64,000 bases of DNA from an uncultured bacterium (lineage in GTDB: Bacteria; Desulfobacterota; Binatia; UBA1149; CAITLU01). Where the stretch lies: positions 32,187 through 96,186 of the forward strand of contig CAITLU010000046.1 in assembly GCA_903893315.1 (NCBI GenBank), read 5' to 3'. Shown here in pieces: positions 1 through 64,000 of this stretch (the stretch's first letter is position 1; the number at the start of each line of letters is the position of its first letter). Below the pieces are notes generated by a model. That model was not told where the DNA came from and made no database searches. It saw only the letters and a program-made list of their open reading frames with translations. The position numbers and the translations under genes are program-made.

Positions 1-426
1 CTGATTGCGTGGCTGCGAAGAGGGCGGTGGCTGCTGCTTGCGCGCGGCCTTCGCTTCCGCCGCCGTCGGCTCCGGTGCAGGTGGCGGCAGTGTACGGTCT
101 TCCTCGCGAAGATAGCCCTCGACAACCAGACGCTTCTCGAATGCGGCGATGCGCTTGCAGTCGTAGGAGTATCCGGGGCCCATCACCAGGTCGGTTGGAA
201 CCGCTGCCCAGCCGCCGTGGCGCTCGATGTCACGATATCGCTCGAGCGCTCCTTCGAGAAGGCGGGCCTGCTCACTCGTGCCGTAGCCGTTTACGTCCGC
301 CGGATAAGAGTCGGCGTCACCGTTCCGTTCGCCGACAGCGGGCTTGGAACTGGCAGCGCTCAAGCCAGAACTGCCAAGCAGCAGCACGGCGCAGCCGATC
401 ACGAGGGGAAGCAGATTACGGAACAT
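1..426 (-). CDS. N-terminal part of a secreted L,D-transpeptidase (YcbB-like) / peptidoglycan-binding protein, truncated by the window edge
   Basis: Manual translation from ATG at 426: MFRNLLPLVIGCAVLLLGSSGLSA (signal peptide) ... ALERYRDIERHGGWAAVPTDLVMGPG ... KRLVVEGYL. This resembles the 'Y..I...GGW..VP....L.PG....L..RL...G.L' segment of YcbB-family proteins. Open to position 1; not in the ORF track. Confidence 0.6.
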   Translation of the reverse strand, partial: MFRNLLPLVIGCAVLLLGSSGLSAASSKPAVGERNGDADSYPADVNGYGTSEQARLLEGALERYRDIERHGGWAAVPTDLVMGPGYSYDCKRIAAFEKRLVVEGYLREEDRTLPPPAPEPTAAEAKAARKQQPPPSSQPRNQ

Positions 427-747
427 GTTCACCACACTGACGCCGGTTATACAGACGAACCTTCGCGGTTGCAGACGATGCGCACAGATCACCGCTCAGG
501 CAGGCACAGGAGCCGGGCGCCTACACTCACACAAACGCTTCCACCTCTTCTCGAATCCGGCGAAAATCTGCCGCGGGCGGGCGCCTTCGGCGATTTCCTC
601 GCTGCTGTTGGGCGGATGAGCGAGAGAGGTCGTGGCGTCGACCGTGAACACGACCGCGACCAGCAGGTCAGGGTCTGCTGCGCAGGCGTACATCGATTTC
701 CTCCCGCCGTCTTCGTTCGCGAAACGACCGGCGCGTGTTGCCACCCC

Positions 748-1989
748 TCAGTCCTTCGCGAAGATCTGCACGCCGACCGCGGCTTCTTCGACGCCGAGCA
801 ATCCGCCGCCGTTTTCCTGAATCGCCCAGCGTGCACCTTCGACCTGCCGCGCACGGGCCTCGCCGCGAAGCTGCGTGACGAGTTCGTGAATCTGCCCGAG
901 GCCGGTGGCACCGATCGGATGGCCCTTGCTTTCCAGTCCTCCGGAGGGATTGACCGGAATACGGCCGCCGACGCTGAACTCTCCACGCTCGGCGGCGGGA
1001 CCGGCTTCTCCGTAACCGACCAGGCCGAGGTGTTCGACCGTGAAGATTTCACCCATCGCGGTTGCGTCGTGCACTTCGGCGACGTCGATGTCGGCAGGGC
1101 CGATGCCGGCGGTTTCGTACGCGGTTTTGGCCGCCAGACGCGCGCCGCTCTTCTCGAGTTCTTCGGGTGTTCGCGAGCCCGCGCTGCGGATCACGCTGGC
1201 GGCAACGCGTATCGCGCGTTTGTTGGCGCCGGAGAGACGGGCCAATCCGGCGCGGTTGCAGACGATCGCCGCAGCGGCGCCGTCCGAAATCGGCGAGCAC
1301 ATCGGCATCGTCAGCGGGTAGGTCACCGGCGGCGCTGCCAGAACGTCCTCAATAGTGAGCGGGATCTGGAACTGCGCGAGAGGATTGTGCACTGAGTGCT
1401 GGTGGTTCTTGGCGGACACCGCGGCGATCTGTCTCTGCGTGGTCCCGAATTTCTTCATGTGCCAGCGGCAGATCGCCGCGTAGATCGACATGAACACGCT
1501 GAAGGGCCGGTCGGACTCGCTGCCCGGCGGCACTTCGACGCCTTCGCCCAGGCGCAGCAGGTTGCTGCGGTTCTCCTCAACGCGCGAGACGTCCCAGCCG
1601 GCTTCGAAGATCGCGAACGTCTTGGCCTTGTCAGGGATGTTCATCTTCTCGGAGCCGATCGCCAGAGCGACGTCGCAGAATCCCGAGCGCACCGACTGCA
1701 CGGCCAGGTGAAACGCCGAAGTTCCCGAGGCACACGCATTTTCCACGTTGAACACCGGAATGCCTTCGATGCCGACCTTGTGCAGCACCACCTGTCCCGG
1801 AATCGCGCCCTGCCCCTGCAGCGCGCCGTTGGTGACTCCGGAGTAGTAGGCAACGGCGATGTCGTTGCGCGTACAGCCGGCGTCGGCCAAAGCGGCGTCG
1901 AGGGCCTGGCCTGCCATCGCTTCCAGGCTCAGGTGCGGATGTCGTGCGAACTGCGTCATGCCGACTCCGGCGACGAATACTTCACTCAT
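748..1989 (-). CDS. Thiolase family protein (SCP-x / non-specific lipid transfer type)
   Basis: Motifs VAGVGMT, NVENACASG, CSPISDGAAA, EVHDA, VNPSGGLESKGHPIGATG. Confidence 0.9.
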   Translation of the reverse strand: MSEVFVAGVGMTQFARHPHLSLEAMAGQALDAALADAGCTRNDIAVAYYSGVTNGALQGQGAIPGQVVLHKVGIEGIPVFNVENACASGTSAFHLAVQSVRSGFCDVALAIGSEKMNIPDKAKTFAIFEAGWDVSRVEENRSNLLRLGEGVEVPPGSESDRPFSVFMSIYAAICRWHMKKFGTTQRQIAAVSAKNHQHSVHNPLAQFQIPLTIEDVLAAPPVTYPLTMPMCSPISDGAAAAIVCNRAGLARLSGANKRAIRVAASVIRSAGSRTPEELEKSGARLAAKTAYETAGIGPADIDVAEVHDATAMGEIFTVEHLGLVGYGEAGPAAERGEFSVGGRIPVNPSGGLESKGHPIGATGLGQIHELVTQLRGEARARQVEGARWAIQENGGGLLGVEEAAVGVQIFAKD

Positions 1990-2244
1990 TGTTCTGTTTT
2001 CTCCCTTTTCACGCGTGCGCAGCCTGACTGCGAGGCGCGCATCGCCCGCCGCTCGTAGCGCAGATCCGCGGCACGGGAAACCGCGTATGGATATTCGCCA
2101 TGAGCCAGTTCAAAACGTTCCAGATGCAAGGCACGCGAAAACCGCGAACGGAGCCGCGAGCCGGCAAGCGGCAAGACTCCACGGCTCATCCGTGATCCTC
2201 CCGCCTCGCCGGCTCGGCGCTCTTGGGCAATCTTCAACTGGGCG

Positions 2245-3447
2245 CTAGAAATTCTCGGCCGCCGACAGTCCGAGAATGTCGTTGCAGCCGTCCTCGATCA
2301 TCGACGCACGCGCGTCCCGCAGCAGCTTCTCGATCGGATACTCGCGACTGAGGCCGTTGCCGCCGAAGATCTGCAGCGCGCTGCTCGCCACTTCGAAGGC
2401 GTTGTTGGTAGCGGTGACTTTCGAAGCCGCCGCCACCTCCAGCCGCGGCGGCATGTGCGTCACGTTGTACAGCATCGCCTGACGGCTGATCGCGCGGGAG
2501 GCCTGCACCTTGCGGAACATGTCGAACAGGCGCGCCTTGACGGCCTGGTGCTCGAAGATCGGCTTGCCGCCCTGCACGCGCTGCTTGGCGTAGCTCAGTG
2601 CGAAGTCGAATGCCGCCTGCGCCACACCGGTGAAAATCGAGCCCATGCCGCTGTTGGCCATGCACAGTATCATGTCGGTGCCCATGGCGTAGGCGTCCGC
2701 ATCGATCACCATCGCGTCGACGGGCACGCGAACATTGTCGAAGAAGATCTCGCCCTGGTTCAACGCGCGTTGTCCGATCTTGTCGAGAGGCTTGCCCTTG
2801 GTGACGCCGGGCAGGTCCAGCCGCATCAGGAACCCCCCGTCTCGGCGTACGCCGTCACCCATGTCCACTGCACAGAACATCGCGGTGCAATTGGCGATGG
2901 TGCCGTTGGAAACCCACGCCGACTTCTGTCCGTCGATCACGAAGAAGTCGCCTTCCTTGCGCGCGACACAGTTGGGACGGCCGGGCTGATCGCTGGACGG
3001 CCGGTTCATGTAGTAGATCAGATCGCTGCCGTGGTCCGGTTCGGTGCCGGCCCAGCAGCCGATGCAGTCGTCACCGGAAAACTGTTCGACCAGATCCAGC
3101 CGTCCGATGGTTTCGGCCATGAAACGTGGGAAATTCTTGACCCCGAACGCGATCGCGAGCCCGGAATCACCCCAGCCCAGTTCTTCGGTGATGATGCAGC
3201 GCAGGCGCGCTTGTTCGGCCAGCGTGAGCCCGCTGCTCGGATCCATCAGTTCGTCGAGGCCGAGCGCGCGGTGTTTGGCGAAGACGTTCCACAGCAGCGA
3301 GTCCTTGGCGATCACATCGGCGGGATCATGCAGCGCATCGAGCGCCACGCCGGCAGGTTGCATCACCTCTTGGGCGAAGCGGTGCACCGTCTCTTTGACG
3401 GCGCGCTCGTGTTCGCTGAGATCGGCTTCGTAATCCATCGCGTTCAT
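2245..3447 (-). CDS. Acyl-CoA dehydrogenase
   Basis: Motifs TEPDHGSD, GQKSAWVSNG, YAKQRVQGGKPI, QIFGGNG, RDARASMIEDG; GGAG RBS. Confidence 0.92.
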   Translation of the reverse strand: MNAMDYEADLSEHERAVKETVHRFAQEVMQPAGVALDALHDPADVIAKDSLLWNVFAKHRALGLDELMDPSSGLTLAEQARLRCIITEELGWGDSGLAIAFGVKNFPRFMAETIGRLDLVEQFSGDDCIGCWAGTEPDHGSDLIYYMNRPSSDQPGRPNCVARKEGDFFVIDGQKSAWVSNGTIANCTAMFCAVDMGDGVRRDGGFLMRLDLPGVTKGKPLDKIGQRALNQGEIFFDNVRVPVDAMVIDADAYAMGTDMILCMANSGMGSIFTGVAQAAFDFALSYAKQRVQGGKPIFEHQAVKARLFDMFRKVQASRAISRQAMLYNVTHMPPRLEVAAASKVTATNNAFEVASSALQIFGGNGLSREYPIEKLLRDARASMIEDGCNDILGLSAAENF

Positions 3448-3463
3448 CGTGTTCTCCTCTCCG

Positions 3464-3588
3464 GCAGGCTGCTGAAAAAGGCCTGTCTGCGCGTTGGGCG
3501 CGAACCCGCTCGCTACGACGTAGCTCCGCTACGCCTGCGCTCGCGAGTCCCCGCGCCCGCCTTGCATCCAGTTTTTTGAGCAGCCTGC
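3464..3588. repeat. 125-bp MITE/REP-like intergenic element with 16-bp terminal inverted repeats
   Basis: Left end gcaggctgctgaaaaa (3464-3479) and right end tttttgagcagcctgc (3573-3588) are complementary with one mismatch; internal self-complementary segments. Confidence 0.7.
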
Positions 3589-3630
3589 TCCGTGTTGTTC
3601 TTCCTTAGCTTCGTGGGTCCTCGAGTAGCT

Positions 3631-4854
3631 CTACCGAGCCAGCACTGTCACGCACATCGAGGCAGCTTCGCGGCCGACAACGCCGCCTCCGTTCTGGGCC
3701 AGAGCGATCTTCGCGCCTTCGACCTGTCGCTGGCCCGAGCGTCCGGTCAGTTGTTCGGTGAGTTCGACGATTTGCGCGACTCCGGTCGCGCCCACCGGGT
3801 GGCCTTTGCGCAACAGCCCACCCGAGGTGTTGACCGGCAGCCGCCCGCCCAGGCGCGTTGCGCCTTCGTCGATCAAGCGGCCCGACTCTCCACGCGCGCA
3901 CAGTCCGAGAGCTTCGTAGGCGACCAGTTCGCCGATCGCCGAGGCGTCGTGGAGTTCGATCACGTCGACGTCCTGGATTCCGACGCCGGCCTCTTCGTAC
4001 GCCTCGCGCGCGCACAGCGTGACCGAGTCGAGTTGTCCCGGCTCGTGATCCCAGCCCGAGTGCAGAACGCTGGTTACCACGCGCACCGGCTTGTCGATGC
4101 CGAGTTCGCGCGCCTTGCGCTCGCTGACCAGCACGACCGCTGCGGCTCCGTCCCCGATCGGCGAACACATCGGCCGCGTCAGCGGTTCTTCGATCATCGG
4201 CGCCGCCAGCACGTCGGCGACGGTCAGCACGTCGCGGAACTGCGCGCGCTGGTTCATGCTGCCGTGCAGCGAATTCTTGGCCGACACGCCGGCGATCTGT
4301 TCAACCGTGGTCCCGTACTGCCGCATGTGGTTGCGCGCCACGCCGGCGTAAAACTCCATCGCGACCGATCCCCTCGAACTGCGTTCCGGGTTGTCGCTGC
4401 CCGCAGCCTTGTCGCTGCGCAGGCCCGCCAGCATGGCCTTCAGTTCCTCGATGTCAGTTCCGCCGGCGAGCGCGGTGAACGTCCGCATCTTGTCGGGATG
4501 GTACAGTTTCTCGACTCCGAGGACGAGCACGACGTCGTAGCACCCGGCTGTGACCATCGCGCAGGCTTGCTGCAAAGCCGTCGAGCCGCTGCCGCACGCG
4601 TTGTCGATGTTGACGACCGGGATGCGCCCGATTCCCAGCGAGCGCAGCACCACCTGTCCACGGATGCACTCCTGACCGGTGATGATGCCGGCCATCGCAT
4701 TGCCGACGTAGGCGGCTTCGATCTGCTCGGATGCCATCCCGGCGTCCGCCAGAGCGGCCTGCACCGCCTCGGCGCCAAGGGCCTTGAGTCCGGTGTCGAT
4801 GTGTTTTGCAAACCGGGTCATTCCGACGCCGGCAACGATCGCCTTCATGCGCAT
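3631..4854 (-). CDS. Thiolase family protein (SCP-x type), paralog of 748-1989
   Basis: Motifs VAGVGMT, NIDNACGSG, CSPIGDGAAA, ELHDA, VNTSGGLLRKGHPVGATG; start set at MRMKAIV. Confidence 0.9.
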   Translation of the reverse strand: MRMKAIVAGVGMTRFAKHIDTGLKALGAEAVQAALADAGMASEQIEAAYVGNAMAGIITGQECIRGQVVLRSLGIGRIPVVNIDNACGSGSTALQQACAMVTAGCYDVVLVLGVEKLYHPDKMRTFTALAGGTDIEELKAMLAGLRSDKAAGSDNPERSSRGSVAMEFYAGVARNHMRQYGTTVEQIAGVSAKNSLHGSMNQRAQFRDVLTVADVLAAPMIEEPLTRPMCSPIGDGAAAVVLVSERKARELGIDKPVRVVTSVLHSGWDHEPGQLDSVTLCAREAYEEAGVGIQDVDVIELHDASAIGELVAYEALGLCARGESGRLIDEGATRLGGRLPVNTSGGLLRKGHPVGATGVAQIVELTEQLTGRSGQRQVEGAKIALAQNGGGVVGREAASMCVTVLAR

Positions 4855-5061
4855 GGTCGTGTTTTCCCTGTCTTTCTGGCAGCCCACCTCGTGCCACTTC
4901 GGAATCGAGGTATCCGCAGCCCTATGGCTTTGCGCCCCGGATATGTCCAATCGAATTTTTGGACAGGTGTATGCGAGTGAGGCATCCCGCGGCAACGAGA
5001 CCGGTGGCACGGGAGCAACCGCGCAGCGACTGCGGGCGCTCGCGCAACGAACACCACGAGA

Positions 5062-7239
5062 TCACTCCGGCGGCAGCGGCATCACGCTCGCCAGCGCTGC
5101 GGCCAGCACTTGCGGATCGGTGATCGGCGGTCGACACGCGCCTGCTTCACAAACGAAAGCCGTAGCCTGGTCATCGGCCGCAGCCTTGCCGCCAAGCGCC
5201 GGAATGCTGCGCGCAAGCTCGGCGAGCGCCGCTCCGGTAGATGTGACCACCAGCGTGCGGTTGGGCAGTTCGGCACGCGCAACCACCATCAGCAACCGTG
5301 AAGGATCTGCGCCCGGCGGAACAAGCACCGTCACCTGCTTGAACGTATCGACATAGGCCTCCAGCCCCGAGACAAGAGCCGGCGCCGACAGCGCACTGTA
5401 GGCGAGCACGTGTGCGAGAGACCCGAGCGTGCGTGCCGCCGCCGCTCGATAGCGGACCTGGCCGGTGAGCCCGTCCAGGCGCAACAGCAACGCGACGGCA
5501 GCAGCGTTGCCGCTCGGCTGTGCGCCGTCGAAGTCGGGCTTGATACGAAACAGCGCGTTGTCGTCAGCCGCCGAAGTGAGAAAGAAACCGCCGGTTCCCC
5601 TATGTTCGAAGCGAGCCAGCATATCGTCGGCAAGCGCGATCGATGCCGCGAGCCAGCGCGGCTGCGCGTCGATTTCGAAAAGGTCGAGCAGCCCTGTGGC
5701 CATGAAGACCGAATCGTCGAGATAGCCGTCGCGACATCCGGCGCTGCCTGCCTCCAGGCAGTGGACCGGGCGTCCCTCGGGCATCATGCGCGCGAGCAGA
5801 AACTCGCCGGCAGCAACCGCACGAGCCCGATACGAATCGTCCCCGAACGCGACGGCACCGCGTGCGAGTGCCGACAGCGCCATTCCATTGGCGTCAGCCA
5901 GCACCTTGTCGTCGCGGCCGGGCGCAGGCCGAGCAGCACGCCGCAGCAGCAATTCGGCCGCGGCTTGCTGCGAATCGAGCGCGGCCGCGCGATCGGTGTC
6001 GTTGAGTTGATAGAAGCAATCCTCGCACGGAGCACCGTCAGGTCCCCGGCTCTCCGAATCGAGCGCGGCATCGAACGCGCCGACAAACGCAGGGTCGGAA
6101 AGATCGCGCACCAGGAAGTCGAGCGTGGTGCGCGCGGTAACGCGAAACTCCTCGCGCCCGGTTGCACGCCACGCATCGAGATACAGAGCCGCCAGCAACG
6201 CGTTGTCGGACAGCGTCTTCTCGTAGGAAGGGTTTTTCCAGCCCGGCCCGCGCGCGTAGCGATGAAAGCCTCCCGCAACGACGTCGTGCAGAGGACTCGA
6301 GCGCACGGCTTCAAGCGTCCTCTCGGCCATCTCCAGAGCCGACTCCGGACCGCCGCGACGGCGGTAGCGCAACAGGAAATCAATCAGCGGAGGCCTCACG
6401 AAACGCGGCGTGTCTCCGAAGCCTCCAGCTTCACGGTCGAAGATGCCCGTGGCCTGGGACAGCAGCGACGCGAAAACCGACGCGGCCGGCGCAAGCTCGC
6501 CGGGTGGTCGCGGCGCAGCAAGGTTGCGGACTCGCTCGACGAGTCCCGTCGCCTTCCCCTCGATCGCTTCTTCGCCGATTTCCAGTTCGCGCAGGGTCTT
6601 GTCGACCACGCTGCGCAGATCCGGTGTCGAGTTCGCGGCCGCGCCGTACGAATAGGCCTGGAACGGAAGTCCCTGCTTGGTAAGGAACAACACCGCCGGC
6701 CAGCCGCCGGTGCCACTGTGCAGCTTGAGAGCCGCCATGAAGACCGCATCCAGATCCGGTCTTTCGTCGCGATCGAGCAACACCGGAACGAAATTGCGGT
6801 TGACGAGTTCGGCAAAGGCCGGATCGTCGAAGACCTCGCGCTCGAGCAGATGACAGCCGGGGCACGACGCGAAGCCGATCACCAGCATCACCGGCCGGTC
6901 GAGACGTGCGGCGTCCGCCAGAGCCGCGGCGCCCCAGGGCCGCCAATCCACCGGAGCGTGGGCCTGACGTCGCAGGAAGGAACTGCGCTCGGCCACAAGA
7001 CGGTTGGTATATGCGGGGGCGCTGTCGGAATCGCTGCGGCCCGCTTCGACGTCGAGAGCCGCCGCGAGCCGCTCGCGAGTCGCGGCGTCCAGCGGCTCGG
7101 CGCCCGGAAGCGAGACCGGAAGCGCCCAACCACGCGCGGTTGACGACGATGCAGAGAGCTTGGACGGCTCAGGCCCGCAAGCCGGCGCGGCAATACACAG
7201 GGCCGCAACCAGCGCCCATGCAGCGCCGCGCATTTTCAT
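5062..7239 (-). CDS. YyaL/SSP411-like thioredoxin-domain protein (DUF255 plus alpha/alpha toroid) with N-terminal signal, possibly a lipoprotein
   Basis: Motifs YTNRL...PVDWRPWG, CPGC, DRDERPDLD, GGWP, GGFHRY, YEKTLSDNA, RDDKVL, DGAQPSGNA. Confidence 0.85.
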   Translation of the reverse strand: MKMRGAAWALVAALCIAAPACGPEPSKLSASSSTARGWALPVSLPGAEPLDAATRERLAAALDVEAGRSDSDSAPAYTNRLVAERSSFLRRQAHAPVDWRPWGAAALADAARLDRPVMLVIGFASCPGCHLLEREVFDDPAFAELVNRNFVPVLLDRDERPDLDAVFMAALKLHSGTGGWPAVLFLTKQGLPFQAYSYGAAANSTPDLRSVVDKTLRELEIGEEAIEGKATGLVERVRNLAAPRPPGELAPAASVFASLLSQATGIFDREAGGFGDTPRFVRPPLIDFLLRYRRRGGPESALEMAERTLEAVRSSPLHDVVAGGFHRYARGPGWKNPSYEKTLSDNALLAALYLDAWRATGREEFRVTARTTLDFLVRDLSDPAFVGAFDAALDSESRGPDGAPCEDCFYQLNDTDRAAALDSQQAAAELLLRRAARPAPGRDDKVLADANGMALSALARGAVAFGDDSYRARAVAAGEFLLARMMPEGRPVHCLEAGSAGCRDGYLDDSVFMATGLLDLFEIDAQPRWLAASIALADDMLARFEHRGTGGFFLTSAADDNALFRIKPDFDGAQPSGNAAAVALLLRLDGLTGQVRYRAAAARTLGSLAHVLAYSALSAPALVSGLEAYVDTFKQVTVLVPPGADPSRLLMVVARAELPNRTLVVTSTGAALAELARSIPALGGKAAADDQATAFVCEAGACRPPITDPQVLAAALASVMPLPPE

Positions 7240-7320
7240 TGACAGAATGGCTCGAGCCCCTTTGCCGATGACCGACCGCGCCTGTCGCGCAGATGACGGA
7301 CATCCCACGAACGGACGCTG

Positions 7321-7752
7321 CTAGCCAGCCATGTAATCGCGCAGGAACCGCGCCTCGGTTTCTTTCTGGTGGTACTGGGCCTTGACCACGTCGCCGATCG
7401 AAATCATCGCCACCAGGCGGCGCCCCTCCAGCACCGGGAAGTGGCGGACGCGCTTCTCCGTCATCACCTGCATCACGTACTCAAGATCGTCGTCGAGCAC
7501 GCCGATCACCAGGTCTACCGTCATCGCGTCTCCCACGCGGGTGGCGAGCGACACCTGGCAGTCCTTACGGGAACAGAGCCGCAGCACGTCACGCTCGCTC
7601 AGTATCCCGACCAGCGCGCCGGCGGCATCGACCACGGGCAGTGCCCCGATGTTGAACTTGCATAGCTGCTGGATGGCCTGGTGGACGGTCTTGTCCGGGG
7701 AAATGGTCTGAAGCTCGATCGGCTCGTTCTTGCGGATGTCACGGATCTTCAT
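7321..7752 (-). CDS. CBS domain pair protein
   Basis: Motifs IGALPVVD..GILSERD, VMTEKRVRHFPV, ISIGDVVKA; GAGGAG RBS before MKIRDI. Confidence 0.9.
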   Translation of the reverse strand: MKIRDIRKNEPIELQTISPDKTVHQAIQQLCKFNIGALPVVDAAGALVGILSERDVLRLCSRKDCQVSLATRVGDAMTVDLVIGVLDDDLEYVMQVMTEKRVRHFPVLEGRRLVAMISIGDVVKAQYHQKETEARFLRDYMAG

Positions 7753-8002
7753 CGGAAGAGGTCTCCTCGTCGTTGGTCGGGCGGCTCCGATGCTCTCCGA
7801 CACCACCGGCGGCGGTAGCCGGATCGAGTTAGGCACCGCAGTGCAATTCCGTCAATGCAGCCTCGCAGTTTTGCGATCAAAAGCCCGGGATGGCGGCTCG
7901 GACCGGGCCTTAGTCGGCCTCGCGCAAGGGCGCGCGGTTGCCTGCATGGAACGATCTTGCGAAGGTTGCGCCTCTCATCCACGGCCGCGTTCTTTTTCGG
8001 CA

Positions 8003-10039
8003 ATGACGAGCGAATACGACATGACAATTCCCCCAACCACATTGACCCCGGCCTCGGGCTCCGCACCGAAACCTGCGCCCCAACCTGCGCCCCGCGGTTA
8101 CGGCGGTCTGCGCGTGGTTTCCTTCGAAAGCCGCATGGCTGCGGAGGCCGTGAAGCTGATCCGCAGCGCAGGCGGCGTAGCGCTGTCGGCGCCGTCGATG
8201 CAGGAAGTCCCGCTCAGCTCGGCGCCGCAGTCCGGCCCCGGCAGCAGCGAGGACATCTTCGCATTCGCCGAGGAACTGCTGGCCGACCGCATCGACGTCG
8301 TCATCTTCCTTACCGGGGTCGGCACCAAGTACCTGTTCGAGATCCTGAGTCCGCGTCATAGTCCGGCCCGATTGGCCGCCGCCCTGGCCGCAACCACGGT
8401 CGTAGCGCGAGGATCCAAGTCGCTGCGGGTGCTGCGCGAGTTGGAGGTTCCGGTCTCGATCGTGGCGCCCGAGCCCAACACATGGAGGGACGTGCTGGTG
8501 GCACTGGATGCCGCCGCGCCCGAGCTTCGGCTTTCCGGAGCACGCGTGGCGGTTCAGGAATACGGGGTCTCCAACGCCGAACTGCTCAGCGAATTGCGCG
8601 GACGAGGAGCCAAGGTCAGACCGGTTCCCGTCTACCGCTGGGCCTTGCCCGACGACATCGCGCCGTTACACGATGCGATCAGACAGGTAATCGCGCGCAC
8701 CGCCGATGTGCTGCTGTTCACCAGTTCGAACCAGGTCTTCCATCTGCTCGAAGTGCTGCGCAACCTCGGCTGCGAGGAAGCATTCCGCCAGGCCTGCCGT
8801 GAAGTGGTGATCGGGTCCATCGGAATTCTTTGCACTCAGACGCTGGCCGCCGAAGGCTTCGTGGTCGACTTCGAACCCGCGCACGCCAAACTCGGCGCGC
8901 TGATCAAGGAAGGCTCGGAGCGCGCCCCCGAACTCATCATCACGCGCCGACAGGCGCTGCGCCGGTCGGTGGCGACAGCAGCGCCGCGCACGGCCCAAAC
9001 ACCGGTCGCCGACATCCGCGACAGCGTGTTCATGAAGGCCTGCCGCCGCGAGCCGGTGCCTTACACGCCCGTGTGGCTGATGCGGCAGGCGGGCCGCTAC
9101 ATGCAGGAATACCGGGAACTGCGTGCTCGCGTCTCGTTCATCGACCTCTGCAAGACTCCGGAACTGGCCGCTCAGGCCGCGGTCGATGCCCAGCGCCGCC
9201 TCGGCGTCGACGCCGCCATCTTGTTCTCGGACATCCTGCTGCTGCTCGAACCAGTGGGCCTCGGTCTCGAGTACGTGCACGGCGAAGGGCCGAGCCTGAC
9301 GCGCCTGGTACGCGGCGCGGCCGACGTCGACCGTCTGCGTGAAGTGGATCCACACGCCTCGCTCGCCTACGTATTCGAGGCAGTACGCCGTACCCGCGCC
9401 GAACTCGACGCGAACATCCCGCTGATCGGCTTCAGCGGCGCGCCTTTCACGCTGGCCTCGTACATGATCGAAGGCGGCGGCTCGAAGAACTACATCGACA
9501 CCAAGCGTCTGATGTACGCGGACAAGGGTGCGTGGGACGCGATGATGGCGTTGCTGTCGCGTGCGGTGGTCGCCTACCTCAAGGGGCAGATCGATGCCGG
9601 CGCGGTCGCGGTGCAGCTTTTCGACAGTTGGGTGGGATGTCTGTCTCCGCACGACTATCGCACCTACGTACTGCCGCACATGCGTGAACTGATCGCGGCG
9701 CTGCCGCCGGGAGTTCCCGTCATCCATTTCGGCACCGAAACCGCGACGTTGCTGGAACTGCAAGTCAGCGCCGGCGCCGGCGTCATCGGCGTCGACCACC
9801 GCGTCGAAATCGCCGACGCGTTCGCGCGTTTTCCAGGCGTGGCCGTGCAGGGCAATCTCGACCCGGTGCTGCTGTTCTCCGAGCGGTCCGCGCTGCGCGA
9901 GCAGACCTCGAGAGTGCTGGCCGAAGTCGCAGGACGGCCCGGACACATCTTCAACCTCGGCCACGGCATCTTGCCCGGAACGCCGGTCGACAACGTGATC
10001 GCACTGGTCGACATGGTGCACGAATTGAGCGCGCGCTGA
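8003..10039 (+). CDS. hemE: Fused uroporphyrinogen-III synthase (HemD) and uroporphyrinogen decarboxylase (HemE)
   Basis: N-half VVSFESR, IFLTGVG, VPVYRWALP, FTSSNQV (HemD); C-half PVWLMRQAGRYM, AAILFSDIL, IGFSGAPFTLASY, QLFDSW, QGNLDP, HIFNLGHG (HemE). Start is 8003 or 8021. Confidence 0.9.
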   Translation: MTSEYDMTIPPTTLTPASGSAPKPAPQPAPRGYGGLRVVSFESRMAAEAVKLIRSAGGVALSAPSMQEVPLSSAPQSGPGSSEDIFAFAEELLADRIDVVIFLTGVGTKYLFEILSPRHSPARLAAALAATTVVARGSKSLRVLRELEVPVSIVAPEPNTWRDVLVALDAAAPELRLSGARVAVQEYGVSNAELLSELRGRGAKVRPVPVYRWALPDDIAPLHDAIRQVIARTADVLLFTSSNQVFHLLEVLRNLGCEEAFRQACREVVIGSIGILCTQTLAAEGFVVDFEPAHAKLGALIKEGSERAPELIITRRQALRRSVATAAPRTAQTPVADIRDSVFMKACRREPVPYTPVWLMRQAGRYMQEYRELRARVSFIDLCKTPELAAQAAVDAQRRLGVDAAILFSDILLLLEPVGLGLEYVHGEGPSLTRLVRGAADVDRLREVDPHASLAYVFEAVRRTRAELDANIPLIGFSGAPFTLASYMIEGGGSKNYIDTKRLMYADKGAWDAMMALLSRAVVAYLKGQIDAGAVAVQLFDSWVGCLSPHDYRTYVLPHMRELIAALPPGVPVIHFGTETATLLELQVSAGAGVIGVDHRVEIADAFARFPGVAVQGNLDPVLLFSERSALREQTSRVLAEVAGRPGHIFNLGHGILPGTPVDNVIALVDMVHELSAR

Positions 10040-10070
10040 AAAGCGCGGGCTGGGAAGCAGGGAGGAAGGG

Positions 10071-11528
10071 TTGATGCGCCGTCGTGCCGTCGTGGTTGGA
10101 GCCGGAATCGCCGGACTCGCCGCAGCCTATCGTCTGGACCGCCTGGCCAAACAACGCGGGCTCGATCTCGAACTCGTCGTGCTCGAGAGCGGCGCGCGCG
10201 CCGGAGGAGTGATCGACAGTACGCGCCGCGACGACTGCCTGCTCGAACTCGGCCCCGACTCGATCATCACCGAAAAGCCCTGGGCACGCGCGCTCTGCGA
10301 AGAGATCGGCCTGGGCGATCGTATCATCGGCACCTCGCCCGATTGCCGCCAGAGTTTCGTCGCTCTCGGCAACACGCTGCACCCGATTCCGGAAGGCTTC
10401 TACATGATGGCGCCGTCGCGACTGACGCCGTTCGTGAAGACCAGCCTGTTCTCGCTGGCCGGCAAAGCCCGCATGGCGCTGGACCTGGTACTGCCCCGGC
10501 GCAGCACCGACACCGACGAAAGCCTCGGCGATTTCGTGCGCCGCCGTCTCGGCCGCGAAGCGCTCGAACGCGCGGCCCAGCCGATGGTCGGCGGTGTCTA
10601 TACTGCCGACCCGGACAAACTCAGCCTGCGCGCGACGATGCCGCGCTTCCTGGAGATGGAGCGCAAACACCGCAGCCTGATCCTGGCGATGGTGGCTGCG
10701 CGGCGGCGCGCCGCCGGCGGCGCCGGTGGCGCAGCCGCCGAAGGCAGCGCTGCCGGGCCCCGCTACTCGCTGTTCATCTCACTGGACAAGGGCTTGTCGG
10801 TATTGCCGGAGCGTCTTTGCGAACTGCTGCCGGCCGGCGCGCTTCGAACACGCACGATGGTCGAACGCATCGAGCGCAACGACACACCCGGCAGTGCCAG
10901 GTGGAGCGTACACACGCTGGGAGAACGCATCGACGCCGACGCGGTGTGCCTGGCCACGCCGGCACACGCCGGCGCGCGCATCATCGAAAGCGCGGCGCCC
11001 GAGCTCGCACGTTCGCTCAACGGCATCGACTACGCATCCTCGGCCACCGTCAATCTCGTCTATCGCCGCAAGGACATTCCTCACGCGCTCGACGGCTTCG
11101 GCTTCGTCGTGCCGGCCGTAGAAAAGCGCACGCTGCTCGCCTGCACCTTCAGCAGCGTCAAGTACGCCGGACGTGCCCCGGCCGACAAGGTGCTGATCCG
11201 CGCCTTCGTCGGCGGCGCGCTGTTTCCCGAAGCCTACGAGATGCCGGACGAGCGCATGACCACCGGCATCCGCAAGGACCTCGGCGATCTGCTCTGCGTG
11301 CGCGCTGCGCCCAGCGACGTGGTGATCTCACGCTGGCCGCGCTCGATGCCGCAGTACAACGTCGGACACCTCGAACGCGTCGCGCACATCCAGGACGAGG
11401 CCGGACGTCTGCCGGGCTTCGCGCTGGCCGGCGCCGCTTTTGGGGGAGTCGGCATTCCCGACAGCGTGCGCAGCGGAGAAACCGCCGCCGAGCGTCTTGT
11501 TACCGATCTCGCGCGCGGGTCAGGCTGA
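10071..11528 (+). CDS. hemY: HemY-type protoporphyrinogen/coproporphyrinogen oxidase
   Basis: Motifs VVGAGIAGLAAA, ELGPDS, GFGFVVP, RWPRSMPQYNVGH, GVGIPD; directly follows hemE. Confidence 0.92.
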   Translation: MMRRRAVVVGAGIAGLAAAYRLDRLAKQRGLDLELVVLESGARAGGVIDSTRRDDCLLELGPDSIITEKPWARALCEEIGLGDRIIGTSPDCRQSFVALGNTLHPIPEGFYMMAPSRLTPFVKTSLFSLAGKARMALDLVLPRRSTDTDESLGDFVRRRLGREALERAAQPMVGGVYTADPDKLSLRATMPRFLEMERKHRSLILAMVAARRRAAGGAGGAAAEGSAAGPRYSLFISLDKGLSVLPERLCELLPAGALRTRTMVERIERNDTPGSARWSVHTLGERIDADAVCLATPAHAGARIIESAAPELARSLNGIDYASSATVNLVYRRKDIPHALDGFGFVVPAVEKRTLLACTFSSVKYAGRAPADKVLIRAFVGGALFPEAYEMPDERMTTGIRKDLGDLLCVRAAPSDVVISRWPRSMPQYNVGHLERVAHIQDEAGRLPGFALAGAAFGGVGIPDSVRSGETAAERLVTDLARGSG

Positions 11529-11578
11529 CGCCGGAGTGCCTGACGCGACGGGCATGACGGCATCTGGCCGCAGCACCG

Positions 11579-11944
11579 TCAGCCGACCACGACGTCGTCT
11601 TCGGTAAAGAAGATCGGCGACCGGTCGAGATCGATGAAGCGCTGTTCGTCTTCGAGCAACAAGCGCCCGGCCTCGGCAGCCTCGGCGGTCTGCATCCGAG
11701 TGATCATCTCATCGCCATCGAACCACAACTCAGCGACACCGTCGTAGCCCTCCGGCGTGCCACGCACCGCGGCCGTCGCCTCGGCGATCGGATGCTCGAC
11801 GGTGTGCGCCTGCACATAACGGCGAATCCCCAGCGCCTGCGCCTGCGCACGCACCAGCGGCCCGTGCTGCTCGCGCCAATAGCGCTGGAACTCGTCGCGG
11901 CTGAGATGCGGCAAGCGCCGCAGACAAAACACCAGATGGATCAT
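11579..11944 (-). CDS. EthD domain-containing protein
   Basis: Motifs LSRDEFQRYWREQHGPL, RRYVQAH, YDGVAELWFD, DEQRFID. Confidence 0.88.
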   Translation of the reverse strand: MIHLVFCLRRLPHLSRDEFQRYWREQHGPLVRAQAQALGIRRYVQAHTVEHPIAEATAAVRGTPEGYDGVAELWFDGDEMITRMQTAEAAEAGRLLLEDEQRFIDLDRSPIFFTEDDVVVG

Positions 11945-12004
11945 GCAAGTGACCTCCGAGCTGGGCGATACTGATTCAAGGACTTCAAGGACGGACTACG
12001 GTCA

Positions 12005-13009
12005 TCAAAGACGCGCCTGTTTCAAGTATGCGGCCACGGTCCGCATACCTTCGGCGTAGTCAACACGCGGAACATACCCGAGTTCGCGTCGGGCCCTCTC
12101 GATGGGCACGCGGTGGTCGGAGCCGACGAGATTAAGCGCTTCACGCGTGAGCGGAGGACGCCCCTTCAAGCCGAACAGGCGCCACGCTGCTTCGCAGGCG
12201 TAGGCCGTGACTGTGGCCACAGGCCGCGGAAGCGACGCCGGCTTTTTGGCTCCCAGGAGCTTGGCGAGATCCGAAAAATACTGTTTCCAGGTCACATCCG
12301 AACCGTCGCTCACGTTGTAGATACGGCCGACGGCCACATCACTGCCGGCTGCGCGTACGAAGATGTCGACGACGTTGTCGACATGCGCGAGCCCGGCGTT
12401 CAGTTCACCACCGCCGATCAGCGAAGGAGTCCCGCTTCTCAACTGGTCCACCACGTCGTGCACCCAGGGCTTGCTGCCCGGACCATAGACGTTGGTAGGA
12501 CGTATCACCGTGAGTTTGACCTTCCTGGCGCGCGCGATCTCCAACGCCAGCTGCTCCTGCCGCTGCTTGGCACGGCTGTAAGCACCGACGGCCTTGCCGT
12601 ACCCGAGTTCCTCGTCGCACACGCGGCTCTGAACGAACTCGCCGTAGACCACCACGCTCGACGCCAACAGCACGCGCGTGCCGGCGTCAGCCGCCGCGTT
12701 CATGACGTTGCGCGTACCGCCGACGGTAATTCGCTGGAAGAGTTCTTCCGCACCCCAATCGCCAACGACGGCGGCCAGGTGGAACACGGTGCCGGCGCCG
12801 CGCATTGCCGCCAACACGGCAGCGGCATCGGTAATGTCGCCACGCACGATTTCGACGCCAGCCGGTACGATGCCCTGCGTTTCTTCCCCAGGCAGCACCA
12901 GTGCGCGCACGCGCACTCCTTCCTCCAGTAGCCTCGCGATCAGAGCGCGGCCTATGAATCCGGTGGCACCGGTGACCAGTGCAGGTTGAGCAATCTCTCT
13001 GGTATCCAC
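12005..13009 (-). CDS. NAD-dependent epimerase/dehydratase (extended SDR, 3-beta-HSD-like)
   Basis: Motifs LVTGATGFIG, VFHLAA, YSRAK (YxxxK), IRPTNVYGPG. Confidence 0.88.
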   Translation of the reverse strand: MDTREIAQPALVTGATGFIGRALIARLLEEGVRVRALVLPGEETQGIVPAGVEIVRGDITDAAAVLAAMRGAGTVFHLAAVVGDWGAEELFQRITVGGTRNVMNAAADAGTRVLLASSVVVYGEFVQSRVCDEELGYGKAVGAYSRAKQRQEQLALEIARARKVKLTVIRPTNVYGPGSKPWVHDVVDQLRSGTPSLIGGGELNAGLAHVDNVVDIFVRAAGSDVAVGRIYNVSDGSDVTWKQYFSDLAKLLGAKKPASLPRPVATVTAYACEAAWRLFGLKGRPPLTREALNLVGSDHRVPIERARRELGYVPRVDYAEGMRTVAAYLKQARL

Positions 13010-13072
13010 GAATCGACTCCTGTTGGCTTCGCATTGCGCACCGGTTCGCCACGCGGCAAGCCGGCGCGCCGG

Positions 13073-14071
13073 TTATTGCGCGGTAGCGAGAACGTGCCGG
13101 CGCAGATCCGCGATCGTGTCGCGCAGCGTTTCGTCGGGATCACGCGGCGAGAAACCGAGCTCGCGTGCGGCCTTGAAACTGTCGAAGTACCAGAACGCCT
13201 GGCTCATCTCGATCGACACCGGGTCGAACGGATTTTCCCTTCCGAGCAGACGGGAGATCGGTTGCAACGCATACGCCAACCAGCGCGACGGAGCGTCGGG
13301 CGCCGACAGGTGCGGAACCTTGACCTGCCCGAGCTGCGCCACGCGCGTGACGAACTGGCGTATTGAGCAGTTGAGCGCGCCGAGCAGATAACGCTCGCCC
13401 GCTCGGCCTTTTTCGAGCGCCGCCACGGCCGCGGCGGCAACGTCGCGCACGTCGACGAAGTTGGACCCGCCACTCGGCAGCGCTGGCATCTGGCCGCGCA
13501 GAACTTTCAGCACGTCTTCGGTCGACGACAAACGCTCGTCTCCGGGACCCAGCAACAGGCTCGGGTTGATGCACACCAACTCCAGACCCAGTTTTCTGGA
13601 AAGCGTCAGAGCTTCGCGTTCGGCTTCGATCTTCGTGACGTAGTACGGCCACGTCGACGTGATCGCGAGCGGATACGAATCATCCTCGGTGGCGATGTGC
13701 CGCGCGTCGTGCGAACACGCGATTGCACCGGACGTCGACGCATAGACGACGCGCCTGACGCCGGCACTGTGCGCGGCCTCGAGCACGCTGCGGGTCCCGC
13801 CGACGTGCAGTTCGCGCATCTCCGCCTCGTCGCGCCGGTCGCGGCTGACCTTCCCCGCCAGGTGAATGACTCCCGCGCATCCCTGCACGGCTCTCTCCAA
13901 AGTCGCGCGGTCGAGAATGGAGCCGCGAACGAGTTCCACGCCGGGCCGCTCAAGGCGCGGATCAGTCGAGCGATTGAGGGCACGGACGCCGTGCCCCGCA
14001 GCCAGCAGCGCATCGACGACGTGATGCCCCAGGAAGCCGGATGCGCCGGTAACCATGATCTTGTTTGCCAT
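13073..14071 (-). CDS. NAD-dependent epimerase/dehydratase (dihydroflavonol reductase/HpnA-like)
   Basis: Motifs MVTGASGFLG, VIHLAG, YYVTK, NPSLLLGPGD, FVDVRDVA, GRAGERYLL. Confidence 0.88.
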   Translation of the reverse strand: MANKIMVTGASGFLGHHVVDALLAAGHGVRALNRSTDPRLERPGVELVRGSILDRATLERAVQGCAGVIHLAGKVSRDRRDEAEMRELHVGGTRSVLEAAHSAGVRRVVYASTSGAIACSHDARHIATEDDSYPLAITSTWPYYVTKIEAEREALTLSRKLGLELVCINPSLLLGPGDERLSSTEDVLKVLRGQMPALPSGGSNFVDVRDVAAAAVAALEKGRAGERYLLGALNCSIRQFVTRVAQLGQVKVPHLSAPDAPSRWLAYALQPISRLLGRENPFDPVSIEMSQAFWYFDSFKAARELGFSPRDPDETLRDTIADLRRHVLATAQ

Positions 14072-14431
14072 ACTCCAACCGACCCTTATCCGCGTGCTTC
14101 GCGTCCGGCGCCGCCCCGCGGCGTCCACGTGTCGCTGCGCCGCGAACACCGCAACGCTTCATGCGCAACCTCTTACAGCCACGCGCTCGGCCGCGACCAT
14201 ATCCGTTCGGCGCTCGGTGCCAAGCGGACACCGCCCGTCGTGTCAACGCGGCGTGCTGAAATCGGCCTGTGTCCGCATACCGGCGCAGCGCCGCGGGTCA
14301 CACAGCCGACACCGGCCGCGCACCTCGCTGCGTGCGCGAGCAAGCCGCGTGGCCTGCCGCTTCTTTGATCGATGCGAGTTACCAGCCGTCGGCCTGCTGC
14401 GCGACTTCATTCGCGATCACGGCGCCGACCG

Positions 14432-15382
14432 TCAGATTCCCAATCCGCCGTCGAACAAATCGCTGCGCGGCTGCGCCTGGCTGATGGAACTGCCCGACGG
14501 AACGCCGCGGGTAAGCCAGACGTTGCCGCCTATGCTGGAACCGCGGCCGATCGTGATGCGGCCGAGGATCGTCGCTCCGGCGTAAACCGTGACGTCGTCC
14601 TCGACGATCGGATGACGCAGCCGTCCCTTGATCGGCCGGCCCAGTTCGTCCGTCGGAAAGCTCTTCGCACCCAACGTGACGCCTTGGTAGAGCCGCACGC
14701 GTTCGCCTATCACGCTGGTCTCTCCAATGACCACGCCGGTACCGTGGTCGATGAAGAAACTGCCGCCGATCTGCGCGCCCGGATGGATGTCGATCCCGGT
14801 AGTGCTGTGCGCCAGCTCCGCGATGATGCGTGCGATGAGAGGAACTTCGAGCTTGTACAGTTCGTGTGCAATGCGGTGGTGGATCACCGCGGTGATACCC
14901 GGATAGCAGAACACCGCTTCGTCGGCACTGGTGGCGGCCGGATCTCCTTCGTATGCGGCGCGCGCATCGCTGCCCAGCAGCGCACGCACCGCCGGCAGCC
15001 TTTCGGAAAACTCGCAGGTTATTTCGGTCGCCCGTCGTTCGTAACCGGCAAAGTCACCGTCGCTGGGCGCGCTCGCGAAGAGCAGAGCACGTTGCACCTG
15101 CTCATGGAGCGCGCAAAGAGCGGTGTCCAGACGATGGCCGACGTAGTCGCGGATAGCCTCGGCCGACAGATCCGGCGCACCGAAGTGCGCCGGGAAGAGC
15201 GCTGCGCGAAGTTCGTCGACAACCTCCGCGAGCGCTTCCCGCGACGGGAACACGTGCCGGCCGGACTTCCGCCGCTGATTCGGCAGCAGGTCCGCGTTGG
15301 CGTCGGTAAGGGCGCCGACCAGCGACCTGAGATTCCAGCCTGGATGAGGCGGCTTGTCCGCTGTTGCGGAGGACGGGTTCAC
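14432..15382 (-). CDS. cysE: Serine O-acetyltransferase
   Basis: Motifs [47 protein letters not shown]; overlaps the cysK stop (GTGA). Confidence 0.93.
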
Positions 15383-16356
15383 AGCGCCGACCCCTGCGCG
15401 TCGAAGAGCCCCTCGAAAAGGATCGAACTGAGGTAGCGTTCTCCGGAATCAGGCAGCACGACGACGATCGTCTTGCCGGCGTTCTCCGGCCGCTGTGCCA
15501 ATCTCACCGCCACCGCCACCGCAGCGCCGCTCGAGATACCGGACAGGATGCCTTCCTCGCGCGCCAGCCGCCGGGCGTAAGCAACCGACTCTTCGTTGGT
15601 GACCTGCTCGACCTCATCGACGATGGACAGATCGAGAGCCTGGGGAACAAAGCCCGCGCCGATTCCCTGGATCTTGTGCGGTCCGGGCTGGAGAGGCTCG
15701 CCGGCACGTTTCTGGGTGAGCACCGGACTGGCCGACGGCTCGACCGCGACGGTGAGGATCTTCTTGCCGCGCGTATGCTTTATGTAACGCGACACTCCGG
15801 TGATGGTTCCGCCGGTGCCGACGCCGGAAACGAAAATGTCGACAGCGCCGTCGGTGTCGTCCCAGATCTCAGGCCCGGTCGTACTCTCGTGGACTGCCGG
15901 ATTGGCCGGATTGGAGAACTGCTGCAGCAGCACGTAACGCGCAGGGTCGGTGGCGGCGATCGCTTCGGCCTTGGCCACGGCGCCGGTCATGCCGCGGGCG
16001 CCTTCGGTCAGCACCAGTTTCGCACCGAAGGCCACCAGCAACTTGCGCCGCTCGATGCTCATGGTGTCGGGCATCGTCAGCGTCAGAGGGTAACCGCGGG
16101 AGGCGGCGACGAAGGCCAGTGCGATACCTGTGTTGCCGCTCGTCGGCTCCACCAGTTCCTTGCCGGCACCGAGCACGCCGCGGCGCTCGGCATCCCAGAC
16201 CATCGCCGCGCCGATACGGCACTTGACCGAGTATGCGGGATTGCGGCCTTCGACCTTGGCCAGGATCGTCGCAGGTGCGCCGCCGTGAACCTTGTTGAGC
16301 CGTACCAGGGGAGTGTGTCCGATAGAGTGAGCGTTGTCTTCAAACCAGTGCGACAT
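15379..16356 (-). CDS. cysK: Cysteine synthase A (O-acetylserine sulfhydrylase)
   Basis: Motifs [18 protein letters not shown] (PLP Lys), [40 protein letters not shown] before MSHWF. Confidence 0.96.
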
Positions 16357-16431
16357 GATGTCGTCCTCCATTGTTATTTCTGCCGAGAGTGCAGTGCGGA
16401 AAGCGGAGGTGACGCCCGCGAGTCACCAGGT

Positions 16432-16473
16432 AAAAACGAAACGGCCCGGGAAGCGACAACTTCCCGGGCCGTT
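16432..16473 (-). terminator. Intrinsic terminator (attenuator) in the cysK leader
   Basis: Minus strand AACGGCCCGGGAAG-TTGTCG-CTTCCCGGGCCGTT (14-bp perfect stem, 16440-16473) followed by TCGTTTTT; lies between the leader ORF and cysK. Confidence 0.85.
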
Positions 16474-16502
16474 GAGATCGTGACTACGAATTCGAACTGA
16501 CT

Positions 16503-16607
16503 TCAGGAGACGAGTTCGAAGGCCGCACAACCCCGCGCACGGGAAGGCTCCCAGGCCTCGGTACAACAACAACAGGTGCCGTCGGTCGTGTGGCTGACAT
16601 CGTTCAT
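16503..16607 (-). CDS. Putative cysteine-rich leader (attenuator) peptide, 34 aa: MNDVSHTTDGTCCCCTEAWEPSRARGCAAFELVS
   Basis: ATG at 16607, four tandem TGT codons (16563-16574), TGA at 16503; sits between a promoter and the terminator upstream of cysK. Confidence 0.75.
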   Translation of the reverse strand: MNDVSHTTDGTCCCCTEAWEPSRARGCAAFELVS

Positions 16608-16616
16608 CAGTACGCG

Positions 16617-16645
16617 CTTATGAACCGGCGCCCGCCGGCTGTCAA
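16617..16645 (-). promoter_or_regulatory. Sigma70-like promoter of the cys leader/cysK-cysE operon
   Basis: Minus strand TTGACA (16645-16640), 17-nt spacer, CATAAG (16622-16617), then 9 nt to the leader ATG. Confidence 0.65.
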
Positions 16646-16815
16646 TCCCCCGCCGTGAACTTTCCCCGCCGCCACGTCCGGGATCTTCATGCGTGCGGCG
16701 CGGCAATTTCCGCAGGAGTCCGGCACGCGGCGGTCGTATCACCGCCGCTCCCCGTCGCGTGCAGCGCTCACCAACAGACAGCCCCGCAGCCGCGCCGCCT
16801 TCCGATCGAGCCCCG

Positions 16816-17790
16816 TCAGCCAACCATCGGGAAGATGTCCCGCCGGAATATCTCGGCCTGCGAGTCGCCGGCGCCGAACGAGGCGATGTCGTGAAAGTAG
16901 AATACGAGACCGTCGACTCCCATCTTCTTCCACTCATAGAGGAACTCGGCGCAGCGCTCGCGCGTTCCGTGACACGACACGAAGTTGAGCAGTTTCTCGG
17001 CGCTTAAACCCTGCGGCGCAATCCTTTGGAAAAAGCGCTCGTGCTCAACCGCGGAATTGAAAGCGATGCCGCCCGATACCGCCGTGATCTTGATCTCCTC
17101 GAAGTCGCGCCCCACCGCCAGGCAATGCTCCTTGAGGACATTACGGTAGCGAGGAAATTCTTCCTGCGACCCGTTGTAGTTCCACACGTCCGCGTACTTC
17201 GCGACCAGACGCAGCATCACCTTTTCGCCGCGCCCACCGATCCAGATCGGAGGACGCGGCCTCTGCAGCGGGCGCGGCCGACACACGGCGTCGTCGAGGC
17301 GAAAGTGCTTGCCCTCGTACGACACCGCATCTTCGTCGCTCCAGAGACGCTGCACGATCTCGAGGGTTTCACCAAGGCGTGCAAGACGCACTCCGATCGG
17401 AGGCATCGGATAACCGTAGGCGTTGAATTCCTCTTCGAACCAGCCGGCGCCGATGCCGAAATTCAAGCGGCCGCCGCTCATCACGTCGACGCTGGCAGCG
17501 ATCTTGGCCAGGTAGCTCGGGTGGCGGTATTCGTTACAGGTGACGAGCTGGCCGATGCGCGCCCTCTCGGTAATCGCCGCCATGTTGGCCATCATCGTCC
17601 ATGCCTCGAACGTGGCCTCGACCATCTTGCGCGGATACGTATGAAAGTGGTCGTACACCCACAGCGATTCCCACCCCGCTTCGTCGAGGCCGCGAATCAC
17701 GCGCTGACAGGTCTTCCACTTCTCGGCATCGCCGTCGATGCCGGACAGATCCAGTCGCCACCCCTGAGGAACCAGGACTCCGTATTCCAT
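16816..17790 (-). CDS. LLM-class (probably F420-dependent) oxidoreductase
   Basis: Motifs MEYGVLVPQGW, LWVYDHFH, GQLVTCNEYRHP, DVMSGGRL, GIGAGW, PPIWIGG. Confidence 0.88.
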   Translation of the reverse strand: MEYGVLVPQGWRLDLSGIDGDAEKWKTCQRVIRGLDEAGWESLWVYDHFHTYPRKMVEATFEAWTMMANMAAITERARIGQLVTCNEYRHPSYLAKIAASVDVMSGGRLNFGIGAGWFEEEFNAYGYPMPPIGVRLARLGETLEIVQRLWSDEDAVSYEGKHFRLDDAVCRPRPLQRPRPPIWIGGRGEKVMLRLVAKYADVWNYNGSQEEFPRYRNVLKEHCLAVGRDFEEIKITAVSGGIAFNSAVEHERFFQRIAPQGLSAEKLLNFVSCHGTRERCAEFLYEWKKMGVDGLVFYFHDIASFGAGDSQAEIFRRDIFPMVG

Positions 17791-18050
17791 CGCGATCACC
17801 CCTTGCGTTCGCACGCCGGACCACAGCACCGAAGCACGGCGCTGCCTGCCCCGACACCGCCGCGCCAACCTTGGCGCCTCTCCATGCCGGTGCTCGGCAT
17901 AAGCCACCCTCGATGAGACAACAAGTTCACGGCAGCGCGGCGGCATGTGCGCGGCGCCCTCCCTGTCGGCGCCGCGCCGCGCGGCACGCCGGTGACACCC
18001 GCCTGCTTGCGCTTCTTGCCCCTCTGCGCTCCCGGGAGTACAGAACGCGC

Positions 18051-18611
18051 ATGCTCGGTGAAATTCGTATCGTGCCAGGACTGCTGATCGCGATGCCACA
18101 GCTTCGCGATCCCAATTTCCACCGCTCGGTAGTGCTGATGGTAGAGCACCAGGAGCAGGGCGCCTTCGGCCTCGTCATCAACAAGCCCACCCGCGTTCCG
18201 GTCAGCGAACTGCTCAGCGCGATCGACGTCGACTGGCGGGGTTCATCCACCGAAGTGGCGTGGGCCGGCGGACCGGTACAGCCGGAAACCGGCTGGATCC
18301 TGCACGAGCCGGTCGAGGGCCTGAGCGGCGAAGGTACGCACGAAATCATGCCTGGCCTGTTCATGTCGTCGGCGCCCGACGCGCTGCGCGTGCTGGCGGC
18401 CGGGCCTCCCAAGCGCGTGCGCTTCGTGCTCGGCTATTCGGGATGGGGACCGTCCCAGCTCGAGCGCGAGCTTACCGAAACCGCGTGGGTCAACAGCGAC
18501 CTCAATGCCGATTTTCTTTTCGACACGCCGCCCGAAGAAATGTGGGAAGCCGCGCTGGCCCGCATCGGCGTTTCGCCGACAACGCTCGCGCCGGCGCCCG
18601 GTATCCACTGA
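18051..18611 (+). CDS. YqgE/AlgH family protein
   Basis: Motifs [46 protein letters not shown]. Confidence 0.92.
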
Positions 18612-18661
18612 CCGGCTCTGCTGCCGGCAATACCAGCGACGCAAAAAGCTCTCGGATACAC

Positions 18662-19750
18662 ATGGAACGCATTCTGATACTCGGAGCCACCGGCTACACC
18701 GGACGTCTGGTTGCCGAAGCACTCGAAAGCCTCGGTCGCGACTACGTCATCGCCGGCCGCAACCTCCAGGCCCTCGAGCAGCTGAGCGCAGACCTGCCTT
18801 CACGTCCCGAGGTTCGCATTGCAGATGTCGGCGACGCGCCATCGCTGCAGCGAGCACTCGCCGGCATCAAAGCCGTCGTCAATACCGTCGGTCCGTTTCG
18901 ACGTCTGGGATTGCCCGTCGTGCGTGCAGCGGTCGACCTCGGAGTTCACTACGTGGACACCACTGGTGAGCAGAGCTTCCAGATGCAGGTCTACGACGAG
19001 TTGCACCGTCACGCGATCGCCACTGCCTGCACGGTGATCACCGGCGCGGCTTTCGAGTACACTTTCAGTTACCTTGGCGCGGCGCTGCTTCACGAACGTT
19101 GCGGTCCGCTGCTCACGGTAAGTTGCTATCAGCTGACCGACAATTTTTACGCGAGCGTCGGAACCGCAAAGAGCGCTGTCGGTATGCTGGGCGAGGAGTT
19201 TCTCGCCTTTCGTGAAGGACGCCTGACACCGCTGCCGTCGCGCTGGCAGCCGCGGCGGGTGTTGTTTCCCGGCGAGCGCGAGTCCCTCTGGGCGGTACCG
19301 TTTCCCGGCGGCGATGCCGTGATGCTGCCGCTGGACATCCAGACCTTGCAGGCCGCTACGTCATACATACTGCTGCCCCAGTGGCCTGCCCGCATGCTCG
19401 CACTGGTCGCGGCCACGCAGCCGTACCTGCGAAAAGTGCTCGGAGACGGGTTGCTAGGCCGCGCGGAAAACGCGCTCGGCCGCTTGCACAGCGATCCGCC
19501 TCGCGAGCAGCGACACGGCTCCCCCTGGACCGTGTTCGTGCACGCCCAGAGTCCGTCGGGAAGCCACCTGTGCCGCATGCAGGGCGCCGACACCTACGCA
19601 ACTTCGGGGGCGACGGCCGCACTCACCGCGACGTGGCTCGCCGAAGGCCGCGCCCGCGACGCCGGCGTGATGACTACCGGCAAGGCGCTGCCGGCAATGG
19701 ATTTTCTCGACGCGCTGGCGCCCTTCGGCGTTCGCTGGGAACTCCGCTGA
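18662..19750 (+). CDS. Saccharopine dehydrogenase-like NADP-binding protein
   Basis: Motifs ILGATGYTG, IAGRN, NTVGPF, HYVDTTGE. Confidence 0.82.
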   Translation: MERILILGATGYTGRLVAEALESLGRDYVIAGRNLQALEQLSADLPSRPEVRIADVGDAPSLQRALAGIKAVVNTVGPFRRLGLPVVRAAVDLGVHYVDTTGEQSFQMQVYDELHRHAIATACTVITGAAFEYTFSYLGAALLHERCGPLLTVSCYQLTDNFYASVGTAKSAVGMLGEEFLAFREGRLTPLPSRWQPRRVLFPGERESLWAVPFPGGDAVMLPLDIQTLQAATSYILLPQWPARMLALVAATQPYLRKVLGDGLLGRAENALGRLHSDPPREQRHGSPWTVFVHAQSPSGSHLCRMQGADTYATSGATAALTATWLAEGRARDAGVMTTGKALPAMDFLDALAPFGVRWELR

Positions 19751-19843
19751 CGATCCGTTGAACAAAGCCCATACGCGGCGTCGCACTCGGCGCGCTCGCC
19801 GCGGCCCATCCTGCGGTGCGCCTGCGTTCGCCGCCGCCGGCCT

Positions 19844-20683
19844 TCAGGACTCGTTCAATGCGCGGCGTACCGACAGCGCGTCGCGAAGCAACCGTGGTTC
19901 GTGGGTGCGCACGAAGGTCGCGCCACGTTCGACGGCGAACAGTTCCGCGCTGAGTGAAGCCGCGTCGCGACGGATAGCCGGGGTAGTGGCGCTGCCGCCG
20001 GCCAGCCGGCCGACGAACGATTTTCGCGAGACCGACACCAGCACCTCGCAGCCGTAGCGCGCATGCAGTTCGCTCAGTCGGCGCAGCACCAACACCGACG
20101 GAGCCGGCTCGGCGCCGAGAAAAAAACCCATGCCGGGATCCAGAATCACGCGCTCACGGTCGACGCCGGCAGCGGTCAATGCTGAAACTCTCTCGTCGAA
20201 GAACTGGAATATTCCCTCGAACACCGCAGCGGGATCGGTGGCTTCACGCGTGGCGCGCTCACCACGGCGGATCGAGTGCATCGCTATCAGGCGTGAATCC
20301 GAAGCGGCCAGCTCGCGGTAGAACTCCGGATCGGCGAAGCCTCGGATGTCGTTCAGGTAGGCGGCGCCTTCCGTAAGCACGAAGCGCTGCACCGGCGTGC
20401 GCCACGAATCGACGCTGACGGCAACGCCGCGAGCGACCAGGTCGCCGAGCACCGGTGCGAGACGACGAATTTCTTCTTCGGCCGAAACCGTCTTGGAATC
20501 GGGGTTGCTCGAAGCCGCTCCGAGGTCGACGACGTCGGCACCTTCCTCCACCAGGCGCAGCGCATGTTCGATCGCGGCGGCGGGATCCAGATAGCGCCCT
20601 CCGTCCGAAAACGAATCTTCGGTCAGATTGACGATGCCGAGAATCGTCACCTCGCGCTCGTCGATGCCGGCAGCGTTCGTCAT
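19844..20683 (-). CDS. folP: Dihydropteroate synthase, Sul-like
   Basis: Motifs GIVNLTEDSFSDGGRYL, DLGAASSNPD, YLNDIRGF, LDPGMGFFLG, SVSRKSF, RTHEPR; GAGGAG RBS. Confidence 0.93.
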   Translation of the reverse strand: MTNAAGIDEREVTILGIVNLTEDSFSDGGRYLDPAAAIEHALRLVEEGADVVDLGAASSNPDSKTVSAEEEIRRLAPVLGDLVARGVAVSVDSWRTPVQRFVLTEGAAYLNDIRGFADPEFYRELAASDSRLIAMHSIRRGERATREATDPAAVFEGIFQFFDERVSALTAAGVDRERVILDPGMGFFLGAEPAPSVLVLRRLSELHARYGCEVLVSVSRKSFVGRLAGGSATTPAIRRDAASLSAELFAVERGATFVRTHEPRLLRDALSVRRALNES

Positions 20684-20815
20684 TGCAGTTCTCCTCACCG
20701 TGCAGGCCTAGCAGCTTCGTGCGCGCGGCCTAAGCGCGAACGGACCGACGAACGCGGGAGACGCCCGGCAGGAACGTCGACGAGGACCCGGCGAGACGGC
20801 TCACGGCATCTCGCC

Positions 20816-21541
20816 TCAAAGAAGTTCGCGCGCCAGCAGCGCCACGCTCGACGCAGCCGACACCACCAACACCGCGGTGCGCGTACGGCCGGTATCGAGA
20901 AACCGCGCAGCGGAATGCGAAAGCGCGAAGCCCGACACGGCCCCACACATCAGCACCAACGAAGCCGCAGCATCCGACGCGGCCACTCGTCCGGCTACAG
21001 CCAACGCCACCAACGAGATCAGCCCCCCGACCACGAAGTTGACGGCAAGCACCGCCCTCAACGCGCGGCCCGGCAGGCTCTGGTAGACCAGAGCCAGTGG
21101 AGGGCCGCCGATCGACGAAGTCGTGTTCATGAAACCCGACATGACACCGGCCGTCACCAACGAGCGCCGGTTCATCGGAGGTTGCAGTCCCGACACGCTC
21201 ATCGTCACGGCGATCAGCACCAACGACCCGAGCAGGATATTGACGTCGTGAATCGGCAGCACCACGAGCGCGGCCGCGCCGGCTGCGCTGCCCGGCACAC
21301 GTCCGCAAAGAGTCCAGCCGATGCCCGCAGCCTCCAGGCCGTCGCGATCCCGCCACAGCACGAACACGCTCAGCGCAACGCCGGCGGCGATCAGCGGACC
21401 GGGAACCAGACGCGGATCGAGCAGGGCCAGAAGCGGAGCCGCGATCAATCCGGAACCGAAACCTACCGCCCCCTGCAAGACGCAGCCGACGACAACGACC
21501 AGGCAGGCAGCGGCCAGCACTGCGCCGGTAACCGGCTCCAT
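20816..21541 (-). CDS. TauE/SafE family (sulfite exporter-like) membrane protein
   Basis: Motifs QGAVGFGSGLIAAP and SGFMNTTSSIGGPP; multiple hydrophobic helices. Confidence 0.85.
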   Translation of the reverse strand: MEPVTGAVLAAACLVVVVGCVLQGAVGFGSGLIAAPLLALLDPRLVPGPLIAAGVALSVFVLWRDRDGLEAAGIGWTLCGRVPGSAAGAAALVVLPIHDVNILLGSLVLIAVTMSVSGLQPPMNRRSLVTAGVMSGFMNTTSSIGGPPLALVYQSLPGRALRAVLAVNFVVGGLISLVALAVAGRVAASDAAASLVLMCGAVSGFALSHSAARFLDTGRTRTAVLVVSAASSVALLARELL

Positions 21542-21562
21542 GCTAATTCCACCGAGGCGGCG

Positions 21563-21928
21563 TCAGACGCCGAAGAAGCTTTCCCACTTGACCACCAGCA
21601 GCATTCCGACGACAGCTTCCATCACGACGGCTCCGTAGTTGGTACCGGAGCCGCTTTCGTCGTGAACGATCGAGAACACACGCGCCGCGGCCGCACCGAA
21701 CCAGCCGAAGCCGAGCGCACGGAAGATGTCGGAATCCTGCGACATCAGGGCGTACAGCCCGACGGCCAGGAAAACCCCGCCGTAGGTGGCGCGGATCTCC
21801 GAAAGACCGCGCAGCCCGTCGGGCTGGATCGAAACCATGTTGGCGACCTTCATCGGCCACAGCAGCCCCAGCGCACCAAGCCCCACTGTGACCAGACCAC
21901 CCAAAGTATTGACGCTGACCGGCATCAT
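21563..21928 (-). CDS. Small membrane protein (DUF4345-like)
   Basis: SEIRATYGG motif and four hydrophobic segments. Confidence 0.7.
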   Translation of the reverse strand: MMPVSVNTLGGLVTVGLGALGLLWPMKVANMVSIQPDGLRGLSEIRATYGGVFLAVGLYALMSQDSDIFRALGFGWFGAAAARVFSIVHDESGSGTNYGAVVMEAVVGMLLVVKWESFFGV

Positions 21929-22162
21929 GTTCGCCTCTTCCTCCCGCGCGGCTCCGTATCACCGAAGACGGCGCGACTTGCGATGAGCGCTCCCTAGCAC
22001 CGGCGCACGGTCAGGGCACGCGCCGGGCGCTCGCTTCGAGCCCGCGACTCCTGAGTCCGGGCAAGGCTTGCGGGTTGCGCCCTCGCAGGCCGGGCGATAG
22101 TTGACCATCCATCACAGTTACGGGCGTCGCACAGCCCGCGCCGCACTCGACCGGAGGTTCCC

Positions 22163-23767
22163 ATGGCCAGGTACGCCTACGATCGTCTGACCGCCCTCGA
22201 CAACTCCTTTCTGATCCTGGAGAGGCCCAGCGCCTACATGCACGTCGCCTCCACCCTGGTGCTGGAGGCCGGCCCGCTGGCGAAGCCCGACGGCGGCATC
22301 GACGCCGACGCGATCAAGAACAGGATCGCCAGCGCTCTGCACCTGATTCCGCGCTACCGCCAGAAGCTCGCGTACGTCCCGTTCACCAATCAACCGGTGT
22401 GGGTCGATGACGATCACTTCAACCTCGACTATCACATCCGCCACTCGGCGCTTCCGCATCCGGGTTCGGACGATCAGCTGAAGCGTCTGTCGGCGCGCAT
22501 CATGCAGCAACACCTCGACCGAGGCCGACCGCTGTGGGAGATGTGGATCGTCGAAGGACTCTCGGGCGGACGCTTCGCCATCGTTTCGAAAGTCCACCAC
22601 TGCATGATCGACGGCGTCTCGGGCATGGACCTCCTCAAGATTCTGCTCAGCCCCTTTCCCGAGCACGAAGTCAGCGAGATCCCGCAGTTCATTCCGCGCC
22701 CTGCACCGTCGGGCGTCGAACTGCTCATCGACGAGGGCAGCCGCTGGATGCGGCTGCCCTACGACACCGCGCGCGACGTCGGCAGTTTCCTGCGCGCGGC
22801 CCAGAACACCCGGCGGGAAATCTTCACGCGCGTGCGTGCGGTGGCCGAAACCCTCGGCGCCTCGCTCAGCACCGCGTCGTCCACACCGATCAACGCCGAC
22901 ATCGGACCTCACCGGCGCTTCGACTGGCACGTGATGGACCTCGCCGAGATCAAGACCATCCGCAAGGGCCTCGGCGGATCGCTCAACGACATCGTGCTGA
23001 CGGTCGTGACCGGCGCGGTACGGCGCTTCCTGCAGCGCCGCTTCGTGGATCCGGGCCGCATCGACTTTCGCGTACTGGCTCCTGTCAGCGTGCGTCACGA
23101 GGACGAGCGCGGATCACTCGGCAACCGCGTTTCAGCCTGGGTGGTGGATTTGCCGGTCGGTGAAGAAGATCCGCGCCGCCAGCTCGAACTGATCAGCAAG
23201 ACAACCGCGGAGTTGAAAGCCTCGCGCCGCGCGGTCGGCGCCGAAGTGCTCACACAGGTCGCAGAGTGGACACCGTCGACTCTGCTGTCACTGGCAGGTC
23301 GCAACATGACGCGCCTGCTGCCTTTCAACATGGTGGTCACCAACGTGCCCGGGCCGCAGTTCCCGATGTACATGCTCGGCGCCAAACTGCTCGACACCTT
23401 TCCGCACGTTCCGCTGATGGACAACCTCGGACTCGGCATCGCGCTGCTCAGCTACAACGGCAAGCTGTGCTGGGGCTTCAACGCTGACTACGACCTGGTG
23501 CCCGACCTGTCGGCCTTCGTGCGCGCGATCCGCGAGTCGTTCGAGGAACTGCGCAGGCTCAGCCAGGCGGCGATGGCGGCGATTCCGGCCGTCGAAGAGC
23601 CCGCGCTGCCGGAGCCTGGCGCGGGCATCGGCGCGTTGATCGGAGATCACCCGGACCAGGACAAGACCGCAGTTGCCGAGGCCGTGACCGAACCGGCCGC
23701 CGCCCCGCGGCGAACCAGGAAGGCCGCAGGGACGGCACGCGGCGGCAATCCCATCCTGCATTCGTAA
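22163..23767 (+). CDS. Wax ester synthase / diacylglycerol acyltransferase (WS/DGAT)
   Basis: Motifs RLTALDNSFL, LDRGRPLWE, KVHHCMIDG (HHxxxDG), GNRVS, TNVPGP; GGAGG RBS. Confidence 0.93.
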   Translation: MARYAYDRLTALDNSFLILERPSAYMHVASTLVLEAGPLAKPDGGIDADAIKNRIASALHLIPRYRQKLAYVPFTNQPVWVDDDHFNLDYHIRHSALPHPGSDDQLKRLSARIMQQHLDRGRPLWEMWIVEGLSGGRFAIVSKVHHCMIDGVSGMDLLKILLSPFPEHEVSEIPQFIPRPAPSGVELLIDEGSRWMRLPYDTARDVGSFLRAAQNTRREIFTRVRAVAETLGASLSTASSTPINADIGPHRRFDWHVMDLAEIKTIRKGLGGSLNDIVLTVVTGAVRRFLQRRFVDPGRIDFRVLAPVSVRHEDERGSLGNRVSAWVVDLPVGEEDPRRQLELISKTTAELKASRRAVGAEVLTQVAEWTPSTLLSLAGRNMTRLLPFNMVVTNVPGPQFPMYMLGAKLLDTFPHVPLMDNLGLGIALLSYNGKLCWGFNADYDLVPDLSAFVRAIRESFEELRRLSQAAMAAIPAVEEPALPEPGAGIGALIGDHPDQDKTAVAEAVTEPAAAPRRTRKAAGTARGGNPILHS

Positions 23768-23899
23768 GAAACGCAGAGGCACTGCTGTCCTCGGGAAATC
23801 GCGTCGGGCAAGTTGGCCAAGATGTCCGAAGCGGCGACCAGGCAAGACAAACTGGCGGCTGAGCCGGTCGTGCTTAATCTGAAGCAGACCAGGTCTTCC

Positions 23900-25096
23900 G
23901 TGAGTCAGGTTGAAGGTTTCATACACCCCGACTTCTGGTCGGTGGCGCGGCTCTTCAAGTCGCTGGTTCCCGACAAGGAACCCGGCGGCGCTGCCCTGTG
24001 CATCTACCACCGGGGGCGCAAGGTCGTCGATCTTTGGGGCGGAACCTCCGACACCAAAGGAACGTCCTGGAAGACCGACACCGCGTCGATCTCTTACTCC
24101 ACCACCAAGGGCGTCGCCTCGACGCTGCTTCACACGCTGGTCGACGAAGGCCTGCTCGACTACGACGAGCCGGTATCCAAGCACTGGCCCGAATTCGCGC
24201 ACTCCGGCAAGGCAGCCATCACAATCCGGCAGGTGATGTGCCACGAGGCCGGGCTCTACGACATCCGCAGCATGATCGACCACGCCAGTCGCATGCTCGA
24301 CTGGGACTACATGATCAGAGCCCTGGAGGCCGCCCACCCGGCTCACGAACCGGGCAAGGCGCACGGCTACCACGGCCTCACCTACGGCCATATCGTCGGT
24401 GAACTCATCCAGCGGGTGACCGGCAAGCCTTTCGCTCAGGTTCTCGAAGAAAAGCTGTCGCGGCCGCTCGGTCTCGAAGGCATGTTCGTCGGACTTCCCG
24501 CCGACCAGAGCCATCGCAAGGCCACTCTGATACTGTCCGGAATCCAGGGCGGCGAAGGCCGCGCCGATCGCTATCGTGGCTACCTCGGCACCGTCAACCG
24601 CTGGCTGCGCATGGTGGGTGTCCCGATCGATCTGCGCGAAGCCGAGAAAGCGCTGATCCCGCACGGCATCGACCAGCTGGACTGGAACTCGCCGGAGTTC
24701 GCCGCCGCGTCCATCCCGTCGGCCAACGGCGTCTTCACCGCGCGCTCGCTGGCGCGCCTCTACGCTGCGCTGGCAGCAGGAGGCGAACTCGACGGCGTGC
24801 GCATCCTTTCCGAACGAACCTTGTTCCGCGCGGCCACCGTCCAGAATCGCACCGTCGACCGGGTAATTCCCTTCCCGATGCACTGGCGGCTCGGCTACCA
24901 CCGCCCTTTCATGCTCGGACCCAGCGTGCGTCATGCCATCGGACATTTCGGCTTCGGCGGCTCCGGAGGCTGGGCCGATCTCGACCGCAACCTGTCGGTA
25001 GCGCTGACGCTCAACAGCGGCGTCGGCACACCGGTCGGCGATCTGCGCATCATCCGCGTCAGTACCACGGCGGCGCGCTGCGCGGACCGGCGCTGA
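23900..25096 (+). CDS. Serine hydrolase, class C beta-lactamase/esterase family
   Basis: Motifs YSTTKG (SxxK), HEAGL, PGKAHGYHGLTYG, GHFGFGGS; start uncertain (23813-23900). Confidence 0.85.
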   Translation: MSQVEGFIHPDFWSVARLFKSLVPDKEPGGAALCIYHRGRKVVDLWGGTSDTKGTSWKTDTASISYSTTKGVASTLLHTLVDEGLLDYDEPVSKHWPEFAHSGKAAITIRQVMCHEAGLYDIRSMIDHASRMLDWDYMIRALEAAHPAHEPGKAHGYHGLTYGHIVGELIQRVTGKPFAQVLEEKLSRPLGLEGMFVGLPADQSHRKATLILSGIQGGEGRADRYRGYLGTVNRWLRMVGVPIDLREAEKALIPHGIDQLDWNSPEFAAASIPSANGVFTARSLARLYAALAAGGELDGVRILSERTLFRAATVQNRTVDRVIPFPMHWRLGYHRPFMLGPSVRHAIGHFGFGGSGGWADLDRNLSVALTLNSGVGTPVGDLRIIRVSTTAARCADRR

Positions 25097-25210
25097 AGCA
25101 GGCAGAACTGCGGACTCCCCAATCAAACGGGTCCGCACGATCCAACAACGATCGGGAGAGAACGCCGGCTCACCGGCTTTCTCCGCTTCAAGCCGCTTGA
25201 GGTAGCCGCA

Positions 25211-27136
25211 TCACGGACTCGTCGGCGCGGCGGTTTTTTTCTTCTGCGAAACGGCCCAGGCCAGATTGTTCTTTGCGAGCGCAAAGTCCGGCTTCAGGCG
25301 AATAGCTTCCTGGCAGGCACCGATCGCTTCATCCCACCGCGACATCGAATTGTACGCGGCTCCGATGTTGTTCCAGGCCTCGGCATATTCTGGCAGCGAC
25401 TTCAGCGCTTCGCGCGCCGCGGTTATGGACTCTTCGAACTTTCCCTGTTGGTAAAGCGCGAGCGACTTGTCGAGCGACGGCTTCGCTTCCGGCGCCTCCG
25501 ATGTCGTCATCTGCGGGTCGTCGATGCGATAGATTTCCGCCAGATTGTCCCGATAGACCGCGTGAAAAGGCGGCCGCTTCAACTCGTCGTAGCGGCCCAC
25601 CCGCGCGGCTCGCAGCACGAGGAAGTACGAATCGAAGGCCCGCGTCAGTGCCGGCCCGTCCAGTCGGTCGACTTGCCGACGGGCGCGCTCGAGTTGCCGC
25701 GCCTTCTGCTCGTCGAAGCGGACGGAGTAGGTGGGGTCGAGGCCCCACAGGTAATGCTGTCGCGGCGCTGAATAGAATAGATCCGGAAAGTCGTCCCACC
25801 AGAGGTTGATGACCGTCTCGCCCGGCGCAAGGTGGCTGGCCATCCAGGCGCCGGCGCCGTCGAAGAAGCGCGGCGGCGAACTCACCGACTCGTACGAACT
25901 GTAGTAGTCGAGTGAGCGGACGTGAAAACCGACCAGCAGCGCAAGTGCAGCCGCGGCACCCAGCGCGCGCCATCGTCGCCCTCGTGGCACCCAGCGTGGC
26001 AGGCCTCCGTCCGGGCTCCGCGCCAGGTCGCGCACCACCAGCCCGGCGGAAACCGCGAGCAGCAACGCAAGGTACTCGACGAAGCGTGCCGAAAGCGCCG
26101 TCATCGCTGCCCACAGAAGCGTGGCCAGTACGACGCCCTTGGTTTCGGCCGCGACACGACGCCAGCGCAGCGCGACCGTGAGCACGACAACCGGCAGCAG
26201 CATCACGAGCAGCGGGTAGATGTCGAAGAAAACCGCCAGCGAGTAGGGGTAGATCTCGTTGCCGAGTTCGAAGCCCGACTGGTTAACGCCGGTCATTCCC
26301 ATGCCGAAGATCTGTATGTAGGTGAAGAAGGTCTCCAGTGTCAGCGGCGAGTAAGGGTGGATCACCAGGCCGACCGTGGCACCGAGCCCGGCGGCAGCGA
26401 CGGAGCGCCAATCCAGTCCTCCCCTTCCGAGCCAGCGGCCCAGTGCCAGCGGCGCTGCGGTGAGCACCAGAACGAACGGCACCGTGTAGGACCAGGCATA
26501 CACGAACCCCAGCACTCCCACGGCGCGCCACCGGCGCTGCAGCAGGAAGTGCACGCCGATCAACAGCAGCGCCATGCTCAGTACGTGGGAGCGAATCATG
26601 CCGAGCCGCGCCAGGAAGAGCGCGCCCGTGGCCAGCGGCAGCGCCGCGAACCACGTGGGCCAAGGCACGGCGTGAGCCCGCATCAGCCAGAGCAGTATCG
26701 CCACAACGGACGCGGACAGCAGCGCACCGAAAATACGCGCGCCCGTGATGGGCTGGTCCCCGATCTCGGCGAAGGGCGCCATCGCGACGTGGTAGAGAAC
26801 CTCCTTGTCGCAGTAGCCATCCTTCCAAGTTGAGACCTGCGTCCAGGGAAAGCTCCGCGAGAAACCCCGCTCCGCAACCATCTGCGCCAGCCGCGCGTGG
26901 TAGTAACCGTCACGCTCAAAAAGACCACGTTGCAGGAGTGCCGTCCCCGCATAGAACGCGAGGACGTAGATCAGAAGCGCCGCCGGCGCTGCGCGGGCGA
27001 TACGGCGCAACCGAGGCGGGAATGACGCAGGAACCTTCCAGTCGCGAAGCGCGCCCACGCAGGGACTATCAGCGTGCGACCAAGGGGAGTCAATCGTTGC
27101 CTCCGTTGCATCGAGGAAAGGCGGCGTGAAGCTCAA
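25211..27136 (-). CDS. Polytopic GT-C/STT3-like membrane protein with C-terminal TPR repeats
   Basis: About 11-13 hydrophobic helices; DGYYH in the first loop, ELGNE, SARF, WWDDF in the soluble domain; TPR ending LAKNNLAWA. True start probably slightly downstream. Confidence 0.65.
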   Translation of the reverse strand: MSFTPPFLDATEATIDSPWSHADSPCVGALRDWKVPASFPPRLRRIARAAPAALLIYVLAFYAGTALLQRGLFERDGYYHARLAQMVAERGFSRSFPWTQVSTWKDGYCDKEVLYHVAMAPFAEIGDQPITGARIFGALLSASVVAILLWLMRAHAVPWPTWFAALPLATGALFLARLGMIRSHVLSMALLLIGVHFLLQRRWRAVGVLGFVYAWSYTVPFVLVLTAAPLALGRWLGRGGLDWRSVAAAGLGATVGLVIHPYSPLTLETFFTYIQIFGMGMTGVNQSGFELGNEIYPYSLAVFFDIYPLLVMLLPVVVLTVALRWRRVAAETKGVVLATLLWAAMTALSARFVEYLALLLAVSAGLVVRDLARSPDGGLPRWVPRGRRWRALGAAAALALLVGFHVRSLDYYSSYESVSSPPRFFDGAGAWMASHLAPGETVINLWWDDFPDLFYSAPRQHYLWGLDPTYSVRFDEQKARQLERARRQVDRLDGPALTRAFDSYFLVLRAARVGRYDELKRPPFHAVYRDNLAEIYRIDDPQMTTSEAPEAKPSLDKSLALYQQGKFEESITAAREALKSLPEYAEAWNNIGAAYNSMSRWDEAIGACQEAIRLKPDFALAKNNLAWAVSQKKKTAAPTSP

Positions 27137-27223
27137 AGTATCGCAGAGGCGGGAACCGCCAGTTCACGTGCCGTGAATGCTACTGCCGTGAACTCTGCCT
27201 ACACTCGTGAAGTGCGCGCAGTC

Positions 27224-28483
27224 GTGAAGCTCTCGGTGTTCCTGCTGTCAGCCGTGTGGCTCGTCTCCTCGACAGCATGGGGCGACCAGGCAGCGGATGA
27301 GACTCAGGCGTATGCCGTGCGCGGCAGGACGACGGAGGCTCACCAACGCGAACTCAGAGAGCGCCTGGAGCGCGTTCATGCCGCGCTCTCCAGGGAATTG
27401 CAGCGCGCTGCGCCGGACCTGCTCCCGCTTCTCGAGCCACCACCGCCGGGCGCCGTCATCGGGTACCAGATTCTTCCGCGCGTCACCTCGGATGTCGCGC
27501 CGCCGCCGCCCGCCAAACCACACGTGGTCAGCTATAGCTGGCCGTGGAGCGACACGCTGATCGCGCGAGAGATCGCCGCGCTCGACCCTCTCGAAGCCGA
27601 TCTCGCGGCACTCCCTGCGCCACCGGCGACCGCAGACCACGCCAGGTACGAGTCGCTCGTCACCAACTACAAGAAGGCCATCGAGCGCCGCCGCCCGATC
27701 GACGCTGACGTCGGCTACAACCGTCTCTGGCAAGCGGAGATCGCGCACAACCGGCCGCGCTTCGACCGGAACACGACGCTGATCGATGCCGTGGTCGAGC
27801 GGCAGAAACAGGAACCTGACGCGGCCGCTTCCCTGTCGAAGGAGATTCTTGCCGCTGCTGGTGGAGTAAGTCTTCCCGACTACGTGAAGATCGAACATCC
27901 GACAGAGCATGAGTGGGCGGTCACCGTACCGCTTGTCACCGACGTCACTGACCCGGAATTCATCGGCAAGTTCAAGGCCGCTGTCGAGGACGCGTGGCAC
28001 GTCCATGAAGGTGACGACGAGTTCCGCGTGCGACTCGCCATTGATCTGATCTCACCCGTGAAACTGTACTGCGATAGTCCTGGTGTTGCCGCGGCACCGA
28101 CGCCGCCGACAAAAGAGTGCGCGCCACCCAAGACTGGCGACCCAGTGGATGCCGGCGCCCACGTCGCGCGCTTTCCCGCCGGCCGCGCCGTCCTCACCAC
28201 TGGAGCGGCCACGCTTCACGTCATGGGTGGCCGAGCTATCATGCTGGCCTCGCACGACGTTGCACCGCGACTGTTCGCGCACGAGTTCGGCCACGTTCTC
28301 GGATTTCCCGACCTCTATCTGCGCGGTTACCGCGATGTCGGGAATGACGGATTTCAGGTGATGGAACTGGTCCCGGATCCCGCCGACATCATGTCCAGCC
28401 CCGGCGCGGGAACTGTCCTCGTCAGGCACTTCCAGGAAATGATCGCCGCAAGAGAAGTTCAGTCAGCGAGGTCAGGCCACTGA
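27224..28483 (+). CDS. Secreted zinc metallopeptidase-like protein
   Basis: Signal peptide MKLSVFLLSAVWLVSSTAWG; HEFGHVLGFPD (HExxHxxGxxD) followed by DIMS (Met-turn-like). Confidence 0.7.
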   Translation: MKLSVFLLSAVWLVSSTAWGDQAADETQAYAVRGRTTEAHQRELRERLERVHAALSRELQRAAPDLLPLLEPPPPGAVIGYQILPRVTSDVAPPPPAKPHVVSYSWPWSDTLIAREIAALDPLEADLAALPAPPATADHARYESLVTNYKKAIERRRPIDADVGYNRLWQAEIAHNRPRFDRNTTLIDAVVERQKQEPDAAASLSKEILAAAGGVSLPDYVKIEHPTEHEWAVTVPLVTDVTDPEFIGKFKAAVEDAWHVHEGDDEFRVRLAIDLISPVKLYCDSPGVAAAPTPPTKECAPPKTGDPVDAGAHVARFPAGRAVLTTGAATLHVMGGRAIMLASHDVAPRLFAHEFGHVLGFPDLYLRGYRDVGNDGFQVMELVPDPADIMSSPGAGTVLVRHFQEMIAAREVQSARSGH

Positions 28484-28543
28484 CACAGGCAGCGATGGAC
28501 GCCTTGCGTACGTGGCAGCCCTGTCGTCCATCGCGCCCGCTGC

Positions 28544-29251
28544 TCACCGGGCCCTTGCCGCGCCGGACTTCAATTGCTGCTCCTTCATCCACGCCAGGTT
28601 GTTCCTGGCGAGCGCGAAATCCGGGCGCAGACGAAGCGCCTCCTGGGTGTTACGGATCGCTTCCTCCCAGAGTTGAAGCCGGGCTGCGCAGAAGCCGACG
28701 TTGTTGAAGGCTTCGGCCAGAGTCGGATCCGCTTTGGCCGCCTGCGAGGCCGTGTCCATACATTCCTTGAAACGCCCGGCCTGGGAATCTTCCAACGACC
28801 GGTTGAGCAGTTCGCTCGCGCTGGGAGGCGGAGGCACGAACGCTTTCGCTTTCTCCCGCTGGATCCACGCGAGGTTGTTCTTCGCCAGCTCAAAATCTGC
28901 CCTGAGCCTGATCGCCTCCTGAGCCGCCACAATCCCGTCGTCGTAGCGGCCAAGCGCCAGATACGACACTGCCAGGTTGTTGTAGGCGTCCGCCGAATCC
29001 GGATTCAGCGCGAGCGCGGCCTTCGCCGAGGCAATCGCGTCCGCGTATTTACCGGCTTGATACTGCTGGAAAGAACTCTGCAGCGCGTCACTTGGAGGAG
29101 CCGACTTGACGACCTCGGGCCCTTCTCCGTGATTCGCGACCCAGAGCGCGCACACCGCAGTCACCACGACGACGAGCGCCGTCACCCAAGGCCAGACTTG
29201 CGTGTCCCAAAGCCCGTCACTTGCACCGGGTTGATTTGCGTCCTCAGTCAT
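28544..29251 (-). CDS. Membrane-anchored TPR protein
   Basis: N-terminal transmembrane helix; two ~70-aa TPR modules each ending LA[KR]NNLAW. Confidence 0.8.
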   Translation of the reverse strand: MTEDANQPGASDGLWDTQVWPWVTALVVVVTAVCALWVANHGEGPEVVKSAPPSDALQSSFQQYQAGKYADAIASAKAALALNPDSADAYNNLAVSYLALGRYDDGIVAAQEAIRLRADFELAKNNLAWIQREKAKAFVPPPPSASELLNRSLEDSQAGRFKECMDTASQAAKADPTLAEAFNNVGFCAARLQLWEEAIRNTQEALRLRPDFALARNNLAWMKEQQLKSGAARAR

Positions 29252-29725
29252 TGCTGGATCCCCCTCTGCTTGGATACCGTTAACTTGCGCCATGACTCGG
29301 CAAGCGGCCGCCGTTTCCGCTTTGCCGCGAAGCCAATCTACGCCGATGGCCGCGGCCGCACCATGCCGGCACTGCCAATTGCTCATTCTGGTGTCGGCCG
29401 GCCGGGAAGCACAAGCCGGCGCGCACGCGCATATTCAGTCGTCATCCCGATACGTCGGCCGAAGATCGCTCCCCGGCGTCTGAATCAGCAGAACCAGTGG
29501 ATCTTGCGCGCGGCGCAGAAGCCCCGCGAGAATTTCGCCGCCCCACAGCGATCCCGGCGCGCTTGAGGCAGCAGCAGTTTTTCCGCGTGAGCCGACAAAG
29601 TCCGGAAGAATTGTCGATGCCAATGCGCAGCTATTCGGGCGTACGTCGGATCGCGCTACTGCTTGCAGAGTGCCCGCACGGCAAAGTCATGCTTGCCGCC
29701 GACGTCGGCTGATCGCGCCTTTCCT

Positions 29726-30529
29726 TCACCCACGGCCGCGGTAGGTCCCCGGCGCCAAACCGCTCCACTGCTTGAAGCGTTTCGCGAAATGGTACTCGTC
29801 GGGAAAACCCACCTGCGCGGCCACAAGCGCCAGCGGCTCTCGCGTCGTGCACAGCAGATCTGCGGCGGCACTCATCTTGAGGTTCATCGCGTAGTTCATC
29901 GGTGAAACGCCGACGTTCTTCTTGAACAGGCGGATGAAGTAGGACTTTTCGAGTCCGAGTCGAGTTGCCAGATCGTCGAGCGTGTACGCCTCGCCGATCT
30001 GCGAGCGCATGTATTCGAGCGCCTTCTCGATCGCCGGGTGCCCGTGATGCGAGGTCTGGCTACCGGCCATCAACTCGTAGAGCAGCGCCACGAACCTGAA
30101 AGCCGCGGCGCGACTCTGGTACGCATCGCCGGCCTCTGACAGCCGACTGAGCTGGGCAAAGAAGCCGTGAAGCCGGTCCCCGGCCCGGTGAGGTACGCCC
30201 TCGGGCAGCCGCGCCATCAGATCGTCGGCAACCTGAACGTCGAGCGCGGTGTCAAGCACCAGGAAAACGACGTACTGCAACAGATAGTCCCCGTCCGACG
30301 GCACCACGGCTCGGTGCTCGGTCCGGGGCCGCGTGTAGAAGAAGTCACCGGCCCGAATCGGCCGCCACTTGCCGCCGACCTCGAAGGAACCGCTGCCGCC
30401 CACCACGTGGTGGAACTCGTAGGCGTCGTGGGTGTGGCGCTCGAAGGCACGCACCCCTTTCGGCAGCAGGCAGCAGCCAAGAAGCACCATGATGTCAATA
30501 TCGTACATCGAACGGTCAGCGTGGACCAT
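29726..30529 (-). CDS. AraC family transcriptional regulator (cupin sensor plus HTH)
   Basis: HTHDAYEFH cupin motif; YFIRLFKKNVGVSP and VGFPDEYHFAKRFKQWSGLAP; divergent from the glycyl radical enzyme gene. Confidence 0.92.
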   Translation of the reverse strand: MVHADRSMYDIDIMVLLGCCLLPKGVRAFERHTHDAYEFHHVVGGSGSFEVGGKWRPIRAGDFFYTRPRTEHRAVVPSDGDYLLQYVVFLVLDTALDVQVADDLMARLPEGVPHRAGDRLHGFFAQLSRLSEAGDAYQSRAAAFRFVALLYELMAGSQTSHHGHPAIEKALEYMRSQIGEAYTLDDLATRLGLEKSYFIRLFKKNVGVSPMNYAMNLKMSAAADLLCTTREPLALVAAQVGFPDEYHFAKRFKQWSGLAPGTYRGRG

Positions 30530-30590
30530 TGCCGCCGGCGACTTGTCGGGAGTAGTTTGCCGCGATCAGGACCTGTAAGGAGTCGAAACC

Positions 30591-33107
30591 ATGTTGCGGA
30601 CCTTGGACCAGAATCCGGAATCGTTGGTCGTGCCCTTTCCCGGCATCGTGCTGTCACCCCAGGAGGCGCGCATCGAGCGCGGAGAACCGGTCGGACTGAT
30701 CGGCGACGCGGCGCGCTCCAAACGAGCCCGGATCCACAGCATGATAGAGGGCTTTCGCGAACGGCCCATCCGCCTGAACGTCGAGAGGGCTCGCCTGTTG
30801 ACGGAGTCGATGCGGCAGACCGAAGGCCAACCGACGGTGCTGCGCTGGGGCAAGGCACTCGCCCACATCCTCGAGCACCACCCCATCCACATCGAAGATG
30901 ACGAACTGCTGGTCGGAAGCGCCGGCCCGAGCGGTCGCTACGCGGTGGTCTATTGCGAGAACGCAGGCTACGGGCGCTTCTACACGCGCGACAACGAACT
31001 CACCGTGAGCCGTCCCGGCGATCCTATCATCATCACTGAAGCCGACATCGCCGTTCTGAAGAACGAGGTCCTGCCGTACTGGGACAACCACCAGTACAAC
31101 GCTGCGCTGATGAAAGCGCTCCCCGCCGACACCAAGCGGTTGATGGAGAAGATCTTCATCGTCACCTCCACCGCCGCGGCCCGCTCCATGCTGGCCTGGG
31201 CCCACGACTACGGGAAAGTCCTCAACCGCGGAATCGGCTCGATCAAGCGCGAGGCCGAAACCAAACTCGACGCGATCAATCCCCTCGACACCCAGGCCTG
31301 CGTAGAAGACAAGCCATTTCTCGAAGCCGTCATTTTGGTCTGCGACGCGATGGTGACTTTCGCACACCGCCACGCCGCGCTGGCGCGTACGATGGCGGCC
31401 GCAGAACCACGCGCGGAGAGAAGAGAAGAACTGCTGGAGATCGCACGGGTCTGCGATCGAGTGCCCGAGCACCCGGCCACGACGTTGCGCGAAGCGACGC
31501 AGTCGCAGTGGTTCGTGCAGATCGTCTCGCGCCTGGAACAGTCGATAGGCGGCGTGGTCGGCAACGGGCGCATCGATCAATACCTCTACCCCTACTACAA
31601 GAAAGACCTCGAAGCGGGACGGATCTCGGACGACGACGCACTGGTACTTCTCGAATCGATCTGGGTCGGCATGGCAAGGACGGTGGACCTCTACGCCAAG
31701 CCCGGAGAACCATCACTCACCGACGGGTTCGCACACTGGGAGGCGACCACGATCGGCGGCGTAAGCCGTGACGGCAGGGACGCCACCAACGAACTGTCCT
31801 ACCTGATCCTTCAATCCAAGCGCGAGTTCCCGCTGCACTACCCCGACCTGTCGGCGCGCATACACTCGCGCACGCCCGACGCATTCCTTCACGCCATCGC
31901 CGAGACGATCAAGGAGGGAACCGGGTTTCCCAAGCTCTTCTTCGACGACGAAATCATCCCGTCGCTGCTGGCCAAGGGCGCCGAAGTCGCCGAAGCCAAC
32001 GATTACTGCGTCACCGGCTGCACCGAAGTCAAGATGCTCAATCGCGACGTCGTCGCCACCGGATGTGCGTGGGTCAACCTCGGAGCCATCCTCGAGATGA
32101 CGCTCAACAGCGGCAGGCTGAAGTTCTACTCCGACGACCGCATCGGCGTGGTTACCGGCGACGCCAGTGGCTTCGCAACGTTCGACGAACTGTGGACCGC
32201 CTTCAGCGCGCAGGCCGAAAACGTCATGCGCCACACGTTCATCCAGCAGTTCGTCGCCGACAAGCTCAAGTCCAGCTTCATCGCCTCGCCCATGTTTTCG
32301 ATGCTGCACGACCTGTGCACGGCCGACTGCAAGGACATCCACGCCGGCCCGATCAAGAACGGACTTTACCTCGGTTTTTTCGACATCATCGGCTTCGGCA
32401 CCGTCATCGATTCGCTCGCGGCCATCAAGAAGCTGGTGTTCGACGACCGCACACTGACCATGGACGAGCTGCTCACGGCGCTGGACGCTGACTTCGCTGG
32501 ACACGAAGCTGTCCGTCAGATGTGTCTGAACGCTCCCAAGTACGGCAACAACGACCCCTACGCTGACAACATCGGCCGCGACATCGAGGAAACTTTCGCG
32601 CTGCTCGCTCACAGCCAGACGTCGGCTTTCGGCGGCGAGCTGGACCTGCGTTACGTATCGGTGACATCGCACGTCCCTCTGGGAATGATTGTGGCTGCGA
32701 CGCCGGACGGACGCAGGTCCGGCGAGCCGCTGTCCGAAAGCGTGAGCCCGTCACAGGGCGCCGACGTCCACGGCCCGACCGCCACTCTCGCCTCCATCGC
32801 CAGCACCAAGTGCGCGCAGTACAAGGAACGCGCCGCACGGTTGCTGAACATGAAACTGTCCCCGGCATCGGTGGCCGGAGAGATCGGCACCAAAAAAGTG
32901 ATGGCGCTGATCCGCAGCGTCTGCGACATGAAGATGTGGCATCTGCAGTTCAGCATCATCAACCGTGAGACACTGCTGGCCGCACAGGCGAATCCCGAAA
33001 AGTACCGCAACCTGCTCGTGCGTGTTGCGGGGTACAGTGCCTACTTCGTGGATCTCACTCCTGCACTCCAGAACGAGATCATTCGCCGTACCGAGCACAC
33101 CGCCTGA
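30591..33107 (+). CDS. Glycyl radical enzyme, isethionate/DHPS sulfite-lyase (IslA/HpsG)-related clade
   Basis: Gly loop RVAGYSAYF, Cys loop TGCTE, and blocks AHWEA, SKREFPLHYPDL, TSHVP, ERAARLLN matching IslA as recalled; TAAGGAG RBS. Confidence 0.9.
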   Translation: MLRTLDQNPESLVVPFPGIVLSPQEARIERGEPVGLIGDAARSKRARIHSMIEGFRERPIRLNVERARLLTESMRQTEGQPTVLRWGKALAHILEHHPIHIEDDELLVGSAGPSGRYAVVYCENAGYGRFYTRDNELTVSRPGDPIIITEADIAVLKNEVLPYWDNHQYNAALMKALPADTKRLMEKIFIVTSTAAARSMLAWAHDYGKVLNRGIGSIKREAETKLDAINPLDTQACVEDKPFLEAVILVCDAMVTFAHRHAALARTMAAAEPRAERREELLEIARVCDRVPEHPATTLREATQSQWFVQIVSRLEQSIGGVVGNGRIDQYLYPYYKKDLEAGRISDDDALVLLESIWVGMARTVDLYAKPGEPSLTDGFAHWEATTIGGVSRDGRDATNELSYLILQSKREFPLHYPDLSARIHSRTPDAFLHAIAETIKEGTGFPKLFFDDEIIPSLLAKGAEVAEANDYCVTGCTEVKMLNRDVVATGCAWVNLGAILEMTLNSGRLKFYSDDRIGVVTGDASGFATFDELWTAFSAQAENVMRHTFIQQFVADKLKSSFIASPMFSMLHDLCTADCKDIHAGPIKNGLYLGFFDIIGFGTVIDSLAAIKKLVFDDRTLTMDELLTALDADFAGHEAVRQMCLNAPKYGNNDPYADNIGRDIEETFALLAHSQTSAFGGELDLRYVSVTSHVPLGMIVAATPDGRRSGEPLSESVSPSQGADVHGPTATLASIASTKCAQYKERAARLLNMKLSPASVAGEIGTKKVMALIRSVCDMKMWHLQFSIINRETLLAAQANPEKYRNLLVRVAGYSAYFVDLTPALQNEIIRRTEHTA

Positions 33108-33142
33108 TCCTGCCGGCGAGGGATTCACACTTTGCAGCCGCC

Positions 33143-34081
33143 ATGATCGCCGACGCAGCATCCGGAAACGGCACGCGAGGCTGGATTTTCAACATCCAGA
33201 AGTTCTCGCTGCACGACGGCGCGGGAATCCGCACCGTCGTCTTCCTGAAGGGATGTCCGCTCGCGTGCCGGTGGTGTTCAAATCCTGAGAGCCAGGCTTA
33301 TCGGCCCGAACTCCTCTACGCTCGTGACCGGTGCATAGGAGAGCACGAGTGCGACCGCTGCATTCGGGTGTGCAAGGCCGCGGCTATCGGTCGCGACGCC
33401 GACGGCAAGGCCGCGATCGACCGCAGTCTCTGCAACAACTGCGGCGACTGCGCCGGCGCGTGTCCATCCAAGGCCCTCGAAGTTTCCGGAACCCTGGTAA
33501 GCGTCGACGAAGTGATCCGCGCGGTCGAGCAGGACAGCGGTTTCTACGTCAGGTCGGGCGGCGGTTTGACGCTGAGCGGCGGCGAACCGCTCGCCCAGGA
33601 TAGTTTCGCCGAGCGCTTACTGGCCACAGCGCGAAGACGCGGACTCGACACCGCGATCGAGACTTCGGGTTTTTGCAGGTGGGAAGCCTTGCAGCGGGTC
33701 GCACCTCTGGTCGATCAGCTCTTCTACGACATCAAGTGCCTGGACACCGAGAAACACCGGGTCGCGACCGGAGTGTCCAACGAAATCGTCCTGGACAATT
33801 TTCAAAAGCTGCGCAGGGATTTTCCCGCGACCGTGGTCGTCGTCCGAACACCGATAATTCCCGGCCTCAACGACTCGCGTGAAGACATCCAAGCCATCGC
33901 CCGCTTCATCGACTCAGCCGGCGGAGCAACAGCTCATGAATTGCTCGCGTACCACGGATTCGGTGAACCGAAATACCAGCGGCTCGGTAGAACCTACCCG
34001 CTCGGCTGCGTGGAAACGGCGTCGGACGAATCCATGGCAGTGCTTAGAAAGGCCGCCGCGTGCGGCGGCGACCGGCGTTGA
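33143..34081 (+). CDS. Glycyl-radical activating enzyme (radical SAM with ferredoxin-like insert)
   Basis: Motifs FNIQKFSLHDGAGIRT, GCPLACRWCSNPES, extra CxxCxxCxxxCP cluster, SGGEP. Confidence 0.95.
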   Translation: MIADAASGNGTRGWIFNIQKFSLHDGAGIRTVVFLKGCPLACRWCSNPESQAYRPELLYARDRCIGEHECDRCIRVCKAAAIGRDADGKAAIDRSLCNNCGDCAGACPSKALEVSGTLVSVDEVIRAVEQDSGFYVRSGGGLTLSGGEPLAQDSFAERLLATARRRGLDTAIETSGFCRWEALQRVAPLVDQLFYDIKCLDTEKHRVATGVSNEIVLDNFQKLRRDFPATVVVVRTPIIPGLNDSREDIQAIARFIDSAGGATAHELLAYHGFGEPKYQRLGRTYPLGCVETASDESMAVLRKAAACGGDRR

Positions 34082-34105
34082 AGCGCGGCGCAACCGCCGC
34101 CGCTG

Positions 34106-35632
34106 TTGGGCCTTTTCCGTCAGACTGCATTAGGATGGAACGTGGCCAATCCGCAAAGATGCACGCACGCGTCCGGCTCCGGGTGCCCCGAATTTTGGCC
34201 GTTTGCTGCGATCGTCGTCACCGTGCTGCTGGGTTGCAGCGCTGCGAAGTCACAGGCTCCCGCTGTCCCGGTCCCGAAAACGGCTGCCCTGCCCGTTCAA
34301 GCCAGGACCAGGATTGACGTCACCCAGGGTCGGCCCGCCGAGTCCAGCGATCAGAAACCCATCCCGGCGGCGCAAGCTGCCACCGCGCCGGCACCTGCTC
34401 AGACAAGCGCCGACGCGACAAGCGCCGATGCTGCGAGTGCGGCGATCCCGAAGGCTCCTGACGTATCGGCGCAGGCTGCGGCTGAAGCCGCGCTGCCACC
34501 CGGCGAGAAGTTCGACGAGAACAACTCCGCGCACCGTCTCGCGCGCTGCCGCACTCATGTGGCCCGCTCCGAGTGGTTCGACGCAATCGGCGATTGCCGC
34601 AAGGCCGCCGAGTTGGCACCGAAGTCCGTCGAACCACACGTCGAGTTGATGCGCATCTACGTGACGATCCAGTCCTACGCGGACGGTGCCGACGCGGCAC
34701 GCACCGTCCTTGCCCACGACCCTGTCAGTGCCCCCGCCTACTACTATCTGGGCTGGGCTCTGAGCGGAGGCCAGGACTACCCGGCTTCGATCGACGCTTT
34801 CCAGCATGCGGTGTCGATCGATCCCAAACGCGTCGAGTATCATCAGGGTCTCGGCATCACGTATTGCCAGGCCGATAACTTCGGCAAAGGTATCGCCGCC
34901 CTCGAAGAAGCGCAGAGACTGAGCCCCGACAACGTCAAGACGAGGGATCTGCTGAGCGAAACGCGTTCGCTGCTGGACGAGCGCCTGGCGCCTCACAAGA
35001 AAGAGGTCGAAGCCAGACCCGCAGATCCCGCCACGCACGCGATGCTCGGCAGCAAGCTGCAGCAATATGGGTTCGCCGAAAGAGCGCTCGCCGAGTACGA
35101 CTCCGCGCTCGCCAAATTTCCTTCGCCGATCGCCGGCCAGGATGACGATACCAGACGTCTCGCGGCCGAGCTCTACTACAACCGGGGCGTACTCTATCGC
35201 GAACTCGGACGCGGCGAACTGGCGACGCCGGCCTTTGCCAAGTCTTTCGAAATCGATCCTTCGCTCGCGGCTCAGGCGTGGTACTTCATCGGCCTCATCG
35301 CCTACGACAAAGGCGAGACGGAAGCTGCCATCCGCGCTTTGAACAAGTCCGTGCAGGACGCGCCGAAGGTGGTCGAAAACCGCAAAGCTCTTGCGCTCGC
35401 CTACGACAAAGCCGGCAGGACGACGGCAGCCAGGGAACAGCGCAACGCGATCTCCCAATTGGAACTGGAAGCGGCAGCGGCAGCAACGGAGCCGCAGCTC
35501 GCGGAGCCGGCATCGGATACCGGCAACGCTCCCGTGCAACTTCAGCCTGAACCCAGAGTCGCGCCGCTCCCATCCTCGCAAAACCAGGATCCCGCGGACG
35601 ACTCAGCAGACACACCGAGAGACAATCAATGA
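34106..35632 (+). CDS. TPR-repeat (lipo)protein
   Basis: Hydrophobic stretch ending LLGC, Ala/Pro linker, several TPRs (AYYYLG, YYNRG); start uncertain. Confidence 0.78.
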   Translation: MGLFRQTALGWNVANPQRCTHASGSGCPEFWPFAAIVVTVLLGCSAAKSQAPAVPVPKTAALPVQARTRIDVTQGRPAESSDQKPIPAAQAATAPAPAQTSADATSADAASAAIPKAPDVSAQAAAEAALPPGEKFDENNSAHRLARCRTHVARSEWFDAIGDCRKAAELAPKSVEPHVELMRIYVTIQSYADGADAARTVLAHDPVSAPAYYYLGWALSGGQDYPASIDAFQHAVSIDPKRVEYHQGLGITYCQADNFGKGIAALEEAQRLSPDNVKTRDLLSETRSLLDERLAPHKKEVEARPADPATHAMLGSKLQQYGFAERALAEYDSALAKFPSPIAGQDDDTRRLAAELYYNRGVLYRELGRGELATPAFAKSFEIDPSLAAQAWYFIGLIAYDKGETEAAIRALNKSVQDAPKVVENRKALALAYDKAGRTTAAREQRNAISQLELEAAAAATEPQLAEPASDTGNAPVQLQPEPRVAPLPSSQNQDPADDSADTPRDNQ

Positions 35633-36114
35633 ACTGTGTCACGTCGAAGCGGCCGCCATCTCTGGAAACCCTCACGCGCAAGTGGCACACGGACGATCCC
35701 GAGCGGATGATCGGCCGCGGACATCCGGTGGGTGATTTCCTGGAAGCCAACGAGTGGAAGGTCATCGGCGAACGCGTCGGGTTCCTGCGTCTGGCCTGCC
35801 ACCTGCCAGAGCAGGTGCGAAACCCTCGCGGCGACCTGTTCGGCGGCTTCACGCCGACCTACGCCGACCTCGTCGCCGTCTTTACGGGACGCGCCGGGCA
35901 CCGTCAGGAAATCCCGCGAAACTGGCTCAGTACCGCCAGCCTCAGGGTCGACTACTTCGCCCCCATCAACGGCGACTTTTTCATCGAAAGCGAGGTGTTG
36001 CATCGCACCGGCCGCACCCAGCACGTGCAGATCCGCTTCCTCGGCGAGCGCGACCGTCTGTTGGCGATCTGCCAGGCCACCATCATCGAACAGAAGGACG
36101 AAGGCGAGGCCTGA
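35629..36114 (+). CDS. PaaI-like hotdog-fold thioesterase
   Basis: Motifs NPRGDLFGG, TASLRVDYFAP, SEVLHRTGRT; overlaps the upstream stop (ATGA). Confidence 0.8.
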   Translation: MNCVTSKRPPSLETLTRKWHTDDPERMIGRGHPVGDFLEANEWKVIGERVGFLRLACHLPEQVRNPRGDLFGGFTPTYADLVAVFTGRAGHRQEIPRNWLSTASLRVDYFAPINGDFFIESEVLHRTGRTQHVQIRFLGERDRLLAICQATIIEQKDEGEA

Positions 36115-36143
36115 TCTCCCGCCGGAAAAACCGGCTTTCCGCA

Positions 36144-38048
36144 ATGGCGCCGCCGTGCGACACTACGGCCGTGAAATTACCGTCTCCCTCCCGTACGTCG
36201 CGCAAGCACATCTTCGCGGCATTCCTGCTTGCACTGCTACCGACCACAGCCTTCGCCGACAGCGCGGCTTTCGATGGCGCGCAACCGCGCATCACCAACG
36301 GGCTGCTGACACAGTCGAGGCCCACTACCGGCGCACTGCTGATAAAGAGCGGCATCTACTACGGGCTGACGTGCTCCGGAACCCTGATCGGCTGCCGGAC
36401 CTTCCTCACGGCCGCGCACTGTGTCTGCAACGGAAGCCCCTTCCTCTACTGCGGGACGCCGAATCCTTCCGGCTACGCGGTCTACCTGCAGAACGTCGGA
36501 ATCGTCGGGGTTTCGGCGATCGACGTCGACCCCAGCTATGCCTTCGCTTCACAGGGCGACGTCGCGGTGATCACGCTCTCCGCTCCGATCACGGGTGTGC
36601 CTCCCACGCCGATCAACACCACGATGCGACTGCCGCTGACGACCACGGTCGACATTGCAGGCTACGGGCTGACGCAGGGCGGAGCTGACGATACCGGCCT
36701 TTTGCGCGAAGGACAGGCGGTGACCGATGGATGCCAGGGGCAGGCCAACGGCGACGCCCACGTCTGCTGGATTTTCGACGCTCCCCTCGGCGCGGCAGGT
36801 CTGGATTCGAACACCTGCAACGGCGACTCCGGCGGTCCTCTCTTCGTCGACTTCGGCGGCGGCGAGTTGGTAGCGGGCATCACCTCGGGCGGGATATCAC
36901 CCAACTGCCTGCCGACCGACGTCTCCTACGACACCGATGTCTATGTTCACCGTACCTTCATCCAGAGCATCGGCGGCGCCGATCTGATGGCCACCAGTTG
37001 CGGCAGCGGCTCTCAGGTAGGCGACCCCGACACCGAGATCTCTCACCTCTCGTTCGGTTACTACACCGACTCGGCTTTGGCCTGCCGCAAGGAACTGCGC
37101 AAGCAGTACACGCGCTACACGACCAAGAGCCTCGAACTGCGCGGACGTTGTCTCGGCGATGTAGGCCGCGGCAGCATCAACGGACCGTGCCCCGACTCCC
37201 GTACCGCGTCGCGTCTGGCGGCGCTGGTCGCGACCATCGACCCGACGAGACTCGCCTCCAAGTGTCCGAGCAGTGTCGTGCCGACCATCGGCGCGGCGCT
37301 GGGATGCGCGAGCGCCGTCGATGCCGGCGACCTGACGGCCTGTCTGCTGGCGGCCGACGACGCGGCGACGGACCGCATGCTCGACGTCCAATACGCCGAT
37401 TCGTCTCCGGTCACGGCGATCGCTGACGGCGCACAGCGCGGCTGTCAGGAAGCCATCACCAAGGCGATGGGGAGTTACGTCAAATCGGCACTCAGCAGTA
37501 TCTCGAAGTGCGAAAGCACTCTCGACCTGGGCAAGACCGACGTCTGCCCCGATGCGTCAACCTCGGCTGCGTTGCACAAAGCCGAAACCAAGGCATTCGG
37601 CACCATTGCCGCCGCTTGTTCGGATGCCGAGATACAAGGACTTGACGCCGCCGGCACCTTCGGAGGTCCGTGCGCCGGCGCCGCTTCGGTAGCGACGCTG
37701 CAACAGTGCGAACGCGACGAAAACCTCGCTTCGATCGCCGACGTGACCGGCATCATCGAAGTTCACAACATGATGACGACCGTCACATTTACCGTGCCGG
37801 TCGGCGTCAGCCGCCTGGTCCTGGCACTGAACGGTCGCGAGAAGAACGGCAACGACCTCGATATCTACGCCAGGCTGGGAACCGATCCGACCACTTCGGT
37901 TTTCGATGCTTCCTCGGAAAACGACGGGATGTTCGAGGAGATCACGATAACCGCGCCGGCAGCCGGCGTCTGGCATGTACTGATCGACCGCTACAGCGGC
38001 GACCTCGCCATCCCGTTCCAACTGAACGCGACCGTATTCAAACCATGA
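36144..38048 (+). CDS. Secreted trypsin-like (S1) serine protease with Cys-rich helical region and C-terminal PPC-like domain
   Basis: Signal peptide; CSGTLI, LTAAHC, GDVAVI, CNGDSGGP catalytic triad; DLDIYARLG...GVWHVLI PPC-like tail. Confidence 0.85.
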   Translation: MAPPCDTTAVKLPSPSRTSRKHIFAAFLLALLPTTAFADSAAFDGAQPRITNGLLTQSRPTTGALLIKSGIYYGLTCSGTLIGCRTFLTAAHCVCNGSPFLYCGTPNPSGYAVYLQNVGIVGVSAIDVDPSYAFASQGDVAVITLSAPITGVPPTPINTTMRLPLTTTVDIAGYGLTQGGADDTGLLREGQAVTDGCQGQANGDAHVCWIFDAPLGAAGLDSNTCNGDSGGPLFVDFGGGELVAGITSGGISPNCLPTDVSYDTDVYVHRTFIQSIGGADLMATSCGSGSQVGDPDTEISHLSFGYYTDSALACRKELRKQYTRYTTKSLELRGRCLGDVGRGSINGPCPDSRTASRLAALVATIDPTRLASKCPSSVVPTIGAALGCASAVDAGDLTACLLAADDAATDRMLDVQYADSSPVTAIADGAQRGCQEAITKAMGSYVKSALSSISKCESTLDLGKTDVCPDASTSAALHKAETKAFGTIAAACSDAEIQGLDAAGTFGGPCAGAASVATLQQCERDENLASIADVTGIIEVHNMMTTVTFTVPVGVSRLVLALNGREKNGNDLDIYARLGTDPTTSVFDASSENDGMFEEITITAPAAGVWHVLIDRYSGDLAIPFQLNATVFKP

Positions 38049-38166
38049 GACGAAACCGGCGCGCGCCGCGCTGCTGTCAGTCGAAGCCATACTCCACAAC
38101 CGGGAACAGCAAGTAGAGGCACGGCCTTCCATGGCGCAGCCTGGCGCCGGAAAAGCGACGCGTACT

Positions 38167-39885
38167 TCACGGAGTGGCGCGGTAGGCTGATCGGCCCGCC
38201 ACGAAAGTCTCGAGCACACGCACGGTCTCCACGTGTTCCGGGTCTTGCAGCGGCGAGCGATCGAGGATCACAAAATCGGCCAGTTTTCCCCGTTCGAGAG
38301 AGCCGACCTTGGCTTCGAGGAACACCTGGTAGGCGGAGTCGATAGTGACGGCACGCAGAGCCTGCATCACACCGATGCGCTGCTCGGGGCCGAGAACGGT
38401 CCCGCCGGTCGTGCGGCGCGTTACCGCCGAGGCGACGATGCGCAGCGGCTCCATCGGCTGCACCGGTGCATCGGAGTGCAAAGTGAACCGGATCCCCCTC
38501 GTCACCGCACCTGCCGCCGGACTGATGCGCGCCGCGCGCTCGGGACCGAGAAAACGGTCGCGGTGCCTGTCTCCCCAATAGTAGGTGTGCAACGGAAAGA
38601 AGCTCGGCACCACGCCGAGAGCTTTCATGCGATCGAGCTGGTCGTCGCGTGTCATCTGCGCGTGAACGATGACAGGCCGGGCGTCCGGTCGCGGGTGTTT
38701 CTTCTGAGCAGCTTCGAACGCGTCGAGGATGTCGTCTATCGACGCATCGCCGTTGCCGTGTACGGCGATCTGCCAACCGGCCTCGTGGAAACGCGTCACG
38801 TCCCGTATCAGTTCCTCGCGGGAGATTCGGGGATAACCGCGCACGCCTGGATCCATGCCTGCGGGAACGCGGAAGTAGGGTCTGGTCAGATAGGCCGTGT
38901 AGCCCTGAATTGAGCCGTCAGCGACGAACTTGGCCGCACCGAGACGAAACCAGTCGGACTCCGCCGCCTTCACGTCGAGTTGCCCGTTCAGGATCTGCTC
39001 GGCCGCCGCGCTTTCGGGCCATACCACCACACGCAACGGCAGCGCGCCTATCCTCGACATCAGCGCGAGGCCCTGCACCTGCTCGCCGGTCGCCGCACCG
39101 TCTTGGGCCGTCGTGACACCGGCAGCGAGATAGCTGGCAGACGCACGGCGCATGATCGCGAAGGATTCCAGCGGCGACGGCTTGAGTGTCGCCGCGAACA
39201 CCGGCCGCGTTGCCTCTTCCTCGACCACACCATCCGGCTCACCGGCCATTTCACCTTTTGCAAAGCGGTGAATGCGTCCGCCGGAAGGATCGGGCGTCGC
39301 CCGCGTCAAACCCAGCTCTTCCAAAGCGCGCGAGTTCAGCGCCGCCATGTGGAAGGAAATGTGCCACACCACCACCGGGCGATCGCGCGATACCTTGTCG
39401 AGATCGTAGCGGTTGGGGTGACGATCATCCTGGAGAAGTGAATCGTCGTAGCCCCAGCCGACGATCCAGTGCGCATTGCTCTCGAGCGCGCGTGCCGAAA
39501 GAGCGCTGACCATCTGCTCGATGTTGCGCACCGAACCAAGCGGGGGGCTGCCGACGTGAACAGCCTTGTCGAAGAGGCCCGTGGCGGGGAAGTGGCTGTG
39601 GCCGTCGACGAAGCCGGGAATGATCGCGTGGCCGCCCAGGTCGATCACGCGAGCCCTCACCTTCGCCGCCCATGCGCGCAGTTCTTTTTCGGTGCCGGTG
39701 GCAACGACCTTGTCGCCGTCGATCGCCAGCGCTTCGGCCACCCGGTTGTCGGCGTCCATCGTCAGCACCGGCCCGCCCACGTACAGAGTCGGCCCGGCGA
39801 AAATACGCGAAGACACACGGCTCAGGAGCAGCAACGCCGCGACCGCAGCCCCCAGAAGCAGCAAACGTCGCACCAGGTTTTTCAT
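38167..39885 (-). CDS. Amidohydrolase-3 (YtcJ-like) metallohydrolase with N-terminal signal
   Basis: Motifs PGFVDGHSH, KFVADGSIQG, HGNGD, HSDAPV, GSLERGKLADFVIL. Confidence 0.9.
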   Translation of the reverse strand: MKNLVRRLLLLGAAVAALLLLSRVSSRIFAGPTLYVGGPVLTMDADNRVAEALAIDGDKVVATGTEKELRAWAAKVRARVIDLGGHAIIPGFVDGHSHFPATGLFDKAVHVGSPPLGSVRNIEQMVSALSARALESNAHWIVGWGYDDSLLQDDRHPNRYDLDKVSRDRPVVVWHISFHMAALNSRALEELGLTRATPDPSGGRIHRFAKGEMAGEPDGVVEEEATRPVFAATLKPSPLESFAIMRRASASYLAAGVTTAQDGAATGEQVQGLALMSRIGALPLRVVVWPESAAAEQILNGQLDVKAAESDWFRLGAAKFVADGSIQGYTAYLTRPYFRVPAGMDPGVRGYPRISREELIRDVTRFHEAGWQIAVHGNGDASIDDILDAFEAAQKKHPRPDARPVIVHAQMTRDDQLDRMKALGVVPSFFPLHTYYWGDRHRDRFLGPERAARISPAAGAVTRGIRFTLHSDAPVQPMEPLRIVASAVTRRTTGGTVLGPEQRIGVMQALRAVTIDSAYQVFLEAKVGSLERGKLADFVILDRSPLQDPEHVETVRVLETFVAGRSAYRATP

Positions 39886-40136
39886 TCCTTCCATGAGTGA
39901 ACCTGCCATGGCCCCGCACCATGCGCCGGTTCCAGCGCTCACGCCAGAAGACGCCATCGGCTTACGGCCGCTTGCGGCCACGCAGCGTCGTCAGCCAAGT
40001 ACGCCGCGCGCCTTTGCTCCCGTCCGACCAGGTAGCTACGATGCCTCCGCCGCGATGAAGAATCGCGGCGTCGACACCAAGAGCGAGCAAGGCGTACGCG
40101 TCGGCCCAAAGGCCGAGCGCACGGACAGGAGCGAAC

Positions 40137-42020
40137 ATGATCAAGGGTTATGCGGGGCGAATCCTGGAAGTGGACCTGAAGAGCCGGACGTTCGCGTTCA
40201 AGCCGTTGGATGAGGAGATCGCCAGGCTCTACATCGGCGGCAAAGGCTACGGCACGCGCCTGCTCTACGACATGACCGACGCCGGCATCGATCCTCTCGG
40301 CCCGGACAATCCGCTCATCTTCGCAACCGGACCTCTCAACGGCAGCGTGGCGCCGCAGTCGAACCGCTTCGCGGTGGTATGCAAGAGCCCGCTCACCGGC
40401 GGAATCGGCAACGCGACCTGCGGAGGATCCTACGCCTACGGGATGAAGAAGGCCGGGATCGACATCCTCATCTGCAAGAACAAGTCGGAGACACCGGTGA
40501 GGCTGGAGATCGACGGCGACAAGAGCGAGGTCACGTTCCTCGACGCCGGCGACTTGTGGGGCAAGGGAACCTACGAGACCCAGGAAATACTCGGCAAGAA
40601 GAAGTACCACGCAGTGATCGGCCCCGCCGGCGAGAACATGGTGTTGTTCGCCGGCATAGTCTCCGACGAGCGCATCGCAGGCCGCACCGGCGTCGGCGCC
40701 GTCATGGGCTCGAAGAAGCTCAAAGCCGTCAGCGTCAGCGGTTCGCGCAAGCTGGAGATGGACGACCCCGAGGCGTTCAAGGAATACACGAAGACGATCC
40801 GCACGCTGTTCCGCGACCATCCGGTGCTCGGTCACAGCATGGAGGCCTTCGGCACCGCAGGCATCGTCAAGACCACCAACGCCCGCAACATCATCCCCAC
40901 CCACAATTTCAAGTACGGACATTTCGACAAGGGCATGTCCCTGACCGGCGAGTACATGGCCGACAACACGCTGGTCGGCACCAAGAGCAGTTGCATCCAC
41001 TGCCCTGTCACCTGCGGACGTCAGGTGAATATCGAAGGCATCGGTACCGTGAAGGGGCCGGAATACGAGACGCTCGGGTTGATGGGCACCAACCTGGAAA
41101 TCTCCGACATCACCAAAGTCCAGGAGTGGAACTACGCTGCCGATGACATGGGGATGGACACGATCAGTCTCGGCGCGGTTCTCGGATTCACGATGGAACT
41201 GCAGGAGCGCGGCATGCTGCAGTCTGGGCTCACCTTCGGCGATGCCGCCGGAGTGCCCGAAATAATCCGTGACATCGCCCACCGCCACGGTCTCGGCAAC
41301 GATCTGGCCGACGGCGTCAAACGCATGAGCGCCAAATACGGCGGCCACGAATTCGCGATGCACGTCAAAGGTCTGGAACTGTCGGCCTACGATCCACGCG
41401 GGTCTTTCGCGCAGGGCGTCGAGTACGCAACCACGAACCGCGGGGGCTGCCACGTCCAGGGCGGAAGCATGTACATGGAGAGCGTCGGGCCGTTCACCAT
41501 CAACCCGCAGAATCTCAAACTGAAAGCCGACATCCCTATCGTTCAGCAGAACCTGGCCTGTACCATCAACTCGATGGTCTTGTGCATCTTCACCACCTAC
41601 GGCATCGTCCCGAAGTTCGTCCACGAGATGGACCCGAAATCGTGGCAGTACCGTCTGGCGGTCGCCGCGTTCGAGAACAGCGGTCCGATGTTCCGGATCC
41701 TGCAGAGCATCAAGGGCAGACCCATGCTGTGGTGGGAGAAGTGGATGACTTTCATCACCGGCACCACCATTTCTTCGGGGCACCTGCAGGAAATCGGCGG
41801 CCGCATCTTCAACCTGGAGCGCATGTACAATCTGCGCGAGGGCTTGACCGGGAGGGACGACACGTTGCCTCCGCGAATGCTCCACGAGCCCATCTTCAAA
41901 CACATGTCGAGCGGCCACCCGCTCGACAAACTCCTGCCTCGTTACTACGAACTTCGCGGATGGGACGCCGGTGGAGTACCGACACGCAAGACTCTCGACA
42001 AACTGCATGTCGCGCTCTGA
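40137..42020 (+). CDS. aor: Tungsten-containing aldehyde:ferredoxin oxidoreductase
   Basis: Motifs YIGGKG, KSPLTG, IGPAGEN, GRTGVGAVMGSKKLKA, CIHCPVTC, GPEYET, DDMGMDTIS, AYDPRG, RGGCH, YYELRGWD. Confidence 0.93.
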   Translation: MIKGYAGRILEVDLKSRTFAFKPLDEEIARLYIGGKGYGTRLLYDMTDAGIDPLGPDNPLIFATGPLNGSVAPQSNRFAVVCKSPLTGGIGNATCGGSYAYGMKKAGIDILICKNKSETPVRLEIDGDKSEVTFLDAGDLWGKGTYETQEILGKKKYHAVIGPAGENMVLFAGIVSDERIAGRTGVGAVMGSKKLKAVSVSGSRKLEMDDPEAFKEYTKTIRTLFRDHPVLGHSMEAFGTAGIVKTTNARNIIPTHNFKYGHFDKGMSLTGEYMADNTLVGTKSSCIHCPVTCGRQVNIEGIGTVKGPEYETLGLMGTNLEISDITKVQEWNYAADDMGMDTISLGAVLGFTMELQERGMLQSGLTFGDAAGVPEIIRDIAHRHGLGNDLADGVKRMSAKYGGHEFAMHVKGLELSAYDPRGSFAQGVEYATTNRGGCHVQGGSMYMESVGPFTINPQNLKLKADIPIVQQNLACTINSMVLCIFTTYGIVPKFVHEMDPKSWQYRLAVAAFENSGPMFRILQSIKGRPMLWWEKWMTFITGTTISSGHLQEIGGRIFNLERMYNLREGLTGRDDTLPPRMLHEPIFKHMSSGHPLDKLLPRYYELRGWDAGGVPTRKTLDKLHVAL

Positions 42021-42050
42021 CGCAGGAGCCGTGCAAAGGAGGTTCGTCAG

Positions 42051-42311
42051 ATGCGCGTAAGTGTAGAACCCACGTATGAAATGACGAAGTTGTTGAAGAT
42101 TGACCGTTTCGAGGTCGAGATCGCCGACGCCGCTACGGTCGCCGACGTCGTCGACAAGACCAAGATCAAGGTGGGACCCGAATTCGACAGGCTGGTGCGC
42201 CTGGCCGCCGTCGCCGTCAACGGCGTACTCGTCAACTACCGGCAGGGGATGAAGACCAGATTGGCCGACGGCGACGCGATCCGATTCGTCAAGGCCTCCG
42301 CCGGCGGCTGA
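42051..42311 (+). CDS. MoaD/ThiS family sulfur carrier
   Basis: 86 aa with AVNG and C-terminal GG; GGAGG RBS; directly after aor. Confidence 0.88.
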   Translation: MRVSVEPTYEMTKLLKIDRFEVEIADAATVADVVDKTKIKVGPEFDRLVRLAAVAVNGVLVNYRQGMKTRLADGDAIRFVKASAGG

Positions 42312-42984
42312 CCGCGGGGCCTGTCCGTCAGCCGGTTGTCTAGGGCCCGAGGAGTACGGGAATTCGCCGATTCAGCGCTCGAGGATCCCGCATGGGAACG
42401 CCTGGCTACCCGCACTGAGGATCGCTTCAGCCGATGTCAGAGGCCAGGTCGTCGTGGCCTCGGGTTCGACACCTGCCTGGCAGAGTACATCCTGAGGATG
42501 GAGTACTTTTCGGCGCATGCATTACGACGTGATCGTCTTCAATGGTCCGGGGCAGGTCGAGGTTCCGATCACCCACGCGGTGAGCGTGACCCATCATTGG
42601 AAAGAGCCGGTCGGCGTCTCGCTCGGCGGCTGCCTCGCCATGCTGGCGGCTGCGTTTGATACGCGCATCCAGCGCGTCGGGACTCGCGCTGCTTGCGAGC
42701 GTGCTTCGTAACAGAGGCACGGCCGCAGCGTGATTGCCTCTCGCGCCGCCCAGTCTTGCCGCTCGTCGCCGGTCCGTGCCGGCGGTTAACTTCGGGAGCC
42801 GTTTCCAGTACGGTCGCCGCTCGTCTCATTGCGCGCCAAGCCCCTGGGCAGTCGCCGCGGATCCTCACCCGAAGCCTGCAGATCGAGTCGGCTCCAAGTC
42901 CCGGCTTCGGGCCGGACGGTTGCCGAGGCCCGGCGCCGGGGCAGACCGGAAACGAGCCGATTCACAGTCGACAGGAGTCTCGTC

Positions 42985-45561
42985 ATGCTGGAAGCATATC
43001 GGAAACACGTTGAAGAACGCGCCGCCATCGGCGTCGTTCCCCTTCCCCTGGACGCCTCGCAGGTTGCCGAGCTCGTCAAGCTGCTCCAAGCGCCTCCCGC
43101 TGGTGAAGAGGCCTTCCTGCTCGAGTTGCTCAGCGACCGAGTTCCGGCTGGCGTGGACACCGCCGCTCAGGTGAAGGCCGAGTTTCTGGCCCGGGTCGCC
43201 GGCGGCCAGACGAGTTCTCACCTGCTCTCAAAGAAGCGGGCGGTCGAACTGCTGGGCACGATGCTGGGCGGTTACAACGTCGCGCCGTTGGTGCGGCTTC
43301 TAGACGACTCCGAGCTGGGCGAGACTGCCGCCAAGCAACTCTCCCAGACCTTGCTCGTCGCCGATACTTTCGACGAGGTACTGGCGAAGTCGAAAGCGGG
43401 AAACGCCAACGCCAAGCGGGTCGTGGACTCCTGGGCGGAAGCGCAGTGGTTCACCAGCCGCAGGGCGCTGCCGCAGAAGCTCACGGTGACCATTTTCAAG
43501 GTCGTGGGCGAAACCAACACGGACGATCTCTCGCCGGCTCCCGACGCCTGGTCGCGCCCCGACATCCCGCTGCACGCCCAGGCGATGCTGAAGATTCCTC
43601 GCGAGGGAATCGAAAACACGCTCGAGCAGATCCGCGAGCTCGGTAAGAAAGGGTATCCCATGGCCTACGTCGGTGACGTCGTCGGTACGGGGTCTTCCCG
43701 CAAGTCGGCCACCAACTCGGTGCTGTGGCACTTCGGCGACGACATCCCACACATCCCCAACAAGCGCGGCGGCGGCGTGTGCATCGGCGGAAAGATCGCG
43801 CCGATCTTCTTCAACACGATGGAAGACTCAGGTGCTCTGCCTTTCGAGTGCGACGTCACGGCCATGCGCATGGGCGACGTGATCGACATCTACCCCTACG
43901 AAGGCGTAGCCAAGCGCCACGACACCGGTGAACTCATCGCCAAGTTCACGCTGAAGACCGACGTGCTCCTCGACGAGGTTCAGGCCGGCGGACGCATTCC
44001 GCTCATCGTCGGCCGCAACCTCACCGACAGGACTCGGCAGGCACTGGGCCTCGCCCCATCCACTGTATTCCGACGGCCGGTGACGCCGCCTGACAGCGGC
44101 AAGGGGTTCTCGCTCGCGCAGAAGGTCGTCGGCCGCGCCTGCGGCACGGCCGGGGTTCGTCCCGGCGCCTACTGCGAACCGCGCATCTCCACCGTGGGAT
44201 CGCAGGACACCACCGGCCCGATGACGCGCGACGAGCTCAAGGAACTGGCTTGTCTCGGCTTCTCTGCCGACTTGGTGATGCAGAGCTTCTGTCACACGGC
44301 GGCCTATCCCAAGCCGGTGGACGTGGCCACGCACGAGACGCTGCCCGGGTTCATCATGGAACGCGGCGGCGTGGCGCTGCGTCCGGGCGACGGGATCATT
44401 CACTCCTGGCTCAACCGCATGCTGCTTCCGGATCAAGTCGGCACCGGCGGAGACTCCCACACACGATTCCCGATCGGCATATCCTTTCCCGCCGGCTCGG
44501 GACTGGTGGCGTTCGCTGCGGCGCTCGGAATGATGCCGCTGGACATGCCCGAGTCGGTGCTGGTGCGCTTCAAAGGGAAATTGCAGCCCGGCATCACCTT
44601 GCGAGATCTCGTCAACGCGATCCCGCTGGCCGCCATTCGCTCCGGTGACCTGACGGTGGCGAAGGAGGGCAAGAAGAACATTTTCTCCGGACGCATCCTC
44701 GAGATCGAAGGGTTGCCCGATCTCACCGTCGAGCAGGCCTTCGAACTTTCCGACGCCTCGGCGGAGCGTTCCGCCGCCGGTTGCTCGATCCGCCTCGGCA
44801 AAGAATCGGTGAAGGAGTACCTCCGCTCCAACATCGTCATGCTGCGCTGGATGATCTCAGAGGGCTACGGTGACGCCCGTACGCTGGAGCGCCGAGCGCG
44901 AGCGATGGAAGACTGGATCGCCGACCCGCAGCTGCTCGAGCCGGACGCCGATGCCGAGTACGCCAAGGTGTTCGAGATCGACCTTGCCGAGGTGACCGAG
45001 CCGATCCTTGCCTGTCCGAACGATCCGGACGACGTGAAGGTGCTCTCCGACGTGGCCGGTGTGAAGATCGACGAAGTCTTCATCGGATCCTGCATGACCA
45101 ACATCGGACACTTCCGTGCTGCCGCTCGGCTGCTTGAGAAAGCGAAGGGACAGATCCCGACGCGCCTGTGGATGTCGCCGCCGACCAAGATGGACCAGGA
45201 ACAGCTCGTCAGAGAAGGGCTTTACAGCATCTACGGAAAGGCCGGCGCACGCATGGAGATGCCGGGGTGCTCGCTGTGCATGGGCAACCAGGCGCGCGTG
45301 GCGTCCGGTATCACGGCGGTGTCGACGTCGACCCGCAATTTCCCCAACCGCCTCGGCGACGGCGCCAAAGTGTATCTGTCCTCGGCGGAACTGGCGGCGA
45401 TCATCGCCATTGAAGGAAAGATTCCGACCGTAGCGGAATACATGAAGTACTCCGCCGAGCTCGACAAGATCGCTGCCGACGTCTACCGCTATCTCGCCTT
45501 CGATCGCAGCGAACGGTACGTCGCGGCCGCGGCCAAGGCGAAGTCGGCGGCAGCCGCGTAG
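42985..45561 (+). CDS. acnB: Aconitate hydratase B
   Basis: Motifs [58 protein letters not shown]. Confidence 0.97.
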
Positions 45562-45563
45562 CG

Positions 45564-45594
45564 GCCCGCCCGCCGGTGAAACGAGCGGGCGGGC
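45564..45594 (+). terminator. GC-rich hairpin after acnB (possible terminator, weak U-tract)
   Basis: 10-bp stem gcccgcccgc / gcgggcgggc immediately after the stop. Confidence 0.4.
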
Positions 45595-45714
45595 TCGTTC
45601 TCGTCCGCGTCTTTTGTTCGGCAGTGTTTCGGGGTGGCCGCTCGCCGTCGCCGCCGCGAGTCGGCGGCGCTGTTTTTTGCCGGTCAGCACGCAGCGTGCT
45701 AGATGCTCCACCCT

Positions 45715-46551
45715 ATGGTTGCATATCTTCTCCGTCTTGCCGTCGCGGCGTTCGTCATCCTCGGAACCGTCCCATCTACTTCGAGCGCGCAGACGCACTT
45801 GCGTCTGGGGACCACGACCAGCACGCAGGACTCCGGCCTCCTCGAATACCTGCTCCCCGGCTTCGAACACGAATGCGGATGCCGCGTGGACGTGATCGCC
45901 GTGGGGACCGGCGAAGCCCTGCGCCTGGGTGCCAACGGCGACGTCGACGTGGTGCTGGTACACGACCCGGACAAGGAAGAAGCGTTCATGCGCGATGGCC
46001 ACGGCCTGACGCGAAGCCCGGTAATGTCGAACGACTTCGTCATCGCCGGCCCCCACTCCGATCCGGCGGGAGTGCGCACGGCGCAGGGATTGGAAGCGGC
46101 GCTGCGCGCGATTGCGGACAAGTCGGCGCCTTTCGTCAGCCGCGGCGACGAATCCGGAACCCACGCCAAGGAACGCAAACTCTGGGCCGCAGCCGGCATC
46201 AAGCCGCAAGGATCCTGGTATCGCGAGTCGGGACAGGGAATGGGAGCCACGCTTCAAATGGCCGGCCAGATGCAAGGCTACGTCTTGAGCGACCGTGGCA
46301 CCTTCCTGGCAATGCGTGAGCGCGTGGAACTGGAAATCCTCCTGCAAGGAGATCCGCGGCTGCTCAACCCGTACAGCGTGATGCCGGTGCGCGTGGAGAA
46401 GGGAGCCTCCGCCCAGCGCGAGTTGGCCGAGTCGTTCGTCGCCTGGTTGCTGAGCGCGCCGGTCCAGAAGCGCATCGGCGAATACGTCAAGGACGGGCAG
46501 GCGCTCTTCAAACCGAATGCGCCAGCCACGCCGCCGCCCAAGACCCCGTGA
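45715..46551 (+). CDS. tupA: Tungstate ABC transporter substrate-binding protein
   Basis: Signal peptide; TTTS signature (GTTTSTQDSGLL), FVSRGDESGTH, GQGMGATL, LSDRGT. Confidence 0.92.
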   Translation: MVAYLLRLAVAAFVILGTVPSTSSAQTHLRLGTTTSTQDSGLLEYLLPGFEHECGCRVDVIAVGTGEALRLGANGDVDVVLVHDPDKEEAFMRDGHGLTRSPVMSNDFVIAGPHSDPAGVRTAQGLEAALRAIADKSAPFVSRGDESGTHAKERKLWAAAGIKPQGSWYRESGQGMGATLQMAGQMQGYVLSDRGTFLAMRERVELEILLQGDPRLLNPYSVMPVRVEKGASAQRELAESFVAWLLSAPVQKRIGEYVKDGQALFKPNAPATPPPKTP

Positions 46552-47204
46552 ATCAGTTCTTCGGAGTCGAAACACTCGCGATCTGCGTCACGAGCCTGAA
46601 GACCTCGTCGGTAGCGATTGTCGCAGCCTCACTGCTGGGAGTCCCGGTCGCGCTGTGGGCCTCCAATAACTATTTTGCCGGCCGCGGCGCGTTGGTGACG
46701 GTCTTCAACACCTTGACGGCCCTGCCCTCGGTTTTCGTCGGCGTGCTGCTGTACTCGCTGCTCTCGCGTTCGGGTCCGCTCGGATCCCTGGAACTTCTGT
46801 ACACGTGGCCGGCGATGAGCATGGGGCAGACCTTGCTCGCTCTCCCGCTGATAGTGTCGCTCACGCTCGCGGCCCTGAGCCGCACCGACCCGCGCCTGCG
46901 CAAGGAACTCATCGCGCTGGGCATACCCGCGTGGCGCACCGGTTGGATCCTGGTCAAGGAAGCGCGCTTCGGCGTACTCGCCGCAGTGGTCGCGGCATTC
47001 GGACGCGTTTTCACCGAGGTCGGCTCTGCGTTGATGCTGGGTGGTAACATCCGTCACTCCACTCGCACCATCACCACCTCGATTGCGATGGAGACTTCGA
47101 AAGGAAACTTCGAATTCGGCCTGGGCCTCGGCTTTCTGCTGCTTGCGGTCGCACTCGCCATCAACATCGGATTCCACAGCCTGCAGGAGACCCGCGCGCG
47201 GTGA
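46548..47204 (+). CDS. tupB: Tungstate ABC transporter permease
   Basis: Motifs LSRSGPLG, FGRVFTEVG, GGNIR, TTSIAMETSKG. Confidence 0.92.
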   Translation: MNQFFGVETLAICVTSLKTSSVAIVAASLLGVPVALWASNNYFAGRGALVTVFNTLTALPSVFVGVLLYSLLSRSGPLGSLELLYTWPAMSMGQTLLALPLIVSLTLAALSRTDPRLRKELIALGIPAWRTGWILVKEARFGVLAAVVAAFGRVFTEVGSALMLGGNIRHSTRTITTSIAMETSKGNFEFGLGLGFLLLAVALAINIGFHSLQETRAR

Positions 47205-47905
47205 TCTACCGCGCACAAAGGCTGCTCCACAGGTACAACGGCCGCGTGGCGCTCCAGGTGCACGACCTCGCGATTCCTCAGGGAAGTCGCTTCGCGGTCG
47301 TAGGTCCCAACGGCTGCGGCAAGACCACGCTGATGGAGATTCTCGTCGGCCTGCTGGCACCGAGTGAAGGGGAATTGTTCTTCTACGATCGCCCGCTGCA
47401 TTTACCTCTCGACAAGGATCAGCGAAGCCGGGTGGCCTACGTGGCACAGCAACCGTTCGCACTCCCAGGCTCGGTGATCGACAACGTCGTGCTGGCTCTC
47501 GGCCGCGGCCGCTCGCGTGCGCAGAACCGGCGAATCGCGTTCGGCTGGTTGGAACTGCTGGGCATCGAAGCGCTGGCCGACAGGTCGGAGCGCACACTCA
47601 GCGTCGGGCAGTTGCGGCTTGCGACCCTGGCCCGGGCCGCGGCCCGCGACGCACCGCTGCTGGTTCTTGACGAACCGTTCGCGTTCGTCGACGAGACTTT
47701 CGAAGCGATCGTGCAGCGCGTGCTCGAGCGTCACCACAGTGCGGGCGGCACCATCGTCATGACCAACCCGAGGCGCAGCGCACTGGCGAACTGGGCGACC
47801 GAAGTCCTCGAACTCGGGGCGGCAGCTCCGGCCAACTCACCGCAAGCGCCGGCCGAACAGATTCCCGATCGCGCAGTTGCTCCAATGTCGCAACCGTCCC
47901 GGTGA
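47201..47905 (+). CDS. tupC: ABC transporter ATP-binding subunit of the tungstate transporter
   Basis: Walker A GPNGCGKTT, LSVGQ, Walker B LVLDEP; translationally coupled to tupB. Confidence 0.85.
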   Translation: MIYRAQRLLHRYNGRVALQVHDLAIPQGSRFAVVGPNGCGKTTLMEILVGLLAPSEGELFFYDRPLHLPLDKDQRSRVAYVAQQPFALPGSVIDNVVLALGRGRSRAQNRRIAFGWLELLGIEALADRSERTLSVGQLRLATLARAAARDAPLLVLDEPFAFVDETFEAIVQRVLERHHSAGGTIVMTNPRRSALANWATEVLELGAAAPANSPQAPAEQIPDRAVAPMSQPSR

Positions 47906-47942
47906 AATTCACGCGCCGTATCTTTCGGCGCAGGATCGAAGA

Positions 47943-48179
47943 TTATTTGTCGTCGCCGGGCACTGAGGGTGCCGCAGCCGCCTGTTCGGCCGGGTCCGTC
48001 ACGACGTCTTCGGACTCTGCGCCCTCGTCGACCGTCGCGTCAGTCGGGTCGCCGTCCACTGAGTCGCCATCGACCGGGTCGCCATCGGTTCCGGCCTTGC
48101 GCAGACGCTTCTCTTCTTTCTTGGCCTTCTTGGCCAGATCTCTTTGTCGCTTCGCAAAGGCGTAGTTTGGTTTTGCCAT
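47943..48179 (-). CDS. Small hypothetical protein (basic N-terminus, acidic tail)
   Basis: AAAGGAG RBS; MAKPNYAFAKRQRDLAKKAKKEEK resembles a recalled family of small conserved proteobacterial proteins. Confidence 0.7.
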   Translation of the reverse strand: MAKPNYAFAKRQRDLAKKAKKEEKRLRKAGTDGDPVDGDSVDGDPTDATVDEGAESEDVVTDPAEQAAAAPSVPGDDK

Positions 48180-48369
48180 CTGCTGTCTCCTTTAACTGGT
48201 TCGACGAGAAAAGAAACGAAGAGACAACACCTTTTCCTCACTTCCGACGCTTCGGGCGGACCGCCGGCACAGAAACCTCCCGGCACGGACCGCCTGTGGG
48301 ACGGCGCGGTGACGCTCGTGGGGCTCCATTTACGTCAAACAGGCCAAGCCGGCGCGTCGCAGTCGCACC

Positions 48370-48930
48370 TCACTTTTTCTTGTCGTGGCGCCAATCCCAG
48401 GGCGCTTCGAAGCTTCCTTCCCAAGCGCCGCGTCGGGCCGCACGAGCCTCGTCTTCATCGTTGATGTAGTCGCGGCTGTAGTGACGGTAGGCGAGCGCAA
48501 GACCGGCCTTCACCAGTTCGGCGCCGACGTCGAAGTCTGCGACCCTGCACACCGCCACTACGCGCCCGTAGAGATCGACCGTGCGCTTCTGGCAGGACAC
48601 CATGTCCTGGCCGACGAGATTGCCGAGCATCGCCTTGGCGTCCTGGCCGCAAGGAAAGTGGGTTCCGTCCGCGCGCTTGCACAGTTGGTCCCTCTCGAAA
48701 GCATCGACACCGTAGAGACGCACGCGCACTTTGCCGAAGTCTAGGCTGTCGCCGTCGATGATGACCGGTCGGCCCCGAATCGAATCAGGAAGGTCGGAAG
48801 AACCGGCGGTAGCTGGGAATTGCCGCTGGTCGGAACCCGACCAGCGGCCGATAGCGAAGGCGGCAACGGCCGCCGCAGCCAGCAGCACGACGCGCCCAAG
48901 AGGAGTGCGCGCAAAACCCGGGCGCTTCAT
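48370..48930 (-). CDS. Thermonuclease (SNase-like) family protein
   Basis: Motifs IIDGDSL, VRLYGVDAFE, DLYGRVVAVC, EARAARRGAW; N-terminal transmembrane helix. Confidence 0.9.
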   Translation of the reverse strand: MKRPGFARTPLGRVVLLAAAAVAAFAIGRWSGSDQRQFPATAGSSDLPDSIRGRPVIIDGDSLDFGKVRVRLYGVDAFERDQLCKRADGTHFPCGQDAKAMLGNLVGQDMVSCQKRTVDLYGRVVAVCRVADFDVGAELVKAGLALAYRHYSRDYINDEDEARAARRGAWEGSFEAPWDWRHDKKK

Positions 48931-49061
48931 GCGATACGGAATGCCTTGCAATGGTGCCTCGCTCCGCCTCTATCCAGGCGCCGGATTCGGTTGAAGCCTG
49001 AGCCGTCAGTAGTGATCACCCGGCGGTCGCGCCATCGCCCCGTCGGGCCTTCATCGGCTCT

Positions 49062-50978
49062 TCAGTCCTCCAGAGTGGAGATGTCGCCGACCTCCTGTCC
49101 GAGTTCCCGGGCCTTGAGCAGACGACGCATGATCTTGCCCGAACGGGTCTTGGGAAGCGAAGCGACGAACGTGACCTTCGAGGGCTGGGCGATCGGTCCC
49201 AGGGTATCGCGAACGTGGACGATCAGCGCGGCCTCGAGATCTTCGGCGACGCGGCCCACAGGTTCGCTGCCTTTGGCGACGACGAAAGCCACGATGCACT
49301 CGCCCTTGAGAGCGTCGGGCAGGCCGACGACGGCGGATTCGACCACCGCAGGATGCGTCAGCAGAGCGCTCTCCACCTCTGCCGTGCCGATGCGATGTCC
49401 AGCGACGTTGAGCACATCGTCGGAGCGCCCGAGCACCGCGATGTAACCTTCGGCGTCGCGCACGGCGATATCACCGGTCACATAGCCACCCAGCATCCTG
49501 CTCCAATACGCGAGGTATCGCGCCGGATCTCCCCAGATCGTACGCATCATGTAAGGCACCGGCTTCTTCATCACCAGCAGGCCGCCCTTGCCGTCGGGAA
49601 CCGCCGCGCCCTCGGGCGTTACGATGTCGAGTTCGACACCCGGCATCGGCTTGCCGGCAAAACCAGGTCTGGCGGTCATCGCGGGGAAGGTTCCGATCAT
49701 CGGCGAAGCAATTTCGGTCTGCCAGTAATTATCGACCACCGCCGCACCGTGTTTTCCCAGGTGACGGGCTGCCCACTCCTGAGCCTCGGGGTTGAAAGGC
49801 TCACCGGCGCAGTAGAGCACTCGCAGCGAAGTGATGTCGTGCTTTTCGACGGGCTCGGGACCCGCACGCATGAACATGCGCACCGCGGTCGGCGCCGTGA
49901 ACATCGTGCTGACGCGGTACTTGGCGATGAGGCTCCACACCACGCCGGCGTCGGGCCAGTCCGGCGCGCCTTCGCGCACGACCTGGGTGCAGCCGGCCAG
50001 CATCGGGCCGTAGCAGATGTAGGAGTGACCGACGATCCAGCCGATGTCGGAAGTGGACCACCACACGTCGTTCTCCCGCGTGTCGTAGTAGTGCCGCATC
50101 AAGAGGTGCACGCCGACCGCGTAGCCGCCGTGGACGTGTACCACGCCCTTGGGCTTTCCCGAGGTACCCGAGGTGTACAGGATGAAGGCGGGGTCCTCGG
50201 CGTCGGTGACTACCGCCGAACATTGCGGAGACTGGCGCCGCACGCACTGCTCGAAGTCGCTCTGGCGCTGTCCCAGAGGCCGAACCGCTTCCCGCCGGTG
50301 CACCAGCACGTTTTCGACGAAACCCAGGCCTTGCACCGCGCGCTCCACGATTGAGAGCAGGTCGATAACTTTGCCGCGCCGGTAGGTCGCATCAGCACAG
50401 ATCACCATGCGAGCACCAGCGTCTTCGATTCTCTGGCGAAGCGCATCGGGACCGATACCGGCGTAGACCACCGAGTGGATGGCGCCGATGCGGGCACAGG
50501 CCTGCATCGTGAAGATCCCCTGCGGCGTCAGCGGCATGTAGACGACGACGCGATCGCCCTTGGTGATGCCGAAGGACTTGAGGCAATTGGCGACGCGCGA
50601 AACTTCGTGCAGCACCTCGGAGTAGGTGAAGCTGCGCGCGGCGCCATTTTCCGATTCGAAGTGCAGCGCGACGCGCTCGCCGAGACCGCGCTCTATGTTT
50701 CTCTCCAGGCAGTTGTGGGAAAGATTGATCTTGCCGCCGATGAACCAGCGATGTCCGGCGCCCTGATCCGGGCCGTGGATCTCGCTTACCTGCGACCAGG
50801 GAGCGAACCAGTCGAGTTCGCGCGCCGCCGCATCCCAGAATGCGTGGGGATCCGCCGCCCACGAACGGTGCCACGCGTCGTAGTCGGCAACGAAGGCGCC
50901 GCTGCGCACGCGCGCAGACGGCTCCAGACGAGTTTCGAGTCTGGCGAGGGCTTCGACTGCGCTTGCGGAAACTGACAC
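49062..50978 (-). CDS. acs: Acetate--CoA ligase (acetyl-/propionyl-CoA synthetase)
   Basis: Motifs YTSGTSGKPKG, SDIGWIVGHSY, DNYWQTE, GRSDDVLNVAGHR, LPKTRSGKIMRR. Confidence 0.92.
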   Translation of the reverse strand: MSVSASAVEALARLETRLEPSARVRSGAFVADYDAWHRSWAADPHAFWDAAARELDWFAPWSQVSEIHGPDQGAGHRWFIGGKINLSHNCLERNIERGLGERVALHFESENGAARSFTYSEVLHEVSRVANCLKSFGITKGDRVVVYMPLTPQGIFTMQACARIGAIHSVVYAGIGPDALRQRIEDAGARMVICADATYRRGKVIDLLSIVERAVQGLGFVENVLVHRREAVRPLGQRQSDFEQCVRRQSPQCSAVVTDAEDPAFILYTSGTSGKPKGVVHVHGGYAVGVHLLMRHYYDTRENDVWWSTSDIGWIVGHSYICYGPMLAGCTQVVREGAPDWPDAGVVWSLIAKYRVSTMFTAPTAVRMFMRAGPEPVEKHDITSLRVLYCAGEPFNPEAQEWAARHLGKHGAAVVDNYWQTEIASPMIGTFPAMTARPGFAGKPMPGVELDIVTPEGAAVPDGKGGLLVMKKPVPYMMRTIWGDPARYLAYWSRMLGGYVTGDIAVRDAEGYIAVLGRSDDVLNVAGHRIGTAEVESALLTHPAVVESAVVGLPDALKGECIVAFVVAKGSEPVGRVAEDLEAALIVHVRDTLGPIAQPSKVTFVASLPKTRSGKIMRRLLKARELGQEVGDISTLED

Positions 50979-51058
50979 GGATCGGGACCGTAACTTCCGG
51001 CGGACGCCGAGGCAAAGCCGCCGATCAGCCCCGGCCGGTCGAGCAGCCTCTCACGAAC

Positions 51059-52297
51059 TCAAAGCGTCATACGGAATCCGATCGAGACGATCTGTCCGGA
51101 CAGGCGGTAGCGCCCCGGAAAGATCGACGCTTCGCTGGAACTGATGTGGCGGACTTCCCCGAAATCGTGTCCGGCAAGAAAGTCGAGCGTGAAACTGTCG
51201 AAGGCGTATGAGACGCCGGCGCCGACTTTGACTTCCGCCGAGTCGATGAGCAGCGGACTCACTCCGCGGTCACCGACCACTGCGTCGGCGTATCCGGCGC
51301 TGACCGCGACCTTGAATCGCTCGGTCAAGGCATAGAGGAAGCCGCCGCCGATTCGCCACTCATCGTTGGCATCGGGCACCAACGGCACGTCACCCTGGGG
51401 CGTATCCGAAAAGCGGAAATAGCTGTCGCCAAAACTGCTCGTGTCGGTCCAGCGGCCGTACACCCCGAGAGAAAGACGCGGGGTCGCTTCGAAGTTGGCG
51501 CCGAGAAATACCTGAGCCGGCATCTTGATTCCCAGGCTGACATTCTGGTTTTCGCCGTCGGGTTTTCTCATGTCGCCTTCCGCCCACAGCTTGCCGGGAA
51601 GACGCACTCCGACTCCGACAGACAGGTCGTCGTTGACCTCGTAACGAGCGCCGACGATGGCCTGCACACCTGGCCCGACCAGTGAATAGTAGTACGGAAT
51701 GTCGCTGGTGTAGCGCAGACGCGTCCAGCCCAGAAGGGCGGATACGGAAACTCCGACGCTGAGTTTGTCGGTGACTTCATGCGCGGCAACCAAAGCAAGA
51801 TTGGCGACCGAGAGTTCCGAATAGAAATCGCTGGTGACACCGACGCTAGGATCGGCCTGGCCCTTGAACGAAGAGCCGACGCTGCCGTAGGACGCTATGC
51901 CGAAGTGCCATCCGCCGGGACCGTCGAAAGCCATGCCGAACTCGGGGCCGAAACCGTAGGTGTCGCGGTCGCCCTCGTACCCCGCAGGAGCCGACGCATC
52001 CATCGAAGCGTGCGCGATCAGCAGAGACGCCGAACTGGAAATCTCCTTGTCGTGAAAAAGCGTCAGGCCGGCTGGATTGGAAAACGCCGCAGCCGATGGC
52101 GTAAGCGGCTTGCCCACCGTTGCCCCACCGAGCATGTTGTCGGGCATCCCGACCGCCGGCACGACCAACTGGGATGCGAAAACCGAAGACGCCGCGAAAA
52201 CCGCGACCACTGTGGCACCGACGCGCAGACACCAAACTCTGACCATCGAACCGGGCGCGCGGTGGGCAACAGCCGCGAAACTTGCTGCATCAATCAT
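51059..52297 (-). CDS. OmpP1/FadL-like outer-membrane transporter
   Basis: Signal region, FSNPAGLT motif, alternating beta-strand pattern. Confidence 0.72.
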   Translation of the reverse strand: MIDAASFAAVAHRAPGSMVRVWCLRVGATVVAVFAASSVFASQLVVPAVGMPDNMLGGATVGKPLTPSAAAFSNPAGLTLFHDKEISSSASLLIAHASMDASAPAGYEGDRDTYGFGPEFGMAFDGPGGWHFGIASYGSVGSSFKGQADPSVGVTSDFYSELSVANLALVAAHEVTDKLSVGVSVSALLGWTRLRYTSDIPYYYSLVGPGVQAIVGARYEVNDDLSVGVGVRLPGKLWAEGDMRKPDGENQNVSLGIKMPAQVFLGANFEATPRLSLGVYGRWTDTSSFGDSYFRFSDTPQGDVPLVPDANDEWRIGGGFLYALTERFKVAVSAGYADAVVGDRGVSPLLIDSAEVKVGAGVSYAFDSFTLDFLAGHDFGEVRHISSSEASIFPGRYRLSGQIVSIGFRMTL

Positions 52298-52447
52298 TGT
52301 CTCTCCTCAGGGAATGTTCTGGCTCCATCTACGCGAAGCGCATCATTGACAAAAGGCCCGGCGTAACCGCAGCGGTTTGACTCATCCACCCGGCCTTCGA
52401 TAACTGGCCGTTCACGCCGGATACGGTCCGGCACAGATGAAACGGCC

Positions 52448-53479
52448 ATGGCCGCCAGTCAAGGAGACCAAGAGGTGCAAGAGAGATCGGGACTCATCGC
52501 GTTCTGGAAGAACTACGACCGCAAGGCGGTGCTGCGCTATGCCCAGGAAGCCGACGAGCTTGGCTACGATTCCTTCTGGATTCCCGAGGCTTGGGCCTAC
52601 GAGGCGTTCGGCCTGCTGACCGAGATCGCGCTTCACACCAAGCGCATCAAGCTGGGTACCGGCATCGTCAATGTTTTCAGCCGTTCGCCCGGCCTCATGG
52701 CCATGAACGCGGCGACGCTCGACGATATTTCCGGTGGGCGCTTCATCCTCGGCCTTGGCACGTCGGGCGAGAAAGTCGTCCAGGGCTTCCACGGCATTCC
52801 CTACGAAAAACCGCTGACACGCCTGCGCCAATACATCCAGGTAGTGCAGGCTCTCATCGCAGGACAGCGCCTCAGCGAGTGCGGCGCCGACCTCTGGGAG
52901 TTTCGTCATTTCAAACTCGAGATGACGCCGCTGCGTACTCGAATCCCGATCTTCTGCGCCTGCCTCAACGACAAGGCGATCAAGATGGTCGGCGAACTGG
53001 CGGACGGCTGGATGCCGACCTTCTGGCCGTGGCAACAGATGGAGAAAGGCATCGCGCTTCTCACGCAGGGAGCATCGGTGAGCGGACGCGATGTCAACGA
53101 AATTGCGATTTCGCCGTTCACCACCGTGATTCCTATCCCGGACAAGGAAATGAGCTATCACTCGGCGCGAGGGGTGATCTCCTTCTACATCGGCGGCATG
53201 GGAGTCTACTACCACGATATGCTCGCGCGCATGGGCTTCCAGGAGAACGTGGACCTGGTGCGCTTTCTTTACGTCCAGAAGCGAAAAGAAGAAGCTGCCG
53301 CCGCGGTCTCTCAGGAACTCCTCGACGCGCTGGTGATCGCCGGTGACCAGGACTTTTGCCGCACGCGTCTTGGCGAGTGGAGAAAGCACGGCGTCAACCT
53401 GCCGATATTGGGTCTTCCCACCGATATGGGCCCGGAAATCTGCTCCATGTACATGCAGATGATGGCGCCGGCGGCCTGA
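52448..53479 (+). CDS. LLM-class flavin/F420-dependent oxidoreductase
   Basis: Motifs [43 protein letters not shown]. Confidence 0.88.
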
Positions 53480-53485
53480 TCCGCA

Positions 53486-55858
53486 GTGCCCTTCCCGGGC
53501 AGCACCGTGATCGCTGCGATCGCAAGCGGCGTTCTTCTGTTCATCCTTCCCGGAGCGCTGCTCGTGCGCGCGAGCGGTGCCCGCTTGCCTCGCGCGGAAC
53601 TACCGGCCTGGGCGCTGGCTGGGTCGCTGGCGGTTTTGTTCGTCTGCTTCGCCGGCATCGCGGCGCTGGGGCTGCCGCTGCAAGCAGCGCTGTGGCCGCT
53701 CGCAGCGATAGTCGCGCTTGCGGCTGCGCGGCGACCGGCGACAAGCGCTGGTGCAACTTCGTACGAAGCCTCGACATTGCGCGACGACGGCGAGCCGCGC
53801 TGGTGGCCGCTGTTTCTTCTGATAGTCATCGCGGCGGCCGCGCTCGCGGCGTCCAGTTTCGCTTCCGTCGGCAGCATAGATCGCTGGTGGTACCTCGCAT
53901 ACGTGCGCGGCTATCTGGAAAGCGACGCGCTGCGTGTCACCGAACCTTTCCTCGGAACCGAGCGCGTCTTCGCGCGTTTCGGCGTTCATCCGTGGCTGAT
54001 GGGACTGGCGCTGTGGTCGAAGCTGAGCGGCGCCGATCCGGTGTGGCTCTACGAAAGAGTCGCACCGGTACTGGCGGTGGTCGCGGCAATATCGGCGACG
54101 ACGGCGCTGGCGCGCGCTCTGTTCGGCCGCAGCGCAGTGGCGCGCGCAGCGGTGTTCGCGACGTTGCTGTCGTGGAGCGGGGGACTGCTGCCGGTGCTCG
54201 CACGCGCCGGAGAAGACAAGGTTCTGGCGCAGGCCGCTCTGGCCTGCCTGTGCCTGGCCGCGTGTCTGAACGCAGTGCGCGGCGAACGCGGCGCATTGGC
54301 GATGGCCGCGATCGCCGCGATCGCCACAGCGACAGTGCACGGCCTGGTCTTCGCCTTCGTACTCGCAGCGTGGCTCCCCTTCGCGCTGCTGCGCAGCATA
54401 GGCGCCGTAGCCGAACGTCGTGCTCTGGCCGCGACCAGCGTCCTTCTTCTCGTCGTTGCCGTGCAACCGGCGGTGCTCGGCCTGATGGTCGAGCGCAGTC
54501 TGGTCGAGGCCGGCGCGGTCGCGGATTCCGACGATCACCCAGTGCTGCGCGTACACGAGAGCCGCGATCGCACAATCGACGCGGGAAGCCTCGGGTTCAT
54601 CGTCAATCCTCGACTGCTCGCGCATCCGCTGTCACTGCTGGCGCTCGGCGCCGTGCCGTTGCTGCTGCGACGCCGCCGCGACCTGAGCAGCGATTTTCTG
54701 CTCGCGAGCACCGCAACCTCGTTGCTTGTCGCCTTCTTGCCGCCTCTGCCGGCATTGGCAGGCAAGCTCATTCCGGGTTGGATGGTCTACCGGGTGCTGT
54801 GGATCCTTCCTCTCGGGCCTCTTGCTGCGCTGGGCGCCGCCAAGATCGGCAGACATCTACGCGCGAGCGAGAAGGCGATACTCGGTCTGCTGTTAGCACT
54901 CAGTGCGTTACCGCTGGCGGGATCGATAGAGCAGCGGGTCGGAGAAAACCGCGCGCGGCGCGCGCTGCCTTCATCGGCCGAATTTTCCGCCGCCATGCGC
55001 GCCGTCGCGGCTCTTCCAGCCAATGCGCTGGTAGCCGCGGCGCCGCAGCTTTCAGAGCGCCTGCCGGCGCTCACCGGCCGCCACGTCGTCGCTGCGCTCG
55101 ATCGCTCGACGATCATGTTCAGCGGCTCGCGCGACCTCGGTGAAGCAAGACTGCGTCTGCGTGCCGCCACGCTTTGCGGTGACGTGCGCGCCGGTGATTT
55201 TCCTTTGCCAGATGTGCTGCGGCCCACCCACGCGCTGTTCGATCCGCGCGCCGCAGCCCAGCCGGTGTGCGCGCAACGGCTGTTCGGCAATTCTCGATAC
55301 GCGCTGTGCTCGCTGGCCGAAGCGCAGGCCGAAACACCGGCATTGTCACTGGAACGTGTCAACGAAAGGGCCGCTGCTGCATCACCGTCACTGCCGGCCG
55401 GAGCCCGCGCGACGACGCGTATTTTCGCCCGCGGCGGCGCCGCGAGCAGTTGCAAAGCCTCTTGCACGCCGGGAGCAAGCGACGATCTCGCCGCAGCCTG
55501 TCAGCCCGGCGATTGGGACGCGGCGGCGCCGGTGGTTGAATGTCGCATAGAATGCAGCGCGTTCGTGGAAGCTGCCGCAGTAGATATCGACGAGGTCGAA
55601 ATCGTCCCGCAGTCAGTTCACGCCGTCGACGAACTGCTGCTGCGCGCGCGGGGTCTTCGCCAGGGTCGCGAGGTCTACGTCGCGACCGGTCGCGCACGCA
55701 CCGACGGCCTCGCACCGCTCCGCTTCGCGCTGCCCCACACGGTAAGCGCCGCAGCCGACACGGTCGAACTGCGCATCGCCTCGGGCATGCTGCCTTTCGT
55801 CAAGCTTCGCGACGTCACGTGGAGCGTCGCAGAATCGACCGGGTCCGCGGGTCGATAA
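53486..55858 (+). CDS. Large polytopic membrane protein (GT-C/DUF6077-like) with soluble C-terminal domain
   Basis: More than 12 hydrophobic helices; IDRWWYLAY, EDK, YRVLWILP; Cys-containing C-terminal region. Confidence 0.6.
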   Translation: MPFPGSTVIAAIASGVLLFILPGALLVRASGARLPRAELPAWALAGSLAVLFVCFAGIAALGLPLQAALWPLAAIVALAAARRPATSAGATSYEASTLRDDGEPRWWPLFLLIVIAAAALAASSFASVGSIDRWWYLAYVRGYLESDALRVTEPFLGTERVFARFGVHPWLMGLALWSKLSGADPVWLYERVAPVLAVVAAISATTALARALFGRSAVARAAVFATLLSWSGGLLPVLARAGEDKVLAQAALACLCLAACLNAVRGERGALAMAAIAAIATATVHGLVFAFVLAAWLPFALLRSIGAVAERRALAATSVLLLVVAVQPAVLGLMVERSLVEAGAVADSDDHPVLRVHESRDRTIDAGSLGFIVNPRLLAHPLSLLALGAVPLLLRRRRDLSSDFLLASTATSLLVAFLPPLPALAGKLIPGWMVYRVLWILPLGPLAALGAAKIGRHLRASEKAILGLLLALSALPLAGSIEQRVGENRARRALPSSAEFSAAMRAVAALPANALVAAAPQLSERLPALTGRHVVAALDRSTIMFSGSRDLGEARLRLRAATLCGDVRAGDFPLPDVLRPTHALFDPRAAAQPVCAQRLFGNSRYALCSLAEAQAETPALSLERVNERAAAASPSLPAGARATTRIFARGGAASSCKASCTPGASDDLAAACQPGDWDAAAPVVECRIECSAFVEAAAVDIDEVEIVPQSVHAVDELLLRARGLRQGREVYVATGRARTDGLAPLRFALPHTVSAAADTVELRIASGMLPFVKLRDVTWSVAESTGSAGR

Positions 55859-55867
55859 CGATTCTGC

Positions 55868-56482
55868 TCAGCCCGCCGCGAGCACCGGCGAACCGTCGGC
55901 ATCCGAAAACGAGAAGCCGAGCCAACGGCGCTCCTCGTCCTTGAACTCTTCGAAGATCTCACTCTCGATCCGACGGTATCTGGCAAGTTGAGTACGCGCC
56001 CGTTCTTCGGCGCCACGCTCGATCGCGTGTTTCGTCAACCAGTCATCCATCCAGGAGATGTGCCACTTCTCGTCGTTGGTGAGTTCGTCCAGCAAGGCAC
56101 GAGTCTCGGCATCGCAATAGGGACTGGCCGCGTGTTCCCTGTAGCGACGTGCAGCGCGTTCTTCGACGATCACCGTCAGCGCAAACAGATCGACCACATC
56201 CATCGGAATGCCCAGAGCCTTGCCGAGACGCCGTTGATAGCCGTCGGGAACTTCGACCGGGAATCCGCCGAGCTGCCGGATGCGCTGGGTCCACAGCCAC
56301 GCGTGACGTGTCTCGTCGGCTATGTGCCGGGAGAACAGCACCTGGGTCTGGGGATTCTTGTCCCTCTGCATCATCTTGATCAGAAGCGTGGCCCCGCGCA
56401 TTTCGGCGTCGCGGTAATAGCTGAACAGCTTGATGAGAGCTTCGGTGGTCGGCTTGGCCTGGGTCGGTGCTTGGTTGCTCAT
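55868..56482 (-). CDS. Ferritin-like (di-iron) domain protein
   Basis: Di-iron pattern AEMRGA, DETRHA, VEERA, DEKWH. Confidence 0.82.
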   Translation of the reverse strand: MSNQAPTQAKPTTEALIKLFSYYRDAEMRGATLLIKMMQRDKNPQTQVLFSRHIADETRHAWLWTQRIRQLGGFPVEVPDGYQRRLGKALGIPMDVVDLFALTVIVEERAARRYREHAASPYCDAETRALLDELTNDEKWHISWMDDWLTKHAIERGAEERARTQLARYRRIESEIFEEFKDEERRWLGFSFSDADGSPVLAAG

Positions 56483-56687
56483 TTGCGGCGATCCCGGGCT
56501 GGGAACTTCTATACGAAACATTCTTCGGCGGGAACGCCGCGCGCGCGGCCGCCAGCCGGACCCGTCCCCCGCACCCTGGCCGCAGGGCGGCCCCGCACCG
56601 GCGCGCACAAGCCCCATGAGACGTAATGGAATGACGAGCATCGACCACGGCTTGCCTCGCTTACACCGGGCCGGCCAAACCACTACC

Positions 56688-56725
56688 GCACGCTCGTGCT
56701 ATTTGCGCTAACGGCACGTCCGTCC
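56688..56725. promoter_or_regulatory. Two candidate TetR operators
   Basis: Palindrome gcacg-ct-cgtgc (56688-56699) and near copy gcacg-tc-cgtcc (56714-56725), both followed by tat, just upstream of tetR. Confidence 0.5.
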
Positions 56726-56737
56726 TATCAATGCCGT

Positions 56738-57331
56738 ATGGCTTTAATCCAAAGGCCCAAGGGGCAGGCCACGCGCGCCGCCATCCTTCGCAAAGCCGCC
56801 GACCTTGCGTCTGTCGAAGGCCTGTCGGGCCTCACGATCGGCTGCCTGGCAACCGCCCTGGACATGAGCAAAAGCGGTCTCTTCGCCCACTTCGGATCCA
56901 AGGAAGGCCTGCAACTGGCCACTGTCGAAGCCGCCCGTGAAGTTTTTGAGATGCGGGTGCTCGCGTCTGCCGATAGCGAGGCGCCGGGCCTGCCCCGGCT
57001 CCAGAGCCTCGTAGAGGCGTGGATTCGTTACCTTGAGAGCGGAGTCTTTCGCGGCGGCTGCTTCTTCGCCGCGGTCTCGGCCGAGTACGACGACCGGCCC
57101 GGCAAGGTTCGCAATCGGATTGCCGACCTGACCGAAGGCTGGCGCGGGCTGCTCGAGGAGCAGGCCGACCAGGCCCTCGCAAGAGAACAGATCGACGCCG
57201 ACGCCGATCCGGCGCAGATCGCGTTCGAGCTTCACGCTTTCCTTCACGAAGCCGCCCGCGCCTTCCAACTCCACGGCAGCGCAGATGCCTTCGAAAGAGC
57301 GAGGCGTGCCACACGGCGCCTCCTCGGATGA
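56738..57331 (+). CDS. TetR/AcrR family transcriptional regulator
   Basis: HTH LTIGCLATALDMSKSGLFAHFGSKE; GGCFF in the C-terminal domain. Confidence 0.92.
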   Translation: MALIQRPKGQATRAAILRKAADLASVEGLSGLTIGCLATALDMSKSGLFAHFGSKEGLQLATVEAAREVFEMRVLASADSEAPGLPRLQSLVEAWIRYLESGVFRGGCFFAAVSAEYDDRPGKVRNRIADLTEGWRGLLEEQADQALAREQIDADADPAQIAFELHAFLHEAARAFQLHGSADAFERARRATRRLLG

Positions 57332-57570
57332 GCGACGGGGACAGTCAGGGATCGGCTTCGAACTCGTTCGAAAATCACGCCGTGCGTTGCGAAGGGTTTC
57401 CCGACGAGTCCCGGGCGATGATCTCCCAACTCCCACCGATCGATTACGCCGGCAACAAAAACTATATAAGAGTTAAACGTCGCGGAACGTCCGAGTGACA
57501 TTGCAGGACGTTGTCGGGGGGCATTGTCTGAACTGCGGCAGGGGGCGGTGTTTTTCGCACGGAGGTCGCC

Positions 57571-58239
57571 ATGTTCACCAACTCACGATCGATTCGCCTC
57601 TACCTCGCCGCCACGGTGCTCGCAGTGTTCGGACTCGCCGGCAGCGCGCAGGCGCAAACCGCTCAGGCCTGTCTCGCGCAGCAGCTCCGCGCGTCCGGCA
57701 GGATCTGCCAGGCCTTCGCGCGTTGTTACGCGCTGGCGATGAAGAGCGGAAAAGCCGTCGACCCGGCTTGTTTCAGCAAAGGTTCGCAGCGCCTCGGGAC
57801 ACTGTTCACCGGAATAGAGGCCCTTGCCCTTGGCAGCTGCCTCACCGAAGGCGCGGATCCGGCGCTGGCGACCATGCTTAAGGACGGAGTCGATCCGATG
57901 GCCGCGGCCCTCACCCTCGGCGGCGGACAATGCGCCGGAAAGAAGATGGGCTATCTCAGCAAGGAGTGCTCGGGCTACCTCGGGTGCTACGCCGCGGCTG
58001 CGGCCGTTTCTTCGAGCCTCGATCCGGCGTGCCTGTCAAAAAGTCAGGTAAAGCTGACGAAGACTTTCAGTAAAGCCGAAAACAAAGGCAATTGTCTCAC
58101 CGTCAATGACCGCGCCACGCTCGAGGGCATGGTGGCATCGTTGTCCGACGACGTTTTCGCTTTGTTGCGTGGTAGCGGGACGACGACCACCACAACCACG
58201 ACAACCACGCCGAGTCCCTCAACCTCGACCGTTCCGTAG
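57571..58239 (+). CDS. Secreted Cys-rich hypothetical protein with Thr-rich tail
   Basis: GGAGG RBS, signal peptide ending AQA, two repeated Cys-spaced helical modules, 10 consecutive Thr codons (58180-58209). Confidence 0.78.
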   Translation: MFTNSRSIRLYLAATVLAVFGLAGSAQAQTAQACLAQQLRASGRICQAFARCYALAMKSGKAVDPACFSKGSQRLGTLFTGIEALALGSCLTEGADPALATMLKDGVDPMAAALTLGGGQCAGKKMGYLSKECSGYLGCYAAAAAVSSSLDPACLSKSQVKLTKTFSKAENKGNCLTVNDRATLEGMVASLSDDVFALLRGSGTTTTTTTTTTPSPSTSTVP

Positions 58240-58246
58240 TAGTTTT

Positions 58247-58277
58247 CCATCGGCACGCGTTACACGCGTGCCGATGG
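58247..58277. terminator. Perfect 14-bp hairpin between convergent genes
   Basis: ccatcggcacgcgt-tac-acgcgtgccgatgg; no clear U-tract on either strand. Confidence 0.5.
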
Positions 58278-58297
58278 CCATTCGGCGGCAGCGAACC

Positions 58298-59767
58298 TTA
58301 CAGCGCCACCCACACCGCCTTGGTCTGGGTGTACAGTTGCAGCGCCTGTGCCCCGAGTTCACGGCCTATGCCGCTTTCCTTGTAACCGCCGAACGGGACC
58401 GCGGTATCGAACGCGTTGTATGTGTTCACCCACACCGTGCCCGCCCTGAGAGCGCGCGCCGTGCGGTGGGCCTTGGTGATGTCTCTGGTCCAGACGGCCG
58501 CAGCCAGGCCGTAGTCGCTGTCGTTGCCGAGCCGCACGGCTTCGTCGATGCCGTTGAAGGTGAGCGTGGAAACCACCGGCCCGAAGATTTCCTCGCGCGC
58601 GATCTTCATGTCGTTGTGTACGCCGTCGAACACCGTCGGCTGCAGGAAGTAGCCTTTTTCCTTGGCGCGCCCGCCTCCGGCCACGAGTCTGGCTCCTGAT
58701 CTCTTGCCTTCGTCGATGTAGCCGAGAATCTTCCTGAACTGCTCTTCGCTGATCTGCGCGCCCATCTGCGTAGCCGGATCGAGCGGATCACCCACGCGAA
58801 TGTTCCTGGCATGAGCAGCGAGCTTTTCGATGAATTCGTCGTGCACCGATTCCTCGACGAACAGCCGCGATCCCGCACAGCACACTTCGCCCTGATTGAA
58901 GAAGATGCCCGCCATCGCACCCTTGACCGCGGCATCTATGTCGGCATCGGCAAACACGATGTTCGGGGACTTGCCGCCGAGTTCCAGCGAAACGCTCTTG
59001 ATGTTACCTGCCGCCGCGCGCTGGATAACGCGCCCGATTTCGGTGGAGCCGGTGAACGCCACTTTGTCGACGCCTCGGTGTTCGGCGATAGCCGCACCAG
59101 CGGTCGGCCCGAAACCGGTGACGATGTTGACCACACCGGCGGGAAGTCCGGCTTCGAGCATCAACTCACCCAATCGCAGCGCCGTCAGCGGCGTCTGCTC
59201 GGCGGGTTTGAGCACGCAGGTGTTGCCGCAAGCCAGAGCCGGTGCCAACTTCCACGAAGCCATCAGCAGCGGGAAATTCCACGGTATGATCTGTCCGCAC
59301 ACGCCGTGGGGCTCACGCAAAGTGTAAGTGAAGAAGTTGGGAGTCGCCGGGATCGTCTCGCCGAGCACCTTGTCGGCCCAGCCCGCGTAGTACGCGAAAA
59401 CTTCAGCGGCCTGCGGAACGTCGACCGCGGAGGTCTCGGCTATGGGCTTGCCATTGTCGAGTGATTCGAGCACCGCGAGTTCGTCGCGATGGGCATCGAT
59501 CAGTTCGGCCACCTTGTAGAGAAAACGCCCGCGGTCGCGCGCTCTCATCGCCGGCCACTCGCCTTCCTGAAAAGCACGGCGCGCGGCCGAGACAGCCTTG
59601 TCGACGTCCGCCTTGTCGCCCTCGGCGACCACCGTGAGAACTTCCTCGGTGGCAGGATTGATGGTCTCGAAGGTCTTGCCGCTGACGGCATCGACGAAGC
59701 GGTTGTCGATCAGCAACTTACCGGGGCGAACGGAAACGGGAGACTTGACTGATGCGGCACTGGCCAT
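58298..59767 (-). CDS. NAD-dependent aldehyde dehydrogenase
   Basis: Motifs [41 protein letters not shown]. Confidence 0.95.
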
Positions 59768-59863
59768 CGCGGTGTTCCTCCGGGCGTAGATTTCAGGAGG
59801 GCGGACGCTACGCCCGCGGTGGCGACGCGTCAAGGTCAGCGCAGCCGTGACCGCGCTGCGCCG

Positions 59864-60409
59864 TCAGTGCAGTTCTTTGCGGGTCCGGCCTACAGCAGCG
59901 GCGAGATCCTCCGCCAGCGCTTCGGCCGCGCCGCGCAGCAGTTCTGGATTGACGACCTTCGGCAGCACGCCGCTGACTTCCGATCGTTCGGTGGCCCTCA
60001 AGTGGCCGACCTTGCGGCCGTCGCGATCGATCAGCACTACTTCGATCCTGATCACCGCACTGCCCTGGGTCGCGAAGAAGCTGCGCTCGATCCCGCCCTT
60101 TATTTGGTACGACACGACGGAGGGCCGCACTTCGAGAGTTCCGGCCTCGCCCATCGAGCCCAGGAGACCGCGCCGTGACAGCTGCTCATCGAGAGCCGCA
60201 TCGAAGACGTCGCGGCTCTCGTCATAAACGTCGGCCTCGTCCGGCACCATGAGTGAAACCGGATCAAAGCGAGTGCTCGCATCCAGTCGCGCCACATCAC
60301 GCTGAACATGGACGTTCTGTCTGGCGCTGCCGCAGCCTGTGAGTACAGCGGCAGTGACGAACGCCAGCGCCGACATAACAACGGTCGAACGATTCACGGA
60401 TAGGCTCAT
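59864..60409 (-). CDS. Putative lipoprotein (DUF4410-like)
   Basis: Hydrophobic signal ending LTGC; alpha/beta body; start uncertain. Confidence 0.6.
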   Translation of the reverse strand: MSLSVNRSTVVMSALAFVTAAVLTGCGSARQNVHVQRDVARLDASTRFDPVSLMVPDEADVYDESRDVFDAALDEQLSRRGLLGSMGEAGTLEVRPSVVSYQIKGGIERSFFATQGSAVIRIEVVLIDRDGRKVGHLRATERSEVSGVLPKVVNPELLRGAAEALAEDLAAAVGRTRKELH

Positions 60410-60500
60410 GCCGCGAAGGTAGCGGCAGTGGCCGGCGGTTACCACTGCGCTGCCGAAGGCCATCAGCGCGTTTACCCTTCGTTGTCGGCCGATGCCGCGC

Positions 60501-61301
60501 TCAGCGCCCGACGAAACGCGGCGCTCGTTTTTCGAGGAACGCCATCTGTCCTTCCAGAGCATCACTGCTCGCGAACGAGGCCGCGACCAGGACCTGCACT
60601 TCGGCGGCTGCCTCGGGCGCCAGCGTCGCCGCCGCCTCGACAAGGTGCAGCACGCGTTTCAGTCCCTTGAGCGCCAGCGGCGCATTGCCGGCGATTTCGC
60701 TCGCCAACGCCGAAACGGCGGCTTCGAGCTGCGTACGCGGAACCAGGCGATCGACCAGTCCCATCTCCGCGACTTCGGCGCCGCGGTAAGCCTTGCCGGT
60801 AAGAAACACCTCTCTTGCCTTGGCAATGCCGAGCACCGACACGAACTGCGCGACACCCTCGGCGGGATAGACCAGGCCGAGCTTGGCAGGCGGCATGCCG
60901 ATCGAGATGTCGTCGGCGCCCACGCGCAGGTCGCAGCACATCGCCAGGTTGAGAGCGCCGCCGAAGCAGGCTCCGTTCACCATCGCGATCACCGGATACG
61001 GGAAATTCTTGACCGCCCGCAACCCGAGTTCGAGCGGATTGCTCTGGCTCATCAACGCTTCCATCTCGGGTGTCGGGTTGGTCGGAATCGAGCGGATGTC
61101 GTAACCAGCCGAAAACGCCTTGTCCCCGGCTCCACGAATAACCACCACGCGCACATCGCCGCTAAGCGCCCACGCCGTCAGCGTCTGATGCAGGCGGACC
61201 AGCATCTCTGGCGTCAGCGCGTTGCGTTGGGCCGGACGGCTCAGCGTAATCGTCCCGATGCAATCACGAACTTCCGAGATCAGGACTTCAGTATCTTCCA
61301 T
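60501..61301 (-). CDS. Enoyl-CoA hydratase/isomerase
   Basis: Motifs RPAQRNAL, AFSAGYDI, PVIAMVNGACFGG, PPAKLG. Confidence 0.92.
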   Translation of the reverse strand: MEDTEVLISEVRDCIGTITLSRPAQRNALTPEMLVRLHQTLTAWALSGDVRVVVIRGAGDKAFSAGYDIRSIPTNPTPEMEALMSQSNPLELGLRAVKNFPYPVIAMVNGACFGGALNLAMCCDLRVGADDISIGMPPAKLGLVYPAEGVAQFVSVLGIAKAREVFLTGKAYRGAEVAEMGLVDRLVPRTQLEAAVSALASEIAGNAPLALKGLKRVLHLVEAAATLAPEAAAEVQVLVAASFASSDALEGQMAFLEKRAPRFVGR

Positions 61302-61422
61302 CGCTCTCCTTCGGGATCGGTACGCCGATCCGTGCAACCGTTGGCATCACCTGCATGGGAAACCCGGGGGCTCGCGAACGTGTCCGCGTGTGTTACTTTC
61401 GGCGGCCCGTCAGCGGGTCCGT

Positions 61423-63192
61423 TCAGAATCCCAGCTTTTCGGCCTGTCCGAACACGCCGCGCAGCACGTCACAGATCTCCTGCACGGTGGCCTCGGCCTT
61501 GACGCATTCTATCAGCACCGGCATCAGATTCTCGCGTTCATCGCCGGCCTGACGGCCGAGCGCCGACAACGTGCGCGCTACCGCGCCGCCGTCGCGAGTG
61601 CGCTTGAGTTCGGCGAGTTTGGCGAGCTGACGCTGCTCGGCGCTGGCCATGTGCGCCGGGTCGTAGAGTTTTTCGACCACTCGACTTACCGGTACGTTGA
61701 TTTCGTTCGGCCCGACGAAACAGTTCACACCGACGACCAGGTCCTCCTGGCTTTCGATGCGCTGCTGGCGTTCGTAAGCGCTCTGCGCGATCGCGTGCGG
61801 CATGTAGCCGTTGTCTATCGCCGCCACCGCGCCGCCCATCGCGTCTATCTTGTCGAGTTCCTCGCGCGCGCCAGCCTCGATGCCGTCGGTCAGCGACTCC
61901 ATGAAATACGAACCGGCCCACGGATCACAGACGTCCGCGACACCGGCCTCGAAGATCAGGATGCGTGTGGCGTCGGTCTGGAGTTGGATGGCTTCGAGGC
62001 TGTGACCGAGCCCGAGCGGCTCGTCGAAGGGCGGATACGCTGCCGGCAGGCCTCCCGACATTCCACCCGCCATGCCGCCGACCACCGAGCGCACCAGGTT
62101 GTTGATCGGGCGCTGCGCGGTGGAGGTCGTGCATCCGATGTGCGCGGTGATGGGCTGACGTATCATCATGCTGCGCGGGTTCCTGGCACCGAAACGCTCA
62201 CGCAGCATCTGTGCCCACATACGCCTCGCAGCGCGCTGGAAAGCGATCTCTTCGTAGAAATCCATCGAGCCGCCGAACGCGTTGAAAGTGAACATCGGCG
62301 CGAAGTCGTCGACATCCAATCCCGCGTCGATGCCGGCTTGCAGGTAGGCGGCACCATTGGCGAGCGAGAAGGCAAGGTCCTGCACCCGCGTGGCCCCGGC
62401 CTCGCGGATGTGGTAGCCGCCGATGCTGTTGACGTTGAGCTTGGGCAATTCACGGCGGCAGAACACCAGCGTGTCGCGAAACAATCGCATCGACGGCACC
62501 GGCGGGAAAATGTAGGTGCCGCGCGCGATGAACTCCTTGAGGATGTCGTTCTGCGGAGTCCCGCGCAGGACATCGCGTGCGATGCCGCGCTGATCGGCCA
62601 GCGCCACGTACATCGCCAGGATGATGGCGCACGGCGCGTTGATCGTGAAGTTGGACGCCACTTTGTCGATGTCGCGGCGGCCGGTGAAAGCCTGGTAGAT
62701 GACCTCGAAGTCGCGCATCGAATCGACCGCGACGCCGGTGCGACCGACCTCCCCGTTGGCGAACGGGCTGTCGGAGTCGTAGCCGCACTGGGTGACCAGA
62801 TCGAAAGCGACGTTGGGGCCACCGTTGTTGCCGAGCGACTGCATGCGCAACAGATAATCGCGGTAGTCCTCGGCAGTGCCGTAGCCGCTGTAACGCCCCG
62901 CCCCTCCGCCACCGCCGGGCTCGGGCCGCACTCCCATCTTCGCGCCCATCTCCGCAAACGCGCGCCAGCGCTCGAACGGCGAGTTCCCCGCAGTGAACGG
63001 ATACTGGCCCGGGAAACCGACCTTCTCCAGGAAGTCGAAATCCGGCTCGGCGGTCGGCGTGTAGAACTGCGTGGGACAGCGCTCGAGGCCGAAGCGACCA
63101 ACGCGCGGCTCGACCACCTTTCGCTGCCACTCCTGCTCGGCCTGTGTGATCCGCTCCAAAGTCTGGTCGCGTTCCTGGCTGGTCTTGCTCAT
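61423..63192 (-). CDS. Divergent acyl-CoA (methylmalonyl-CoA-type) mutase, large substrate-binding subunit
   Basis: Motifs GFPGQYPFT, AFDL..Q.GYDSD, GEVGRTGVA, GTPQNDILKEF, GYHIREAGA, DPWAGSY, VVGVN; no B12-binding DxHxxG domain. Confidence 0.85.
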   Translation of the reverse strand: MSKTSQERDQTLERITQAEQEWQRKVVEPRVGRFGLERCPTQFYTPTAEPDFDFLEKVGFPGQYPFTAGNSPFERWRAFAEMGAKMGVRPEPGGGGGAGRYSGYGTAEDYRDYLLRMQSLGNNGGPNVAFDLVTQCGYDSDSPFANGEVGRTGVAVDSMRDFEVIYQAFTGRRDIDKVASNFTINAPCAIILAMYVALADQRGIARDVLRGTPQNDILKEFIARGTYIFPPVPSMRLFRDTLVFCRRELPKLNVNSIGGYHIREAGATRVQDLAFSLANGAAYLQAGIDAGLDVDDFAPMFTFNAFGGSMDFYEEIAFQRAARRMWAQMLRERFGARNPRSMMIRQPITAHIGCTTSTAQRPINNLVRSVVGGMAGGMSGGLPAAYPPFDEPLGLGHSLEAIQLQTDATRILIFEAGVADVCDPWAGSYFMESLTDGIEAGAREELDKIDAMGGAVAAIDNGYMPHAIAQSAYERQQRIESQEDLVVGVNCFVGPNEINVPVSRVVEKLYDPAHMASAEQRQLAKLAELKRTRDGGAVARTLSALGRQAGDERENLMPVLIECVKAEATVQEICDVLRGVFGQAEKLGF

Positions 63193-63226
63193 CTGACTTC
63201 CTCTTGGTGACTGCGCACGGCGCGGC

Positions 63227-64000
63227 TCAAACGTCGAGGCGGTAACCGTCACCGGCGCGTACCACGCGACCGGCGGTCGGCGCCGCGAAATGGGTTCCGA
63301 TCATCAGCACCGGTCGGCCCGCACATCCTTCGAGAAAACTGCGGCGCGTGGTCCGGCTTTGCGCAACGTCGTGATCGAGCACCGGCGACCAGTCAGGATT
63401 CGCGATCTGACACGGGTGGTGCATCAGATCACCGCTGATTACCGCTTCTTCTCCGCGCGAACGGATACGGACGCTGACGTGTCCCGGCGTGTGCCCTGGA
63501 GTCGATTCGAGTTGAATCTCGTCGGTCAGCCGGAAATCGGTCTCGACCAGATCGGCGAGGCCGGCATCGACGATCGGGCGCACCGAATCGGTGATCACGG
63601 GGCCGTACTCTTCAGGCTGTTCCTTCCAGAACTCCCACTCGACGCGACCGAAAAGATAACGCGCATTCGGAAAGGTCGGCACCCACTTGCCGCCCACCAG
63701 CATGGTGTTCCAGCCGACGTGGTCGATGTGCAGGTGAGTGCACAGCACCGTATCGATCGACTCGCGTGCCGCGCCGGCGCCGGCAAGGTCTTGCAGGAAG
63801 GGACCACTGCGCAGATTCCAGTCCGGAAGCGGCCGCTCCTTGTCGTTGCCTACGCAGGTATCGACCAGGATACGGCGCCCGCACGACTCGACCACGAAAG
63901 CCTGAATGCTCAGCAGCATCTTGCCGTGGGCATCGAGGAAGTGGGGCTTCAACCAAGGGATTGCCGCCAGCGTGTCGGTGCCGACCTCGGGGAACAGCAG
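63227..64000 (-). CDS. MBL-fold metallo-hydrolase, N-terminus beyond the window
   Basis: Motifs THLHIDHVGWN (HxHxDH), TPGHTPGH, SGDLMHH; frame open to 64000. Confidence 0.9.
   Translation of the reverse strand: MLFPEVGTDTLAAIPWLKPHFLDAHGKMLLSIQAFVVESCGRRILVDTCVGNDKERPLPDWNLRSGPFLQDLAGAGAARESIDTVLCTHLHIDHVGWNTMLVGGKWVPTFPNARYLFGRVEWEFWKEQPEEYGPVITDSVRPIVDAGLADLVETDFRLTDEIQLESTPGHTPGHVSVRIRSRGEEAVISGDLMHHPCQIANPDWSPVLDHDVAQSRTTRRSFLEGCAGRPVLMIGTHFAAPTAGRVVRAGDGYRLDV

Follow-up and report, generated by a model that had tools for sequence, protein, structure and literature searches.

The segment that precedes cysK and cysE on the minus strand of the window (the whole 64,000-nt stretch of Binatia DNA analysed here) is best explained as a ribosome-mediated transcription attenuator that senses charged tRNA-Cys. 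We put the probability of this reading, which draws on the computed anatomy, conservation, gene association, complementarities and codon bias of the element, at roughly 80%. By sequence comparison, the element is one member of a family spread across the class Binatia, whose main target is a sulfate transporter, and not a peculiarity of cysK-cysE.

The leader upstream of cysK-cysE

The two downstream genes named by a sequence-only reading of the window are confirmed by profile matches to entries of the ORF list. cysK (cysteine synthase A; 15379-16356, on the minus strand like all features below) matches TIGR01139 at 2.3e-136. cysE (serine O-acetyltransferase; 14432-15382) overlaps the end of cysK by 4 nt and matches NF041874 (serine O-acetyltransferase EpsC) at 6.6e-48, above the model cut-off, and TIGR01172 at 5.2e-48, under the cut-off. 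The probable start of cysK is the ATG at 16356, which lies behind a GGAGGA (16369-16364). The ORF list also offers an alternative ATG at 16371, and most orthologues begin their alignment at residue 5 or 6 of this longer form.

Every coordinate in the sequence-only reading agreed with the window sequence when checked. The leader ORF of 34 codons plus TGA (16607-16503) is present as claimed, with four TGT codons in tandem at codons 12-15 (16574-16563); a fifth TGT is codon 27 (16529-16527). Ahead of the ORF stands a -35-like box, TTGACA (16645-16640), 38 nt from the leader start codon and followed after a 17-nt spacer by a -10-like hexamer (16622-16617), with the ATG 9 nt further on. This promoter spacing recurs in the homologous leaders described below: 47 of 57 have TTGAC at a distance of 36-43 nt ahead of the leader start codon, and a 4-mer that resembles a Shine-Dalgarno sequence precedes that codon in just 3 of 57. 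Allowing for a spacer of 17 nt and a -10 box of 6 nt, such a distance would place the transcription start at or beside the leader start codon. Judged from promoter spacing alone, then, the leader ORF is probably leaderless, its transcript starting at the ATG or a few nucleotides from it.

Downstream of the Cys run lie four segments with competing partners. Segment 1 (16553-16549) starts 10 nt past the last Cys codon and is the 5' arm of a small protector hairpin, pairing with 16544-16540; the core of this hairpin is the GGGA/TCCC structure (16552-16541) that had been read from the sequence and is found there. Segment 2, the putative antiterminator strand CTTCCCGTGC (16546-16537), pairs at 9 of 10 positions with 16469-16460 in the 5' arm of the terminator, as had been claimed, and has segment 1 as its alternative partner. 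Folding and terminator prediction place segment 3, the 5' arm of an intrinsic terminator, at 16473-16459, and terminator prediction places segment 4, the 3' arm with its T-rich tail, at 16454-16429 (arm 16454-16440). The hairpin with a U-rich tail noted earlier is thus a predicted terminator (16473-16440), of 15 pairs (14 Watson-Crick and one G-T) with a 4-nt loop and a T-rich tail. The leader stop codon sits between segments 2 and 3, about 30 nt ahead of the terminator.

This arrangement is more than chance, because runs of four TGT are rare in the genome, the leader folds more stably than shuffled sequence and 58 other loci are arranged alike. In the whole 3.68-Mb genome, TGT x4 occurs just twice, counting both strands and any frame (runs of at least four TGY number 67), and the fold of the 269-nt leader scores z = -3.56 against shuffles. 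The second TGT x4 run, on contig C52, was considered as a leader and rejected, as it has neither a terminator nor a sulfur gene. The source assembly consists of 67 contigs with 64% G+C and a completeness of 98%. A permissive cmscan of positions 15000-18000 against Rfam 15 (E ≤ 10) returned only a chance-level Sr006 match inside cysK, at 18.6 bits against a gathering score of 100.

A family of leaders across Binatia

The leader at first looked like a singleton, as a BLAST search against 41 relatives returned, apart from the leader itself, nothing but a chance match of 37 nt. That picture was overturned by a covariance model, R1, built from ten leaders seeded on cysK and sbp leaders; BLAST had missed the family because it is too diverged from the window's member. 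BLAST searches started from other leaders within their own families did reach loci not adjoining cysK, and these are Cys leaders before sulfate-binding-protein genes. Across 151 Binatia genomes, R1 found full-length matches at E ≤ 1e-7 in 37, with 53 matches in all and up to four per genome. At the weaker threshold of E ≤ 0.001, some match was present in 46 of the 151. Of the 19 families sampled, 11 contained matches. The 53 matches and six loci from outside the 151-genome sample make up the 59 aligned full-length members (alignment A6) on which most counts below are based.

A second copy stands on another contig of the window's genome (nhmmer E = 2.6e-22), with three TGT codons in a row and a terminator of its own. 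It precedes a DUF3034 gene, metY and a 606-codon ORF, which from inspection by eye we take to be metX.

The genes downstream were read at all 59 members, of which four could not be assessed (contig end or no ORF). A sulfate ABC transporter gene follows in 36, with the substrate-binding protein gene sbp in 35 and cysT in one; cysK follows in five, and other sulfur-linked genes in three (the metY operon, an ABC ATPase followed by cysK, and a rhodanese-domain protein). Porin-like genes account for three more, and the remaining eight had no family match. Of the 55 assessable contexts, 44 thus hold recognizable sulfur-assimilation genes. The R1 search was genome-wide despite its cysK and sbp seeds, so this association was found and not built in. 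No cysS was found downstream of a family member among the 55 contexts. The sulfate-binding-protein gene of the window's own genome lies directly after another gene, and R1 found nothing in the 1.5 kb upstream of it. Separately, we noticed a possible second attenuator class with a different terminator and reversed strand logic; its examples lie ahead of an orthologue of cysK, of a cysE-encapsulin pair and of a gene resembling cysteine dioxygenase.

An orthologue of the window's cysK (E ≤ 1e-120) occurs in 78 of 401 sampled genomes and is unevenly distributed within the class. The same-genus and same-family genomes searched encode only a cysteine synthase at 44-57% identity, and the same-genus genome has neither this cysK nor an R1 match. 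When as much as 500 nt ahead of cysK orthologues was screened for two neighboring Cys codons, 3 of 30 loci were positive, the window's own included, and 0 of 57 further stretches of up to 650 nt were (one of these was only 66 nt long and three had no recognizable cysK start). The screen undercounted, as R1 later found cysK-linked leaders at L322, L280 and L336 that lie farther upstream or have fewer Cys codons. The locus L152 has a four-Cys run at -453. Outside this set, inspection by eye revealed no Cys leader at 80 cysK loci taken from GTDB genomes across many phyla, and R1 matched none of them (0 of 80); 80 metagenome cysK loci gave a single R1 match (L220). Most cysK orthologues of the class are without the leader.

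A fixed rule picked out leader ORFs in 57 of the 59 members, and the remaining two also carry Cys runs. The longest tandem run is at least three codons in 45 of the 57 leaders and at least two in 50, leaving seven without two adjacent Cys codons, two of which have a single Cys. The aligned run ends in UGU in 55 of 58 members, and over all leader Cys codons TGT outnumbers TGC by 163 to 62 (72% TGT), compared with 22% TGT in the long ORFs of the window's genome. The assembly has one tRNA-Cys, with anticodon GCA, so UGU would be read by wobble. None of 58 members has an upstream stop in the Cys frame. In 57 of 58, the first stop of this frame comes 42-72 nt past the last Cys codon; the two other frames place their first stop in that interval in 12 and 15 of 58. 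The run lies 18-21 codons ahead of the leader stop, and the stop lies a median of 24 nt before the terminator in the family.

These features of the reading frame bear on an alternative in which a switch in the leader RNA responds to a protein or a small molecule, in the manner of a riboswitch or of protein-mediated antitermination, and sensing does not go through translation of the ORF. The RNA hairpins are indeed the best-conserved parts of the family, the seven leaders that lack adjacent Cys codons would be easier to accommodate, and the predicted fold is independent of ribosome position in 24 of 58 members (see below). However, such a switch leaves little room for a start codon that, in nearly every member, shares its frame with the Cys run and keeps a constant spacing from the promoter, for a stop position that is conserved in the Cys frame only, or for the strong TGT bias. 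No Rfam family was matched, and a run that varies in length from one to five codons fits a codon counter and not a ligand pocket. We consider this alternative unlikely.

Still less probable, in our judgement, is that the ORF encodes a functional Cys-rich micro-protein related to metals or redox, merely co-transcribed here, with the hairpin ending a separate small transcript. In its favor, the residues that follow the Cys run are conserved in many members. These residues overlie hairpin 1:2, however, and comparison of alignment rows with peptides shows that compensatory changes within the hairpin alter the encoded residues, which points to a constraint on the RNA and not on the peptide. The length of the peptide before the Cys run is not conserved, and a micro-protein would leave unexplained why the ORF constantly precedes sulfur genes in the same orientation.

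Conserved structures and predicted folds

The structure in R1 comprises hairpin 1:2 and the terminator; the antiterminator was left out of the model. In A6, which was fitted to that structure, 93.0% of 1142 cells in the two hairpins are paired and 15 of the 20 pairs show compensatory changes, with 0 of 500 shuffles as high. The sequence-only reading had proposed looking in relatives for the Cys run and for covariation of the stems; the run and covariation of these two hairpins are found. Taken singly, hairpin 1:2 has 91% of its cells paired in the 59 sequences with compensatory changes at 4 of 5 pairs, and the terminator helix, in the same structure-fitted alignment, 93.6% with changes at 11 of 15. 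Alignment A2, of nine sequences, was made with MAFFT and not fitted to the structure. It gave 95% of 180 cells paired and five pairs with changes on both sides, and no shuffle of 500 equalled either the pairing or the covariation score. Comparisons of this kind carry the caveat that kinship among sequences can outscore shuffles even where there is no structure. The terminator is kept in all 59 members.

Pairing between segment 2 and the terminator 5' arm was assessed in two alignments. In A4, a MAFFT alignment, pairing holds for 87 of 100 cells, a level that 2 of 500 shuffles attain. In A6, 80.4% of 581 cells pair, and shifting the partner by one to three columns lowers the figure to 40-58%; in eight cells both sides have changed, which is equalled by 3 of 500 shuffles. 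These both-side changes fall at 3 of the 10 pairs, a count reached by 225 of 500 shuffles, and one position is a conserved mismatch. The second copy in the window's genome has A-U in place of C-G at one position. The covariation in favor of the antiterminator is modest. In addition, segments 1 and 3 have similar sequences, as do segments 2 and 4, so the complementarity is not fully independent evidence. An 8-bp stem-loop across the leader stop codon (16520-16491; arms 16520-16513 and 16498-16491) had been suggested to bring the two partners together. It is present in the window, in both sequence and fold, but it is not conserved in relatives, where 55% of 56 cells pair and 72 of 500 shuffles score as high.

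Folding was then compared with and without a ribosome, using a 28-nt footprint on transcripts truncated immediately ahead of the terminator's 3' arm; the antiterminator was called when segment 2 formed at least five pairs with the 5' arm. With the ribosome at the last Cys codon, it is predicted in 52 of 58 members (8 pairs in the window). The number drops to 33 of 58 when no ribosome is present and to 28 of 58 when one occupies the stop codon (0 pairs in the window in both states). This predicted shift, together with the 59 homologous leaders and their sulfur-gene contexts, supports the trp/his-type attenuator layout that the sequence-only reading had proposed. The same reading had also called for folding the leader with and without the footprint, and that comparison came out both ways. 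The cut transcripts shift as expected, but equilibrium folds of the full leader retain the terminator under every ribosome mask, making whole-leader folding uninformative as a test of the switch. Because 24 of 58 members are predicted to form the antiterminator in all three ribosome states at equilibrium, the switch would have to be kinetic, with local hairpins forming first, in the order of their synthesis.

Cysteine could also act through translation or Rho-dependent polarity, in the manner of the mycobacterial short ORFs (sORFs), with the hairpin merely a stabilising or pausing element. The layout of a leaderless poly-Cys sORF resembles the mycobacterial system, which, in the preprint's own account, was shown to be translational and not to act by termination (bioRxiv 10.1101/834739). 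Three features argue against this here. All 59 members match the model across the G+C-rich hairpin, and nearly all have T-rich tails. The distance from the hairpin to the next start codon ranges from about 0 to more than 500 nt, which makes a fixed pairing with a Shine-Dalgarno sequence unlikely. Finally, the position of the Cys run, well ahead of the stop, is not C-terminal. We regard this explanation as very unlikely.

Proposed mechanism and relation to known systems

In the attenuator that we infer, the transcription start, translation of the ORF, ribosome stalling, termination in vivo and the response to cysteine would fit together as follows. Transcription would begin at or just before the ATG of the 34-codon leader ORF. 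When Cys-tRNA is plentiful, the ribosome would pass the four TGT codons and reach the stop about 30 nt before the terminator; hairpin 1:2 would re-form behind it, terminator 3:4 would form and transcription would stop before cysK. When Cys-tRNA is scarce, the ribosome would wait on the TGT run with its leading edge at the base of hairpin 1:2, and the freed segment 2 would pair with the emerging 5' arm of the terminator, so that no terminator forms and cysK-cysE is transcribed. By the same means, the family may control sulfate uptake (sbp-cysT and following genes) and cysK throughout Binatia, plus the presumed metY-metX operon in the window's genome. Three points fit this mechanism less well, namely the seven leaders without adjacent Cys codons, the position of the stop downstream of segment 2 and the absence of the element from most cysK orthologues.

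In proteobacteria, sulfur assimilation is regulated by CysB-type transcription factors. A broader proposal, which we regard as possible but would not favor at present, is that Binatia control their whole sulfur-assimilation programme (sulfate uptake, cysK/cysE and metY) mainly through tRNA-Cys charging, read by leaderless poly-Cys mini-ORFs together with intrinsic terminators. This control would fill the CysB-type role, and at least two structurally distinct attenuator classes would have evolved for it. The class is uncultured and environmentally widespread, and the element, as a simple part, lends itself to in vitro tests that need no cultured organism. The covariance model provides an annotation handle for sulfur-regulated operons, including unknown porin-like and DUF genes, and the members form a set of natural variants for asking how the number of regulatory codons and the choice of a rare codon tune an attenuator.

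Full-text searches of the literature (subscription-only papers were outside the scope) yielded no account of a terminator-bearing Cys leader before cysK or sulfate-transport genes, and none of one in Binatia. The family therefore appears to be undescribed, in agreement with the sequence-only reading, which knew of no such description in this kind of lineage. In a survey of premature terminators, cysteine comes up nowhere but in the reference list. Judged from the papers cited below, cysteine has so far been the odd one out among amino acids under classical attenuation: the one tested system, that of mycobacteria, is translational, and a terminator-based Cys leader had previously only been predicted, before cysS (PMC8632094). 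New here are 59 members that join a putatively leaderless Cys-codon ORF to an intrinsic terminator before genes for sulfate transport and for cysteine and homocysteine synthesis.

The window's leader has tandem codons for the product amino acid, a predicted intrinsic terminator before the first gene and an alternative pairing that excludes the terminator. In trpL, the stop codon adjoins segment 2 and the terminating ribosome covers that segment. Here the stop falls between segments 2 and 3, so a terminating ribosome would leave segment 2 uncovered. With trpL, hisL and related leaders of enterobacterial amino-acid operons, the family otherwise shares an intrinsic terminator after the leader ORF, a mutually exclusive antiterminator and the likeness of segment 1 to 3 and of segment 2 to 4. 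It differs in that cysteine would be sensed, in that the leader ORF is seemingly leaderless, without a Shine-Dalgarno sequence, and in that a transporter operon is among its targets; there is no sequence relationship, as judged by the lack of an Rfam match. The mechanism of classical leader-peptide transcription attenuators of amino-acid operons is summarised in the introduction of bioRxiv 10.1101/834739.

That preprint (Canestrari et al.; Mol Microbiol 2020) describes polycysteine leaderless sORFs in mycobacteria, upstream of sulfur and cysteine genes that include cysK1-cysE. As described there, the C-terminal Cys tract pairs with the Shine-Dalgarno region of the next gene, and control is translational, with no terminator; the system is cited as translational in a passage of PMC13236596 as well. 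Its authors state in the preprint that they knew of no uORF attenuation for cysteine (bioRxiv 10.1101/834739). The Binatia leaders resemble the sORFs in having a short ORF that is leaderless (here by promoter spacing only) with consecutive Cys codons, and in that cysteine would be read through ribosome transit. In contrast to the sORFs as described in that text, the tract lies 18-21 codons before the stop, a terminator and an antiterminator are conserved, and the distance to the next gene is variable.

A precedent in a Gram-negative lineage is the uORFC-8-2 motif found before cysS in Rhodobacterales (Brewer et al., RNA Biol 2021, PMC8632094), which combines a predicted uORF carrying two Cys codons in tandem with stems and a U run at the end. 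It was proposed to be a ribosome-mediated Cys attenuator and, in the account given there, is a prediction only. Compared by description only, and within what that paper's text reports, the motif occurs only before cysS, in another phylum, and has its two Cys codons inside the first stem (PMC8632094). Here the genes concerned are those of sulfate uptake and of cysteine and homocysteine synthesis, and three to five Cys codons lie upstream of the first stem; in the window, the run ends 10 nt before it, unlike the layout described for uORFC-8-2. Cys leader peptides have also been reported in Actinobacteria, where ORFs with runs of Cys codons lie upstream of cys operons (Seliverstov et al., BMC Microbiol 2005, PMC1262725). 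For these, the part of that report drawn on here gives no conserved terminator hairpins and suggests Rho dependence (PMC1262725), whereas in Binatia the terminator is the best-conserved part. On present comparison, the family would work like a trp/his attenuator and shares the concept of a leaderless Cys ORF with the mycobacterial system, and it is a member of neither by sequence or layout.

A second structural class of Cys leaders

Not all Cys leaders of the Binatia share the architecture found upstream of cysK-cysE. Those gathered in alignment A3 form a second class that differs in structure from the main family and was found in one family of Binatia. Its members are L084:2585-2796 and L295:1475-1683, both on the minus strand, together with L294:1432-1640, L296:1430-1640 and L305:1422-1630. 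Second-class leaders combine tandem Cys codons with a GGGC/GCCC hairpin and a terminator whose 5' arm is rich in C; this arm is complementary to the Cys-codon-proximal strand, not the distal strand. The genes that follow are a cysK orthologue, a pair consisting of cysE and a family-2B encapsulin, a cysteine-dioxygenase-like gene and, behind a leader without a U tail, an MgtC gene.

Further members of the main family and the genes behind them

The genome from which the window derives carries a second copy of the attenuator family, on the plus strand of contig C66 (16138-16301, corresponding to L312:99-262), with three TGT codons in tandem and a terminator of its own. Behind it lie a DUF3034 gene, a gene for a Cys/Met-metabolism PLP enzyme, interpreted as metY, and an ORF of 606 codons, a putative metX from inspection of the sequence by eye. 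At three other loci (L344, L358 and L351), the first gene behind the leader encodes an outer-membrane porin-like protein of the Alginate_exp or Porin_5 families, and these proteins may be porins specific for sulfate or sulfur compounds. A putative porin-like ORF, also read by eye, precedes the sulfate-binding-protein gene in the window's own genome. Two main-family members are arranged in tandem at L280 (764-933 and 1371-1544), about 600 nt apart and both ahead of a single cysK; the number of Cys codons is three in the first and just one in the second.

Other elements near cysK-cysE and leuA

Several Binatia cysK orthologues without a Cys leader (L001/L113, L119/L199 and L200) are immediately preceded by a short ORF, which falls within the last 100-200 nt before the gene and ends in a common acidic Asn-Asp-Trp-Asp motif. 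In the window, a simple promoter scan of 14000-19000 returned a sole sigma-70-like match, at 14196-14223 on the minus strand, just 3' of cysE and ahead of an HpnA-like epimerase gene.

The covariance model built from ten Cys leaders (R1) also weakly matched L363:2501-2671 on the minus strand (E = 1.4e-5). This match turned out to be a Leu-rich short ORF and a terminator directly 5' of leuA; it is probably a leucine attenuator in Binatia.

Follow-up and report, generated by a model that had tools for sequence, protein, structure and literature searches.

The locus at positions 29726-34081 of the 64,000-nucleotide stretch of DNA analysed here (the window) encodes a glycyl radical enzyme (GRE) closely resembling the isethionate and (S)-DHPS lyases, and raises the question of whether this enzyme acts on the same sulfonates or has a different substrate. 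Three intact genes are present: a cupin-AraC regulator, divergently oriented, the GRE of 838 aa, and a radical-SAM activase. The open reading frames and Pfam domains bear out the minimal AraC-enzyme-activase arrangement proposed in the preliminary description of this DNA, and residue-to-base arithmetic reproduces all of its motif coordinates. The features of the locus are as follows.

29726-30529, minus strand: AraC/XylS-family regulator, 267 aa, with Cupin_2/AraC_binding and HTH_18 domains
30530-30590, no strand: divergent intergenic region, 61 bp, with the GRE ribosome-binding site
30591-33107, plus strand: GRE, 838 aa, PFL-like and Gly_radical domains; placed in the Ala202 ('xLAW') clade, the sister group of the sulfonate C-S lyases
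31182-31199, plus strand: beta-1 motif RSMLAW (R198-W203; A202 codon at 31194-31196); R198, a predicted anion clamp, is kept and A202 replaces the sulfonate-binding Gln
31539-31553, plus strand: QSIGG (Q317-G321); I319 for IslA T310, G321 for IslA T312 / IseG T310
31737-31739, plus strand: W383 (IslA W374), a Trp replacing the usual active-site Phe
32016-32027, plus strand: Cys loop GCTE (G476-E479), the CxE motif of 1,2-eliminases, with putative thiyl-radical C477 (IslA C468) and general base E479 (IslA E470)
32649-32663, plus strand: beta-8 motif RYVSV (R687-V691); R687, the predicted second anion clamp, and V689 are kept, V691 stands for Phe682
33021-33041, plus strand: glycyl radical loop RVAGYSA, G814 (IslA G805)
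33143-34081, plus strand: GRE-activating radical-SAM enzyme, 312 aa, with TIGR02494, Radical_SAM, Fer4_12 and Fer4_6

The GRE scores 583.2 bits against the PFL-like domain (PF02901) and 98.7 bits against Gly_radical (PF01228). Its best PDB matches are the isethionate sulfite-lyase IseG of Desulfovibrio vulgaris (5YMR, 887.4 bits), the (S)-DHPS sulfolyase HpsG of Bilophila wadsworthia (6LON, 869.1 bits) and the isethionate sulfite-lyase IslA of B. wadsworthia (7KQ3, 838.4 bits), the next being CutC at 525.9 bits; since E-values are as low as 8.9e-266, the assignment is far beyond chance. Judged from its sequence, the protein has the expected superfamily features, i.e. a barrel domain, a C-terminal glycyl radical domain with an RVxGY loop, and an adjacent activase. 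The Gly and Cys loops are intact, as had been noted, and conserved among the 120 closest homologue clusters, which span several phyla: C477 and E479 are found in all 120 and G814 in 118, the remaining rows being one gap and one C. AHWEA, one of the blocks previously matched to C-S lyases, is likewise retained in alignments to the solved structures. CutC, HypD and the glycerol/propanediol dehydratases share the CxE motif and the logic of direct elimination, but score only 416-526 bits against the GRE and lack its Arg pair and Trp. IseG and IslA, in contrast, have the same fold and length as the GRE and share its Gly loop, GCxE, Arg pair, Val680 equivalent, Trp and dedicated downstream activase.

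The activase starts 35 nt past the GRE stop codon and carries a CX3CX2C motif at C38/C42/C45 (33254-33277) together with two ferredoxin-like Cys clusters. TIGR02494 recognises it at 345.3 bits (cut-off 174.35), and the HpsH-type equivalog NF048010 gives 422.1, slightly below the cut-off of 430.

The differences from the known lyases lie in the predicted substrate pocket, as defined by residue-by-residue alignment to the published structures. In the beta-1 stretch, frSSIQw of IseG and IslA becomes aRSMLAw, with the IslA residues R189, I192 and Q193 corresponding to R198, L201 and A202 and, in the subclade of our GRE, S191 to M200. Further on, eQKTGT becomes eQSIGG, RYVPF becomes RYVSV (R678 to R687, V680 to V689, P681 to S690, F682 to V691), and yFEYMg of IseG, or yFEFMg of IslA, becomes fFDIIg. 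Proper alignment had been named beforehand as a test that could reveal a conserved IslA or HpsG pocket; it instead confirmed all four motif changes listed in the preliminary description (whose FEYMG is the IseG form), as well as its claim that both anion-binding Arg and the Trp are retained. R198, R687 and W383 occur in 120/120 of the closest homologue clusters, and so do A202, G320, G321 and D598; V689 is found in 119/120, and V or I occupies position 691 in all 120. Among GRE eliminases, the Trp (IslA Trp374) is described in PMC8473560 as peculiar to the IslA family. The position of G321 is Thr or Ala in IslA, IseG and HpsG, and PMC6453916 places IseG T310 among the residues in van der Waals contact with isethionate. 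Of the six substrate contacts of IseG, three are changed in the GRE. Beyond these motifs, the DTYTS that follows the Cys loop in IslA-type and intermediate-clade sequences is not kept in the GRE clade (DVVAT in our enzyme), and positive or neutral polar residues are lost specifically in the clade at two further positions (R to S110 and N to D706). Comparison of sequences within and outside the clade identified no polar or cationic pocket residue that could replace the lost Gln. The replacements had been described as mostly smaller or non-polar: the loss of polarity is clear, but size changes are mixed, Q to A, T to G and F to V being reductions while S191 to M200 and T310 to I319 are increases.

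These substitutions belong to a large, uncharacterised clade lying beside IseG, IslA and HpsG. It is monophyletic with a local support of 100, comprises at least 50 sequences, and is separate from the IslA-type clade. Pairwise identity is 59-77% within the clade and about 51-53% to IseG/IslA-type isethionate lyases. Ala202 is present in 50/50 members, whereas Gln occupies this position in all 14 IslA-type and intermediate-clade sequences; the altered pocket is a fixed signature of the clade, not the drift of a single gene. The Gln-retaining intermediate clades, from Desulfotomaculia (Desulfofundulus, Desulfocucumis, Desulfotruncus) and from Syntrophobacter and relatives, are themselves uncharacterised, are 53-59% identical to the GRE and branch between the IslA type and its clade. 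As in the GRE, they carry D598 and are aliphatic where IslA has Phe682, but they keep RYVP along with the Gln and are encoded in GntR-MFS-SDR-GRE-activase operons. HpsG also has an aliphatic residue in the Phe682 position and small residues at both Thr positions of QKTGT, but it retains the Gln (RSALQW; PMC13450708) and groups with the IslA type, scoring 1234 bits to an IslA-type sequence versus 869 to the GRE. Finally, one or both Arg are lost in the three nearest sister representatives, suggesting a departure from sulfonate chemistry on this side of the tree.

Could the GRE nevertheless cleave isethionate or (S)-DHPS as an ordinary sulfite-lyase does, with other residues binding the sulfonate? 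Retention of both Arg, the Trp, V689 and the CxE motif would agree with this, as would a score of 1128.5 bits on the HpsG-type equivalog NF048011 (cut-off 1000). However, that model passes all related clades (1555-1590 bits for the IslA/IseG type, 1268-1430 for the intermediate clades, 1065-1207 for the GRE clade) and does not discriminate between specificities. The GRE also falls outside the 'IseG' similarity cluster, whose edge lies at more than about 60% identity in PMC6453916, both by pairwise identity and by its separate clade. Most importantly, the sulfonate-hydrogen-bonding Gln, listed in PMC13450708 for all three enzymes (IslA Q193, IseG Q191, HpsG Q187), is Ala in 120/120 clusters, and Table 2 of PMC8473560 reports undetectable activity for IslA Q193A and an about 60-fold drop in normalised kcat for F682A. 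Because of the invariant Ala and the inactive Q193A mutant, we consider an ordinary lyase quite unlikely, the altered IseG contacts pointing the same way. A specificity different from that of IslA, IseG and HpsG is therefore likely, and the new specificity suggested earlier is supported by the fixed clade signature, the separate clade, the effects of Q193A and F682A in IslA and the conserved minimal gene layout described below; that the substrate would be bulkier is not established.

The regulator has the architecture of the AraC/XylS type, with a C-terminal double HTH and an N-terminal cupin/AraC-type ligand domain (HTH_18 67.2 bits, HTH_AraC 54.4, Cupin_2 45.0, AraC_binding 44.2). No NCBIfam equivalog scores it above cut-off, the best being AraC at 62.3 bits against 208. 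Of the 45 clade loci whose upstream flank is intact, 24 have a divergent AraC orthologue of 55-62% identity in the same position and 16 have a TetR gene upstream of the GRE; IslA-type loci, in contrast, have sigma-54/PAS activators. In 18 of 19 aligned AraC-type loci the intergenic region measures 56-63 bp, and the alignment reveals a conserved GAAAGGAG plus a TAnGTT-like block. An AGGAG lies 7 nt ahead of the GRE ATG, and a scan of the 61-bp region for consensus sigma-70 promoters gave no match. This conserved adjacency suggests that the AraC regulator may sense the GRE substrate.

Regulator, GRE and activase are the only unit conserved across clade loci; of the 46 loci whose downstream flank is intact, 45 have the activase after the GRE. 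No linked transporter, microcompartment or dsr gene is shared at these loci or found in the window. As had been stated, Pfam scans of 45 ORFs across the window detected neither microcompartment shell proteins nor dsr genes, and the locus adjoins no gene for a transporter or an aldehyde dehydrogenase. The window holds none of the usual company of sulfonate lyases (TRAP or other importer, sulfoacetaldehyde reductase/aminotransferase, Dsr, microcompartment), and differs in this from the IslA/IseG systems with their microcompartment or Dsr context, from three IslA-type loci with an adjacent TRAP/DctP transporter, which also speaks against an ordinary lyase, and from HpsG with its hpsKLM-type transporter. 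Elsewhere in the window we observed genes for a TauE-family protein (20816-21541, 9 kb upstream of the locus), a tungsten-type aldehyde:ferredoxin oxidoreductase (40137-42020, 6 kb downstream) and an aldehyde dehydrogenase (58298-59833). No counterpart of the TauE gene was found near other clade loci.

A bona fide Xsc is present in the host genome (905.8 bits against a cut-off of 676.4), as is one assimilatory-type siroheme reductase; DsrA was not detected there (best score 18 bits). In a set of 41 genomes, the host and 40 relatives, three carry a GRE orthologue, and Xsc reaches its cut-off in two of these, one being the host; of the 38 without the orthologue, 2 have Xsc. At three clade loci, a TetR-GRE-activase-ligase operon points away from a second one that encodes a HACL-like TPP enzyme, a VOC protein and Xsc; such physical linkage is limited to one lineage, and in five genomes GRE and Xsc lie on separate contigs. 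Of the 48 other clade-bearing genomes, 10 have Xsc above cut-off and 38 show none, including all of the Polyangiales-type core. The host's Xsc and missing DsrA, and the paired operons of the one lineage, are weak hints of a tie to sulfonate metabolism. C2-sulfonate metabolism in the host and in that lineage's islands would suit an ordinary lyase, as would the absence of IslA-type GREs from the 48 genomes (best matches being clade GREs at 48-54% identity) if the clade enzyme were a functional replacement; however, a taxonomic split alone could explain this absence.

An altogether different chemistry also deserves consideration. As the Gln used by all known C-S lyases and essential in IslA is missing, the anion may not be a leaving sulfonate. 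By inference throughout, the anion bound by the Arg pair could be a carboxylate, an ester of phosphate or sulfate, or a sulfonate that stays in place while hydroxyl or amine is lost, for instance in a C3 hydroxysulfonate dehydratase or in the cleavage of a 4-substituted 3-hydroxybutyrate (carnitine, GABOB). The shift from polar to apolar residues near the anion site (T to I, T to G, loss of DTYTS) and the clade-specific S110 and D706 would fit such a C-O/C-N eliminase. A precedent is provided by HypD, where the Arg equivalent to IslA R189 is described in PMC8473560 as binding a carboxylate via a water molecule. Aldehyde- or ketone-handling neighbours occur sporadically at clade loci, i.e. SDRs most like 3-hydroxybutyrate dehydrogenase/FabG and, at one locus, an ALDH and an aldo-keto reductase; an APC-family permease is found at this locus and two others. 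Nevertheless, we identified neither an acid catalyst for hydroxyl loss nor a cation-pi or acidic cage for an amine, the IslA-type Trp and both Arg are strictly retained, and Xsc alone among pathway genes shows physical linkage across several species, so that we regard this chemistry as doubtful. Far less credible is the idea that the locus is a non-functional remnant, decaying or silent: the orthologue is patchy (3 of 41 genomes), but all three frames are open with a GC3 of 0.74-0.82 typical of the host genome's genes, catalytic residues are conserved over the 120 clusters, and gene order is conserved across clade loci.

The reading that we prefer, with a probability of roughly 0.45, is that the GRE is a sulfite-releasing C-S lyase whose substrate is an organosulfonate, though neither isethionate nor (S)-DHPS. 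The intact radical machinery, the three C-S lyases as nearest solved relatives, and the retained Arg pair and Trp speak for it. The module is probably working and substrate-induced. The activase, with SAM and a [4Fe-4S] cluster, would place a radical on G814, to be transferred to C477. R198 and R687 would hold the substrate, a small anionic alcohol with a beta substituent, and the C477 thiyl radical would take a hydrogen from its carbinol carbon. E479 would accept the hydroxyl proton as the neighbouring substituent departs, and the product radical would regain the hydrogen to yield a carbonyl compound. Candidate substrates may be C3 or alkyl-substituted hydroxysulfonates, such as (R)-DHPS, sulfolactate or 2-hydroxypropanesulfonate. 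If this is true, a non-sulfidogenic anaerobe would use the GRE for acquiring carbon and sulfur or for fermentation.

The locus at window 29726-34081 holds three intact genes, as read from the open frames, and all the motif coordinates of the preliminary description follow from the reading frame of the central gene by residue-to-base arithmetic.

Genes of the locus and motifs of the glycyl radical enzyme (GRE), in window coordinates
29726-30529, minus strand: regulator, 267 aa, with a cupin/AraC-type ligand domain and an AraC-type double HTH
30591-33107, plus strand: GRE, 838 aa, with PFL-like and glycyl-radical domains
31182-31199, plus strand: GRE residues R198-W203 (RSMLAW)
32016-32027, plus strand: GRE residues G476-E479 (Cys loop)
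32649-32663, plus strand: GRE residues R687-V691 (RYVSV)
33021-33041, plus strand: Gly loop of the GRE
33143-34081, plus strand: radical-SAM activase, 312 aa, with a CX3CX2C motif and two ferredoxin-like Cys clusters

The activase begins 35 nt downstream of the GRE, a textbook pairing. The divergent intergenic region spans 61 bp, with an AGGAG 7 nt ahead of the GRE start codon, and GC3 is 0.74-0.82 for the three frames, in line with other genes of the window, whose G+C content is 65%. A promoter and terminator scan gave scores no better than shuffles. Five lake-water metagenome runs contain the locus DNA, and no RNA run was found among the runs listed.

The closest solved relatives of the GRE are the sulfonate C-S lyases IseG (5YMR, 887 bits), HpsG (6LON, 869) and IslA (7KQ3, 838), followed by CutC (526 bits). 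Alignment to these structures bears out each motif difference given in the preliminary description (RSSIQW to RSMLAW, QKTGT to QSIGG, FEY/FMG to FDIIG, and RYVPF to RYVSV), as well as the retention of AHWEA, the CxE loop and the Gly loop. In IslA numbering, R189, W374, C468, E470, R678, V680 and G805 are kept, and the changes are Q193 to A, T310 to I, T312 to G, P681 to S and F682 to V. According to the contacts listed for IseG, the sulfonate is gripped by two Arg, a Gln and one water, with van der Waals contacts from Phe, Ile and Thr (PMC6453916); by that list and the alignment, three of the six contacts are altered here. The pocket had been described as remodelled towards smaller or non-polar residues. 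This stands as far as hydrogen-bonding groups at the anion site are lost, and Q to A, T to G and F to V do shorten side chains relative to IslA, but S191 to M200 and T310 to I319 enlarge them (position 200 is Met in 79/120 of the clusters described below, the remainder being Ser, Cys, Leu or Ala). The predicted loss of hydrogen-bonding groups around the anion site is therefore the robust statement on the pocket, and a larger pocket cannot be claimed.

Of 7998 candidates scored in a search of 5.8 billion proteins, 2442 matched at E<=1e-100. The 120 top-ranking clusters, all from uncultured bacteria, are 65-87% identical to the window GRE. When these were aligned, R198, L201, A202, W203, Q317, G320, G321, H382, W383, E384, C477, E479, K481, D598, R687 and Y688 were each present in 120/120, position 691 was V or I in all 120, and G814 was found in 118 (one other row is gapped and one has C). 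Judging from these alignments, the altered pocket is a family trait.

We then placed the enzyme in a tree. Scanning prokaryotes with one genome for each species yielded 465 relatives, of which the best 80 loci were kept; for 63 the ORF call gave a GRE frame of 780 aa or more, and these entered a FastTree analysis (SH-like supports) together with the window GRE and 9 distant representatives, while 17 on short contigs or with an antisense frame picked were left out. The window GRE falls within a clade of 50 rows with support 100, hereafter the Ala202 clade. IslA-type sequences form a different clade (6 rows, support 99), and two intermediate clades, in which the Gln is retained, also lie apart from the Ala202 clade. 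Ala202 is present in 50/50 sequences inside the clade and Gln in 14/14 outside. Further clade-specific changes are R to S110, R to K481, S to T490, R to K560 and N to D706, and a polar DTYTS stretch after the Cys loop is lost. Pairwise identity to the window GRE is 59-77% within the clade, 53-59% for the intermediate clades and 51-53% for the IslA type. HpsG itself is absent from the tree, and its position relative to these clades rests on PDB bit scores only: the IslA-type locus L077 scores 1430 bits to IseG, 1329 to IslA and 1234 to HpsG, and therefore IslA, IseG and HpsG group together, with the Ala202 clade as a more distant branch. An ESM Atlas search returned generic GRE clusters only, and a search of 50%-identity representatives gave diverse outgroups and no named anchors.

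The Ala202 clade comprises more than 120 clusters at 90% identity and occurs in 48 other genomes of several phyla, the searched collection having a single genome for each of these species. One Poribacteria MAG carries two paralogues (L033 and L057), in RSSLAW and RTCLAW forms; the L033 enzyme has no adjoining activase, and an SDR, a PAP2 protein, an MFS transporter and a metallophosphoesterase lie downstream. Two further uncharacterised clades, one of Desulfotomaculia (L062, L063, L065, L066) and one Syntrophobacter-like (L067, L072), keep the Arg-Gln-Arg triad, show NIGAV/KxGAV, GFYDL and RYVP[VL] motifs and belong to GntR-MFS-SDR-GRE-activase operons; they may be specific for yet another sulfonate.

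Published mutants of IslA bear directly on the Gln to Ala change. In Table 2 of PMC8473560, Q193A still forms the glycyl radical with undetectable activity, F682A lowers the radical-normalised kcat from 9.5 to 0.154 per second, and R189E, R678E, E470Q and V680A are inactive. Section 5.6 of a June 2026 review (PMC13450708), from which, with the PDB alignment, we took the HpsG pocket details, names IslA, IseG and HpsG as the only GRE C-S lyases, each with two Arg and a Gln. The fixation of Ala at the Gln site, with the catalytic residues and both Arg invariant, points to selection for a defined but different substrate fit. The new specificity proposed earlier is thus supported by an Ala fixed clade-wide, a separate clade and the inactivity of IslA Q193A. 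We conclude that the window GRE is probably (about 0.8) a functional 1,2-eliminase whose substrate is neither isethionate nor (S)-DHPS. That it is an ordinary isethionate or DHPS lyase is improbable given the same three observations.

Genomic context is sparse. The neighbours of the GRE unit in the window are TPR proteins, a trypsin-like protease and an amidohydrolase, and Pfam scans of the window ORFs found no shell proteins, dsr genes or sulfonate importers, in agreement with the earlier reading of the flanks. At window 40137-47905, 6-14 kb downstream, lie a tungsten-type aldehyde:ferredoxin oxidoreductase, a MoaD/ThiS-like gene, aconitase B and a periplasmic-binding-protein/ABC set resembling uptake systems for tungstate or molybdate. 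An aldehyde formed by the GRE could be a substrate of the oxidoreductase, but this enzyme is not a conserved neighbour at the clade's other loci. A TauE-family protein 9 kb upstream was considered as a linked sulfite exporter and judged coincidental, as phmmer and tblastn found no counterpart near the 49 other clade loci. The stretches 14432-18099 and 52448-53479 hold a hexapeptide-transferase and PALP-enzyme pair (serine acetyltransferase/cysteine synthase-like) and two luciferase-like oxidoreductase genes.

Across those 49 loci, the activase follows the GRE in 45/46 with an intact downstream flank. Where the upstream flank is intact (45 loci), a divergent AraC gene 55-62% identical to that of the window is present in 24, a TetR gene precedes the GRE in 16, and 5 have nothing recognisable. 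Remaining neighbours are unrelated housekeeping genes, with sporadic exceptions: an APC permease in L010 (with an SDR beside it), L014 and L031, an MFS transporter in L033, RND efflux genes in L004, L010 and L014, and an ALDH with an aldo-keto reductase in L031. IslA-type loci, in contrast, carry DctP-type binding proteins and sigma-54 activators, and the Gln-keeping intermediate clades have GntR-MFS-SDR-GRE-activase operons; compared with these, the GRE unit of the Ala202 clade is therefore autonomous. An orthologue is present in 3/41 genomes of the sample of the host's class (the host, a second member of its genus and a member of a different genus in the family), a patchy distribution consistent with an accessory module that moves horizontally.

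The host genome (3.68 Mb, 67 contigs, 98% complete) encodes four further PFL-like GREs of 841-993 aa. Each has a Gly loop and a Cys loop of the eliminase type (GCxE), and no NCBIfam equivalog cut-off is reached by any of them.

Other GREs of the host genome, by contig
C27:29896-32841, minus strand: GRE with an activase-like gene directly beside it
C52:17295-19820, minus strand: GRE with an activase-like gene directly beside it
C18:5511-8492, minus strand: GRE with a radical-SAM gene two genes away
C28:67060-69978, plus strand: GRE with an activase-like gene directly beside it

Three of the four have N-terminal extensions of ~130-190 aa. Just upstream of the C18 enzyme, G000:C18:12-4972 encodes two HGD-D subunits (2-hydroxyacyl-CoA dehydratase/benzoyl-CoA reductase-type) and two BcrAD/BadFG ATPases; together with five GREs, these genes mark the host as a strictly anaerobic, radical-enzyme-rich organism.

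Concerning sulfonates, a profile search found no DsrA in the host genome (best 18 bits), and its single siroheme sulfite/nitrite reductase (774 aa) is of assimilatory type. The host does possess a bona fide sulfoacetaldehyde acetyltransferase, Xsc (905.8 bits against a cut-off of 676.4), on another contig (G000:C13:252382-254106, plus strand), in an uninformative neighbourhood, where no genes for taurine, isethionate or sulfoacetate could be recognised. Since the host runs the sulfite-releasing Xsc without Dsr, the missing dsr genes are no argument against a sulfite-releasing GRE. A physical association of Xsc with the clade was seen in three species of one lineage.

Islands combining an Ala202-clade GRE and Xsc
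L042:2904-16159
L049:3413-17196
L040:3832-16923

Here a TetR-GRE-activase-acyl-CoA ligase-hexapeptide transferase operon diverges from one encoding Xsc (767-771 bits), a VOC (glyoxalase/epimerase-fold) protein and an HACL-like TPP enzyme, preceded by an SDR and a Crp/Fnr-type gene. Parts of this arrangement recur in L053 and L032, and in L058 the TPP enzyme lies directly upstream of the GRE. The TPP enzymes beside the GRE (L040, L042, L049, L053, L058) belong to the HACL/oxalyl-CoA decarboxylase/benzaldehyde lyase group; the host has only a 36-39% identical relative elsewhere in its genome. The island may represent a CoA-dependent route, by way of a 2-hydroxyacid or acyloin, that supplies Xsc with sulfoacetaldehyde. 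The idea that a class-III aminotransferase of L042 is a taurine:pyruvate aminotransferase was rejected (in the PDB it matches glutamate-1-semialdehyde aminomutases best), as was the idea that the island and neighbouring SDRs are sulfoacetaldehyde reductases (generic FabG/3-hydroxybutyrate dehydrogenase matches only).

Xsc exceeds its cut-off in 10/48 other clade genomes and, among the host and 40 relatives, which are kin, in 2/3 orthologue carriers versus 2/38 without. Linkage to the GRE is confined to the one lineage, the two lying on different contigs in five checked genomes, and an IslA-type paralogue was found in 0/48 clade genomes. This co-occurrence is a weak hint of a sulfonate link, not proof. 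We tentatively favour, at somewhat under even odds, that the window GRE would cleave a different organosulfonate at its C-S bond; candidates are sulfonates abundant in the environment that have no known anaerobic radical route, such as (R)-DHPS, sulfolactate and alkyl hydroxysulfonates. A C-O or C-N elimination anchored by an anion we regard as less likely for this enzyme. For the clade as a whole, it is conceivable, if doubtful, that either a new sulfonate desulfonation or such an anion-anchored elimination represents an undescribed GRE reaction; full-text literature searches found no paper on the clade.

These results also affect database names. The NCBIfam 'equivalog' NF048011 for (2S)-3-sulfopropanediol dehydratase, derived from HpsG-type proteins, gives the window GRE 1128.5 bits against a cut-off of 1000, and the activase falls just below the HpsH-type cut-off (422.1 versus 430). 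Tested on L005, L010, L021, L034, L035, L057, L058, L063-L067, L070-L075 and L077, NF048011 scores IslA/IseG-type enzymes at 1555-1590, the intermediate clades at 1268-1430 and the Ala202 clade at 1065-1207. A pass thus denotes an 'IslA/HpsG superclade', not HpsG function, and names derived from it are unreliable for specificity. Ala202-clade enzymes may therefore bear the unfounded name '(2S)-3-sulfopropanediol dehydratase' in public records, and they may be miscounted when metagenomes are surveyed for sulfite or H2S production driven by sulfonates.

If either undescribed reaction is true, the three genes would offer non-sulfidogenic anaerobes a self-contained, horizontally mobile route into the compound concerned, to the benefit of Myxococcota-like lineages, Binatota, Poribacteria, Abyssobacteria and Desulfobacterota of soils, sediments, groundwater and lakes. 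The Ala202 clade offers enzymology a clean, cheap and experimentally tractable way to a new GRE specificity and to the real role of the Gln.
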